From Phoronis australis (taxonomy: Eukaryota > Animalia > Phoronida): a DNA stretch of 64,000 nt. Below, piece after piece: positions 1-64,000 of this stretch (position 1 is the first letter of the stretch; each line of letters opens with the position of its first letter). Below the pieces are notes generated by a model. That model made no database searches, was not told the DNA's origin, and saw only the letters and a program-made list of their open reading frames with translations. A program made the position numbers and the translations under genes. The stretch is taken from NCBI GenBank assembly GCA_002633005.1, contig NMRA01000005.1, forward strand, positions 955,001 to 1,019,000, in the 5' to 3' direction.

Positions 1-139
1 TTTGGATTAGGCTTTGCTGCCAAAAATGACTCGCCAGGCTTATTTAGAGAAGTCTCTGAGCTCTGGGCAGCAAGTAGTCACCGTTGCACATTGGTCCACT
101 TGACCCTGTCTGTATATTCACCGACATCTTTCTCTGCAG

Positions 140-237
140 GTCTCTGCCCTGACTGGGAGGATTGGGAGCCGAAGAACAAGAAACAGAACGCAAAAGAGGC
201 CATGGACTTGGCTGAGAAGTGGCTAGACATACCGCAG
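140..237 (+). CDS. FLNA: Filamin exon, CH2 domain ([33 protein letters not shown])
   Basis: tctctgcag|GT...CAG|gtaggt; phase 1 to 0. Confidence 0.95.
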
Positions 238-3200
238 GTAGGTGGTGCTTCAGGCTCAGTCTTAACTTAGCCAGGGGATTGTCAGTGTAGGGGTGGTTGG
301 TAAATCCTTGTCGGTCTAGTACATAGGATATTGGAAAGCAATACTTGACTTGGTTTTGGTGGTGGTGTAAATGTGGATGAGGCTTTTCCTGCTTGGCTTT
401 TCTCAGTCCAAGGGGTGAATGAGACTTTTTTGCTTGGCCTTTCTCAGTCCAAGAGGTGGATGAGACTTTTTCTGCTTGGCCTTTCTCAGTCCAAGAGGTG
501 GATGAGACTTTTGTCTGCTTGGCCTTTCTCAGTCCAAGAGCTAGTGCCTGTCTGAGGAGAAATGACAGGTGCAAGCTATCATTAATAGTTCTGTGTTCAA
601 GGTATGGTTAGCACATAAATTTCATTCCTTGTAAACCATGCCTTACCTGTCAAGAATGCATTTGCATAGACTGTATTTATGATGAGGTCAGGATGCCCTG
701 TATGTGGTATAAAGCTGCCTATTTTGGCAGCTGATTGTCATGTGGGCACTTTACAACCCTGTTATGCCCTTCAAATGCTGTGTTCCTATTTGCTTCACAA
801 ACAGTAAGGATTAGGTGCTATTGAAATTTTATTCTTTTAAAAAAATCAAAAGTTGCAGAAACTTCTAACTATGAATTCGGCTTCTCTCAGCCGCCATGGC
901 GGGGAATTCTGGGTCATTTTGTTTGCATTGTACCTCTAACGATCCTTTTTCTAGTTGCCTTTAATTACAAATTGGCAAAATTGCTCTTCTCACTAACGAG
1001 ATGAAGTAGTATATTTGCGGTTTTGTGCACCTCAACTTATCCCCAGACTTCAGATTTGACGCCATCTTGAATGCGTACTTAACAAATTAGTGTACAAATG
1101 CCCGTTTTGCAGGTGCAGAGGCTATTGATTTAAAAGATTTTATTTTAGCACAGGGTCTGATGTCAGCCTCAGAAATTCTCCACTGTCAATTTTTAGGAAA
1201 ATACTGCTGTTGGGAATTGTTTTAATAGGTCAACTTTTGCTTGAGGGTTTATGCAAAACAGCAGTAATGATTTCAATGAAAAAATCAAAAGTCGAATGCA
1301 ACGAGGACGAAATGATAATTTGTAAAACTTTTTTGAGATTTCATATTACAGTTATCAAAGGTATTTCATCAATTTTTATTGCTGTTGTTTTGCTATCAGT
1401 GCATATCTTTCTTTTTTGTAAATTTCACTAGGCAGACATGATCACACGACCCAATTGATAACAGATTGGTAAAAAGTCAAAAATCAAATTCTGCAAACTT
1501 TCTACTTTCAGAAACTATGTAGCTTTAATGTAGCTTTAATGGGTTAAAATGTATAGTGTGGTAGATATTTGGCTGAATACCTAGACTTTTCCTAACCTTA
1601 CACTGGTTTTGACAGTAAATTCTATTTGTTTGAACTGGTTGATGGTATTGCATCTGTTTCATGCATCTCCAACTCTGCTGATAGTTTGGTATCCATGCAC
1701 ACAGCCATTTTCTAGGGGTCATCTGCACCTGTGTTTGTTGCAGCAGTTTTCAACTACTCTATGTCTGGATTCTGCTGCCCCTGTTGCTGGGGGTTGTAAC
1801 TATGTGTAAAAATTGTGGGTTGCCCGATGGAGTCGCAGTAGAGAGATGTCTCGAAGTACATGGTGTAGGTGTAACAGATGAACTTGGGTTAAAGTTGGTT
1901 ATTTTAAACAAACGTTGCCCATCATATTAAGATTAAGATTAAGTCGCTATTGTGCAGATATGTTCACAAATAATTGCTGTCCTGCAAATGCATCATTCAT
2001 CTGTCTTAAAACGCAAAGTAATGAGGCTTGTACACAGAGAAATAATTAAGACGGGTCTTTCAAGATTTGTGCACTATTAGTACGATTTGTCTATTGGCGA
2101 AACGTTTCAGGCTATATTTATTGCCCAGCCTCATTGCTACACCATGCATGAGGTGTAAATTTCCTTCATTCTAATTTTCCTTTGATCACGGTGATGTAAG
2201 TAGATTAAGTCATTACTTGTAGTTGATACAAACTGAAGGTAGTCTAACATAGTTGACAGATCAGTTTTGGTCATGTTCAACATTCCTGCTCCAGTTGTCT
2301 ACCCTTTGCAGGAAAGTGGCAGCCCATCCCTTGCCTCCTTATTTGATAGTCTCCATTAGACCCTTCAGCCATGTGTTAGCTATTAGATTTCTTCATAGAT
2401 TATTAACAGTGTCTTTAGTTTATTTACGTAACCAGAAATTGATACACTGGCTCCTCTCTCTTCCTGTCAGTCTGATACATTCTTGATATCAGGAAACACT
2501 TGGGATAGAGAAGTTTCCTGCTGGGCTTTCAGTTATGTGTTGCAAGTTCTTGACAATGTGAACTGGGAACTACCACCCTTGTGCGGCTATATAGTGTAAT
2601 TTTGTTGGTAAATAAATGTGTGCCTATCTATCTACGTATTTGTACTGCAACATCTTCGTGTTGTTTTCCATTCAAATGTGTAATCTCACTTAAAGTTTGG
2701 CAATTAAGGCGACTAAAATTACATCAAAATGTCAGGGCTTGGAATTTTCCGTGGAAACGCGGATTTCCGCTTTTTTCAAATGTGCTTTCCGCTTTTTTTA
2801 TAATATTTCCGCGTAAAAAAATCGGATTTGATATAAAATTTCCGCGGCAAATTCCTTTCTTACCGCGGCGTTGCAGACGACGTTCACCTCGAAAAGCGGA
2901 AGTTGCTTTTTATGTTTCGGAGGAACGTAAATTGTCAACATTGCCGGGGCATCTGGGACAGTGTGGTGGGATTTTCAATGGCGTCTCGTGTTATTGTTAA
3001 GCGCGGCGACAAATACTACCGCTCTGCAGCCAAAAATGTGTGGGTTGGGAGTGGACGGGCGAGCGCAGATGCATGCCACTGATGGTGGTAACATTTCTTT
3101 TTTTTTTAGTCCTCCCGATTTTTGTCGGGGAAAGGTTCATTTCAAGGCTGGTTATCGGGCATGATTTGGGCCGTAAAAGTTTCAAAGTTTCCACGTTTTT

Positions 3201-6200
3201 TTGTCATTGGTCATTCCAAGCCCTGAAATGTTGACTTGTACACGTTACTCATTTCATTACAAAAAATCCCCAAAGCTGCATTACTTCACATACTCTATTA
3301 TAAATCGCAGATCAGATTTTTCAGGAAAACCTGATTAAAATTTTCCATAATTACTGTTAGAGAATGCAAGGATACACAGCTTTGGGGTTTTTTTTGTTCC
3401 CATATCAAAGATCTTGGTTCATTTCCATGTGCGAAATACAAAAAAATGGTTTAATTTTAGCCATCTTATTTACCAAACTCGACTCCCGCGACTTGCATTT
3501 TAGTAGAGAAACATCGTATAATGAATCTGAACGAAAACCAAATTAGCTAAAAGGTATGCCTATGTAATGCTGTTTTGATGTCATAACATGCAACATTTCC
3601 CAACAAAATGGCTGTCGCTGGCGTCGCATTCGAATGATGGTGACCTTCACTTTTTCTGCACTCTGAAAATTTGAATGTAAAGAAGCACATCATGTTGCTT
3701 CTTGCCTTTCTGTGTTCTAAGATGAATCAAAAAATATTAAATGGGGTATTTGTTTAATCATTCGCTTGACTTACTTACTGACCGGTGTCCACTTGCAGCT
3801 TATCAAGCCAGAGGAGATGACCAGCAAGGATGTGGATGACCCCAGTATGATGACCTACTTGGCACAGTTCCCCAACGCCAAGCTGAAGCCGGGCGCACCC
3901 CTCCGCCCACGTACCAACGCTGGACGCGTACGAGCTTATGGTCCAGGTATGTTGACTAGCATTCAGTAGACTTGACGAGTGCAACTGAGATGAATGATTC
4001 ACGATTCCTCAATAAATGTTTAGTTATTTTCTCAAGTCAACTATTGTCTTGCTATGACTGTCTAATTGAGACACTTGTTCACTCCTTTTCACCTGTCTCT
4101 TCAGTTTCCATACAGGTTTTACAACAAATACTCAAACTGTGCTGTTTTAACTTACACGCCGGAGCTAAACTTTTACTTGAGCAAAGGCACAGTTTCATTG
4201 TCATGCGAAATCTTCATGAACACGCGTTATTAGTCATTCGTGGCACAGTTGTGAAAATTCACATACCGTAGTCGTCAGGGATAACACTGATATTTGGGTA
4301 AACACTAATTTTCCAATTTTCCAAATGTACATTTTTTCTTAACCCGTGCTTGAGTGCCTTCCCACCCACCCACAGTTTTTACAGGTGGAAATTTTAGTTG
4401 AATGCCTCTCCCCACTGATTTTTGGATTCTCAAATTAAATTGGGCCTTACCCCATGTGAGCACTGTATGTTCAATTAAAAAAAATGTAATGATGTACACT
4501 GGTGTGAGAATTGTCAATCAACTACTAATTTATTCTAGTTTAGTTTTTCAGTTCACCTTGATTTTCAGGTTAACCCTATTTCTTTCAGGTAAACGACCAG
4601 TTTCCTTTAGCATATGATAGTCCTCTCCCTTTATTCCTATTTTATAATATTGCAATATAACATTATTATCAGTTCTTCACCCAAAACACATGTTTTGTTG
4701 TTATCCAGCCTATCTCACCATGTTCAGCAGAATCCAGCTAGCGACACAAGCTCATACTATCTGAATGACTGAGACTTAACACTCATCATTTTGCAAGTCA
4801 AGTACAATGTTCCTCTAGTCATTTGTATAAGTGCCCTATTGCCGCAGACAACTAAAGTGTCGTTAATGTAGGCAGAGTGTCTCTTACCTGTTCCAGTTGA
4901 TTCAGGAAATTAAGTTTCTATACTCTGTTCACAAAGCGCTGCCAAAGCTCCATCTTTGTTCTGGCAAACCCTGCGGCTACTCAAAAATAGGGCCAAACTC
5001 ATTTTATTCAGGTTAAGTTTTGTATTCAGGTTAAGTGTTGTATTCAGGTTAAGTGTTGCAGTCCGCAGTGAGGAGCATTGCTGTAGCTGGCTAGTGCTGA
5101 ACATGACCGTACAGCCTTCATTGTATTTTACTTGCTCCCTCTTAGGTCTTCAGCCAAAGGGTTTAAATCGGTGGGGACCCACATTCTTCACGGTAGAAAC
5201 ATTCAGTGCAGGCGAGGGTAAACTTGAAGTGACACTACTCAGTCCCAAGGGGAATAGCCAGCCGGTTAGTCGGGCTTGTGTGCCGTGATTGGCTGGGTTT
5301 GACGCGCTGCCTTGTGTCACGATCCCCAGCTTATCGCCATACGCGAGGGACATGTTCATCAACTGACAGACATTTGCAAATTCAAGAAGATCATGCAAGC
5401 TTCCAAGAGGTGTCGCCGTGTGTTGACTTATTTATGGATAGACAAACTTTTTTATGTGCGCGCATTGCAATGTAGACATTTATGGGATATTTTTGTCCTC
5501 CTGCCACCTGGTGACTGGAAAATGTAGCTGTTTTGTCTAATGTAAAAGAACAATTTTTCACAATCTGTTGCGCTCAGAAGTTTTTTTTCTAACCATCAGT
5601 GATAGCCTGTGGTGAACATGTCCCTGTCCTCATACTCTCCTCCTCCAGGGCTGTTGAATGTCTGCTGTTGTGAAATATTGTGGTGTCTCATATACCCACA
5701 CTGCTCAAATTGGTCTCCTGTCCTTAATTATCCTGAGTGTGTCTACCAGTTGTGATTACCCAGAGTGCCGTGTTCTGTTGCGCCGTCACTCATGTCGGCC
5801 TGGATGGACCACTGAAGGAGTGAATGGCCTGATTTGTTGCTTCGAACAGCGAGCATTCTTTTTAGCTATGAGAAGTCTCGATGTGTGTGATGCATTGTTG
5901 GAGCGCTTATTACAACAGACTTTTGAAATCAGATGTCGAAAATTGTTCAAGTTTTGATTAATTGTTCAAAAAGCCATCTAGAAAGAGGCTCATTTTTTAC
6001 ATGCGGTTTCTTCGATAGCATCAGTGTGGATACCAGAAAAGATGGAAAAATACAATGTGCTCTGTGAGGCATTTCTTGCACTGTCAATCATAGAATCAAT
6101 TTCTGTAGAGTATTGTTTTGTAAGTAACAATTGTTTGGTATTGAGTGAACGTTTTCTGATCTTCTGAAGCATAAAACGGGTAATCAGAAATTCCTCAAAA

Positions 6201-9200
6201 TTTCGTATTACGTGTTCTGGGCCTTATTGTGAGCTAGAAAGTTCAAGTAGTGCCGAGATTTTCATCTTCAAACATTGAAGCTATCGGTTGAAGCCTAGAC
6301 GCCTTCCTTTCCCCTTGTTTGCTAATAACCGCTTTGATGACAGGCTTGGAGCCCAAGGGTAATGCCAAGGGCGCCCCCGCTCCTTTTGTCGTGGAGACAT
6401 TCAGCGCTGGCCGTGGCGAGCTAAGTATCCTCGTGTTGAATCCTAAAGGAAAACAGGAGCCTGTAAGTGTGTGCTTGTGTAGGACTTAATACAGCTACGG
6501 TGGTAGATACAGACAGCATAGATACCAGAATGCTACCTCTTAGATAACCATTACAATATGCCAACTTAAATTATAATTGTATTTAGAATGAAATTTGATG
6601 TAATGCCAGCTTTCCAAAATAACAGGATTTTGACATTTGAACAAAAAGAATAAGTTGTGGGTTCTCCAGATCGCCGTTATTTGGAGAGTTAATTATTTTG
6701 ATTTTCATCAATTTTCTGTGAAGTCAAAATTGGTCATAGTATGATTAGAAAACGTACAATCATGTTAACATGAACTTTTTTATTTGTGCGGCGATTGTCT
6801 ATTTTCTTATCAAAATTGAGATGAAATTGGATCACATGTTTATTGTATCGAATGGAAATATGGCAGTTCAGGTTTAGATCCATTCCTCTCCATTCTTTCA
6901 TTCCTGTCTATCTTACGGATCGTAGCAGAGCGAGTAATTTAAGTCGGCATTTTGTTTAGTTGCTGATCGTGATTTCTAACGCAGTTATTTTGTTTTGCAA
7001 GGACTAACGACAAAGTTGTGTTTTTCAGAAGTTGTGTTCTGCATGACATTCATCAGTCAGCACAAGATTACTTACTGCATGAATCGCTGGTTGTCATGTC
7101 TTATCTTACTTCCTGGGTCACTCCTTTCTTCAGAAATGTTGTTTCAAGAATACAACGAAAAATGGTCAAATTTAGTTTTTATCAAGGATGTTGCTTCTGC
7201 GATGTTTTGTACGAAATTTTAATGCTGTGTCATGTTGCAGTGTATGGCGAATATTAAATTGTTAGTTGAAACCTCCCTCCGTGAACTGCTGATTTTGGAT
7301 GTAGTGGATAATTATGAACTTTTGTCGGTGTACTTTTGTTGAACGAGATGGTTTACCGGTATAAAATAGACCTCAGGCTGTCTCTTACATGGATTAGAAG
7401 CAGGTTGTGGTCTTGGGAGTAGTGCCAGTTTGTTACTAACTGCTTTTGATCCTTAGACTGAACTTAAGCAAGTTGGTTATCACAGGTTGTTGAGCTTTGA
7501 AAAGCAGCGTGTCTTCTTTGTTTCGACATTTTGCTGTCCAGAATCTAAATCCTTACAAAGGAGGAGGTGAAAGTTTAGCTTAGAATTGTGTGAATCTGCT
7601 TCCAGAGACGGATAATTTTGACCTCAAGGCTGGACGCTAAGGGACTTTGTCTAAGTAGCTAAAGCTTTCCTTGAACGGATATTTGTTGCAAAGGACTAAC
7701 TAGAAAGTCCCAGCTTAAGAAACTGGATTTAGTCACTCAGACATGGAATAACATAGAATAACAAAATAACATTTCCATGTCATATTGAATCTCCTGGAGA
7801 ATATAGAGTAAAGGTCGAAAGGCCAAAAGTAGTTGCATAGTATGGGGGTCCAATAAAACAACATACAGTATAAGGGTGTTTGCGGTCATGTAGACAACAA
7901 CATACAGTATAAGGGTGTTTGCGGTCATGTAGACAACAACATACAGTATAAGGGTGTTTGCGGTCATGTAGACAACAACATACAGTATAAGGGTGTTTGC
8001 GGTCATGTAGACAAATGGGAAGTTGATAAGCTTATTGGTTCATTACATTTCACAATTCATGGCCTTGCTGTGTTCAGATTGATATGCAAAACGTATTGTA
8101 GCAACAAGTGTTCCTGTTCAAGGAAGGCTTCAAGGAGAAGTGGACATACAGCATGTGACAAAGCATGTTGTTGTTACTGTTATCACTTGTAACTAACAGT
8201 TGAGATCATGTGTTCATTATTCTACTCATTGCCTTGTTTTGTGTTGCATAGGGAGTTATTGGAATAACGAGCATGCATGTGTGTGTTATGGGAAGTTGTT
8301 ATTTCACTCAGGTCTTGAATCGACTGGCAACAACTGCGGGGCTCACTGTAAGTTCACTGTTGAGACGTTCGGTGCGGGAAGGGGCGATGTTTCTGTGACT
8401 GTATTGAATCCGGATGACATTGAAGAAAGCGTGAGTAGCGATGCTGCGTGTGGAGGTTCGCAACGATCCCTCCCTTCTTTTTTGGTGCAGTCATCAATTT
8501 TAGACAGGCATTGTATCCAAAGACAGTGTTTGCACGGTGGTCGTCCCATGGCAAAAAATGTTAATTTTGGCTGGTCAATTCCTTGCATTGCATCTGGTGC
8601 AAAATTATTGGTGCTTGACAAACTTTGATTTGACCGGACTGCTGCACGCGTGTTCTGTATATGTGTTTAAAACAACGACATGTAATGTGCCTCTTAACAC
8701 GCATGCCGTAAATTGTAGAGCATGATTATGTTGAATTATCGCCAATTTAGGACACCATACGGTGTACAGGTAGAATTTTGTGTGTTGTGTATTCATAAAA
8801 GAGAAGTTTGCGCACATAAACGCTTGTCGTTTTCAAGTTGTGTACCAATACCTACTGCCACACTGTGCTCGCAGAAATGCCATACATTCACAACAACGGC
8901 GGAAGGAGTGTTAAACATGTATTTGCATGTTCCTAACTATGCTAATGTATAGCAGGAACTAAAGGACAATGTTATTTGAACATCATCTATGCTAAACTAA
9001 GTGCAGTTGTATTCATTCATTGACTAGTTAAAAATGTGATAACAAAAAATTCTGCAAATAGGTGACCTTTGCACCTTGGGGACTCACATAGCCTGCACCA
9101 TGCAGTGCTATTCTCCAACACCCTGTCACAATACTTACTAGACACGGTTGAGTGATTTACAGTGGATCATTTTTGACACAAAACTTGTTCATAAAAACAT

Positions 9201-11460
9201 TGGGCAATTTTCAACCTACTTCATACTCGCATCGTTGTTACATGCATATGTTGTGTTTCTAAATAATTTAACCTAGAAATCATGCAAAATTCCACTTTAA
9301 ACTGAGTTCAATTTTGACAATTATTTGTGTTAAAATTGGTGAGATTTGACCATACAGCCGTGCTATATATGTCGCAGGAGCTCAGAATTTGTTAAACCAT
9401 AGTTACGTACCAATTCTATGTATAACTTCGGTGTTCATGTTTTGTTTCAGGTGCAACTATTCTAAGTGTTCATCGTTGTTGTTCATATTCATTCATCACA
9501 CTTCATTCTATTTATAGTGCAACGTGAAGTTCAACAATGACAGGAATCTCACTTATTCTTGTGACTACACACCAACCATGGAAGGCGAATACAGGGTAAG
9601 AATGTTGACAAATAACAAACATTTACATGTCATCTCTGGCTAGTGTTAGTCTCTTGTTCGTGACGCCCACAGAATTCTCAGATTTATGTGACCATCCGTA
9701 GGCTATCAAATACATTGCGACAGTTGCTTTAAACTGCTTTGTTTTTGTTTTCTTTAGTATTTTGTAGATTCACTGATCTTGTCTTAGGTTGTGCTTTGTG
9801 ATATTCAGTTTGGCGTAATTTGTTTGCAAGTTCATTTTGAGACAATTTCTGTGCATTTCTATTGAACTTTTACTAGATTTATATAATTTGGGAATTGGGC
9901 TTTTTCCTCCTAGAATCATTTTTGCCAATGAAATGAGCTAAGCTGGTGACTCTTCTATAGGTTTTATGTTTTGAGAAAGAAACTTGTCAAAATGGCGAAA
10001 CTTTCACTAATCGTATGCCAGATTAGCATATTTTGGTTTTCCTGTTTTGACATCCGTTACATTAAATATGACTCAATCTCTTGTTGGTTTCAAAATTATG
10101 GGAAAAACACCCCCATCCCCACCCTATTCCATGAAAAACAAGTTTTGTGTCTGCTGTGGAGGACGTGAGCGAACTATTCAGCGTATTATCCAAAACACTG
10201 TTTTTTGAATTGTGTTAGAATGAGTTCGCTTTGGCGAGATGGTGAATTATTGTTAGTTGAATTCCATATGTCTGTCATGCGTGCGGTCATTGCAGAACTT
10301 GATTGAGGGTGAGGGGAGGTACGAATGTACTTACTCCCCCACCATGGTGGGGACTTATACGGTAGGTGTCCGCGAGTGCCCCTAACTCATCACGAACATC
10401 TCCGTCTTAGGCTGGTCTGCTCACATGTACACTCATTCTGTTCAAGGGGTAGTCAGCGACTACAGTCATAACACATTAGAAGTCATTAGATTTGTGTTTA
10501 GAATATTTAGAGTTTTCTCATCAAAAATTGTTTGAGTGTAGTAATATTAACAAGCTCGTGAGCCAAAATAACCACTTCATGTCTCCTTCAGTGGAGAGCA
10601 GGAGAGTATGGGTATTTTTCTGCCCAAATAAGGCAAGGTTCCGCTGAAACTGACTGGTCATTACTCAAACTGCAAGTGAATGGAGAAATTTATGAATCTT
10701 TACTGGACTTATTGAGAATAATTGAGAGTGTTTCATCAACTACTGTCGACTTTGTCAAACCTTATGCTAATTTTGGTTTTATTTACTCCTTGAATACTGA
10801 ACCAAAAACATTACCATCAATAACTGCAAATTACCTCTAAATATTCATGATACTTGCTGTAAGGTTGCTGACTACTACTTGGACACAGAAACTCGAGAAA
10901 TGCACCTGGGAATCTGTTTATTGTGCACATACAGTTCATCATCCGTTGCAGTCAAGGGGGCAGCAGTGGTTCTGCGAATTTGATTTTTCATTTGACTTGG
11001 CAAGAGTGTCAAGAATGAGGAATTGTGAAAAAAAAACAACAAACAATTAACTAAACGTGCTGTGAGATTGTGATCCCACGTGCAGGCCGAGTCATGGATT
11101 ATTAATTAGTTTAATCGTAATTGTAACAAACGTGCATGCCTGCAGGAAACGTGACTCTTCCTCTAGACTAGTAGGTTGTGGAGTATGAAGTCTGCAGTAC
11201 TTCTCTGTTCTGGTCCCTCTTATTTGTGGCAAAATACTTTCTAGTTTTCGTGGAGTCGTTCTTTTTGTATTTGGGTGCTGTTTTCCGTAGCTCGTGGAAA
11301 AATACTGTTTTGTTGTAATCCTTTTTGTTGCTTTGGTTTATGTTTTCTTTGATTACGTAACAACAACAACAACAACAAGTCAATAACAACAAAAAACAGC
11401 AAGTCCATAGTAACAAAAGCAACAGCCAGCAAAGACAAAAAAAACATCAACGGTGTCAAC

Positions 11461-11491
<31 letters not shown>

Positions 11492-14400
11492 GCAACAACT
11501 TATCAATGTAATATGGGCTTGGAATTTTCCTCTTTTAAAAAGAGTTTCCCTTTTTGGTTTCAATTTCCTCTTTATTTAATTTCCAGTTTCCTCTTTTTTA
11601 GTCACTATTTTGTCATTACTTTGACTTTATTCATGCAAAAATGTTTATTTCAGTTACATTTTACAACACAAAATTACGTATATCACACAAGCTTATTTAT
11701 TTGTGGAATGATACATCATCTGTAAAATTTTCCTCTTTTTTGTCATTGGTCATTCCAAGCCCTGGAATATGTAACAGTTTGTGTCATTGGTCATTCCAAG
11801 CCCTGGAATATGTAACAGTTTGTGTCATTGGTCATTCCAAGCTCTGTGTAATGTTATCTGTACGTCTTATTTCTGTATTTTCTCATTTGAAATTATATGT
11901 GTTTTCACAATGGGAAGTAATTCTCTTCAATGTTTGTCGGGTGTCTGGACGTAACCGTGTTAGAATTCCATCGAAACTAATGTAATATTTAAGACCAACA
12001 TGGCTGCAGGAGAAAAGCCCATTTTTGTTACTGACTCCATTTAGTTCCCCCCGTGTTGCGTAGATAGTAAACCCTTATTAACTTGCAAAACAGTGTCTTA
12101 AAAACGTGTTCTTTCTAGTCGTGGACACTTGATTGTAGAGGCTTATGCTGTTCAGATAGCATGCTAATATTAAGTATAAGATTTTTTTCTGTATGTGAAA
12201 GTGTATCAAATCGAGAAAGATGTGATCAGATGCTTACGAGATTTGTAATTGAATTGGTGAAAGTCATCAGTATATATTGATATTTAGAGTCACACGCTGG
12301 ATATACAAGCCTTGGATTATCAGTAAACTTAATTAGAATACTACAGCAAAACGCAATGTGAGAAGGCAGTGTTGCCTAGTTGATAATGAGAACCAATGAG
12401 AAGGTGGCCGTGCTTCATTTGCATATATAATATCCAATAACACAGTGATTATGTGTGTCATACATATACATTGTCATTGTGAAAACTGCATTCAGTACCC
12501 AGTGAGAAATGACTGCTATTTTATTTGCTTGCGCAACCTCCAATAAGATGGCAGCGTTGTCTGGCATGAATATCCATAGAGGTAACAATTCCGTTTCTCT
12601 CTAGGTGATCATTAAGTTCGCTGGAAAAGAGATTCCCAAGAGTCCCTACCGTGTGGTGGTAGAGGGCGCTGTTGGCGATGCCAGCAAAGTCCGGGCCGAG
12701 GGACCTGGTCTCCAGCGTAAGGGAGTGCAGGTCACGAAAAAGACCTATTTTGAGGTGTTCGCTAAAGGTTAGTGGAGTCTGACTCGGGATTCAAACTCAG
12801 TACTTGTATTTTGTACTCAAATTGAGCAGCGAGGCAAGTGCTGTGAATTTTGTTTCCAGAGGGTGTCTCTTGATTCTTGAGTTGAGCTTGAGTTTGGAGA
12901 TTAAGTTCTTGGATCTTGGTTCACAGAATTAGGCTCCAGCTCGATTAGAACTACCGTAGTTAATGTGAAGTTTCTTAAATTTAGGACAAAATGTGGACAT
13001 CAGCTGAATGACGCTGTCAAATGTCTGCAGAATAAATATCCAAAATTTGTTTTCATTGACAGCATTGTTGTTAAGTAAACCGGAATTGAAATATTACATT
13101 TTTAGTAATTATTTGTATTCCAAACACAACATTTTTACTACAGTGGAGAAAAATGTTTCTTACTGCGACAGCATTATTGTTTTTTCCTATTCTTGATCTG
13201 TTGTAACGTTTTCTGTGAAATGTGGCTATCTACCACATTTTCTGTGGTTTGATTCCGTTTCACCATCGTGTCTCCTGCACAGATGCTGGCAATGGTGTTC
13301 TGGAAGTTGTCATCATGGACCCACATGGTCACAAAGACTCGGTCAAGCCCAAGATCACAGACCGTGGTGACGGTACCTACCTTGTGGAGTATGTGCCCAA
13401 GGATTTGGGCCAACACTCAGTGCACGTATCCTTTGCTGGCAAGGCCATCCCCAACAGTCCATATGGAGTCAATGTGTCTCCTCGTAAGTTATCTCCCCTG
13501 AGGCAGGCTGAACTTAAATAACAACTTGGTTTTGCCCTTATGACATTTAGCTCTGGTTTGAGAAATATTTCTCTCTGGGAAATTTTTTATTGTGTTTAAT
13601 GAGTATAGTGAATGTGTATAAACAAATTGAATGTATTAATTGTGGGAAAGGTTGAAGTAAATTTTCAGGACAGTTATTGAGAGATTGTGATTGCACAATT
13701 TGGCACTATGTTGCTGTTGTCTTTTCCGGTCAGAACCTTCTAAACAGATGGGGATGTTACCTCATCGTTGTATGATATTTTTGTGACATACGAAAGAATC
13801 TCTGGAATTTGAACTAGATTTGTATTGCTTATGAATATTCACGACACTTTTACTAATATATGATTGGTCATTCCAGCTGTTGACCCAAAAAGGTGCTATG
13901 CCACTGGCCGTGGTGTTCAGCCAAAAGGAATACGTGTTGGCGATGTTGCCGACTTCAAAGTGCACACAGAGGGCGCTGGTCAAGGCGAGTTGGCCGTGCA
14001 AATCCTGGCACCAGGGGGCGTTGAGGAGAAAGTAGATGTGAAGAAAGTGAATGAAGATACGTACGCTTGCGTGTACAAGCCACAGAAACCTGGACACTAT
14101 GTCATCAATGTCACCTACAGTGGTCAGCACATCGCCAAGAGTCCGTTCAAGGTATTGTTAAATGACCTGTCCTGATTGGCTAAAACACTATAAGATTGCT
14201 TCCAGTCGGTGAAGCAATGTCCCATTTCATGTCATTTTGACGACAGGTGTCACTGTAAACTGTTCAGATACATTGCAGAAATCATAAACATCTGACTGAA
14301 AGCAGGAAAAAGCTTGCCAATCTAAGAGATGGAGAAATGCTTAACAAAATAACTGTAGACTAATCCCTTAGGTATGTCTGGCTTGTAATGTATGGATCTC

Positions 14401-17400
14401 AGGAGAGCAGTGTTACCCAAGGTCAAGGTTGCTCTCCATCAGTCTATGCATAGATATAATCCATGCCACTGATTGATGTCTGAGGATGATTTAAAATGAC
14501 ACATTGGGTTTTCAGGGCCATTTTTGATTATTGTTGGGTAGGGTAGGCTAGTGATGAGAAGTTATTAGACCTGGGCTGTAAAACCTGTTGAGTTTCATAA
14601 ATCACTATAGGACTTCTTTTAGTAGAATTTACTGAAATCAACGTGGTTAATGTTATCAGTTTAATGCGCTTAATAGCTACTTGAGGTAGGGGCTCTTAGC
14701 TCTACTCGTTCAGTGTTAGGCTGCGACCACTGAGTGTTGGGTTTGAATTCTTCTTTGGGCTGTTCTTAAGTTCACAAAATTGTCACTCGTAATGTCATTA
14801 CAAAAGAGGTTATGCGGCACCATCTGCTATTTTGCTAGTTTGAACTACATCCAACTTGATTTATCTCGGTCTGAAGTTGCAGATGTATGGACCGCTGAAA
14901 AACACGCAGTCTCAGTTAAACAAGGAAATGTTGTGGTGAAATGTGGTCAAGGGAAACACATGTATGGATACATAGTGTATCAGAGGTTACAAACCACTAG
15001 CCTAGTTTTGTTGTGCCTATCAATGTATTCTACCCGCGTCCACTCTGTTAAGTTGATTTATGGTAGAAAATGTGAGTACTAATTTAATTATGTCTGCGTT
15101 TTGCATTTGTTAGAGTCTGGTTGCTGAGCGATAAAAACAGTTTGATAGCTGTAGACAAGCAGGTTCATGCATTGTCAGTTACTGCCTGATGAGTCCACTC
15201 ACGCCACTGTCTTCAACATTCTGCCACAATATGTCACTTCCAACTAAATTTTGATGCCTGTTGTAACAGTGCTATCGCTTTCACTCAAGCAGTACACCTT
15301 GTTTTGTAACACAGGTTGACATCGGACCATTCAAAGAGTCGCGCATCCGTGCCTATGGTCCTGGTCTTGAGGGCGGCATGTGCGGCAAGCCTGCCGACTT
15401 TGTGGTGGAAACCAACGGCGAAACAGGAGCACTCGGTGAGTGGGGTTGATGGAGTGATGGAGTATTATTTGATATCAAAGAGCATGGAATTTGCTAATCT
15501 GATGCTTGACCAAAGGGATACGTCAATACAAATAGACGGTCAATGTGATGATGTTTTCAGTCACAAAGTAATATGGCTACCATATTGCTGTTTTCTGCCT
15601 TCTGTCTCTCTTGTGTATGTAGTGCAGTTGCATAGTGTGCAGCAATTTAGAGTACTAACTATGGTAAATAGTCCCCAGTTTGGCGCAGAGAATATTCAGT
15701 TATTTTCCTAAAGGGCAATATTGGCCGTCCCAAACTCAAGAATTATGATCGACAACATACGATCATTTATCTCAATGTTACAAGTTATCGTGACACATGA
15801 AAAATGTCGCATTGGTGGCCAACTTTTCGGTGATTTTACGAACTGCCAAGTCTGTCTTTTGGACTCTGTTCATACAAAAGTCGGCGTTTGAAATATGACA
15901 GAGGCAGCCAAAATCACCTATGTCCCAATCATCAGAATGAAGAAAATCCAATTCGTGCTTGAGTTTTGGTGTCCCAAATTTTAGAGACTGGCCCAAGCTT
16001 GAGATTTTTTTTAAGTTAGTACTGCTATTGCAGTTACTGTTGCTGGTGTGAATTTTAGTATTAAGGTTTATATTGATAAGATGCGTGAGAAAGAACATAT
16101 ATTATAAATACACTTAATTTCAACTTTCATTGCTGCAAACTGCAGGTTTATTATTGACTACTAAGTGATGTTCTTTCAAGCATAATCAAAAGGAATGCTA
16201 TTTTTCTGTGATGTTTGCTTTGTATGATCTGTTGTTGTTGGACAGACTCTCCTTCATGAACATGCTCAACCCTTTTCATCTCTTCCACTACAGGCTTCCA
16301 AGTGGAGGGTCCGTCGCAGGCTAAGATAGACTGTAACGACAATGGGGATGGCTCTGCTGACGTTAGCTACATGCCCAGCGCCCCCGGAGAGTACGCTGTG
16401 CACATCCTCTGCAATGAGGAGGACATCCCCAACTCTCCGTTCATGGCTCAGATTCAGCCAGCGACAACGGAGTACAACCCAAGCATGGTGAGACGTGGCC
16501 GCGTGATTCATTGTTGAAATTTTTTTGTATTTGCTTAACCAGACATGTCTTCGCGCTAAGCTGTTTGTGTTTGTTTAACCCTAAATGTTATTGTCCAGGT
16601 GCTTGTTTCACCCATGCCATTATATCTATATGAAATTTTGTGCTCATCGTTTTTCTAGTCGATTTCTTGCACAATGACTTCATTGGTGTTTAGATAAGAC
16701 GGTTCCAGTAATGTCTGTGTGGAAAGGGAAGGTACTCAAATTAAAAAAAAAACATGGTTGGTTATGCTCAGAACAAATAAAAACTGACCAGTTGTTGTTC
16801 TTTTAAAACTAAAGTATTACTGGTTGGTGGTGTTTTTTAATCATGCATTGTGTCACAGTGACTTTTATGAGTGGCCGCCAAAAAGAGTGACTTCCACCCC
16901 TCCCATTTGAACAGCCCTAAGCAAACCTTACTTGTAGTACATAGCTTTCCAGATAATTTCTTTCACAGCACTTGTTTTGCCATCCAAGACGTATTGAAAT
17001 TATTTTACACCCTTTTCATCTTAAGTCTGAATGTTTGTTTGCCTCTCTCTAAGTAACCTCCACACAACCTCTGACCTTTGACTTGCTCTGCCAGGTCGTT
17101 GCCAAGGGTCCCGGTCTGGAGAAGACGGGTGTTGAGACTGGCAAGTGGGCCATGTTCACGGTGGACGCCACCAAGGCGGGCCGTGCACCCCTCAACATCA
17201 CTGCCATTGACGCCGACTACAACCCAGTGGAGGTGCAGGTTCATGATAACAAGAACGGCACATACAGCTGTCGGTACCTGCCCAAGCAGAACGTCAAGCA
17301 CACTGTGTTCATCAGCTATGGTGGATGTAACGTACCTAACAGTCCATTCAGAGTGAGTTGTCTGTGTTCAGGGTGTGGAATTTTCCTCTTTTAAAAGGAT

Positions 17401-20400
17401 TTCCCTTTTTTGTATCAATTTCCTCTTATTTGATTTCCAGTTTCCTCGTTTGTCGTATCTTTTTATCATTGTTTTGACTTTATTCGTGCAGAAACGTTTG
17501 TTTCACGTAAATTTTACAACACAACAAGTATATTTCTATCACAAACCTATTTGTGGAACGATACATCACCCGAATAATTTTTTTCTCTTTTTTGTCATTG
17601 TTCATTCGAAGCCCTGTGTGTAATGTGATTGTAAACTGATAGCGATGCACAATTACACTGTCGTGTGTTTTGCCGAGGTAGCACTCGGGCACAACGTTCT
17701 GGGAATTAGACAAAACTGTCTAAAACTTACTGGATACCAGCTAAACGTTAGACATTATGCCGGATTTATAATCCCTTGAAATGGAGAAACTAATATTTGA
17801 CAAATGTATACAACGGCATTGAGTTAGGTGACGGAACATTTCTGAAGAAGCATAGAGTGCAATGCAGGATACGATTCTGTGTCATTTGTACTTTGTGTGC
17901 TTTACGTGTTGTCAAATTGTCAAAAGGCAAATTTGTTGATTGAGGTGATGGATGCTGTCCTTGTGGTGTGCCAGACATCTCTGTGGATGGGATGAATGCA
18001 AGGATGTTCTACGAAGTCTGATTAAGCCGTGCAATAAGTCCATCAACGCAAAATTGGCGTGAAGTTTTACTTTTTAGGTGACAATTTTTTGCCTTTGCAC
18101 AGGTCACTGGAATGTTCCCGATCACCTTCCTGTTGGGGTGATAATTAACATCACTTCAATCTTCCTCTCGCTAGGTGTATGTCCAGGAACCCAGCAAGCC
18201 TGACAACGTGAAGGTCTTCGGTCCAGGGGTCGAGAAAGGGGTCAAAACCTTTGAACCCACTAAGTTCTTTGTTGACTGCAAGAAGGCAGGACCCGGTAAG
18301 TACCTGCTATGTTGTGGTGAAAACGATGTCTAAGTAATTTTGTAAAATTGCAAGTGAATGTATTGAAAGATATTGAATTTTTTATAGTTGGCCAGTCTAT
18401 TAAATTAAGCCGTGAAGTTTTGTAACTGAGTCTCAGATCTACCCCTTGTGGTTGTAGATTTGCTATATGTTGCAGTGTTTAATGCTTTAGTTCATTTTTG
18501 CAGATTGGTTTAAGGGCAATATGTATTGCAATATGAATGCCCAGATCTTATATTGTTTTTTTTTCACTTAAAAGTATCTCTCGACTTCAATGTCTCTTTT
18601 GTCCCGCCCATAGGTGACGTTGCCATAGCGATGACAGATGAGCGCGGCATAGACGTTCCCCTGGAGACGACCATGGTGGAGGAAGGACTGTTCCAGATCG
18701 CCTATGAGCCCAAGTCAGTGGGTGACTACAGCCTGGCTGTGTTCTTCGCTGAGAAGGAGATCCCGTCTAGTCCCATGAAGGTTTCAGTTGAGCCCAGCAT
18801 TGATGTCAGCAAAGTCATTGTGGACGGCTTGGAAGAGAGTAAGGAAACTTTGTGGACGTTCTTGAGCAGATCAACACATGTTTGAACACGTACATGTTTG
18901 AACACGTACATGTTTGAACACGTACATGTTTGAACACGTACATGTTTGAACACGTACATGTTTGAACACGTACATGTTTGAACACGTACATGTGCGTTTG
19001 AACACGTACATGTGCGTTTGAACACGTACATGTGCGTTTGAACACGAGTGGAGACGTTTGGAAAATGATATTTGTCACATTTGAACAAGAAACACAATCG
19101 CAAATTAATTATATTAAGATGAACACGTTTCATTAAATGAGAGTATATGGTTAACACATTTGAACCATTGCCTAATAATATACATGAACAAAGGTGGGCT
19201 TCTCAAGAGTTTTAACAGTGCTGTAAATGAATTAGAGCAAATGTATGTTATTTTGGTATTGATTACAATCATTCTTTTCATAAGTACGGTGAAGAGCATC
19301 GTTAATGACTAGAGGAGACTGATTTTAGACTGCATGCGTTCAAAGGTGTTTAAACTATTTGAACTATTTTGATGAACCTTCATATGAACTAAATCTCCCT
19401 ATCAGCTAGCTGGTTGCCTGGGTGATGAGTTTGAGTCGTTAATGGGAACGGTGTGCAAACACTTCTTGGTACTGTAGCTATCAACTTTCAGAAATTCCTT
19501 CTGTACTTTTTCTGTAACTTCTTTCGTCCAAATTTCCCGTGGAAATTCATCAGTTGATATTGTACACTATAAGACTTTCAGCTTAATCTTCTGTTTTGAA
19601 TGAGTGATATCCGTTGTTTTATCCTACTATGAAGTATTTTGTAACTGTGTCTCTGCAAGATGTACACACTGTCTTTCTTCTTCCATTTTATACCTTGATT
19701 AAACCCTACCTGTCACCCTTGTTGTTTCTCTAGACATTTTTGTTGGTGAGGAGTTTGAGTTTGACATCCTCACCGAGACAGCTGGCAAGGCTCAGCTTAC
19801 GATTACTGTCAAGTCTCCATCGGGCAAGACATTGATTGCTACCCTGGAGCAGATGACTGACGGATTGGCGGCGAGGTTCACACCCACCGAGCCAGGCGTC
19901 CACTCCATCCACATTCAGTTTGGTGGTCAACCGGTGCCGGGAAGTCCATTCACTACTCGGGCAGTGGTCAAGGAGAAACCGGTCACTCCGGTGGAGGAAG
20001 CCCCACCCCCAGAGCTGAAACCCATGAGTAACGCTGGCAAAGTTAAGGCGTATGGAGAGGGCCTGACGAAAGGTGTGTCGGGCAAGGCTGCTGAGTTTAC
20101 CATTGACACTCGAGAGGCTGGTCCAGGAGGTCTTGGACTTACCTTGGAGGGGCCGAGTGAGGCAAAGATAGAGTGTCGTGACAATGGTGATGGCACATGT
20201 CTGGTGACATACTTCCCAACTGAGCCTGGTGATTACAAGATCAACATCACGTTTGCTGATCAGCACATCCCCATGTCGCCTTTTACGTCACGTGTCACGC
20301 CCGGGAAGGAAATCAACGTCAGTGGCGTCAAAGTGATGGGACCAGGAATCCAGCCTCGGGGTAATGGTGTTAGGGCGTGGAATGGAACAGAGCGAAATTT

Positions 20401-23400
20401 CGTGCATCATTCTATAGAGCAGAGAGCGTCTTGTGTGCATTTTACATGTTTGCGTCGTACTTGTCTGTTGAATGGAAAATTAGCAAGTGCGGGATGTCTG
20501 CGCAAGCGGGCATGTCCTGCTGTGGTACATGGTGCCAGGCGTAACAGGGTTTTTGTTTGATGAGACTTACTGCATTACCGAATGTTATCAGTCTGTGCTT
20601 GGACTTTGTGGTAATTTGTTTGGCGGTACTTTGTCTCTAATCTCCTGTTGAGTTCAGCTCTACCCAGTGCATGGTCTCATATAATTCGTTTGGTAAATTT
20701 GCATGTTTTTGGTTTTGGAGTGTATTTTGATTTTTGCCAGGTTGTGGACATAGAAACTACATGTAGCGTCCCAGATTCATGATAGATGGCGTTTTGTTTC
20801 TAGCAAGCTGAACTTCATGATTTTTATCATCTGAAGGTTGCCAGATGTACCCTTGTTTTATTTAGTAGCATTTGAAGGTTACCAGATGCACTACTGTTTT
20901 AGTGGCAGCAATTATGAGTCTGAATATTTTGTGTTGCATAATATCTAATCTGATTGTGTGTGTTTGTGTGTGTGTTCATAGTAAAGAATTATGGCAGTGT
21001 GTAACATTCCTCAGTCAACAAACCTAAAAACAGTTTCGAAATTTTGCTTGTAGCAATTTTCTCTTTGAAGAACTTTTCATGCCCGCTGGTTTTGGTTGAG
21101 TGTTTTCTTGCAAATTCCTGTTAACTAAAAGCTGTAATACTAGTTTCTGGAATTTATTGTATTTGTTAACTCCCATAATCCTTTGTCACACCTCAATATT
21201 GCCGTGCCACGAGAGGCTATTTCAGTGCTGATGTCGGCAAACTCGTGTGTTATTAAAACATTTTTCTATATGCAGCTGCTGTGAAATTAGTAGGTTGGAT
21301 AAATTCGCCGTAAATACTTTTTTAAGATGGGCAAATATTCCTCAAATTTTGGCTGCGAATTGTAAGGGGGAGGGGGCGGATAAGGAAGTCAGAAAGCACT
21401 GACTGACCACTTGGTTTATAAACACCGATAATTTTTAGACAGCGGCGAACGAAACCAGCCTTAGAGTATGCGGGTGCATACTCCAGGAAAGGTGTTTGCA
21501 CCTGCTTACTTCAGGGAAGGAGTATGCACCTGCATGCTCCAAGAAGTTATGACACCGGATCTAGAAGTTTATAATTTGTAAATAATTAAACTCAATGGAC
21601 AACGTGGCAAATTGTCTGCAATTCACTCACATGATTGATTTAAAGGCTAAAAGGGTTACTGAAGCCAGTTCATTATTGCCCCTTTTTATAAGCGAGCAAG
21701 TTTGGATTAACACGACTTTGTGCCAGTGATGGAGTCAGTCTTATAAACGAGATTGCCCTGTTCACATTTTGTATTTACGGTAGTTTCAGTGTTATTTGTT
21801 CACAATTTGTTTATTTTGTATAGCATACGTTTTTGTTCTGGGCTTCGATTTGAGATTGCTGATAGCACTGACTGTGTATGAATTCTTCGTAGGAGTATTA
21901 CTAATGCGTTACTCCAAACTAACCTTGGTAGACCGCTGTATTTGTTATCTGCTTGAATACTAGACCTTATTGTGTAATCCCGTATGGATTATGACAAAAT
22001 GTTAAGCAAATGATTTAACTTTAAACTGTTCTGTTTAGTGATGTTTATTTTATTATAATAATTCATGACACCTGACCCCTGTTGTACAGCACGTCACTGT
22101 TATGCACAAGACTGAATTCAAGTTTTTTGTGTCTGTCCAAAATTGTGTGATTCTAATCATGGATAAAAAGTGTATTGACATACACACGCACTCTCTCTCT
22201 ATCCTGTAGTTGGCTCCTACATGGATTATCTTTGTCTTAATTAATGTCATTATTGAACTTCTATAATAAATAGTATATTTTCTCTATTGGTGTTGGTCGA
22301 CAGTTGACATCTTCTGTTCTCATCATCATTACAGGAGTATTCATGGAGTCGTCCACTGACTTCACTGTTGACTGTCGCAGCGTGACGCCACAGTCACCAG
22401 ATGACAAGGTGCGTGCCATCATCACCAACCCGTCTGGCACCAAGAATGACACGTTTGTCACCAACAACGGTGACGGAACGTTCAAGGTTGACTACACACC
22501 GTATGAACAGGGTAACTAGATGGGATTTTTTGTTACATCACATGGGGAATAATGACTTTAAATATTAAGTAAACTCTGCTTTGTTTTGGTTAAAAAGGAA
22601 TTTGATGACCAGCTAATCTAGTTTAATACTTATTCCCAAATTTTGTGATGCTCGTTCAAGCAGCTAATTGGTTGTTTTCACAAAATCAGCTGAATGGCTT
22701 TGAACTTTATTTTTCATGAATTGCCAGTAAAAACGCAGGGCTACAATTTATTAAATGTCCCTGTCTTAGTGGCGTCGCTTGGTTGAATTTAAAAGCATTG
22801 TATGCTTTAGTTTGAAATTCTGCCCATTTCGTGAAGAATCGTGCTGCAGCAAAACTCTAGTAGCTTACCTATAAATTCTTGTTTTCACGTTGATTTTGAG
22901 TTGACTTAATTACACATGTTCCAGGGCTATTTTGTTCTGAATTCCTTACAAAAACTTTTCTTATTTTAATTGAAAAGCGACCGTCACCGTCGTCGTGTAG
23001 CCATTCCAGCCCTTGTCAATCTTAATTCATGCTTGTTTTATCTTCAGGAAAAATTAGGCTTATTTGAGAGTGGTAAATAATCTCTAATTCAAACCATATT
23101 CTTTGATATCAAGAACTGTTGGCATGTGTGTTGTCTTTGCCTGTTCTGTGTCTGGTGTGTACTGTGGCAAGCAGTCTGGCACTAGTCACTTACAGGCGTT
23201 CCGGATTTTGAGAACCAGTTTGATGCCTGTTATTCAGTGGAGAAAACTGGTTCTGCAAATGCGGGACCCTTGTAAGTGACTATTACCAGGAGTTGAGTTG
23301 TTCATGTCAAGTTGAACTGTTTATTCAACTGAGTCCTTTGCTCACTCTTTCATTCATGTTTCATTGTTAGGACCTCATGAGATTGATGTCTCCTACGAAG

Positions 23401-26400
23401 GCATACCCATCCCCAACTCACCGTTCCCAGTGGAGGTTGTTCCTGGAAATGACCCGACCAGAGTCCAGGCCTATGGACCGGGGCTGGAGAACGGGGTCAC
23501 CAACGTACCCCAAACGTTCACCATCTCTACCCGTGGTGCAGGTAAGGAACCTTTAATTTATGAATAAATCTTAAGTGAGGAACCTTGTGTAAATTTAGGC
23601 TAAGAACCTTATAAAAATCTTAGGATGGAACCTGATGCAAATCTAGGCTGGGAGCCTTGCATTAAATCAGAGCAAAGACCCTTATTTAAATGTCGCCAAG
23701 AACCTTAACAAAATCTAAGCAAGGAATCTTGTTTAACCTGGTCAAGGAACATGTTCTAAGATGCAAATTATAATTGAATTGAATTGAATTGGCTAGGAGC
23801 CTCGTGTAAATTAATTAGCCAAGGAAGGTTAAATCTTGGGAAGGAACCTTATATGTAAATCTAGGCAAGGAACCTCATTTTAAGTCCACCTTTCTTAGAT
23901 ACACATATGAATATAGTGGGGTCATTGTTCTGATTGACCAAATTTACTACTTTATGACCTGTCTAGGCAAGGGCGGCCTTGGTCTGGCCATGGAGGGACC
24001 TTCAGAGGCCCAGATGACCTGCAAGGACAACAAGGATGGCACCTGCACTGTTGAGTATCTGCCTACCAAGGCTGGACCGTACAAGATGAATGTCTCTTTT
24101 GCTGACCAGCCCATCCCAGGTGAGCTGTCAAGCCTGTTGTAATATCTGCTTTAGAGTCTCTGACTTTTGACTTTCATTGAATAATCACTCAGGAAAGTTA
24201 AATATGAACTTATTTGCACTGTAGTCCACTTGTGTTATTACTACAATTCATTGTTAGTACACAGAGACACTAACTGTTATCAATTCATTCTTAGTATACA
24301 GAGACACTAACTGTTATCAATTCTTAGTATACAGAGACACTAACTGTTATCAATTCATTCTTAGTATACAGAGACACTAACTGTTATCAATTTAGACAGA
24401 TCATTTTGCATACCAATGCAAGTTTTGTTATTTTTGGAACTGTATTTTCTCATGAAATTAAAAAATTGTTTTGAGTTTAGCCGCATGCAAAGAGGCTTTA
24501 CTCAAAAGTGCTCACGTCAACTTGTTCGGGGTCTCGCTCACTCGCAAAAATGTGACCTTGGCCACGTGGTCTAATTTAAAGACATTCCACTCAGAACATA
24601 GAATGTAGTGTGGAAGTGTGTAATACGAACTTCCGCAAGATAAAAGTTTCAAGTGACAAAAAATGTGTTGAGTTGAGGAGATGGAGGCCAGGTTGAGGCA
24701 TAATACCGTTTCCTACCCAGGCTCGCCATTCACCATACCCATCAGGGATGAGATTCGTCCTGACAAATGTGTCGCCTACGGCCCAGGCCTAGATGACAAG
24801 GGCGTGAGAGCTGGGCAGCCGGCCACATTCACCGTGGACTGTCGTGAGGCTGGCGAGGCACCGTTGGAAGCAACATTTACTGACGAACTAGGTGAGTCTC
24901 GGCACAAACCAGGTTCTCTGTAAGTCACAATGAAGATGGCTACGTAAACAGCCTCAAGGAACACCTAAAATAGCGCCCTTGTGAAATAGCCTGTGGGGCT
25001 GCTGTATTTCACAAAACTTCCAAAAACGACTACTTTGTTGTTCTATCTGAAAGCAAGTTCAAGTTTGATAGAATGACCTTCGTGCTTGAAGATGATTTTA
25101 TAAATTCTTCCTTCTTTGAAGTGTTTATATCCTGATGTATTTTACATTTTTTATTATTTGATTACATACTTAACAAATCAACCTTTGTTTTGATATATTC
25201 ATCTTTGCTTTGGGACACTCGAACTTAACTAGTTTGACATTTTTTGGTTATTTGAATGAGTGATAACTTCACAAGTCAGCCTAAGATGATCTAATGACAC
25301 CCTTCTGTTGATCCAGGTAACCCTCAGCCGTGCGATGTTGAACCTGTTGATGAGAATGTGTACAACGTGACTTACTACCCTGCCGCTGAAGGAGTCTGCC
25401 AGCTTGGTGTCACGTACAACGGAGAGAACATCCCCAACAGGTGCTGCTTCAAGTTAATGCAAGAACTGTTGTGTGTTGCTGGTTCATTTATGATTTGTGC
25501 TTCACTGTCAGTGGTAATACCAGAAAAAACTGAGTTGCATTTTGTTTTGCCTATCAATTATGTTGTTCATCAATTTGTTTTCTTTCTCTTTCCTAATCTC
25601 ACTCTTCCTTTTATATTTAGTTCCTGCTGTTTTGCATTTCTTGTCGATTGATTAGTACTTGAAATTACTGCTTCTTTCTTTCTAATGTCTGACTGGATCT
25701 GACTTCTCTTTCTAGTCCATTCCGTGTCCTTGTTGTCATAGAAATAGCTTTAGATGGTAATACCTCCGCGGAAATCACCATCTCTCAAAAGATGGAGCCG
25801 CAGCAGGCACCAGCTGTTGCTGGAGGTCAACAGATGACAACAACATCCGTTCAGTCTATGGAACAGCGGGTCTTTCCAACGGTAGAAAAGCCACAAGTAA
25901 TTACAGAAGAAACACAGACTACCACGACAACTACTGTTGAACAGCTGGAGCTGACAACAGAGCACGTACCAGATCAGGGAACAACGGAGATCCAGACTCA
26001 AGAAGTTGTTTCCCAAGGGGTGATACAGACGGTGGCGGCACCATCGCCAACGGAGGTTCCAGAGTCTGCGCAGACACAGCAGACATTGCAGGAAACGATG
26101 CCAAGTGTTCTACAAGCTGGGGTACCAACCACAGAAACTGGCCAGGTGCCAACAGAAGTTGCTAAGCCAACTGAAGAAGGCTTTGTAATTGGAATTGACG
26201 CCCAAGTTGATGTGGTGGATACCACAGTAGAACAGCAGAACATCGGCTTTGACATTTCCATGACAACGGATGAGTCTGTGACCCAGTTTGAGTCAACAAC
26301 CCAAGAGGCTATCATTACTCTTGGAGATGGGGGGATTACCATACAAGAAGGGGAAACAGTCACTGAGAGAAGTGAAGTACGGTCAGGCGGAACGTCGTTT

Positions 26401-29400
26401 GAAGTTGGACAAACTACCGTAGCGGAAGGTCAAATGTAAGGCTGCTTGAGCAAGGCCAGAGTTTAAGCTATGCTGAGTGTTCTCCCAGCATGAGCACAGT
26501 CTATTGGCTTGATGGATGACAAGCAAAGATTCAGCTCTCCTCTCAATAACCCTATCTGTTGCTTTGCATTATTCAGAGGCTTGGGGGTTCTTGATGAACC
26601 GGGTGTTCTACTTGTCCAAGCATTACATTGCAAGTACATTGTATTGAAAACCTTTGTGTGCGTATTCCCGACACCCCATTCCTGATTATTCGTTCCTTGA
26701 TGTTAGAGTTTTTGGGTCGTTTTTTTCTCTTGATGGTATTTTTGTGGCTACGTTTGTTTTTTGCGATTGTATGCTTATGGGGTTCTTCCTTTCCATTCCT
26801 CCAGTTCCCACCACGTCTTCATCTATTCAGAGTCTTGATGTTTCACTGTGGACAAATCTTAGCATTGCGTTTTCTCCGATTTATTCCCATGGTGACCACT
26901 TGCTCCATACCTTTTCTTGTCTTTCTTTTAAACCTTTAATAAATCCACAGATTGATGCTTGGCGTATTTAAACTCGATTCCATTTGTGGGAATATTGCAC
27001 ACAGCCTTTACTATGGAGCATACTGTGCGTGGTCGTGGCAACCATCATGGCTTGCATCTCTCCATTGCCTTCATGCCTGTTGCTGTGTAGTTTGATACAT
27101 GCGGTTTTTACCCTCCAGTGTTGATTGCAATTTTAAAAGCCTATGGACTTGTGGCTTTAAAATGTGCTTATGTAACTTCCTGTCTGATTAGTACTGTTCA
27201 GGTGTTCTACACCTTTCTTCTTTTGTTACATTGTGTTACTGATTGTGTCATTTCTGTTATCGTTTGCTTGATTAGTAGAGATTTTGCCTTTGCCCCTCAT
27301 GTTCAGTTTTGCGAACTAGGGAAGTCAAGGCAAAGAATCACTCTATTCCGAAGTTGTTCACATTCTCTGTAGCCAATCATTGTGAGCCAAAGTTTGGTCA
27401 CCATACTCCAATAGCAAATTTTATCAGGCTGGTTTATGAAATGCCCTGACAGATTTTAATGTTTCAAGAGAAATTCCCAGGACCTAGAAAAAATCACTAA
27501 ATCTCTGGATTAGTCTAATTGATATTGGATGTTATTATATCGTTACTGTGGTCAAATCTCGCTAATTTGGGACACAGTATGGCCGACAACTGAAATTTAA
27601 TTTTCTCATTTATTCATTTAAAAGAAATAGCACCAAATTAAGGCTTTACCATGTTTAGGTTTTGTATGATATCTAGCATCACGCAAAATTGTGAAAACTG
27701 GACACTCAGAACAATGAAACATGGCATTGAAAAATGAGAAAAGGACAATTTTGGAAATTTTCCAATATTGGTGAAGTTGTACCGTATTCATTTTGAAATA
27801 ACTCTCTCGTTTTGCTCCTTCCTTGTTCTAAATTGTCCCTTGGTGCAATAATAATTATATATTATGTCGTTATCATTACAGCCCCATTCAACAACCCATT
27901 CTGCCCACAGCTGATGCCAGCCAGGTCAAGGTCACTGGTCCTGGGGTACACTCCGGCGTGCCTGCTAGTCTGCCAGTCTCATTCACCATAGATACCACAG
28001 ATGCTGGTGTCGGAGATTTGGACGTCTCTATTGTGGTATGTGGATAGATAGTGTGAACTATGGTAACATTAATGCCTGACTCCTCTATATGGTAGTTCAT
28101 GAGAGTCCACCCCTTACAGGGCAGGGCTTGGAATATTCCTCTTTTATGAGGAATTCCTCTTCTTTGGCTCCGATTTCCTCTTATTTGATTTCCAGTTTTC
28201 TCTTTATCCATCTCTTTTTATCATTATTTTGACTTCATTGTTGCAAAAACATTTATTTCAGTTAAATGATACAACACAAAATAACATTTCTATCACACAA
28301 GCCAATGTATTTGTGTAACAGTACGTCACCAGGAAAATTTTCCTCTTTTTTGTCATTGGTCATTCCAAGCCCTGTTCTTATCTTATATTGTAGAGGGCAC
28401 TGTATGTCAATTTCACTGTTTACCAGATTAGTCAGCATCACAGGGAAACTCTATTTTGTCATGTGCAGTGGGTACTTATAAACCCTGTTTCAATTAGTAA
28501 TCTTTGGGTTGAACTTTGACTTCAAGACTTATGGGGAAGTGCAGGGAACGAATTAGTAATAAATTTGCCTTCTTTGTAAGTGCATTAAGCAAGGTAGAAT
28601 CTGACCACATTTAAACATTTTCCTAAAGACGGCGCTGTTGTGAGTGTCCACTGTTTTCAAAACATAGTCTAGTGTTAGTTTTGCAACAGAACTTGAAAGT
28701 GGGAAAGCATTGATTTTGTGCTACTTTGCCTTTTATTTAAAAATTGGAAAATAAAAATGTCATTTGTCAGCCATGTTTCGCCCAAAGCTGGTGAAGTTTT
28801 ACGATACGACTGCATGTCCAGTTGCAGAGTGTGAGAGTTTCAGCAAACGGTTACCCATTCCTTTTTTCCTGACATTCACAGTTTCTTTGCATTTTCATTT
28901 GTATTCTAACAAGTTTTCATAAAGTTCTTAGTACACAGTCAATGATTTATCTAGTTAAGATTTTCTGCCTTCACTCTGAGGCCTTTCTCAAACTAATGAT
29001 GACTTGAGAGGCTGGGACGTGTGACGTCATCCTGTGTGGGCACATCTGATGAATGGCTCAGAACAGCCAGTTATGTATGATATATACAGTCAAATGAACT
29101 TGTTTCATCAATCCACTGGTAATTATTTGCTAAATCAATCTTTATGCCAACAAACCAGTTAATTAAACTTTTAAATTACACGAGATGTGTCCAACACTAA
29201 TACTGATGTCTATTGTTTTATGCCTAACTATGGGATACGTAGGTTTTCCTCAACTTGATACTGCTTTTGCTTTCAGGCACCAGATGGCAGCGCTGTCAGA
29301 CCTAAAGTCACGGACAACGGTGATGGCACATTCACCATTACATATGTGCCGGAAGATATCGGACGTTACACCATTGTTGTCAAGTTCGCCGACCAGATTG

Positions 29401-32400
29401 TACCTGGCGCTCCTTTCAATGTCGAGTCTGTGCCTACTGGTGATGCCAGCAAGTGCCAATTGACAGGTACGTAGTATGGATTTCTTTAACTAACAGGACC
29501 CTTGATCCCATGATGTTGGGGCCGAATGTTGACCCCATTTCCCTAGGAAAAATATATTTTAAACTCGTGCGAAGTTCCTTTTGTCAGGTTTGAAAATTCC
29601 CATCCAGTGATTAAAAAATTTTCCTCAGGTTAGAATCACTTTTGCAAAACGTTAAGTGGGGGGTGGGGTTTCCCCTTGTAGTTGTTACTTTTCTACTGAC
29701 CCTTACATAGTGGTGAATTTCTTCTGTCCCTGTGTTCTGGATACGATACATGTGTCAATGTCAAGGACACGAATGTCGTGTTGGTAATGCAAGCGCTGCT
29801 GCATCATATCGTATTTGTTGTATCTTTGATTCTAGATAATTATGTAGATTATCCATGATTTTCTGAATTACTAGTTTACAGGGAAATTTTCGGTCTTGTC
29901 TTCTCTTTTTCGTTGTAAAAGGATAATTTTGAAATTATGTTTCTATCACAATTGACGACCTAAAAATTGATTTGCATTGCCGTTCCTGAAGTTATGGTTG
30001 ATTATAAGATTCGCATGATTTTGAATGTGCACCATAATATCTGCTTCACTTGTAGAGAGCCTGCCCAAGACTGTGTGCGTGGGCGAGGAGGTCGTCATCA
30101 CTGTTGATGCGGCAACTGCAGGAACCGGGAACATCACATGTCGCATCCGCACGCCGACCGACACTGATGCAGATATTGACATCTTGGATAATGGAGACGG
30201 AACCTTCACCATTAAGTAGGTCTTTTATCTGAAAATGATACAAATATTAGAAATTGATTAATTTTTTGTTGTGAATGCATGCAGTACTATGCGAAGCACC
30301 TGTATGAAATTAGAATCAAAGGATTTTTGAGAGTTAGAATGTATATCTATTCCATTCACACCCAAAGGCAATGGAGAAAAATGTCTTGGAGTTCCCATTG
30401 ATGAAATTCAGTGTTATAGTAACAACCTGTCAAGATCCAGAATGTTGGGGAGTGTTAACAGTGAAGGGGTGGGTGTACTTTTCCTGGTTAGTGTTTTGAC
30501 AGAATGGCTTTTAATGCAGGGTCATGATCCATCATTTTTGGTGTTAGGAAGATGCCCATGATGGGTAGGGTCTGAGGAAATGTCTACACTTGTCTAAATG
30601 TTTGTAGCAGATAGCCTTAATAATTACCTAACCACTATATACGTCACAGTAGGCTATGATCTATATCTGTGTAATGTATAGTTCTCTGTAAACCTGTTTG
30701 TAGAGTAATTGCCATCATTAGTTATGGTATAGCAAGGCCTAACTTACCGAAGGTCTTATTTATTCAGATTGCGTTATTTGCATGGAGAACATGAGAGCTG
30801 TAATGTGTCACATGGAGAACATGAGACCTGCAATGTTTCACATAGCGTGCCCTTGTAATGCTTCCTGAGTGGGAAGTTGTTGCTTGTGTGATTGTGAACT
30901 GTATACCGTTCATTGCATCATTTGTTGTCATCCACCTAAGTACGAGTTTCTCTGATTATATTCCTATCAGCCATCTACATTTACATTATCTCCCCTGTTA
31001 GGTACACGCCCAGTGTTGCTGGTCCCTACACAATCAACATCAAATTTGGTGGCGAACCCATCCCTCAGGGCACTTGTGTCCAGCAGGTAGGACATCATTC
31101 TGTAGTTAGCTTCTTGTGGTTACCTCTTGCTTGTACCGAATGTTTTGATCAGGTGGAACTATGCAAAGGCATTGCAGCGGTGGAGGGGGGAGGGGGCAGT
31201 AGACTAGACTCGTAAGCTGTTTTAAAAAAGACTTTTGGCCAAACAAGAATTTAGTGGAGGTGATTATTTTGGTTTATTTTTTGATCACATGTAGTGCTGA
31301 GACTGAAGGGTTAATAAATCTGTGCTTTTTCTGTCAAAAGTTATTTTCGATTTAGGCAACTTGCTGTTCTAAAATCAGCCTCATCTTGATCCTTTACTGA
31401 GGTTAGAAGCAGATTCCTGGCTTGAGAGGAGCTGACAGGTTGTCAGTGCTTCAGACCACGCCCATTGAGATACTTATTGCAGCATTGCAAACATTTATAA
31501 GTCTAGTCGGCACGCCACCTGTGGTCACAACAGGTGACCTAATGAATATAAGTCTGAGAAGATTTCTGCCTCAACCAGGGTAGACGTCTGCTCGTTTAGC
31601 AGAAGTACCCACATCCGAGTCCCAGATGGGGCAGAAATCTTTTCAGACTTATTTCATTTGGTCACTTGATGTGGCCAACAGGTAGCGTGATGACCTGACT
31701 TAAAATGTTTGCGGTTTAAGAATTACATATTTATAAAGCCTATGTTTCATTGTTGCCAAATTTTAATTCAAAAAGAGAATAAGAACGCGATGGCTCTCAA
31801 AGAGTAAATACGGCTGAGTGAAGAAAGTTGATGTTTTTAACACCAGAACATTTTGCAAGTTTCAACCTGCTGCCATTCAGTTCACCTGCAGTGTTCACGT
31901 CAGTAGTCACCTACTGGGCTTCCAGATTTTGGAACCAGTTTTTTTAGCCGTTATTCAGTAGAGAAACTGGTTCTCCCTGTAAATGACTATTGCTGTGTTC
32001 ACTATACAACAAATCTTGGTGCAGTGTTTATGATACCAAGATGAGCAGAATGTGTTCCTGATTGGGATGTCGCCAGTACTACTGGAAACTTGTGTTCAAC
32101 ATGTAAAGTGAAAACAGCAATTTGTCTAATTCTGTGAACCGTAACTAATTGGTACTGCTTTCGACATCACAAAACAACTACTAATAGTCAGGCTATTGAA
32201 TTTTTGTTGATCTCTTTTTTCGATAACGAAATAATTTTTGAAAGAATCTTTGAGTGAAGGATGCTGTGGGTAATGATGAGGAGTAAAAGCGCCACTGCCT
32301 TTGCACAGTACTGCTGCTGTTGTCATGGTGATGACCTGTCCTCTGACCTGAATGGCATGACTTGTTGTCTGCTGCTGTCGTCTGCTTCTGAATCTTCTGC

Positions 32401-35400
32401 TCTTCCTGACTCATTGTGTTGACTTATCCGATGAAGCCTGAGAAGAGTTTTGTAGCTGTCTCGTAGTGAGAAAAATCTAGCCAAAGTCACACATTCTCAT
32501 TGAAAATATATGGTAATATCTCGCATAATCTCACGGAGTCTTGCTTTTCTAGCGAGGTCTTTCCTAGGTCCTACTGAGTTCCTTACGTTATTGAACTCTA
32601 CCCTGGTTGATTACTGCCCTTTCATAGGTTGTATGTGTCACCAATTATTTGATTTCAGCATTGTCATCCTGTATTATCGTAGACTGTAGTCACATATCTT
32701 GATTACAGACCCTTGTTTTCTGTACCCTGGAACAAAAAGTATGTTGCAAAATCCAAATTTCTCTATCAGTTTTTCCTGTATTGCCTTCTTTCACTAAAAG
32801 TACAAACTGTTTTGGTAATCCATCGTTTCAAAGTGTGTAATGTTACCTTGTTGTCTTGACAACAGCTCAGGGTTTCCTCCTCATTAGAATTGGAAACTCT
32901 AAATTTCAGTTATAGAACGCAGGCACTCAACTCTATGAACACAATGACTGAAACAATCAGCTGTTGATCAAACTTGGTGTCCGTTTATGAATTGTTCTGC
33001 TGGTTTTGATGGGATCTTTATGAATTGTTCTGCTGGTTTTGATGAGATCTTTATGAAATTGCCGCTGAAAAATTCTTCTAGTTCATGTTATTCAAAATAT
33101 TCAATTCTGAATATTAAATTCTTCAGGTGTAGTCCAGTTCTGTGGGACTGGTCCAATTCTTTAACTTCTTATCGTTTCCCCTCATCAAGGAACGCTAGTG
33201 TCTTGGCATCAGCTGGTATATTACTAAGCATTGGTCCTGCCATGTAATAAGACTGTATACCGGAAAGAATTGTTCCTGCAGTGTAATATGATGGTATACT
33301 GGTGAGAATTGTTCCTGCAATGTAATGAGATGGTATACTGGTGAGAATTGTTCCTGCAATGTAATGAGATGGTATACTGGTGAGTTGGTCGGTATACTGG
33401 TGAGAATGGGCCCCGTCCTGTAATATGAAGGTATACTAGTGGGAAATGGTCTTGCCCTGTAATAAGATGGTATACTAGTGAGTATTGAACGGTATACTGG
33501 TGAGAATGGGTCCTTCCCTGTAATATGATGGTACACTAGTGATAATTAGTCTTGCCCTGCAATAAGATCATGGTATACTGTTGTGAACTGATCCTACCTG
33601 TAAGAAGACGGTGTACTGGTGAGCATTGGTAGGTCCTGTTATAAGTCTGTAGAGCATTCGCCCTGCCTTGCATTGCAATAACATTGCTGGTCGAATCTCT
33701 GTAAACCCGGCTTAATGGAGTTGTCGGTATCTGAACTGTTTTGTTTTTTGAATGAAATCAGAAGCTTCGCCAGCGAGTGCTCCGACTGCAGTTCTAGTGC
33801 AGTATGTAAATCCTCCCATTTGTCTTAGCATTATTTCAAGCCTGTCGGTGTAATGATCCGTAGAAAAATTTGGTTTATCCGGAATCAGAAGCATAAATTG
33901 CATTTCCTGCGATCTTCTCACCCGAGTTCTAAATATAGCGGGCAGTAGCTATATTTCTCCTTCAGATGCTATTTTGGTCTCATGAAATGGTGCTAACCTG
34001 AGTAGACTGTGGATAACTTTGTAAGTTGGCATCTTTGAAATATCTGGAACTCAATGGTGGAACCACAGACCTTCACTAGAACATTGGAGTAGAACAATGG
34101 CACATCAAGACATAGTTAGATAATTGTCTGAGTAGTTGGTGCCTGAAAAAATGTATCTGAACAAACCCGCGATCCAGTTGTGATTTGAGTGTGTTTCAGC
34201 TGACTTTGTGGGTATGTCCTTTAAATGGATCTATTGCAATGGGCATTTTCTGCTATAGTTTTGCCCCTGTAGCTGCAAAACCAGGAATCTCCTATGACAA
34301 ATTGATTGGTCCTTATGGTCCCATTTGCATCTACGGATCTCTTCTTAAATTCTTCTGTTAGATTGGGCCCACGCACTGGTACAAGGCAACACAAAACATA
34401 AGTCTCCTGTGTGGTCGTGGAGGTATGATGTCATATGTTGTCCTACACCCATTTGATAGCTATAAGACCCACTGTTGTTTTCCATTTTCCATGAATGTTG
34501 TGTTACTTTAGAAACTATCCCTTGGTGTATATGTGGAATCCACAATAGAATCTATTTTAGGCTGCTTGTCAGATCTGTAATTTCAGTATGTTTCATGGTT
34601 TATACACAATGTGGTTTGCTCAAAGCTTTTAGTGTAATTCCGAGTGGGTTGAAGATATTTCATGCAGTCGGCTAGTTTTTCAAAAGGATGGTTTTAGCCA
34701 TTCTTTCAGTGGTAGAGAATAAAATGTCAAGATCTCTTGGATTGGCAGTATGTTTACAAGATCACAAGACTATTGACTGCACTAATTGAGTCAAATGTAA
34801 ACTAACATACTGGCAAGCAACTGGAGAGCTATTGCCATTTATATTACAGTATTTTTAATTTAGAGCACAATATCGCAGAATAGTCAATAGTTATTTGTTG
34901 AAAATTTCAACACAAGTGAACAGGAAAAAATCAATTTCGTCATTTCCACTGTCATTAAAAATACGCATTGAAATTTGAGCGTTTTTAACAAATGTGGCTA
35001 GTTTTTGTAAGTTAGAAAAATTACGATTTTTGCTCAAATTTTAGGAAACTTTGCTGTACATACAAACGTTTTTTATCCATTCTCTAAGATGTCTGATATC
35101 AACATCAACTCTTTTCAAAGAGCAAACTGAGCCCAGCACGAGCTTTACTTGGCAAGTTTTATTTCATAATTACAGAATTAATCCTTATTGAATTACCACA
35201 GATGAGCCAAACTTTATATTGGAATATGCCAAGTTAGTGGCAATGAATGTACATGTTGAAGCCATCATGTGGTCAGATTTAAACATAAACATAAACTCAA
35301 AGAAAACTCTCTGTGTATTGAAAAATAAGGAATATTTTCACAAATGCATTTGTGGATTTGCAATTGTTAACATCTTCAGATATAGCCGTACAGTTAGAAG

Positions 35401-38400
35401 TGTTTAAGCTTTTTAAAGAATTGCTTCATGTTTAGTTTCAATTTCCTGCAGCTTACTCTGACCACATTTTTCAAGGCCTATTGGACTGGGGAAATGTTTG
35501 TAATAAAGATTGGCCATCTAATGCCTAATGAAAGTCAGACTCCTTTAACCTTTTCCAGTGTTTGATCATGTAAGTTGTAAATGGCTTAGAAATGTTTAGA
35601 TCTTGCCTTGCCAGCCATAAGGATTGAAATTTGTGTGTATTGGTGAATTATAGGTGGTCACACTCAGCAAAAAATTCTTTCTGTTCAGGTATGGTAGGTT
35701 TTAATTCGGTAAAAATGTTAAAAATTTTATTTTTTGCTTTTTACCAATCTGCCATTAATTGGGTCTCATGAACATGCCTTTTTAGTAAAATTTATTGGTA
35801 AAGAAAGGTACATTGATAGCAAAATGACAATAAGTTGAAACAAGATCTAATTTCATTTGATGTAAATGAATCAAAGATGAGATTTGAAAAAGGCTGTTAC
35901 AATTGAATATAATCATTTTGTTTTATTCAAGAGTGGAACATTCTTACTAAAAACAATTACTACCATAAAGTGTTTTGTAGTACATTACATCAAGCGTTGT
36001 ATCTGAAATTTTCACATGAATCCAATGTACCATTTCTGAGATACGTTGTTCAGAAGTTGGCCAAGTTTAGCTGATGTTATGCAAGACCTCACAAAAATAA
36101 CCTTTCATTGTGGTAATTTTTATGTACATTAAATTTACTCAAAACGTGGCACACATTCACTCAACAGTCCTAAGACCATGCAGTAATACTCAACACTCCC
36201 AAGACCAGGCAGTTTCCAGGTGAAAGACCACACTCACCTCCTCACTTTACTTAACAAGACGCACACTTCATTGAACACTGTATGGTGGTCAGTGGAGGTC
36301 TGATAGTGCGGCTTCTAGGTGGTCTCTTCACACTGAGGTGATTCAATGGAGGTTTCCTGTAGCTGTGAGAGCTGTGTTAGTCTGAATTCTATCCTGATAT
36401 CCCTGTATGTAAAAGTGGATTTTTTGAGGAAATTCTTAGCCTTATGACAGCTCTCTGTAGTTAACTTTTGTTACATTTATGTAGAATTAAATTTGCTGAA
36501 TCCAAAATAAGGAATTGAAAGCAAGATTAAATAAGAATGAATATAACACTGCAGATACCACATTGTAACCGTAGAAACCATGACTTTTCACCANTGCCCC
36601 CCCCCCCCCCTCCCTACTCTGCAACACAAGTATTTTGAGATGCATGTATTGCACCTGCTGAGAATAACCAGACTCTATCCAACAGGACCCAACAGGTTTA
36701 ATAATATCCTGTCTCCTTTATTTCTTTGCACCCATCCTTAAAGTGTTTTTTCAAAACTGTAACTCTGGTGTCTGTTTTCTTATCTACTTGCATTCTTAAG
36801 AACCAAGATTGTTCCATAATGAACGTTTCAGTTCTACCCACCACACTGTCAGTTCACTTTCTAAAGGAGCATACGGGAGGATTCTTTACCCATTTTTTCA
36901 CCCATTCAATTTAAGCTAGCCTTGTGGCAATGTCGTAGAGCAAAATGGCCGTGATGTTAAGTCTCGGGTACTTCAGGGTCTATCAGCTGGGCACATTGTT
37001 TTCACCGATTTGAATCAGGTAGTCTGTCAAAAAAGTGTGTAAACAAGTCTTAATGTGTTAAACAACTCCATTGCCATCGGCTTGAATGTGTATGCAGGTG
37101 AAATTACATCGTCAGAAGAAGAGAGAACTTGCAGTTTGCTCACGGATTTCCAATCATCTCTCGAGTAGATGAACTGAAATCGTGTGTTATGGTGACCATT
37201 TTTCTCAACTTCATTGCATAAGGCTTTTCACGCAACACATCGCCATGCTGTCTACCTCATAATCAGTATTGCACGACAATCCTCATCAGCTCTGAGTGGC
37301 TTTAATTGACTGTTAATTTACCATGGTGGCCAATTTTATTTTTTCAGCACAGTGAAAACATACATGGTCCAGTCGGAACGTCCTACTACTGTAAGGGGGG
37401 TGACTGGCCATTTTCAGAATGCATACTGTGCGTGTCATTAAAAATAATTGAAATAATTAAAAAACATATTTCTGGCGTCTTATTTTTTCTCTATGAACAT
37501 AACTTTTGCTCAAATTTTGAAGCTCAGTAATGGCAATTTTTGTTTGTTTTAATTGGTTTTCTGTCTTTTTTACACCCACTGTGGAAATTCCATCGCCCCT
37601 CTCTGCTCGAGGTGTGGTATATAAGTTAGCGTCCATAGTCATGGTGTTCAATTTCACCGTCTTCACTTTTCTTGCAGACTCCTCTGTGTGCTTATAAGGA
37701 GACTGTTTTAGGATCAACCTGGATAAATTATCAAACATTTTTTTCTTCTTGGCATCCTTTGAAGTTGCTCTCAACTAGGCTTCGGGGCCTAAGTCGGACA
37801 CTTGTAGTGTATTCCAAGCAGGCTTGCCCTGGTTTACTACTGCATTCCAGAGTCACAACGCACTACATTGCTGTAAAACGGTTGTCGCTGAGATTTTGTA
37901 ATTCATTGTTTTCTCGCAGGTAAGATTAGACGGCTATGTTGCAAATGAAAGGGCTTTGCATAAACTTGATGTTTTTGTGAATTAGGTTGAGCAGGTTCTT
38001 CTGAACAAGTAGTCTTATTAAACGGACACTAGTCTATTCATGTTTTAATTGACTTGGTTTTAAATCCTTTTTTGATTCTCTCTATGGCAAAGACTAATGC
38101 GTTTTTGTCAGTAATATTTTTTATCTCATATTGACATTTTAATTTGTGTTTGAGTTTTAGGTTAACCAGAAACCTAGCAGATTCTGTAGAATACTGTAAG
38201 CTTACCATAGTAACAGATGGAGTGAAAATAGGTTGTTATACAAAGTGTTGGTCTGTGCAATGTTAGATAGCTAAACATTTGCATTCTAGTCCATGCATTT
38301 TGTGTCTGGCACTTTGTTTATAGACATTATAGTCATTATTGACTGCTTCATTATTGACTGCCGAAGAAAAGCAATGTTTGTTTAGGGTACCAACTTCCAC

Positions 38401-41400
38401 GGTTTTGCAGATTTATTGAGGCAACTCTCCATTTTTTAAACGTTACAGAGTATAGATTAGTCAACAAGGTCCGTGTTTTGCGTACCTTCTGTTCTGTTCC
38501 TCGTAGAAAGTATTTTCCGTCAAGAGTTGACATTAAATTTTAGTTTTTCTACAAATTGTTAATAGGTCAGTACAGTAGTATGCTGACTTATGCATAGGGA
38601 TATTGCATCCCTACTTTATAATTCACAAGGTTTTTTGGTCTTATTGCACAGCTGGATTAAGCTCGTGAATGACAATTGTGGGATTTGTTCGTAATAAATT
38701 TTGAAAGACTGGGCATCCCTTAACTTGGGTAATTTTTGCAATTTCTGTAGAAAGAGGCGAAGATTTTCACTGGAGTAATATGAAAGCATTTCTCTTTATC
38801 TCTCTCAGAAGCATTTCCATAGTGTAAGATATACTGCACTCATTCAAAGCCTGTGTTCCCCATCCCCAAATTTACAAATTTTCACTTTTAATTGCCCATT
38901 GCCCCGTTTAATATCCACTCTCAGTTTTTATGATTGAGGCTTATTTGAAAATGTCCTTGACATGAAAGCTTGCCTTGCGCAAATTTTTGCTCCCTAAAAA
39001 TAGCACTACTTGCATCCCTTTGAGTTATGAACAGCCAGAGTTTTGGAAGCACTTTGCCTTATTAAGATGCGGAAATTCTCACGCACTCCTTTCGTGTGAC
39101 TCTTATTAAGCCGTTTTTACACGAGGAACTATTGTCACGGCCCGAGTTGTCACGGCACAAGTTGCACCACTCTCAGTTACGGTGTCAACTTGCTCCGTGT
39201 CAGTCGTGTTCAAACACACACGATCAGCTGTTCTGTGTTCAAAAGAGGTCTTTTGAGAAGCCTCGACTTCTCGGAAGTTAAATTTCTAAATGCCAATGCC
39301 TGGCTTAACCTCCACCACCAAAGTTTTGAGTTCCCCAATTTAAGCACCCTAGGCATTAAGATGGATATGTACAATAATTTTTTGTCACTTAATCTCCAGT
39401 TGTCTTCAAGTGTTACAAAATCACCCAAATGTTTTGTACACTATTTTCCCTGTCTTTAACAATAACAAGTTTATAGTAATTTCATCAGCAGTAGTAGAAA
39501 TAATCTTTGGAACTCTCATCAAACACTGAAACTGATGTCCGTGTCTTGCGGAGTTCAAGTTTTGTGATGATGCAACCAACGCTGAGTGTAATTAATATTA
39601 ACATTTCTGTGGATATCTGAAGTAATGGTAACTAACTGTTAGTGGCAAGAGATATGTGTAATGTGTGAGCACAGTGTTTTCTCTACTGTCCAGTGCATTC
39701 CTTACACTATTGTTGTTATAGAAACATTTTGGCAAGTAGTCAAGACTCCTTCACATTCTTGCATTGTTATCAAACAAACCCATGTGATGGATAGGAGCTA
39801 TATTAATCTTGTTTGTTTGGCTTGGCCTACAGGTTTCTGTTAATAAGTTCAGTGGTGGGGATAGAATTCTGTCAGAGCTCATGAACTGTGTTTGTAAACT
39901 CAATGACTGTGCCAGTGGCCACTGTGCATGGTTGGTGTACAGAGTGTGAACACTCAATTGGTCATTGTTGATATTTCCTGTTTGTTTGGTGATAGTGGTG
40001 GTGTAGTATTGTAGGCCAAAGTTTGTTGTTTGTGATCCTCTGTCACGTCTTTTAAATTCCCTTTTTGGTGGTACATAGGGATTCAATGATAAAAAGTGTT
40101 TTGTCATCTTTCACATCAAGGCCATTTCACACTAAGGTACTGTCACACCAAGGCCCTTTCAAACCTAGGCGTTTTCACACCAATGCCCTTTCACACCAAG
40201 GTCCTTTCACACCAAGGTCCTTTCACACCAAGGTCCTTTCACACCAAGGTCCTTTCACACCAACTATGGCCTCGAAGACGGGACTAAAAGTGAGTGGAAC
40301 TGCACAACCTGAACCGTGTGGAAGGTTTCATATTCGAAACATGTTTTGGCCAATTTTTTGTTTCTACTCACCTTCAGCTCATTTCTTCTAAATGTTACGA
40401 TTGGTTCACTCGTTTTGGGAACGATTTTAGTTTGATAGAACCATCACAATCAATGGTAAATGCGCAGCTGTAGAATTTGTTACATACAAAAAATAACAAT
40501 ATGTGTTTGCGTGAATGGATTGCGGAATGAAAAATGTATTTTTTATGAATATGATTACTGTTTGGTAAAAAGTTGAGCACTTTTCAGTGTAGACAACAAA
40601 ACTGTGTTAATTAACTGTCTGCGTTAAATGTTAATGGCTTTCAGATTTCTGGCAAGGTTGACAGGAATGCTGACCTGCTGTAAGGAACTTAGGCTTGATG
40701 AACTTTTAAATATTTGCTCTGCATTGAAGCTATCTGCTTTCCATGGTTATCTGATGTGGTTATCTGCTGTGGACAAGTTCTGGCTAATCACTTTGATGCC
40801 TGTCAGTTGTGGCTCTGGTCACGTAAACATGAAAGTGAAAATGGCACACCCTGGTTCAGCCATTTTGGTCAGTTGGTTTGTGTTAAAAGTTTTACTGGAA
40901 GCTGCTTGAAGGTCAATTGACTCCTGTGATGAGGAGGCCGGGTGGGATAGGAGAGAATTTTTTGGGTGTTTAACTAGAAAGTATCTGCCTCTACAAAAGG
41001 GATACAGAAAATGCACGTGTAGAATGTATCCTGGAAAAATGTCTCTTATTCCTTTAGCTGTTATTGTTCTCCATTATATTCTGTTCTTCAGTCTGTTTTG
41101 AATTTCAAGAAATGGCAGAACTAAGGTTTTGGTTATACGGTGGGTTTCTATGGTTACTGATTTATTCTGATAAGCCTGATAGTCATCAATGACACTAGTC
41201 CTCCACAATCACTTCTGCCATTGGTCTAAATACTGTGGACACAGAGCCGTCAACTGGTGCCTTGGACACCACAACTCGACCAAGTTACTACAGGAACTAG
41301 TGGCTAGGTTTAGTCACAGTGTGAGTACTATTGCTCTGGGACAACTTGACACGTGACAGCTAACCCCCCCCCCGCAACTTGACCCAGCGTAAGTTATAGT

Positions 41401-44400
41401 TTAGACGTGTTCATGCTGGCCAGACCGAAGTAATTACCACCTGCTCACATTTTCCGTCATATATGTGTGTGCGTACGTGCGTGCGTCTTAATATTTTTTG
41501 CACCACATTTGTCGCGAGAGATGTATCGTGTGTGATGTGCACGCTCTAGGGCAAATTGTGGGGTAACCTATATGTATGGACACGACTCTTGTCTACTTGA
41601 AGCCGTCTCGGGGGTGTTCTTGAACAAACCACGCTCTAGCCATTTTCCATGCCCTTGTGTCGGTTTACATACAAATGAGAGTTCACCAGCTCTAGCGTCT
41701 TTGTGGCATTCTTGCCAATTATCTCGAAAGGTTTATGTTTTCTCCTCTGAGCAGCTGCTGAAGCTGTATGTCTGTGGTCCACTTATTGGAGGGTTGGAGA
41801 ATGCGAGAGACAGGTTTTCTGGATAATTTGACATTTGAACCAGTGGTTGTGTGGTTAATTGCCAGAGATGGACTGCTTAACGTTTTATCGTTTTTCGTGG
41901 ACTTACTAATTGTGCTGAAATCGTGATAGTTCATATAACATCTATTAAAACGACCGTAAGCTGTGTTTCATCAAAGAAGCTTCCTGTTGATTTAGACCAC
42001 TTACTGTAGTTATAAAACGATCTCATCTTGTTTCTAACTCGGATGAGCAACGGTTTGAGAGCTTGGAAAATATTGGCCACAGTTAAACTGTAGTGGTGGA
42101 GATCATGCCTAGCGTGTAACATGGCTCATTGTGGCAAGCCAACTGCTGTAAATCTTAGTCTCAGTTAACTAAGAGCTGTCTAAGCTCACGAACCATTCGA
42201 GCAATAACTGTCCTGTCCAAGTCAAGAAACACTTCCAGTTTGACTTGGGGACAATTTTTGGCCAGTTTCAAAATGGCAATGAGGCGTAAACCATACTTTT
42301 TGTGAAGGAAAGTGGGTAGATAGCCACTTTAAATAATTTTCATCTTATTTAACATTCAAATATAGAATTTACTACTAGCAACAATCATGTCAATTCATAT
42401 GAATGAGAGACATCCTGATCTCTCAGGATGTATATAGCTGCTGTGTGTTGTCTTCCTGTAGTGACCAACTGGGGTTCCTGATGCATGTATGGTTCAATTT
42501 TCCTAGCATCTTTTTACAAAAGAAGCTCAGCTGAAGCCGTGCACACCACAGGAGACAGCTGTTTCCATGTGCATTGAATGACCATGTGGCTTTTTCAATT
42601 ACCATACCTTGAAGTTTATTTTGTCAGCTGCTTAAATCTCTTTTCTGTGTTTTGAGTATGGTACAATGGCAAATATGGTGCCCAAAGTATGCTAAAGAAC
42701 AGATTGATGCTAAAGTTTTACTGCTCACTGTTGTTTTACGGTGCCCGAAGAGCAAATTGGAGAGCTGAAGAGAAAATTGGAGAGCTATATTGTAATTAGG
42801 CCATAGGCTACACTGTCTCTCATCGTTTCTCTTAATGCTTTCTCCGTCTGTTGTGGTTGGACATGAACAGATGTCTGCGAAAGTGTGTCTGTTATGTTAC
42901 AAGTTTTTTGTAATGAGCTGGAATTCTCAACACACCTTTTGTCTGTCAAAACTTACATGTGCAAGGTGAAATGCAATTTAGTTTAATTTATTGGTTGCAG
43001 TTCACTGCGGCTCCCTTCCGTGGATTTTTTCAGATTTTTTTACTCGAGTGGACGCAGTTAATAATGCCATCATTTTTGTGTTCGTGTAATAAATTTTTGA
43101 GATTGCAAAAGAGGACTTGCGTAATACTGTAAAGTTTTGATTTTTCTAGAAAATGAAGGTGTAGCAAGAATTTCATTGAATGTTTCATTTTACTTTCTGT
43201 TTTCGACTTCTTTTGTGTTGTTTGTCTGTTGACTGCCATTAGAATCCACAATTGACTGCATGAAATATCAGTCAATACAATCGTCAGGGTAACTTGACTG
43301 GTAATGGCTTGGGCAATGCGTTTTCCTTTCACAATGCCGCATTTCTATCACGTTTCTTTCAAAAAGGTTATATGGAATTTTCTATTTTGCTGTTGCAAAA
43401 TAAAAGAATTTATAACTAGATACAAAAGGCTGTTTCCACTGCAGCTCTTACAAATTTTAGTGTTGACCACTACTATAATTGAAACCGCCCCAAATTGCTT
43501 TTCAAACATTCCCCTGGTTTCACGATTTCGTTATTTATCCGAAAGCATTCGCCCCGTCTTCGGCCATTTCCATTGCCGCCACCAAGTGTTCCGAGGATTG
43601 TGTTGACTGTAGACTGTGTTAGATTGTTCAGTGATACCTCTTGTATCGTCCACCACCCTTCCCCCCGCTGTGTTTGTTCGTGCATGATTTGTTTTCTATT
43701 TCAGGCGGTTAATCCTGAGGAGTTTGAAGAACAGATTTTGGTATATATGACAATTTTATTGCATTTACTGGATTGAATGACAATCACTTGTAATTCAGTT
43801 TCGTGGCATTGAAACCACATACTGTAGTTTCACTAGTTACTAGTTAATAGTTACTAGTTACTAGTTAGTCTCTTTGTGACTTGGTCATGCATGTACTTAT
43901 AACTAAATTGCATGTTTGCGTTTTGTTAATCAAGTTATTCATAATGAATAATTTTAATGTATTAGTGTCTATTTCATTAAATTTCACTCTGTAGTTTTAA
44001 TACTTAATTGCTGAATTTCAAAATTAGTTTGACTGCGCTGATTTCCAGGAAGTTCATTGTTGTTAGTTCTAATTATTGCTGCTTAAGATACCAAGACTAA
44101 TAATTACCGTAGTTTCTAATCTATATTAAGTTCAGATCTCAGGTCTCTTAGTTGTAGGTCATTAAGTCACTTTTAACACTGAGTTATTTTTTGTAAAGAT
44201 ACTAGATTTTTAAGGAGATGCAGAATTATGTGAGTGACAGTTACATGATTTTCTTTGATGAAACTTTTCATTGGAGGAACAGCTCGGTTTTGTAGTAATC
44301 CATTAATTTTGTCTTGAAATTAAGATTTGCGATAGAATGAGATAATACCATATTTGACCGTCTTCATTGTCGGTGATGCTGATGTCATAGTCTTCAATAT

Positions 44401-47400
44401 TTTAGTGTTCAAATAATTGGCATTTGCCTGTTTAGGAACTTGTTAAATGAAGCCTAGCATTATAAATAAGAATTATTCATCGTCTTACACATCATTTGTC
44501 GCTCACATCATGTGACTGAAAAGATTTCTGTCACGACCAGGGCTCATCAGCTCAGCATCCTGATATTTGAAATCTTGGTCATTTTTGTTGTCAGTCTCTT
44601 AAAAGTACATTGAAATTATAGTAGTAAAATCTATTCTTCTTTACTTCCAAAAATTTATCAGAAATCTTTGGTTTCTCAGCTGAGTATGAACTTCAAGCTT
44701 TCATTAGCCTGACTCAGCAGTCAAAGGTTCCTGGTAATTTTTGTTTTCTTTAGTTGTAAAGAATAATGGCTCTTACTATGGATAATGTTTTGGACTAATC
44801 TTGAGTCTTGAGTCGGTTGGTTGTTTCAGGCTGACAGCACTGACCTCATCCAGGCTGAAGTCACAGACAGGCTTGACTCTGCTCCATGGAGTGAAGATTT
44901 CTCATCAGTAGAGTTTTCTCTTCCCGTTGGACCTGTGTTCAATTTCGTTGATGGTAAGAATGTCTCTGGGAAATGACCAGTCGCTGCTGTCAACCTTTCT
45001 TCTCCACATGAATTTCAATTTTCCTATTATGCAGTTGTGTTTGCCACGGGGCTTATAGTAAAACAATTCCCAAGAAAACTAATGTCCCAACAGCTGGTTT
45101 GCACTGTGGTCGTAAATGCTGTTCTTCCCCCCGGCAGGGTTTGTGCTGCACCACATTTCTTGCATTCTCTGGACTGTGCTACACTAACCCTCTTGTTTAC
45201 TGAAAAGATTTCCTCAGTGAAGGCTCCCCACAATTTCATCGATTGTTTTCATTACTCCTTTGCTATCTTCCATCCAGTAGAGCCAACCTTGCTCTAAGGC
45301 AAGTTCAGCCTGACCTAAGTGGATCATTTCAGTTGAAAACTTGGCAGCTTTGTTGGTAACACCCCCTGCTGCTTTGTTTAAGGAAAAAATCCTTGATTTC
45401 GAATCGGAGTTGTGAATTTTCTCCGTTTACTCACAAATTTCTGTGTCCGCAATCAAAGAGATTGTCCAGAGTTGACCAATCTTTCGTTTACTTTTTGTAA
45501 TTCTCAGCTGTTTTGTTCAAGAAAAGATAGTCATGCCCTTGAACCAAAAGATGTTTTTTTTAGCCATTCACAAGTCACCTTGTTTTAATTTGAGTTGTCT
45601 TCCTTGCAGCTGAGGTAACCATGCCCTCCGGCAAGAAGAGCTACCCTAAAATAGAGGACAACAAAGATGGTACCGTCACCGTCAAGTATCAACCCACCGA
45701 GATGGGACTGCATGAACTGGCTGTCAAATACAACAATGAGCCAATTGAAGGTGAGCCTGATGTCACGTGACTGCTCTTGAGCCAATCAAATTTCTTCTGT
45801 CGCATGACTTGTAAGTTGCCATCTACAGTACGGTCTTCAGGCTTTGGATAATAGCTCCTTTGTCATATGACTTATTTGATTGAATTTGTTAATTTTAAAA
45901 ATTAAAATTGTCTTGTTAACTCTTAGCGAACAAAACTTGGGAAAGAGCACTTTAATTTACAAACTTGACTACCATTAATGGTAAGCTTGTGTATTCGGTA
46001 GTCCTTTCTCAGAAAGCTGTGTCGCATCATAGCACAATTTCTGGGAAAGTGTAACCTTACAACATTGTATTCCAGGTATCTCTCTCGTCTAACTAAGAAA
46101 GAAGTCTGCAAAACGAGTCTGCAAAACGAGTCTGCTCGTAATACTCATGACATTAAATCGGTTCTGTTTCACTAATTGGTTTAATTGAGTTGCCTATTAT
46201 GTTTTTTCCTCTCCACTCCTGGCATTTGACAGCACTGTTTTTCTTGACGAGACATGACAGTACAGCTCTCTATGGCAGCTGTGGTGCACTGTGTTTGTCA
46301 GATAACCCATGGCCGTCTTGGGAGTGTGTAAACATGGCCTAAGAAATGTAACCCGGTGAGGTTACATTCTCTTGCTGTGGTTAAGTGCTGCTTGATGAGT
46401 GTCTCTGGCATTCCTTTGCTGTTGCATTTTCATTCAGTGAGAGATGTCAAGATAGTGGGTCCAACTACAACTGGTATCATTAGTTTTCGCTCTCAAAATA
46501 ATCTGGCAGTTTAAGTACATCCTTTTATCTATTATGGTGGTTCACACTAAGTGGAATATACTGCAATTTGGGGCACTCTGGAAAAGTCTTCGAGTGCTAG
46601 CTACTAAAGTACTCAAATGGCTCTGGATGTGTTAGGAGTTCAAATCTAAAATTGGCAAATATAGATATTAGTTCGTAATATATGCACAAGTTAATGTACT
46701 TGTCAACATCAGTGACATTGTGAGATTCAACAGCAATAATTTTGCACATTCCATCCTGGAAAATCCTGGGCCTAAAGGGCCCTGTGCCCGGTTGCATGAA
46801 ACAGTCCCAAATAGGGACTCGGCTAAGTTCCCTAAATCTTCTGCCTATCTGTGTCCTTGTTTACTCTCAAATGTAATCTTTTTATATCATGTCATCTTTA
46901 TTATGACCTTCTCATCGACTTATGACAGTTTCTAATAGTATAACTGATAACTGAGCCCTAAATTCAATGAAAATGAATAGGTACTTATAGTCCTTAAGTT
47001 AGGATACCTACTTATTTTCAATAATGTTGCGAATTCAATGTTGAGCTCACTCTCGATTTGTATCAAAGCCAAAAGTTGACTACGTAATAAATCTAAAATA
47101 GCATAAAAAGGACAATCGATGTTTTCACAAGTCTACAAATACGCAGTAGATTTAGGGAACTTAGTTGAGTCCCTATTTGGGACTGTTTCATGCAACCGGG
47201 CACAGGAGTCGTAACAAAATTTTTTCGCAGTGAACATCTTTCTTGCATTGTTACATTGTTTCACAAGGTTTGAGCTAACAACTCCGTCTAGCAACACAAC
47301 TGCTTTACAAATTGCGATTTTCCATTACACTAAACTGTTTGGTTATGATAGAAGATTAGGGAAAATTAACGGGTTTGAAACAACTGTTTTATTGTTGAAC

Positions 47401-50400
47401 CACTTGCACAGTTCTGAGTGAGTTCATCAACTATGGAGACGGAGATGTGTTGTACTGTTACGCTGGTTGGTGGCTCAGACTTGAATGTATTGGCACAGCA
47501 TCACATTATTATCATCTGTGCTCTCTTGTACAGAATGTTAAGTAGGTAGATAGTTCAGTATTATTGTAATGTAGTATTGGCTAGGAAGAAAAGTTAGGAC
47601 ATCTGCGTGCGAGGAAGGGTTTTTCGTGCAAAAGGAATTGCTGTACTCGCCAAAAATAATGGCCCATTTACCAACATCGTGGATAAGTACTTGTAGGTTT
47701 TGTAAGCTCACGTTATTACACATCATTCCACTTACTCTGATGGCAAATTCTTCTTTCACTCAGTCCTCATCTCATGATGGGGGGTCTGCCTGTAGTGTGT
47801 TGTTATGGCGACAGGGATGTTCGTTATGAATGATTCGTTTATACTGTATCATTTACAGCCGTTAGCTTGCAGTCGTGAGTTTTTTCATCTTCTGTTATTC
47901 ACTGGAATTTGATTACTGTGTTTGTGACCTATTCTTGTGTGCCCAAATTTTTAATTCTTTTAGGGGCAGTAAATAATATAAAACAATCTTCAGAGTCCTA
48001 TGTCTGTTTGTTATGTAAATTGTCTCTATTGGTGTATGGAAGCCATCTGTCACCATGGTGTTGACTTTTGGCTTCTAGGTCGCAATGAAATTGATGACTT
48101 TCTTCATTTATTTTTGGCTACAGGAAGTCCATTCAAATTCTTTGTGGACTCAATCAAGAGTGGTTACGTGACTGCCTATGGACCCGGCCTGAGCTTTGGC
48201 GTCAGTGGTGAACCCGCCAACTTCACGGTTGTTACCAAGGATGCTGGGGCAGGTGAGCCCAGGGGTGGGGAAGTGAACGAATATTTTATATTCATACCTT
48301 GCAGAATATGTGTGTTGATACGTAGTTTTATAAATTTATCTCTGTGATTTGAATTTAAATATTTATAGTGTAAAATGTGACTATGGATGTTTGTTGAACG
48401 TTTCGGTATGATTTCTCTAAATTTTATATGAAATGCTATGAGTCATGCATGCTCAATTGAAACTATATTGTGAATGCTTGTGGTGATTAGAATATTAGGA
48501 TTGTTCTTGAGCACTGCTTACACTGTCTGTCTACATTTTTATAACGTCTTCGATCTGCATTTTATTTTTAACATCTTCAAGCTACATTTTAGTTGTAGTC
48601 TATCAAGCACAAGTTCCACTGCTTATAAAACAGGTCCGCAATTTGCAAAATTATTTGTAGTGAGGCCGGGGGTCTGTGTCATGCAAAGTCACTTGGGTCC
48701 TAAGTCAGAAATTTTGTATTACGCTCCACACAAGTGAGCAAAAGTGAAAAGTCTCTGAGAATGTTGTCATGAAATCTGTGACATTCATGATACATATAAT
48801 TCTTAGCACATTAGTTTGATAGTGTTATTATTTATTGATATTATTTCTTTGCTAGACAATTGTTTTTGTTTATAGAAACTTGTTTGGCTGTCAGCTGAGT
48901 CAGCGACCAACCCATCCGCATTGTATATGATTGTAGCTATTCTACTACATTGTTTGTGTTTTACCCAGGGTCCTCAGCCCCCGGATGTAGGTCTCAAGGG
49001 TGTCACAAAAGTGGCGTAGGCTGGCACTAGTTGGTTGTGGGGGTTTGATTTCCCACAGAGCTTTCATATTAGCATTGACCAATAGAGTGGATTTTCCATA
49101 CCTGTCAGCAAGTAGGTCCATGGCTTCTATGTAACTGGCGTTCGTCAGTGGAAGGCCAGCGATGGCATTGGCGGCGTCGCCGGCGATGTGGGCACGCAGG
49201 TACTGTAACTTTTGGACTGGTTCTAGTCCAGAATCGGNGCAGGGTGATAATGCTGGCATCAAGCATTTCTAACTGAGTTCTCTTGGCGTGAATCTGGTTG
49301 AGAACTTTCTCCAGGTCGGGAACAGGGTCCGATGGAGTCGCAGTCATGAAGAGGGTGGCACGATCGATAAGTTTCGTCATGAGTCCTCTGTGCGCACCGC
49401 GAACTTTCCTCTGTTTGGCCAGTTGTGGTTCCATCTTCGCGCAGGTCACGGCACCAAACAATGTAGTAGAATAGCTACAATCATATACAATGCGGATGGG
49501 TTGGTCGCTGACTCAGCTGACAGCCAAACAAGTTTCTATAAACAAAAACAATTGTCTAGCAAAGAAATAATATCAATAAGTAATAACACTATCAAACTAA
49601 TGTGCTAAGAATTATATGTATCATGAATGTCACAGATTTCATGACAAATGTACTGCCAGCTGCTAGTTACTGAGATAATTTCCATGCTCTATTTTGAGAC
49701 TGTGATACACTTCTAAATTACTTTGGGAAGCATAACACCAATTACAATTTTCGTTCTTAACCTTAAGTCACTTTGATTATGAAACGGACACTTGTTCTAC
49801 TCCTACGCCAGACTAAGTAACTGACGTAGGACGGTGGCAAAGAGTGGCTTTTAACAGCAAAAATTAATAATGTTCGAAAAGATTTTGTTCATTAGCCTTA
49901 CGATGACTTTCCAATGTCTAAATTACAGCATATTTACTGCTATCCAATGTTGACAGTTTTTTAGTCCAGCAGTGGCACAAGACTCCATACCACCTGCAGA
50001 CCTATCTTAGTGGCAGTGTGACAATCGTTATAGTCTATTATGATTTTTTGCACAGCTCTGAGTGTTTACTATAGATGATGGTGCTTTAGTTTCCAGCTCT
50101 GATAACTCTGATAATTCTGGTAAATAGAAAACGCTTATGGCACTGTCCGCTTTTCTCTGTTGGTCAAATTCTTAAACTGTTGAGGTGTTACAGTTCGGCT
50201 TTTGCAGTCCACGGAATTAGCATGCTTTTGAAATTCAATTTTAGCCCAGTGCACATCTGGGAGAAAGACTGGAGAGCTGGTTATATGGGAGTGGGAATGA
50301 TGATTATTGAGCACTTGAAATTCACTAGGTGGCGCTACTGAGACCACAATGTTGATTCTACCAAGTATGAATGTATGTAGTCATGTAGTCACAATGACAC

Positions 50401-53400
50401 AGTTTCACCCATATTGGTGGACTGCTTTCTGTACTCAATTAGCGCCACCTAGTGAGTATTTAATCTCATTGCCCACTGGTTGATGAGGAAGCAAGTTCAC
50501 TTAGTAAACCCTTTGAATGGGACTTATATCGTACAAAAGGTTTTCTATGGGTCCCCTCGTTCCTGTCAACATCTGGTTCATCCTTGATAGTGGACCAAAT
50601 CTAAGTCGTTGTGGTTTCAACTTTGCAAATCAAACGTTATTTTCACTGCTTTTAAATTGCTTTAAAACCTGTCTTCCCTTGGTAGTGGTGGTGGTTGTTC
50701 CATTCAGAATGGGTGTGTGCAGCTCTGGGTGTACTGTGAGTGTGAGCTTATCTTGATGAGGGCTAAGCTATTTATGAGCAGGTTATGTTTTGGTTTTCGC
50801 TTCAGCTATCTGTGAAAAAATTATGGTTTTGTTGCCTTGACAACCAACGTCGTTTAAATGTTCAATTTAAATTTTATTGCATTTTCATGTTGATATGATG
50901 AGTTACTCTCTTCTAATCTGGTAAGATTTGCTTGGATAGGTTGTGTTTTTGTTCTGCTGTTGCTTTTTTGGGAACTCCTAAAAAGATGCAGCACTACTGC
51001 ATTATAAACAATTGTGGTTAAAGTTGACAAAGTGATTGACGGCACTAGTGTTTTCATGCCTCATACTATCTTGTGCTGTGAATTACTGGGAGCCAGTGCG
51101 AACTGAACTGAACTTGATGTGATTGCATTAATTGTCTATGATTGTCTCATTACCCATGCTTACTGTGATGTCTAGCCAAGATTATTAATGCTGTGCATGA
51201 TGTAGGCAACTTAACTCACCAAGCAATTTCACTTATCGGTAACTTTAGCATGCTCAACTCACTCGAGCCGGTAGATTTAGCAGATTTTTGTTATATCAGA
51301 CCATAGTCTGCAGCACATCAGCAGAGCTTTGCATGACCAAGTTGGTGCCCATTTCCTGATGATTTATCCATTCTTTTTTTAAGAAAGCCTGTTCTTAATT
51401 TCATTTATCTATTTGTTAGTAATTCGGAGCATGTTTCGACTCGATCTCAAGGTCACCTTGTAGATCAACATTTACCAAACTGCACATAGATTCTGCTTTG
51501 CATGAGAAAACTCGGCTCAGCGCACAATTCTGTTCGGTTCTTGTCTCTAATTTGTGAAAAAAAATCTCAATTTCTTCGATTTTATTTCATCAGGAGGTTT
51601 ATCCCTAGCCGTTGAGGGACCTTCAAAGGCAGAGATCACGTGTATAGACAATAAGGACGGCTCGTGTTCCGTCTCGTACTTACCCACTTCCCCTGGCGAG
51701 TACAAGGTACTCGTCAAGTGGGACAACAAACACATCGCCGGCTCACCTTTCTTGGCTAAGATCACAGGTAAACGTGGTAGATGCAACTACCAGTCCTGCC
51801 AATAGGTGGCCTCGGTGAGTTGGTGCACTGTCTACTGTGGACGTATTGCTGGTGGTGGTTTCACATTCAGCACACAGTGGAGGAGTTGCAAAGTGATGTC
51901 ATTGTATTAAATCTTGAATTCTTGTGAATTTTGTGCTGAAGTAATGAAATTCATGCCATCTGCTTGATTTTATATTTTAATATGACATTTTTTTTAATTA
52001 CCACTCACCTGTTTCTACAAAAGTTTAAAATTCTCAAGCCTTCTCAGAACGCTCTTGTGACCATACCACCGCAATGCCCCCTGTTGGCGGCGTCTAGCTT
52101 TCGTGTGAGTCCACCACAAGGACTTGGCAGTGACTCGTTAAAACTCTTAACTCGACAGCATGTTGCATGTGTTGACACTAGGTGGCCTCGCACTAGCCGT
52201 GGAGGGTCCGTCCAAGTGTGAGATCCTCTGTCAAGATAACCAGGATGGCACGTGCAGTATCACGTACTTGCCAATGGCGCCCGGCGAGTACAAAGTCGTC
52301 GTCAAGTACAACGACCAACACATCGCCGGCTCCCCCTTCTTCCCCAAGATTGTCGGTGAGTATACAGCACTCGTGTGCATTATCCGCTCACCCGCGACCT
52401 CTCACATGTCCTGAAGCCTTTTGAACAAACATAGACATGCGCGTTTCCCCGACCCTGTCTTGACAGAGCTCAGGAATGCCATAACAGTTCATTTTTGCTT
52501 ATGTTTCATAAGATAGTCAAAAGGCATGCAGTTAAATGTAGTCCCTAGTCTTTAAACCCATCATTCCTCTGCTACTATCTGGGTGGGAGAACACAATCTA
52601 ATTTGACTCGGGCCTTATTTTACAATTTACAAGCTAATCAACCATGCTGTTTAATTTGAATTTTTTGAAACATGAAAAAAATGATTTATCGGATTTGTAG
52701 CAATTTCTTTTGAAGAAAAAGTACTTGACTGTCACTTTCCCTGCTCCATCTTCTAGTGTTGCACCCTTAAGTAGGCCTCGTTTTTATTGAGAAGTTGAAA
52801 TTAAAAGATAGTACATGTGGCATTGTGTGGAAAGGAAAAGTGTGGATGAAATGCACCGTGCAAGTTAGGTTCACTCAGACGTTGACCACCTCGCATACCT
52901 TATAGTGTGGTGACTCTTCTTTGAACAACACTAGCTGCATCCTCTTATTTTCATATTTCAAGGCAAATCTTTTAAAATTACTTCCTTTCTGCTGCAAAGC
53001 CTTGATGTTTTTTGTTAGTTCTTACAGATATGCAAAGTAGTTTCTTTATTTCTTGGAAATTTTAAATACAATTGGCAGTACTGACTTTCTTCCTTTGTGA
53101 TACACTTGGTAACTGCATTGTCTCTTCAATCCTGAGAAAGGAACGTGGGTTGTTAAACCTTGAACACACTTCACTGAACCAAAAGATACGAGTAGCGTAG
53201 CCTATATGGGCACAAGACCTTGGCCTTCAAGATGTGTTTGCATGCTCCTACCTATGCTAATGTATAGCAAGAACTTAACGACAATGCTATTTAAACATAA
53301 ACAAAATGCAGTTGTACTCATTGACAACTTGAAAATGTGAAAACAAAAATTTATGCAAATACGTGACCCTTGCACTTATGACGTGCTTCCTAGGCTTACG

Positions 53401-56083
53401 TAGCGCGCGTCATGCAGCGTTATTCCCGGCACCATGACACCATACTTACTAGCCACCCATTAGTGATTTACGTCGGATCATTTTTGCCATAAAATCGTTC
53501 TTAAAAACATTTGGCTATTTTCAAAGTACTTGGTATTCACATCGTCATTATATGTTATTTCTAACTAATTTGGCCAAGCAATCACAGAGACAAGGAATTA
53601 GCCTGCAAGTTCCACTTTAAAACCGGAGTCACACGCTTAGTAATGCGAGTCACCGGGTTATGAACTGTAGTCCCTTGAATCCCAGGTGTGTGACACAAGG
53701 TTTTTGGGTCCGTATCTCGTCCTTGACTGTTGGTGGAGTGTATCCAAGGTTTGCGACTGCTGTTCATTTGTCTAGCCTTGATGGTAATACGCAATAATCA
53801 ATGTCTTATAACAAAAATCCGTAAAAGTCCGACCCCATCTAATCCCTTCTTCTTTGTGTGCCATCTCCTTATATGTGAAGACCTGCCTAATTACATGGAA
53901 GGTATGTTCTTTTCTTAAATCAGTGTAGCTATGGACATTATGCTTCAGAACTCATTTTTGTTTTGGGAATATAGCGTTGTCGTTGTTGTGGTCATTTAGT
54001 TTTTCAGATCTTTTTTGTTTTCTTGTTTATTGGTGGTGGCATAGGTTAAAGTTATATCTCTGTGTATTTAATTTAAAACTAAAAAAAATGTAAAAGCAGT
54101 CTATTGCCTAGTTTACAAAGGCGTGTGCATAAGGGTCTCTGTTCCTGTTTTGTGATCTTCCATTTGCAATACAAAGATTTTTAAAAACTGTCCTGCACCA
54201 AAGTAGTACTGAAGCCGTGTCCATGGGTTTATAGAACTGATGAAGTTTACTGAGTGGTGAACTAAGGGTTGGACACAACATGCTGCCACACTCGTGAACA
54301 TAAGTTCCTTAATTTTATTGCTCCAACGGGCCCAGTACACTCCATTGCCTGTGAGCCGTGTGTATGAGTGAGGAACCATGTTTGTGAGTGCAGCAGTCAA
54401 GTTGTTTCCATCCCTAGTTAACATGAAGTGTGTGTAACATTTTAGAGTTGTCTATTGGTCATTTTCATTTTTCTATTTACTGCATGGTTTTTGTACATTG
54501 TCAGATTTTAAACTGAATTTGTTTAATCATCCAGTAAAACCTAGTAATTATCTTTGATTTCTGCTGTGTGTGCAATATTCTCGACTTGTAGTACTTGTAG
54601 CAATGTTTCAGGAGTTAACATGGGGTATACTTGCATTACGGTCCCAGTGTTATCCTGTTTCTTCTTGTGACTGACATGTGCCTATCCTGTCATCACTTAA
54701 CAGTGTATCACTAATAGTTTGTAAATTCCAAGTCATTCACCAACAGAGGGAGTGATGAAATTTTGAACCATTCAAGAGAGAATGTTAAGTTGTTGTCCTG
54801 TGTTGACTGATTTACACAATTCAAGGCTGCTTTCCTTTCAAACAAATTAGATAAATGTCAGATAAGAAATTTAGCATTAACTTAGTTTATTCAAGAGCAG
54901 GCCTTTGTGAAAGCTGTATTTATTTTTAAACTTAATGTGACAAGATGTCGAGGCAAAAATCATAACCAATCATAACCGCTTGGAAATCAATGATTTAATG
55001 GTGCATTCAGACTGTTTTTATCACTATCACTATCACTATCACTGGAGGTTTTTTGTTTTGTACAGCATTAAGTCCAGTAACATAAAGTTTTCTTAGTGAC
55101 ATTTTGGGCTGATTCGTAATGATCCTTAAAATGTTTTTAGAAATTACAATGAATAGTATTCTTTTTTAAATTTCTTGTAACTTTGCTTGCACTTCTTGCA
55201 CAACTTGTAACAAACACTTTTTGTCCGAGTGGAATTTGTGGTCAACACGTTGCGGTATTAATGCTTGTGATTCCCGCTGCAGGAGGCGGCCGACGTCGCA
55301 CCTCGTTCAACCGAGGCAGTGAATTCTCGCTGAAGGTCTCGGAGACGGACATCAGTGACCTAACAGCCACTATCAAGGCCCCATCTGGCAAGGAGGAACC
55401 GTGCATACTCAAGAAACTAGCCAACGGTCACTTGGGTAAGTGGACTGACATGACATGAGGTGACTACTGCTATCCTTCTTTTATGCGGTTACCTCTGTCT
55501 AGGCTAGAGATAAGTCAGTGGTAGTAATATTTTCAAATCGGTCTATTGTTGGAGCTGGCTACGTCAACTGAGCCATTATGTTTTGGACACTACAAGAGAT
55601 TGACTGTGAAACGAAGTGACATTTAAGAATTTTCGCAAACATTTTGGAATCTGGTCAGCACACCACCTGTTGGTCACATCATGTGACGCAGCCATGTTGA
55701 CCAGTCTTACAAATTTTTGCTATATGTATTTCCACGCCAGTTTAAGATTTGCATTTCATATTTGCAGATTTTATGAAAATTTTGAAAAGTGAAGAGAAAT
55801 GCATGATTACTTAGGTGATTATTTTGTATTTCTTGTATGTATGCATTGCACGTGTCTTATTTGTGCATATCACCTGCAGGAATATCGTTCACTCCACACG
55901 AGACCGGGGAACACCTGGTGAATGTGTATAGGAGCGGACAGCACATCGCCAACAGTCCGTTCAAGATTCACGTGTCGCGCAACGAGATTGGCAATGCATC
56001 CAAGGTCAAGGTCTACGGAAAAGGCCTAGAGGAAGGCACGGCGAACCAACGCAATGAGTTCACTGTAGACACCAAGGAGGCAG
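140..56083 (+). CDS. FLNA: Filamin gene (partial, multi-exon; CH2 end through first half of Ig19-equivalent repeat); open at both ends
   Basis: Exons translate to filamin motifs ([39 protein letters not shown]) in the order of human FLNA domains; GT-AG sites with consistent phases. Confidence 0.98.
373..540. repeat. Minisatellite, ~42-bp unit x4
   Basis: gtggatgagactttttctgcttggcctttctcagtccaaga repeated; produces the spurious ORFs 44..574 and 373..555. Confidence 0.9.
2733..3225. mobile_element. MITE, CAGGGCTTGGAAT TIR family (hAT-like), long subtype
   Basis: 13-bp TIR cagggcttggaat/attccaagccctg; aaatgt on both flanks; shares ends with three other copies in the window. Confidence 0.85.
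3799..3946 (+). CDS. FLNA: Filamin exon, CH2 end and start of Ig1 (LIKPEEM...RVRAYGP)
   Basis: ttgcag|CTT...CCAG|gtatgt; phase 0 to 1. Confidence 0.96.
5004..5058. repeat. 18-bp unit x3 (tattcaggttaagtgttg)
   Basis: Visible direct repeat ~90 nt upstream of exon 3a. Confidence 0.8.
5146..5264 (+). CDS. FLNA: Filamin Ig1 mutually exclusive exon 3a ([40 protein letters not shown])
   Basis: ccctcttag|GT...CCG|gttagt; 119 nt; phase 1 to 0. Confidence 0.9.
6344..6462 (+). CDS. FLNA: Filamin Ig1 mutually exclusive exon 3b ([40 protein letters not shown])
   Basis: gctaat branch-like site, gacag|GC...CCT|gtaagt; 119 nt; phase 1 to 0; not in the ORF track. Confidence 0.92.
7857..8014. repeat. Perfect 39-bp tandem repeat x4
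   Basis: aacaacatacagtataagggtgtttgcggtcatgtagac x4. Confidence 0.95.
8312..8430 (+). CDS. FLNA: Filamin Ig1 mutually exclusive exon 3c ([40 protein letters not shown])
   Basis: tttcactcag|GT...AGC|gtgagt; 119 nt; phase 1 to 0. Confidence 0.92.
8922..9300. mobile_element. Dispersed ~380-bp repeat, copy 1 (probable non-autonomous DNA transposon ending ...tccactttaa)
   Basis: Colinear similarity with 53238-53620 (ctatgctaatgtatagca; gtgacc.ttgcac; agtgatttac; ttccactttaa). Bounds approximate. Confidence 0.7.
9518..9595 (+). CDS. FLNA: Filamin Ig1 alternative exon 4a ([26 protein letters not shown])
   Basis: tttatag|TGC...AGG|gtaaga; 78 nt; phase 0-0; matches the filamin Ig1 NND.N.T.S motif. 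Confidence 0.93.
10296..10361 (+). CDS. FLNA: Filamin Ig1 alternative exon 4b ([22 protein letters not shown])
   Basis: cattgcag|AAC...ACG|gtaggt; 66 nt; phase 0-0; homologous to 4a (Y.C.Y.PTM.G.Y). Confidence 0.8.
11359..11500. repeat. Degenerate (CAA)n/(CCA)n microsatellite
   Basis: caacaacaac and accaccacc runs. Confidence 0.8.
11515..11846. mobile_element. MITE (CAGGGCTTGGAAT family, ~250-bp subtype, ends at 11764) followed by two 41-bp tandem copies of its 3' end plus flank
   Basis: gggcttggaattttcc...cattccaagccctg; internal similarity to the copies at 17369 and 28122. Confidence 0.85.
12605..12767 (+). CDS. FLNA: Filamin exon, Ig1 end and Ig2 start ([17 protein letters not shown]...YFEVFAK)
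   Basis: ctctag|GTG...AAAG|gttagt; phase 0 to 1. Confidence 0.95.
13283..13483 (+). CDS. FLNA: Filamin exon, Ig2 (DAGNGVLEV...SPYGVNVSP)
   Basis: gcacag|AT...CCTC|gtaagt; phase 1-1. Confidence 0.95.
13877..14151 (+). CDS. FLNA: Filamin exon, Ig3 ([12 protein letters not shown]...AKSPFK)
   Basis: ttccag|CT...AAG|gtattg; phase 1 to 0. Confidence 0.95.
15315..15435 (+). CDS. FLNA: Filamin exon, Ig3 end and Ig4 start ([21 protein letters not shown]...TGAL)
   Basis: acacag|GTT...CTCG|gtgagt; phase 0 to 1. Confidence 0.95.
16294..16487 (+). CDS. FLNA: Filamin exon, Ig4 ([14 protein letters not shown]...YNPSM)
   Basis: ctacag|GC...ATG|gtgaga; phase 1 to 0. Confidence 0.95.
17095..17352 (+). CDS. 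FLNA: Filamin exon, Ig5 ([12 protein letters not shown]...NSPFR)
   Basis: tgccag|GTC...AGA|gtgagt; phase 0-0. Confidence 0.95.
17369..17616. mobile_element. MITE (CAGGGCTTGGAAT family, ~250-bp subtype), 16 nt after an exon donor
   Basis: cagggtgtggaatt...attcgaagccctg; flanks tgtgtt/tgtgta. Confidence 0.85.
18175..18295 (+). CDS. FLNA: Filamin exon, Ig6 start ([18 protein letters not shown]...KKAGP)
   Basis: cgctag|GTG...CCCG|gtaagt; phase 0 to 1. Confidence 0.95.
18614..18838 (+). CDS. FLNA: Filamin exon, Ig6/7-like (GDVAIAMTD...VIVDGLEE)
   Basis: ccatag|GT...GAGA|gtaagg; phase 1-1. Confidence 0.93.
18881..19046. repeat. 16/20-bp minisatellite (tttgaacacgtacatg[tgcg]), ~9.5 copies
   Basis: Visible perfect units. 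Confidence 0.95.
19734..20360 (+). CDS. FLNA: Filamin exon: Ig8-like repeat, Pro/Glu linker, Ig9-like repeat and start of Ig11-like repeat
   Basis: ctctag|AC ATT TTT GTT GGT...CGGG|gtaatg; 627 nt; phase 1-1. Confidence 0.95.
21464..21539. repeat. Short hairpin with 21-bp arms and a third internal partial copy
   Basis: gagtatgcgggtgcatactcc / ggagtatgcacctgcatgctc. Confidence 0.7.
22335..22511 (+). CDS. FLNA: Filamin exon, Ig11-like ([10 protein letters not shown]...YTPYEQ)
   Basis: ttacag|GA...CAGG|gtaact; phase 1-1. Confidence 0.95.
23183..23282. mobile_element. ~100-bp hairpin/MITE-like element, copy 1
   Basis: TIR tagtcacttaca/tgtaagtgacta with inner agaaccagttt/aaactggttct; related copy at 31904-31989. 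Confidence 0.7.
23371..23541 (+). CDS. FLNA: Filamin exon, Ig11 end and Ig12 start ([11 protein letters not shown]...STRGA)
   Basis: tgttag|GA...GCAG|gtaagg; phase 1-1. Confidence 0.95.
23541..23880. repeat. Degenerate ~24-bp tandem repeat (consensus ~AAATCTAGGCAAGGAACCTT), about 13 units
   Basis: Recurrent aaggaacctt and aaatctagg words fill most of the intron. Confidence 0.75.
23967..24119 (+). CDS. FLNA: Filamin exon, Ig12 ([19 protein letters not shown]...DQPIP)
   Basis: gtctag|GC...CCAG|gtgagc; phase 1-1. Confidence 0.95.
24244..24392. repeat. 33-37-bp minisatellite x4
   Basis: ttagtatacagagacactaactgttatcaattc(attc). Confidence 0.9.
24721..24891 (+). CDS. FLNA: Filamin exon, Ig12 end and Ig13 start ([11 protein letters not shown]...TFTDEL)
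   Basis: acccag|GC...CTAG|gtgagt; phase 1-1. Confidence 0.95.
25317..25440 (+). CDS. FLNA: Filamin exon, Ig13 ([10 protein letters not shown]...GENIPN)
   Basis: atccag|GT...AACAG|gtgctg; phase 1 to 2. Confidence 0.92.
25716..26439 (+). CDS. FLNA: Alternative filamin exon: SPFRVLVV plus ~230-aa Thr/Glu/Gln/Val-rich low-complexity segment (cassette to 26435, or terminal at TAA 26437-26439)
   Basis: cttctctttctag|T CCA TTC CGT GTC is in frame with ORF 25792..26439; donor AT|gtaagg gives 720 nt, phase 2-2. Confidence 0.8.
27882..28035 (+). CDS. FLNA: Filamin exon, Ig13 end and Ig14 start ([16 protein letters not shown]...[10 protein letters not shown]...VSIV)
   Basis: ttacag|C CCC...GTG|gtatgt; phase 2 to 0. 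Confidence 0.94.
28122..28374. mobile_element. MITE (CAGGGCTTGGAAT family, ~250-bp subtype)
   Basis: cagggcttggaat...attccaagccctg; no clear TSD. Confidence 0.85.
29277..29466 (+). CDS. FLNA: Filamin exon, Ig14 ([17 protein letters not shown]...[10 protein letters not shown])
   Basis: tttcag|GCA...ACAG|gtacgt; phase 0 to 1. Confidence 0.95.
30056..30215 (+). CDS. FLNA: Filamin exon, Ig15 ([15 protein letters not shown]...DGTFTI)
   Basis: ttgtag|AG...ATTAA|gtaggt; phase 1 to 2. Confidence 0.94.
31002..31086 (+). CDS. FLNA: Filamin exon, Ig15 end ([29 protein letters not shown])
   Basis: ctgttag|G TAC...CAG|gtagga; phase 2 to 0. Confidence 0.93.
31487..31712. mobile_element. Fold-back MITE-like element with ~95-bp imperfect arms
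   Basis: gcaaacattt...aagtctgagaagatttctgcc / ggcagaaatcttttcagactt...aaatgtttgc; shorter relative at ~55635-55720. Confidence 0.8.
31904..31989. mobile_element. ~90-bp hairpin/MITE-like element, copy 2
   Basis: Similar to 23183-23282. Confidence 0.65.
33215..33625. repeat. Degenerate ~39-bp minisatellite (gatggtatactggtgagaattgttcctgcaatgtaatga)
   Basis: Recurrent ggtatactggtgag; produces spurious ORF 33195..33536. Confidence 0.85.
37618..37919 (+). promoter_or_regulatory. Candidate internal TATA/Inr promoter with non-coding first exon, or recursive splice site at 37919/37920
   Basis: TATATAAG 37618-37625; TCAATT 37648-37653 (~30 nt later); no ATG in 37650-37919; ttttctcgcag|gtaaga. Confidence 0.4.
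40112..40263. repeat. 17-bp minisatellite (tttcacaccaaggtcc-type unit)
   Basis: Visible tandem units. Confidence 0.9.
43705..43740 (+). CDS. FLNA: Filamin hinge-1 mini-exon ([12 protein letters not shown])
   Basis: Strong acceptor tttgttttctatttcag|GCG...TTG|gtatat; 36 nt; phase 0-0; continues GTCVQQ. Confidence 0.7.
44830..44953 (+). CDS. FLNA: Filamin exon, hinge 1 and Ig16 start ([11 protein letters not shown]...[15 protein letters not shown])
   Basis: tttcag|GCT...GATG|gtaaga; phase 0 to 1; bridges the phases to the MPSG exon. Confidence 0.82.
45610..45750 (+). CDS. FLNA: Filamin exon, Ig16 ([37 protein letters not shown]...)
   Basis: ttgcag|CT...GAAG|gtgagc; phase 1-1. Confidence 0.96.
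46781..47206. mobile_element. MITE with ~70-bp TIRs and an internal palindrome
   Basis: cctgtgcccggttgcatgaaacagtcccaaatagggactc / gagtccctatttgggactgtttcatgcaaccgggcacagg (40 bp perfect, extends imperfectly). Confidence 0.9.
48124..48252 (+). CDS. FLNA: Filamin exon, Ig16 end and Ig17 start ([23 protein letters not shown]...KDAGA)
   Basis: ctacag|GA...GCAG|gtgagc; phase 1-1. Confidence 0.96.
48765..49646 (-). mobile_element. BEL/Pao LTR-retrotransposon derivative with inverted LTRs, tRNA-His PBS and gag fragment
   Basis: 192-bp inverted repeats (48765-48956 / 49455-49646, one mismatch seen); TG...CA ends; AATGT on both flanks; minus-strand TGGTGCCGTGAC at 49456-49445. Confidence 0.9.
48957..49434 (-). 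pseudogene. gag: Truncated BEL/Pao gag (DUF1759-like: [35 protein letters not shown])
   Basis: ATG at 49434 just after the PBS; frame break at the N at 49238; ORFs 49105..49461 and 48945..49262. Confidence 0.85.
50322..50455. repeat. Hairpin element with perfect 16-bp arms resembling a CTCF motif
   Basis: tcactaggtggcgcta / tagcgccacctagtga, with weaker inner complementarity. Confidence 0.75.
51594..51767 (+). CDS. FLNA: Filamin Ig17 mutually exclusive exon A ([25 protein letters not shown]...FLAKIT)
   Basis: catcag|GA...ACAG|gtaaac; 174 nt; phase 1-1. Confidence 0.95.
52182..52355 (+). CDS. FLNA: Filamin Ig17 mutually exclusive exon B ([25 protein letters not shown]...FFPKIV)
   Basis: cactag|GT...GTCG|gtgagt; 174 nt; phase 1-1; branch-like cttaac at ~52146-52151. 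Confidence 0.95.
53238..53620. mobile_element. Dispersed ~380-bp repeat, copy 2
   Basis: Colinear with 8922-9300. Confidence 0.7.
55283..55435 (+). CDS. FLNA: Filamin exon, Ig18 ([25 protein letters not shown]...LANGHL)
   Basis: ctgcag|GA...TTGG|gtaagt; phase 1-1; CAGGAG NAGNAG acceptor. Confidence 0.95.
55880..56083 (+). CDS. FLNA: Filamin exon, Ig18 end and Ig19 start ([12 protein letters not shown]...VDTKEA)
   Basis: ctgcag|GA...GCAG|gtgggt; phase 1-1; next exon not found before 64000. Confidence 0.95.
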
Positions 56084-56699
56084 GTGGGTAGGCGTGGTCT
56101 GTGTTGGGGGGGGGAGGGGGGGTGTAGAGTGCTGGGAGTTGGTGTGGTGTGTGTAGGTGTTGCGCAAATGTGGTGTGGTTTATAATGCAATGTCATTTAG
56201 TTTTACAAAAATATCTCAATATTCCATCTCAGAAAACCGTTGTTTTGGTTCATATTTAGCGATGGAACCCTGAGTTTCTTTTTTAATGCTCCTAGTTATT
56301 CCTAATTGGTCGTGATAATTCTACACACCAAGTGAACTTTCATTGATTGCTTCTGCGGCCATCCAACACCCATTACTTTACTTATTTGAATCTAAGCTCT
56401 GCGGTTTCAGTGATGCATAGAACTTGAAATTTGTTACGAGAATGATTGCTAAAATTAACATTTTATGTACTCAACTTACTGAGATTTCGTTTAGTTGTGC
56501 ATTTTGAATGGAGTGTGGATGGTAGTTTGCTGTGAGGTTTATTCACCTTAGAACATGTGTGCAGTGTTGAGGAACTTGTAAATAAATAATTCTACTCATT
56601 TTCAGCTTGTGATTAGGTTGTCTAGTTTGAGTTGTCCGTCCTGGTGTGTTGTTCACTGCCAGCTTGCATAAATCCCAGTTCTTGTTATTAGTGTTCATT

Positions 56700-56908
56700 G
56701 GCAATAGGTGTCACCCCCAGTGTGTGTGGTTTTAGTTCCTTGACAATAAGAGTCGCTCCCAGTGTGTGTGTGTGGGGGGGTTTAGTTTCATGACAATAGG
56801 TGTCGCTCCCAGTGTGTGTGTGGGGGGGTTTAGTTCCATGACAATAGGTGTCGCTCCCAGTGTGTGTGTGTGGGAGGGGGTTTAGTTCTATGACAATAGG
56901 TGTCGCTC
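56700..56908. repeat. ~50-bp minisatellite x4 with (GT)n and G-runs
   Basis: tgacaataggtgtcgctcccagtgtgtgtg...ggggtttagttc. Confidence 0.9.
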
Positions 56909-57142
56909 AGTGTCTTGTGCTGCTGAGCTCCCCTGATGGCATCTGTTGAACATAGTTCAGTAGCAGTGGTTGTATGACACTTACTTCCATGTGAATGTGA
57001 CTACTGTGAAGGCTTTCAACATTATTGCGAATTTCCACAATTTCTCAAAACGTTGTGTTTTAGCTTTGTTATGAAACTTAAAAGGGAAAGCTCTAGTTTG
57101 GTACTACTTGTCTCATATGAGTGAAATGTCAAATAAACAGAG

Positions 57143-57203
57143 AAATCAGGAACCCCAACTGGGAATCGAACCACAGGTCTCTAGATTGTCAGTCTAGTGC
57201 TCT
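57143..57203 (-). mobile_element. tRNA-derived SINE head fragment
   Basis: Minus strand AGAGCACTAGACTGACAATCTAGAGACCTGTGGTTCGATTCCCAG: anticodon-like stem plus B box; 5' half missing. Confidence 0.6.
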
Positions 57204-60200
57204 TATGAGAAAAAGGGAAAGTTAATTTTTTTTGTCCATGGTATTTTCACCAAAATTAGTGAGCTTTTGCTACAGCATGTTCTGATGTGCATCACCTCGC
57301 CATCAGGGATTTGAGAACACGGTCCACCCTAAGTGGCCATGCAAGAGCAACTCATTTGGAACAGTTAAGTGTATAGTTGGAAGTAATAGCACAGTGCTGC
57401 TGGGTTGTCCGGTGCTTATTCACATGTCGCTAGAATTTTCTTCAAGATTCAGTTTTGTCAAATTTTAGAAGTCTCGTTGCAAACTGTGGTCATACATTTA
57501 TGACCAGTTTCAAAAAAATTTTGCAGACATTTCGCGCAAATAACATGTCTTAAAAGTCTTAAAATTCTAAAATAAATGTAATTTGAATAGGACTGTTCTA
57601 GTATTTATTGTGGGGTAAATGACATAGGGTCATTAATTAGCTATCTATGTTACTCATCCATCGCTTAATATCAGTTATACATGTGTTGAGCTGGACTGAA
57701 TGACATCAAGGTGAAGCTATATCACAACACATGCAGCCAGTGTAGTTAAGTGGTACACAGGCACTGCGCAAACACCAACCAAGAGGGGTAATCCCACATG
57801 AAAATACGCACCAATGGTCGTGGAAGACTGTCGCTTAAATATGAACTACTTAAAACCCCGTTATGCAAAATCAGGGCTTTTGGGAAAAACTTGGGATATT
57901 GCGTCGAGTTACATGATATGTGGCAAGCAGTAGTGACCGCTAACAGCTTGGTAAGGTGACGATGAATTGGGCTTTACTAAATAGTGCTCTTTGCCAGAGA
58001 GAGACGGTTCTACCCGAAAACGGTAATTTTTTTAGAAAAATGTGTTACAATATCTAGGCCCTGTATCGTGGAAACTGTGAAAGATGTTTTGATAGTTGTT
58101 ACCGTCACAGAAATTATCCTTAGATACAATTTTTTTAAATTACCTGTCAAAGTTTATTTCATTAATTTTTTTCCTGGTTCATTAGATTTAGGACCTCAGT
58201 CCTTTTTATGTTACGTTTTTACAAATCACAAGTTCCGTTTATAAGAGTGTGAGTGATCAGTCCAAATTCTTGATGTGGCTTTTGGATTTTGAGTAACTAA
58301 GAATTTATGGAACGGAGTTTGGAATGAAAATTTCTTAAACTATAAACTGTATATTAAAATCCAATCTGTGTTATGTACAAGACATTTCCGTGGCATTTCC
58401 AGTGTTTCGTACGCTGTCTAAGTCAGATGAAAATGTAGCAAGTTTGGATAATGAGTGTGACGTTTATTAGGGATGGAAATGCAGGGAACCCGATATGTAG
58501 ACAAGGAAAGAACTTTGGGATGTTCTGTTATCTGTGTGCATTTGGTACCTAACCTGATGTCACTCTCTTTATGTATTACACAGTGAATTGTGTGGTTCAA
58601 TGTGGGCAGAATCTGCTCAGCTGTTGATTAAAGCCCCAAAAGAGTTAGCATTACTTGTCTATTTAGCAGACCCTTGTAAGGTATTGTCAAACTATTGCCT
58701 TTAGTAATTGTTACAAATAATTGTTTCATGAGCTAGTGGTCGTTGATATCTGTCAGTAGGTGAGGTCATGGTTTGATATCCAGTTTATTATTATTTGTGG
58801 TAGGTGTATTTAGATATTAGACAGCTTGTTTAGGATAATGAATATTGACATTAAAACTATTTAGATCAGCTGCTGCTATGATATTGGTCACTAGTTGTTC
58901 ATTAGTTAAATTACGGTAGAAGTGATTTCCCGGTTTGCACAAAAACGCGGCCCGGAGCGAACAGTGAATACAGGGTATTCGGTGCTGTCACCAGGATTAA
59001 AGTCGAGCATTGTGGGAATGAACGGCGGGGCTGAAGAGGAGACCGCCATATTCTGTGTCGCTGGTTAAAATTCTTTGCTAATAATTGGATTGTAGGTAAG
59101 TTATAACTTCAAGGGGAATTTAATATTCAAATAGCAGTGAGCACTAGATTGTAATATATAGCAGTCGGTGGTGCCTCAATAGTTTGAGACCACTTAAATC
59201 GCTATTTGTATGATATGCAATGCAAAAGTGATCTTGGAGTTCAAAAAGCTTGGTGAGAAGACAGATATCTGCATCACTGTGTCCACTAGACTAGTCCTGC
59301 TGTTCTTGTATTTATAGCTCTGCTTTCTGGTTTTGGTATGAGCTGTAGGAATGTGTCCAGTCACCCACTCATAAATCTTCACTCTCTCACCTGGCCAGGT
59401 GTGTTGGCTCTTGTCAGACTGGGACATTCCACGGAGATGTGTTAAGTAGTAGAGAAGATCATTAGCTCGGTTGGAGGTCATAAAATAGGTTGGATTCAAT
59501 GCTTCTTCAGTAAACGGTTGATATTTTCTGCTTAGTTTTTTGATTACCAACTATTAGCCTTTTGTGACTAATAATTAATTATCGTTTCCATGAGTGCATA
59601 AAACAATCGCTTATCTCAAGCCCCTCCCAATGTAAGTTTACAAAAATTATGTTTTTTGGTTGGTATTCGTGTTACATGTAAGCAAGTATTCTTCAAAGTT
59701 AAATGACGTTATTTGTTTGAAAATTTACTTGGAAAAATAAAAAAATACTATTTTCAAACAGTTTTCTGTTAGTTAATTTGTTTCATCTTAATACTTGCAA
59801 TTGAAAAAATACGTATAATTTTAGTTGTAAAAATAACATTTTTGCCTGCAAATGAGCTTCCCTGTCAATAAAAATGACTATTGACTATCCATCTCAGTGC
59901 AATGACTGTATGGCGAGGTGAAATGCAGCAATTCTTAAAGGACAACATCATTATTGATGGTCACTGGCAATATTGCAAATAAAATTTGGTCACGTTTTTG
60001 ATACCAATGTTTCACTATAAATGTATCTTTATTTTTCGCCAAATTTTAATGAAAGGACATGGTGACAGGATCCGTTTAAGATAGATTGCTAAAAAGTCAA
60101 AAAAGTCAAATTCTACGCGCTTTTTACTTTCAGAAAATATAGCCTTTTACCTCATTAAAATTTATGGTTTTATAGATGTTTGCCTAACTGAACAGACTTG

Positions 60201-61990
60201 TTAGTAAAGTCCTGGGGAACCTTAACGGTCAGGTCAAGCAAGCGCATGTTTCATTCAGGGTTGGTCCAACTTATCTAATCTGGTATGGTATTCACAAGTT
60301 CCTTAATTACTGGCATTCCCCTACTATCATAATAAATGGATCCTGGTTAAAAGTTGACAGTAAAATTGCTAACACACGCTCTGATCCTCTCCATTTTTAT
60401 ATAGGTGAGCCGTAGGATTGTGCTTGCGCTCAATAGGTGGCAGGAGGGGCATCGTGTCTGATGTTGATTTTATTCAAAGTTTTAATTGGAAACGTGGAGT
60501 TTTGAAGTAGTTGATGAATCTGAAGCTGTACTAGTGAACCAAATGTCTGATGTTGGAATTTGCTTGATATGTTGTGGAATATTCAGGGTTTCAAACAAAT
60601 AAAATTGTTTGAACTTAAACAATGGAAATTTCCACGTGAATTTGCTGTTGAAAAGGTGTTGTATTATTTGCACTGTACTTGAAATGTAAGGTATATATTG
60701 AGATAGGTTAATTGTAGTACCTGTACATTGTCTCGCCTTGAAATTTGAATACGGTATCATAAGTTTGCACAAATTTGCCTTTTTTCTCAAATTTCTTCAA
60801 ATAACTAGCAGTGCGGACAAAAATTTGTTTCAAAACCTCACTTTAAAATTATCCTTTTTAAATGAGCAGATTTTGATAATTTCCGAAGCGCACTACGACC
60901 TTTAGATGAGGAGTTCAATGTAATGTCACTTTCACACCGTTACGTTGGGAGAGTTTTGTTCAGTGTGAAAGCTTAGATCTTAGGCATAAACCGCTATTCA
61001 TACAACTCTTCACATAATACGTGGAAAACTACTGAGTTGAGACACTGAGATTCCTTGTGGTATGAAACTTGGAAGTCCACTTGGAAGAGTTTATTGGCAA
61101 ATGGGAAAGTGACTTATGTGCCTTAAATCTGTGGAAATACATTGGTCATTCAGTCCAATGCACTCAAGCCTAATGAAAACCATCCAGGGATCCCTTAGCT
61201 TCATGTGAATTAGCAAGCCTGTTGCATAACAGCTGCATCTATATTTAACCTGGTGAGCTGAATGGTCCCTCATCACTCAGGCTCACTGATGGATGACCAC
61301 GGCAGCACACCTTGATATCTGATGTTTAGCAGAACATCTAGTCAAAATTAGAAGTTGGGCAGTGAAATTAACCGGCATAAGAAGACGTTATACACAATTT
61401 TTGTTTATAAAGTTCTTTCTTTATTTGGAAGTACCTCCGTAATTCTATTGCATCGGGCAAATATGACAATCTTGTCTTGGTTCCGTGTCTGTGTACCATG
61501 TACCGTATTATGATCAAAGTTTGTTACCAAGCTTTTACATTGGTGCTGGCTTGGAATGCGAGATGTCTGCCTGATTTTCCTATTTCTGCCATCTCATATC
61601 TAAGGTATTACCAGGGGATACAGTTTCGCAATAAGTATGAAGAGGTTAAGTGTTTATGAAAGACTGGTTTGCAGGCAGAATTTTTGCTAGAATCAGAGTC
61701 GTAGCAATAGTAATAATGGTAAGATATATTTGGGATAAATTTCTATTCAATACGACAATATTGTTCTCACAGAGGGTACTGGAAAGGAAGGAAATCTTGA
61801 AAATCTGACTACTGTAATGGTATTATAAAAAAACAATTGCAGGCGGTCTGATACACGTTGTACCAGACGTGCGTAGGCTGCGCATGTGGGGCCCACTGCA
61901 CTGATCACCTGGAACCATGTTTATGCTTTATTACTTTATAGTTAAAACCGAGCTGAGGGGCTAGAAACCTGACTCAAGGGTCTCGCAGTG

Positions 61991-62062
61991 TGGCCCAGTG
62001 GGATTCAAACCCATGACCTGGAGACTAAAAAAGCGGCACCTATCACACTAGGTCACGCTGCC
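61991..62062 (-). mobile_element. Degenerate tRNA-derived SINE fragment
   Basis: Minus strand GGCAGCGTGACCTAGTG...GGGTTTGAATCCC, with A-box-like and B-box-like words. Confidence 0.5.
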
Positions 62063-64000
62063 TTCTCTCACAATGGTATTGGGAAATTAAGAGTTAAAAT
62101 ATCTACGGTAATAATTAAAAATAGTCAATAAATACAACTGAAACAAGTGAGTTAAGTACTATACAATTAAATATGATGGTCAGATTTTAGCATGTTGGCT
62201 CAAAATTTGAGCGTGTTTGCCCTGCACACTCAAAAGGCTGGTGAGAATACTGGTCATGGACACACAAACTATCCACGGTCTTAGTGGGCCTCAATGGTTG
62301 CCAGTGTTCCCAACCAAAAGGCATTAAGCTTCTCATTTCTGTTCATAGGGGAGCTAGTTGTTAGATCATCAGCACTGAAACCATTGTCAGCCAGTTCTCC
62401 AAGTTATGTTTCTTGGCAGGACCATTTAGAAATACCTGTCTTTGTGTCTGTCTTTTCTAATTGGCCATCTTTCAACCGCTGGAGTAATTGAATTTCACTG
62501 CTGCTAAGACCGAGTGTCAGGGTATAGTTTTGATGTGTTCTGAGTTCCTTTGATTGATCTCCTCCACTGTTATTACATTCCATCGTGGGAAAGCTCTGTA
62601 CGTAATGTTTACTTCTTTTCACTGAATGTTTGCTTTTATTGGTCTACAACCAAATGGTCATGTCCAGCCGACTTGAAATTTCGTGACTAAATATACCAAC
62701 AAATGAATGAATCGGAGCAGTCTCGGCATCTCTGTTGGTCAGTTAAAAGTCTGTTAGATCTGAAAAGTAACCAAGATGTGTAAGCGATGTATTAAAGTTC
62801 AGCATTTTGTTACCTTTTTGATGAGGTGTTGTTAAAGAATTCTGTCGAATTTTGAAATTTTTGTTGTTCTAGGAGCATGAAATAAATCACTTTGATATTG
62901 ACTTGTTTTGTGCAGTGGTTTAGGCGTCATAGAAACTACTGTAGAACTTACTCAAGTTTGAAAACAATCGGACTAGTGGAATTGTATTTTATCTACGAAT
63001 ACTTCGCCTATGGCGAACATGTGAAATTTCATTTGCCAAATTTCTCAAAGATGAATGAAGATGAAAATATTTTTATCTATTGGCAGCTTTTTGTACACTG
63101 TGGAGGAGTCATCAAACAATATTTGGCCAAGTTTACGTTATTTGCATCGAGGTAAACGGACTCTGAAAAATAATTTCTGCTTTCTTATCGCGCAAAATAA
63201 TTGAAAAATTAATTCTAAAGATAACTCATAACAATAATTGTAGACTGTTGTTTGCATGGTTTGGAAATTAAATTCTTTGCCAAACATAATTTGCTCATGT
63301 TATTTTGGTGTTCCAAATTGAGCGTTGTTTTCATATCCTTAAACAAACGTAGCATACATGAGTTTAGGAGTTGTGTTTATAAACATGTATGCTCACTGTG
63401 CCATTGGGCACAATTATCTGGTCATTTCCTGTAGACACATGTTGCCTTGGCTTGAGTATTGAGAGGGAATGCTCAGAGACAGGTGTTGTATAATCTACCT
63501 GTGTGTCAGTCTGTGCCATCGTGGAAAACTTTTCTCCATCCTTCATTGTACATTTTTGATGTCTTTCATCTCGAAAAAGAATATTCAGTGGATGATTATT
63601 GCAGAAATTAGTTTCAAATCCTTGCAAAATTTTTATTGCAGAAAAATGGGCATGTCACCTTTAAACTTTGATATGGCCTCAGCATCTGTTTACAGCAGTT
63701 TAAATGTTAGCAATAAAAATCGTGGCATATTTTTCCAAGTCTTTTACATTGATCTTTAAATTCCACACTTTGAATTCAATTTGCTTCCAATTCACTTTTC
63801 CTTTCAATCACCTGTTTCCATATCACACATCTTTTTTTAGGTCATACCTAATCCTCTTGACATTTAACTTCTTGAAACACTATCTGAGTTTACAGCGCTT
63901 GCTAAATGTCTAGAGTTTTGAGAAAAGTGTGTGTCAGTGTGTTTGTTAATATTCCTGTCCTGCCTGGCCTATTACCAGTTTACCCCCACGTATAATGGAC

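What the first reader, a model, noticed from the sequence alone, without database searches (positions are those of the whole stretch)
51251..52151. RNA switch enforcing Ig17 exon exclusivity: intron-closing stem versus exon-A-looping helix
Seen: both exons preserve frame and the intron is 414 nt, so neither decay nor intron size explains exclusion. Almost all of 51792-51865 pairs in nested order with 52056-52135: agtcctgccaa/ttggcagtgact, ggtggcctcg/tgagtccacc, gagttggtgc/gcgtctagctt and attgctggtggtggtttcaca/tgtgaccataccaccgcaat, with many G-U pairs. This leaves only ~40 effective nt between the A donor (51768) and the B branch-like A (~52150). A rival segment upstream of A (tgctcaactcactcgagcc, 51251-51269) pairs with the same 5' arm (51808-51827), which would loop A out and open the stem. 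Known: structure-assisted steric hindrance and competing helices are described for insect Dscam1. I know of no such report for filamin. This is the strongest candidate for an undescribed system in the window.
Basis: partly seen in the sequence, partly recalled or inferred. Interest (0 to 1): 0.88.

Follow-up and report, generated by a model that had tools for sequence, protein, structure and literature searches.

The report
Decoy-switched RNA stem between filamin exons
An invertebrate filamin gene uses one or the other of two old duplicated exons; the intron between them has unusually complementary ends and carries a copy of the second exon's start, which likely form a two-way RNA fold that would keep the two exons from being joined.

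Summary
RNA reads show that two old duplicated 174-nt filamin Ig17 exons (A 51594-51767, B 52182-52355) are used one at a time. No A-to-B joint was listed, although it would be in frame. The intron's end-to-end stem is far beyond chance: -71.7 kcal/mol, 0 of 1000 shuffles, and the best of the gene's 30 other introns gives -46.0. The strand 52103-52115 can pair either with this copy (stem closed, A donor about 39 nt from B's likely branch point) or with B's real acceptor (B masked). The two folds differ by 0.1-4.3 kcal/mol across four allele sets. Best reading (about 0.5, inferred): either fold blocks A-B joining. No close relative was available, so conservation is untested, and predicted folds shift with context. 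This is a variant of known RNA-structure exclusion (Dscam exon 17, ATE1). The scan noted such stems in other genes of other genomes; none of the 4 notes shown was on filamin.

The parts
48124..48252 (+). Upstream constitutive exon U (end of Ig16, first half of Ig17)
   Evidence: RNA joints U>A and U>B; boundaries
51594..51767 (+). Exon A, 174 nt, second half of filamin Ig17
52182..52355 (+). Exon B, 174 nt, duplicate of A (68% amino-acid identity; 7 of 17 four-fold sites identical)
55283..55435 (+). Downstream constitutive exon D (Ig18 start)
   Evidence: RNA joints A>D and B>D
51792..51865 (+). 5' arm of the intron-closing stem
   Evidence: duplex -71.7 kcal/mol with 52056-52135
52056..52135 (+). 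3' arm of the intron-closing stem
   Evidence: allelic changes at 52070 and 52091 and a 9-nt insertion after 52063 keep pairing
51803..51820 (+). Decoy 'mini-B': 12/12 copy of exon B's acceptor junction (52179-52190) overlapping a 9/9 copy of exon B's donor junction (52353-52361); no use of it as a splice site was listed
   Evidence: 2 matches, 0.08 expected; 3 matches, 0.25 expected
52103..52115 (+). Switch strand: predicted to pair either with the decoy (51805-51814) or with exon B's acceptor (52181-52193, 12 bp)
52080..52090 (+). Second partner for 51796-51806 (11 bp), predicted in the B-masked fold
   Evidence: P 0.98; best partner region of the arm among 128 kb scanned
52146..52151 (+). 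Branch-point-like motif of exon B (A at 52150), followed by a predicted hairpin 52152-52175 in place of a pyrimidine tract
   Evidence: motif match only; hairpin P about 0.9; pyrimidine fraction 0.50, lowest of 7 acceptors
51251..51269 (+).
51213..51241 (+).
52375..52392 (+). Possible downstream partner of the 5' arm that would loop out exon B; good duplex energy but P 0.00 in folds

Best explanation
Exons A and B are an old tandem pair used one at a time, and the intron between them likely acts as a two-state RNA switch in which both states would block A-to-B joining. Shown: either/or splicing, the complementarity, and the 12-nt copy of B's acceptor. Inferred state 1 (stem closed): strand 52103-52115 pairs with the decoy copy in the 5' arm, B's acceptor is free, but A's donor sits only about 39 unpaired nt from B's branch point, too close for the two to be spliced together; the upstream exon can still join A or B. 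Inferred state 2 (B masked): the same strand pairs across B's acceptor while the 5' arm re-pairs with 52080-52090, so only A is available. The stem can form first during transcription because it is complete at 52135, before B's acceptor is made. The balance of the two states, with proteins, would set the A:B ratio. The swapped exon includes the C and D strand region that binds partner peptides in human filamin domain 17, so the isoforms likely differ in binding.
For: Joints U>A 23/39/57, U>B 20/14/26, A>D 16/24/58, B>D 34/43/24 in three RNA runs; no A>B or U>D row among those shown, 9 rows hidden. No joint at all inside 51150-52500 in X6, X7, X1, X4 (listing needs 3 reads). Frame does not explain it; no branch motif lies within 50 nt of A's donor (first at 51860); both introns are GT-AG. 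Stem: z -4.71, 0 of 1000 shuffles, better than all 5092 fixed-geometry pairs, than 1994 GC-rich pairs elsewhere (best -62.6), and than 30 other introns (mean -34.7, best -46.0). Decoy identity 12/12 although A and B are near saturation at silent sites. Ensemble energies of the stem versus B-masked states over 51768-52200 at 37 C: -131.8/-135.5 (window), -134.0/-133.9, -130.4/-134.6, -132.4/-132.0 (three other allele sets). All 3 substitutions seen in the arms keep pairing. Steric threshold of about 50 nt: PMC7969005, PMC5740500 (passages).
Against: No cross-species covariation: 0 of 80 metagenome loci showed a second Ig17 copy, and no genome is held. Folds depend strongly on context: with exons free to pair, the outer stem is at P 0.00 for the window allele, being replaced by pairings with exon A's end or upstream segments. 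The B-acceptor helix alone is modest (14 of 363 GC-matched controls as good) and is replaced by another exon-B pairing when all of B is included (P 0.07 or less). The 3 of 3 pairing-neutral alleles are weak evidence, since 67 of 116 possible transitions keep pairing. The arms are not depleted of variants (3 substitutions and one 9-nt insertion in about 255 nt, against 4 substitutions in 444 nt upstream), and one allele breaks the 12/12 decoy identity. The branch point is unmapped. Runs X6 and X7, which carry the insertion, give A at least as often as B from exon U, so alleles do not obviously set the ratio.
Confidence: 0.5

Rival explanations
1. Exclusion is enforced by RNA-binding proteins and B's weak acceptor; the complementarity is a by-product (relic of local inverted and direct duplication, or GC-rich protein-binding sites) or only tunes the ratio.
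For: B's acceptor has the lowest pyrimidine content of 7 examined. Folds are unstable to context. Most human clusters are not explained by distance, frame or spliceosome type (PMC5740500, passages), and Drosophila Rdl exon 3 was assigned to proteins after structure was excluded (PMC13762713, passages). The minus strand also pairs above chance (z -3.56), as an inverted-repeat relic would.
Against: The stem is an extreme outlier among the gene's introns and ends right beside the donor and the branch motif. The region is single-copy in a DNA run (1 contig laid), so it is not a repeat family. A neutral relic as old as the exon pair should have decayed (7 of 17 four-fold sites identical), though a recent relic is not excluded.
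Confidence: 0.28
2. One reading: the stem blocks A-B joining, and an upstream segment (51251-51269, or its neighbour 51213-51241) captures the 5' arm, loops exon A out and so selects B.
For: In folds starting at 51200 the arm pairs upstream with high probability, and with exons unpaired the two non-window haplotypes split about 0.2-0.5 stem versus 0.5-0.8 upstream pairing. None of the variants listed falls in these segments (low depth). The layout resembles serpent's upstream pairing (PMC4691838, sections 3 and 5).
Against: Borderline against chance (4 of 200 shuffles; 18 equal sites in 128 kb; rank 14 on the plus strand). The arm is G/U-rich and pairs with many segments. Which upstream partner wins changes with allele and fold boundary.
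Confidence: 0.14
3. Bidirectional hub: the 5' arm pairs upstream of A (A looped out) or 20-37 nt downstream of B (52375-52392, B looped out), as in serpent or ATE1.
For: The downstream duplex (-29.4) is third best on the plus strand of 64 kb for the 26-nt hub and second among local duplexes.
Against: P 0.00 in all folds that include it; rank 56 with a longer query; found after the fact.
Confidence: 0.08

Closest known systems
Insect Dscam1 exon 17.1/17.2 (Yue et al. 2013, RNA Biol 10:1822; not held, seen only as a title and a one-sentence citation in PMC7969005; details recalled)
   Same: Two-exon cluster in which RNA structure is combined with steric hindrance between the first exon's donor and the second exon's branch point.
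   Different: PMC7969005 describes it as structure plus distant branch points; here the likely branch point is ordinary (31 nt from the acceptor) and the distance would be shortened by a stem of about 58 bp. Here nothing is tested by mutation or covariation.
Human ATE1 exons 7a/7b, R1R3 versus R3R4 (PMC7797038; passages and section 14 read)
   Same: One intronic strand between the two exons has two similar partners, one at the second exon's acceptor, which it would mask.
   Different: In ATE1 the other partner is the region just upstream of the first exon. Here it is a copy of B's acceptor junction 36 nt downstream of A's donor; A's acceptor has no good local partner (-11.2). ATE1's elements are conserved and proven by compensatory mutation.
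Drosophila serpent exon 4.1/4.2 bidirectional pairing (PMC4691838; abstract, sections 3 and 5 read)
   Same: Candidate upstream and downstream pairings around a duplicated exon pair can be drawn here too.
   Different: Serpent uses two separate conserved pairs of elements; here the looping helices are borderline or unsupported, and the strong signal lies inside the intervening intron.
Arm-duplication origin of competing structures (Ivanov and Pervouchine, PMC6071210; first fifth read)
   Same: A duplicated arm gives two partners for one strand, as the 12-nt copy does here.
   Different: The duplicated piece here is a splice junction itself, fused to a donor-like copy.
Distant-branch-point exclusion, e.g. 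vertebrate OGDH 4a/4b (PMC7969005; passages)
   Same: Same steric principle (about 50 nt threshold).
   Different: No branch motif within 50 nt of A's donor and 18 AG dinucleotides in the intron before the acceptor AG.

Membership tests
Tandem-duplicated mutually exclusive exons | Homologous adjacent exons of equal length and phase | tested here: met
   174 nt each, same phase, 68% amino-acid identity
Tandem-duplicated mutually exclusive exons | Each included, not together and not both skipped | tested here: met
   Four expected joints in 3 of 3 raw RNA runs; no A>B joint in X6 and X7 at a 3-read threshold. U>D not among shown rows, 9 rows hidden.
Frame/NMD-enforced exclusion | Double inclusion shifts the frame | tested here: not met
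   U-A-B-D is open
Linear steric hindrance (distant branch point) | Branch point under about 50 nt from the upstream donor, with an AG-free zone | tested here: not met
   First branch-like motif 92 nt from the donor; many AGs; motif-based, no lariat data
Structure-assisted steric hindrance (Dscam exon 17 type) | Stem across the intervening intron, beyond chance, bringing donor and branch point under the threshold | tested here: met
   39 nt effective distance; by prediction only
Structure-assisted steric hindrance (Dscam exon 17 type) | Conservation with compensatory changes across species | tested here: inconclusive
   0 of 80 loci carried the duplicated exon; within-species alleles keep pairing but 3 of 3 is not significant
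Structure-assisted steric hindrance (Dscam exon 17 type) | Loss of exclusivity on disruption and rescue by compensation | not testable with these tools
   Needs minigenes
ATE1-type competing pairings | Central strand complementary to the acceptor region of the second exon | tested here: inconclusive
   12-bp helix, P 0.99 in one context, 14 of 363 controls as good, lost in longer folds
ATE1-type competing pairings | The same strand complementary to the acceptor region of the first exon | tested here: not met
   No such duplex among the 40 best local duplexes; the second partner is an intronic copy of B's acceptor
Serpent-type bidirectional pairing | Significant upstream and downstream pairings that loop out each exon | tested here: inconclusive
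   Upstream 4 of 200 shuffles; downstream good energy but P 0.00 in folds
Known structured RNA or repeat element | Match to an Rfam family or multi-copy presence | tested here: not met
   3 Rfam matches, all far below gathering score and none over the 5' arm; one contig laid in DNA run X1

The most novel reading that the evidence does not exclude
The intron carries a purpose-kept molecular decoy: a miniature copy of exon B's own splice junctions that titrates an anti-acceptor RNA strand. Capturing the strand unmasks B and in the same move zips the intron shut against A-B joining, so exclusivity is built into both conformers of one RNA switch that swaps the ligand-binding groove of filamin domain 17.
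Probability: 0.25. Interest if true: 0.7.

Novelty: new variant of a known kind. Interest (0 to 1): 0.45.

Why it matters
How pairs of in-frame duplicated exons with ordinary-length introns stay mutually exclusive is unexplained for most clusters (PMC5740500). This locus offers a compact 414-nt test case with a very strong stem and a splice-junction copy that predicts specific, opposite outcomes for simple mutations. It also shows either/or exons for filamin's domain-17 peptide-binding region, which two literature searches (listings only) did not bring up. The mechanism class is known, and the evidence for function is predictive only.

Tried and rejected
No own genome is held. Metagenome scan: 80 loci kept of 181 relatives; none showed a second Ig17 copy within the fetched flanks (other hits were Ig19 or earlier repeats), and many flanks are short or are transcripts, so no covariation test was possible. 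A search for relatives' translated exon-B flanks returned 1 protein, covering only the exon part. The organism could not be placed: its filamin fell outside the supported mollusc, arthropod and flatworm groups and the weaker annelid and chordate groups in a 31-row tree, and the first exon of the query was read in the wrong frame there. No RNA holder was listed by index; raw runs of the same species label were used instead. A-to-I editing as a sign of double-stranded RNA: no A>G change listed inside the stem, but depth was 11 or less, so uninformative. Use of the decoy donor at 51815 or of a 9-nt microexon: no loose end or joint listed. Rfam: nothing near threshold. Per-helix z-scores were chosen after the fact and are not used as tests. 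The Dscam exon 17 paper and a 2018 review were not held; a full-text search for exon 17.1 with steric and stem found 0 papers; a search for decoy splice site with mutually exclusive exons, base pairing and RNA structure found 1 unrelated listing. Subscription papers and supplements were not seen and may describe similar cases.

Full report
Setting. The window holds most of one large filamin gene on the plus strand, about 32 exons from the actin-binding end to about Ig19. The animal is an invertebrate that could not be placed; best identities over Ig16-19 are about 70%. The finding lies between two copies of the exon for the second half of Ig repeat 17: A (51594-51767) and B (52182-52355). Exon A matches human filamin A, B and C domain 17, and the two translations are 68% identical. 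Only 7 of 17 four-fold sites are identical, so the duplication is old. None of 80 metagenome loci from other animals showed a second copy, which suggests a lineage-limited event, with the caveat of short flanks.

Exclusion is real. In three raw RNA runs, of which about a fifth each was read, the joints were U>A 23/39/57, U>B 20/14/26, A>D 16/24/58 and B>D 34/43/24; a fourth run has separate A and B contigs. No A>B or U>D row was shown, but 9 rows were hidden. Laid on 51150-52500 alone, runs X6, X7, X1 and X4 gave no joint at all, and the reads leaving A went to D; the listing needs 3 reads, so rare double inclusion is not excluded. Frame cannot explain it, both introns are GT-AG, and no branch motif lies within 50 nt of A's donor.

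The stem is beyond chance. The duplex of 51790-51870 with 52050-52140 is -71.7 kcal/mol; shuffles give -47.1 +/- 5.2, 0 of 1000 as good. It beats all 5092 fixed-geometry window pairs, 1994 GC-rich pairs elsewhere (best -62.6), and the ends of the gene's 30 other introns, with approximate boundaries and the same optimisation (mean -34.7, best -46.0; those ends are less GC-rich). It has 58 pairs, 49 Watson-Crick. The whole-intron z is only -1.79 because the middle is AT-rich. Closed, it leaves 39 unpaired nt between A's donor and the likely branch A at 52150, under the roughly 50-nt threshold cited in PMC7969005 and PMC5740500 (passages read); the threshold in this animal is unknown.

It scores -26.9, 4 of 200 shuffles match it, and 18 sites in 128 kb do as well; with a longer query it ranks 14th on the plus strand.

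Positions 51803-51814 are an exact copy of B's acceptor junction 52179-52190 (2 matches in the window, 0.08 expected; 16 of 18 over the longer stretch), and 51812-51820 equals B's donor junction 52353-52361 (3 matches, 0.25 expected). The 5' arm thus carries a miniature exon B with its interior missing. No use of it in splicing was listed. The strand 52103-52115 pairs with this copy in the stem, but forms 12 bp with the real acceptor. Adding 19 nt of exon B to the fold flips the window allele to that state (P 0.99), with 51796-51806 moving to 52080-52090. Over 51768-52200 the two states differ by 3.7 kcal/mol in the window allele, 4.2 with the insertion alone, and 0.1-0.4 in two natural haplotypes. 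With exons held unpaired and the fold starting at 51700, the full stem has P about 0.3 in the window allele and 0.87-1.00 in those two haplotypes. Against this: the acceptor helix alone is matched by 14 of 363 controls, and with all of exon B present another pairing (52123-52130 with 52228-52235) replaces it, the acceptor still being mostly paired (accessibility 0.15-0.17).

Alleles. One search shows three substitutions in the arms (51814, 52070, 52091) and a 9-nt insertion after 52063. All keep the stem (changes -0.7, +2.2, -3.9 and +1.8 kcal/mol; -2.1 for the combined haplotype). This is compatible but weak, because 67 of 116 possible transitions, and 5 of 8 CpG transitions, would also keep pairing. 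The arms are not poorer in variants than the flanks.

Mechanism. I commit, at about 0.5, to a two-state intron in which the closed stem blocks A-B joining by distance and the open state blocks it by masking B's acceptor. Either/or splicing, the complementarity and the junction copy are shown; the folds in vivo, the branch point and every causal step are inferred.

Comparison. It would work like Dscam exon 17 (paper not held; title and one citing sentence seen, details recalled) in one state and like ATE1 R3R4 (PMC7797038, passages and section 14) in the other. It is not an ATE1-type member in the strict sense, since the second partner is not A's acceptor region. A duplicated arm as the origin fits PMC6071210 (first fifth read). 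Other papers seen: PMC4691838 (abstract, sections 3 and 5); passages of PMC8042237, PMC11802352, PMC12962786, PMC6027157 and PMC13762713. Human domain 17 binds peptides in the groove between strands C and D (PMC5484675, passages); that this exon starts at strand C is recalled, and A and B differ at several positions there. Searches for filamin with mutually exclusive exons and for decoy splice sites with RNA pairing listed nothing matching, judged from listings only. The scan's own notes hold similar exon-pair stems in four other genes and no look-alike of this stretch.

Verdict. A real exon pair and a real, unusually strong stem, with an unnoticed junction copy that gives a better switch model than the one proposed. 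New variant of a known kind, untested by conservation or experiment; interest 0.45.

Noticed in passing
window 53881-53901: A 21-nt in-frame microexon between exon B and exon D, seen in one contig of run X4 joined to B's end and D's start; frame stays open. It adds 7 residues to the Ig17-Ig18 linker.
   Followed up: partly
window 50119 and 50735: Two extra donors inside the U-A intron splice to exon B in run X6 (6 and 3 reads) and were not listed joined to A (Fisher p 0.003 against U's 24:22). They may be alternative first exons or cassette exons (a 45-nt version would be in frame, a 64-nt one not) and partly explain why more reads leave B than enter it from U.
   Followed up: partly
window 51739-52356, run X4: Run X4, guessed to be DNA, holds spliced-junction contigs as well as genomic ones, with B-side depths of 240-390 against 26 for A>D, hinting at a sample in which B dominates; contig depth is a poor measure.
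   Followed up: no
window 52063: The 9-nt insertion allele is common (X1, 3 of 3 reads in X6, 3 of 4 in X7), so the window carries what may be the minority allele.
   Followed up: yes
window 25693-26436: A long open stretch rich in T, Q, E and V (248 codons stop to stop) lies among the Ig-repeat exons and looks like a low-complexity insert exon; not checked with reads.
   Followed up: no
window 31086-45610: The longest intron (about 13.7 kb) precedes a short exon-like piece at about 44832-44955; by analogy (recalled) with short C-terminal filamin isoforms of other animals it could hold an internal start.
   Followed up: no
window 53163-53716 and 49008-49838: Reads pile up on both strands with many loose ends, as expected for dispersed repeats inside the introns.
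   Followed up: no
window 51734-51757: The end of exon A can pair with the 5' arm and enclose A's donor in a loop (P 0.15-0.94 when exons are free to pair); a further possible state, not tested against chance.
   Followed up: partly
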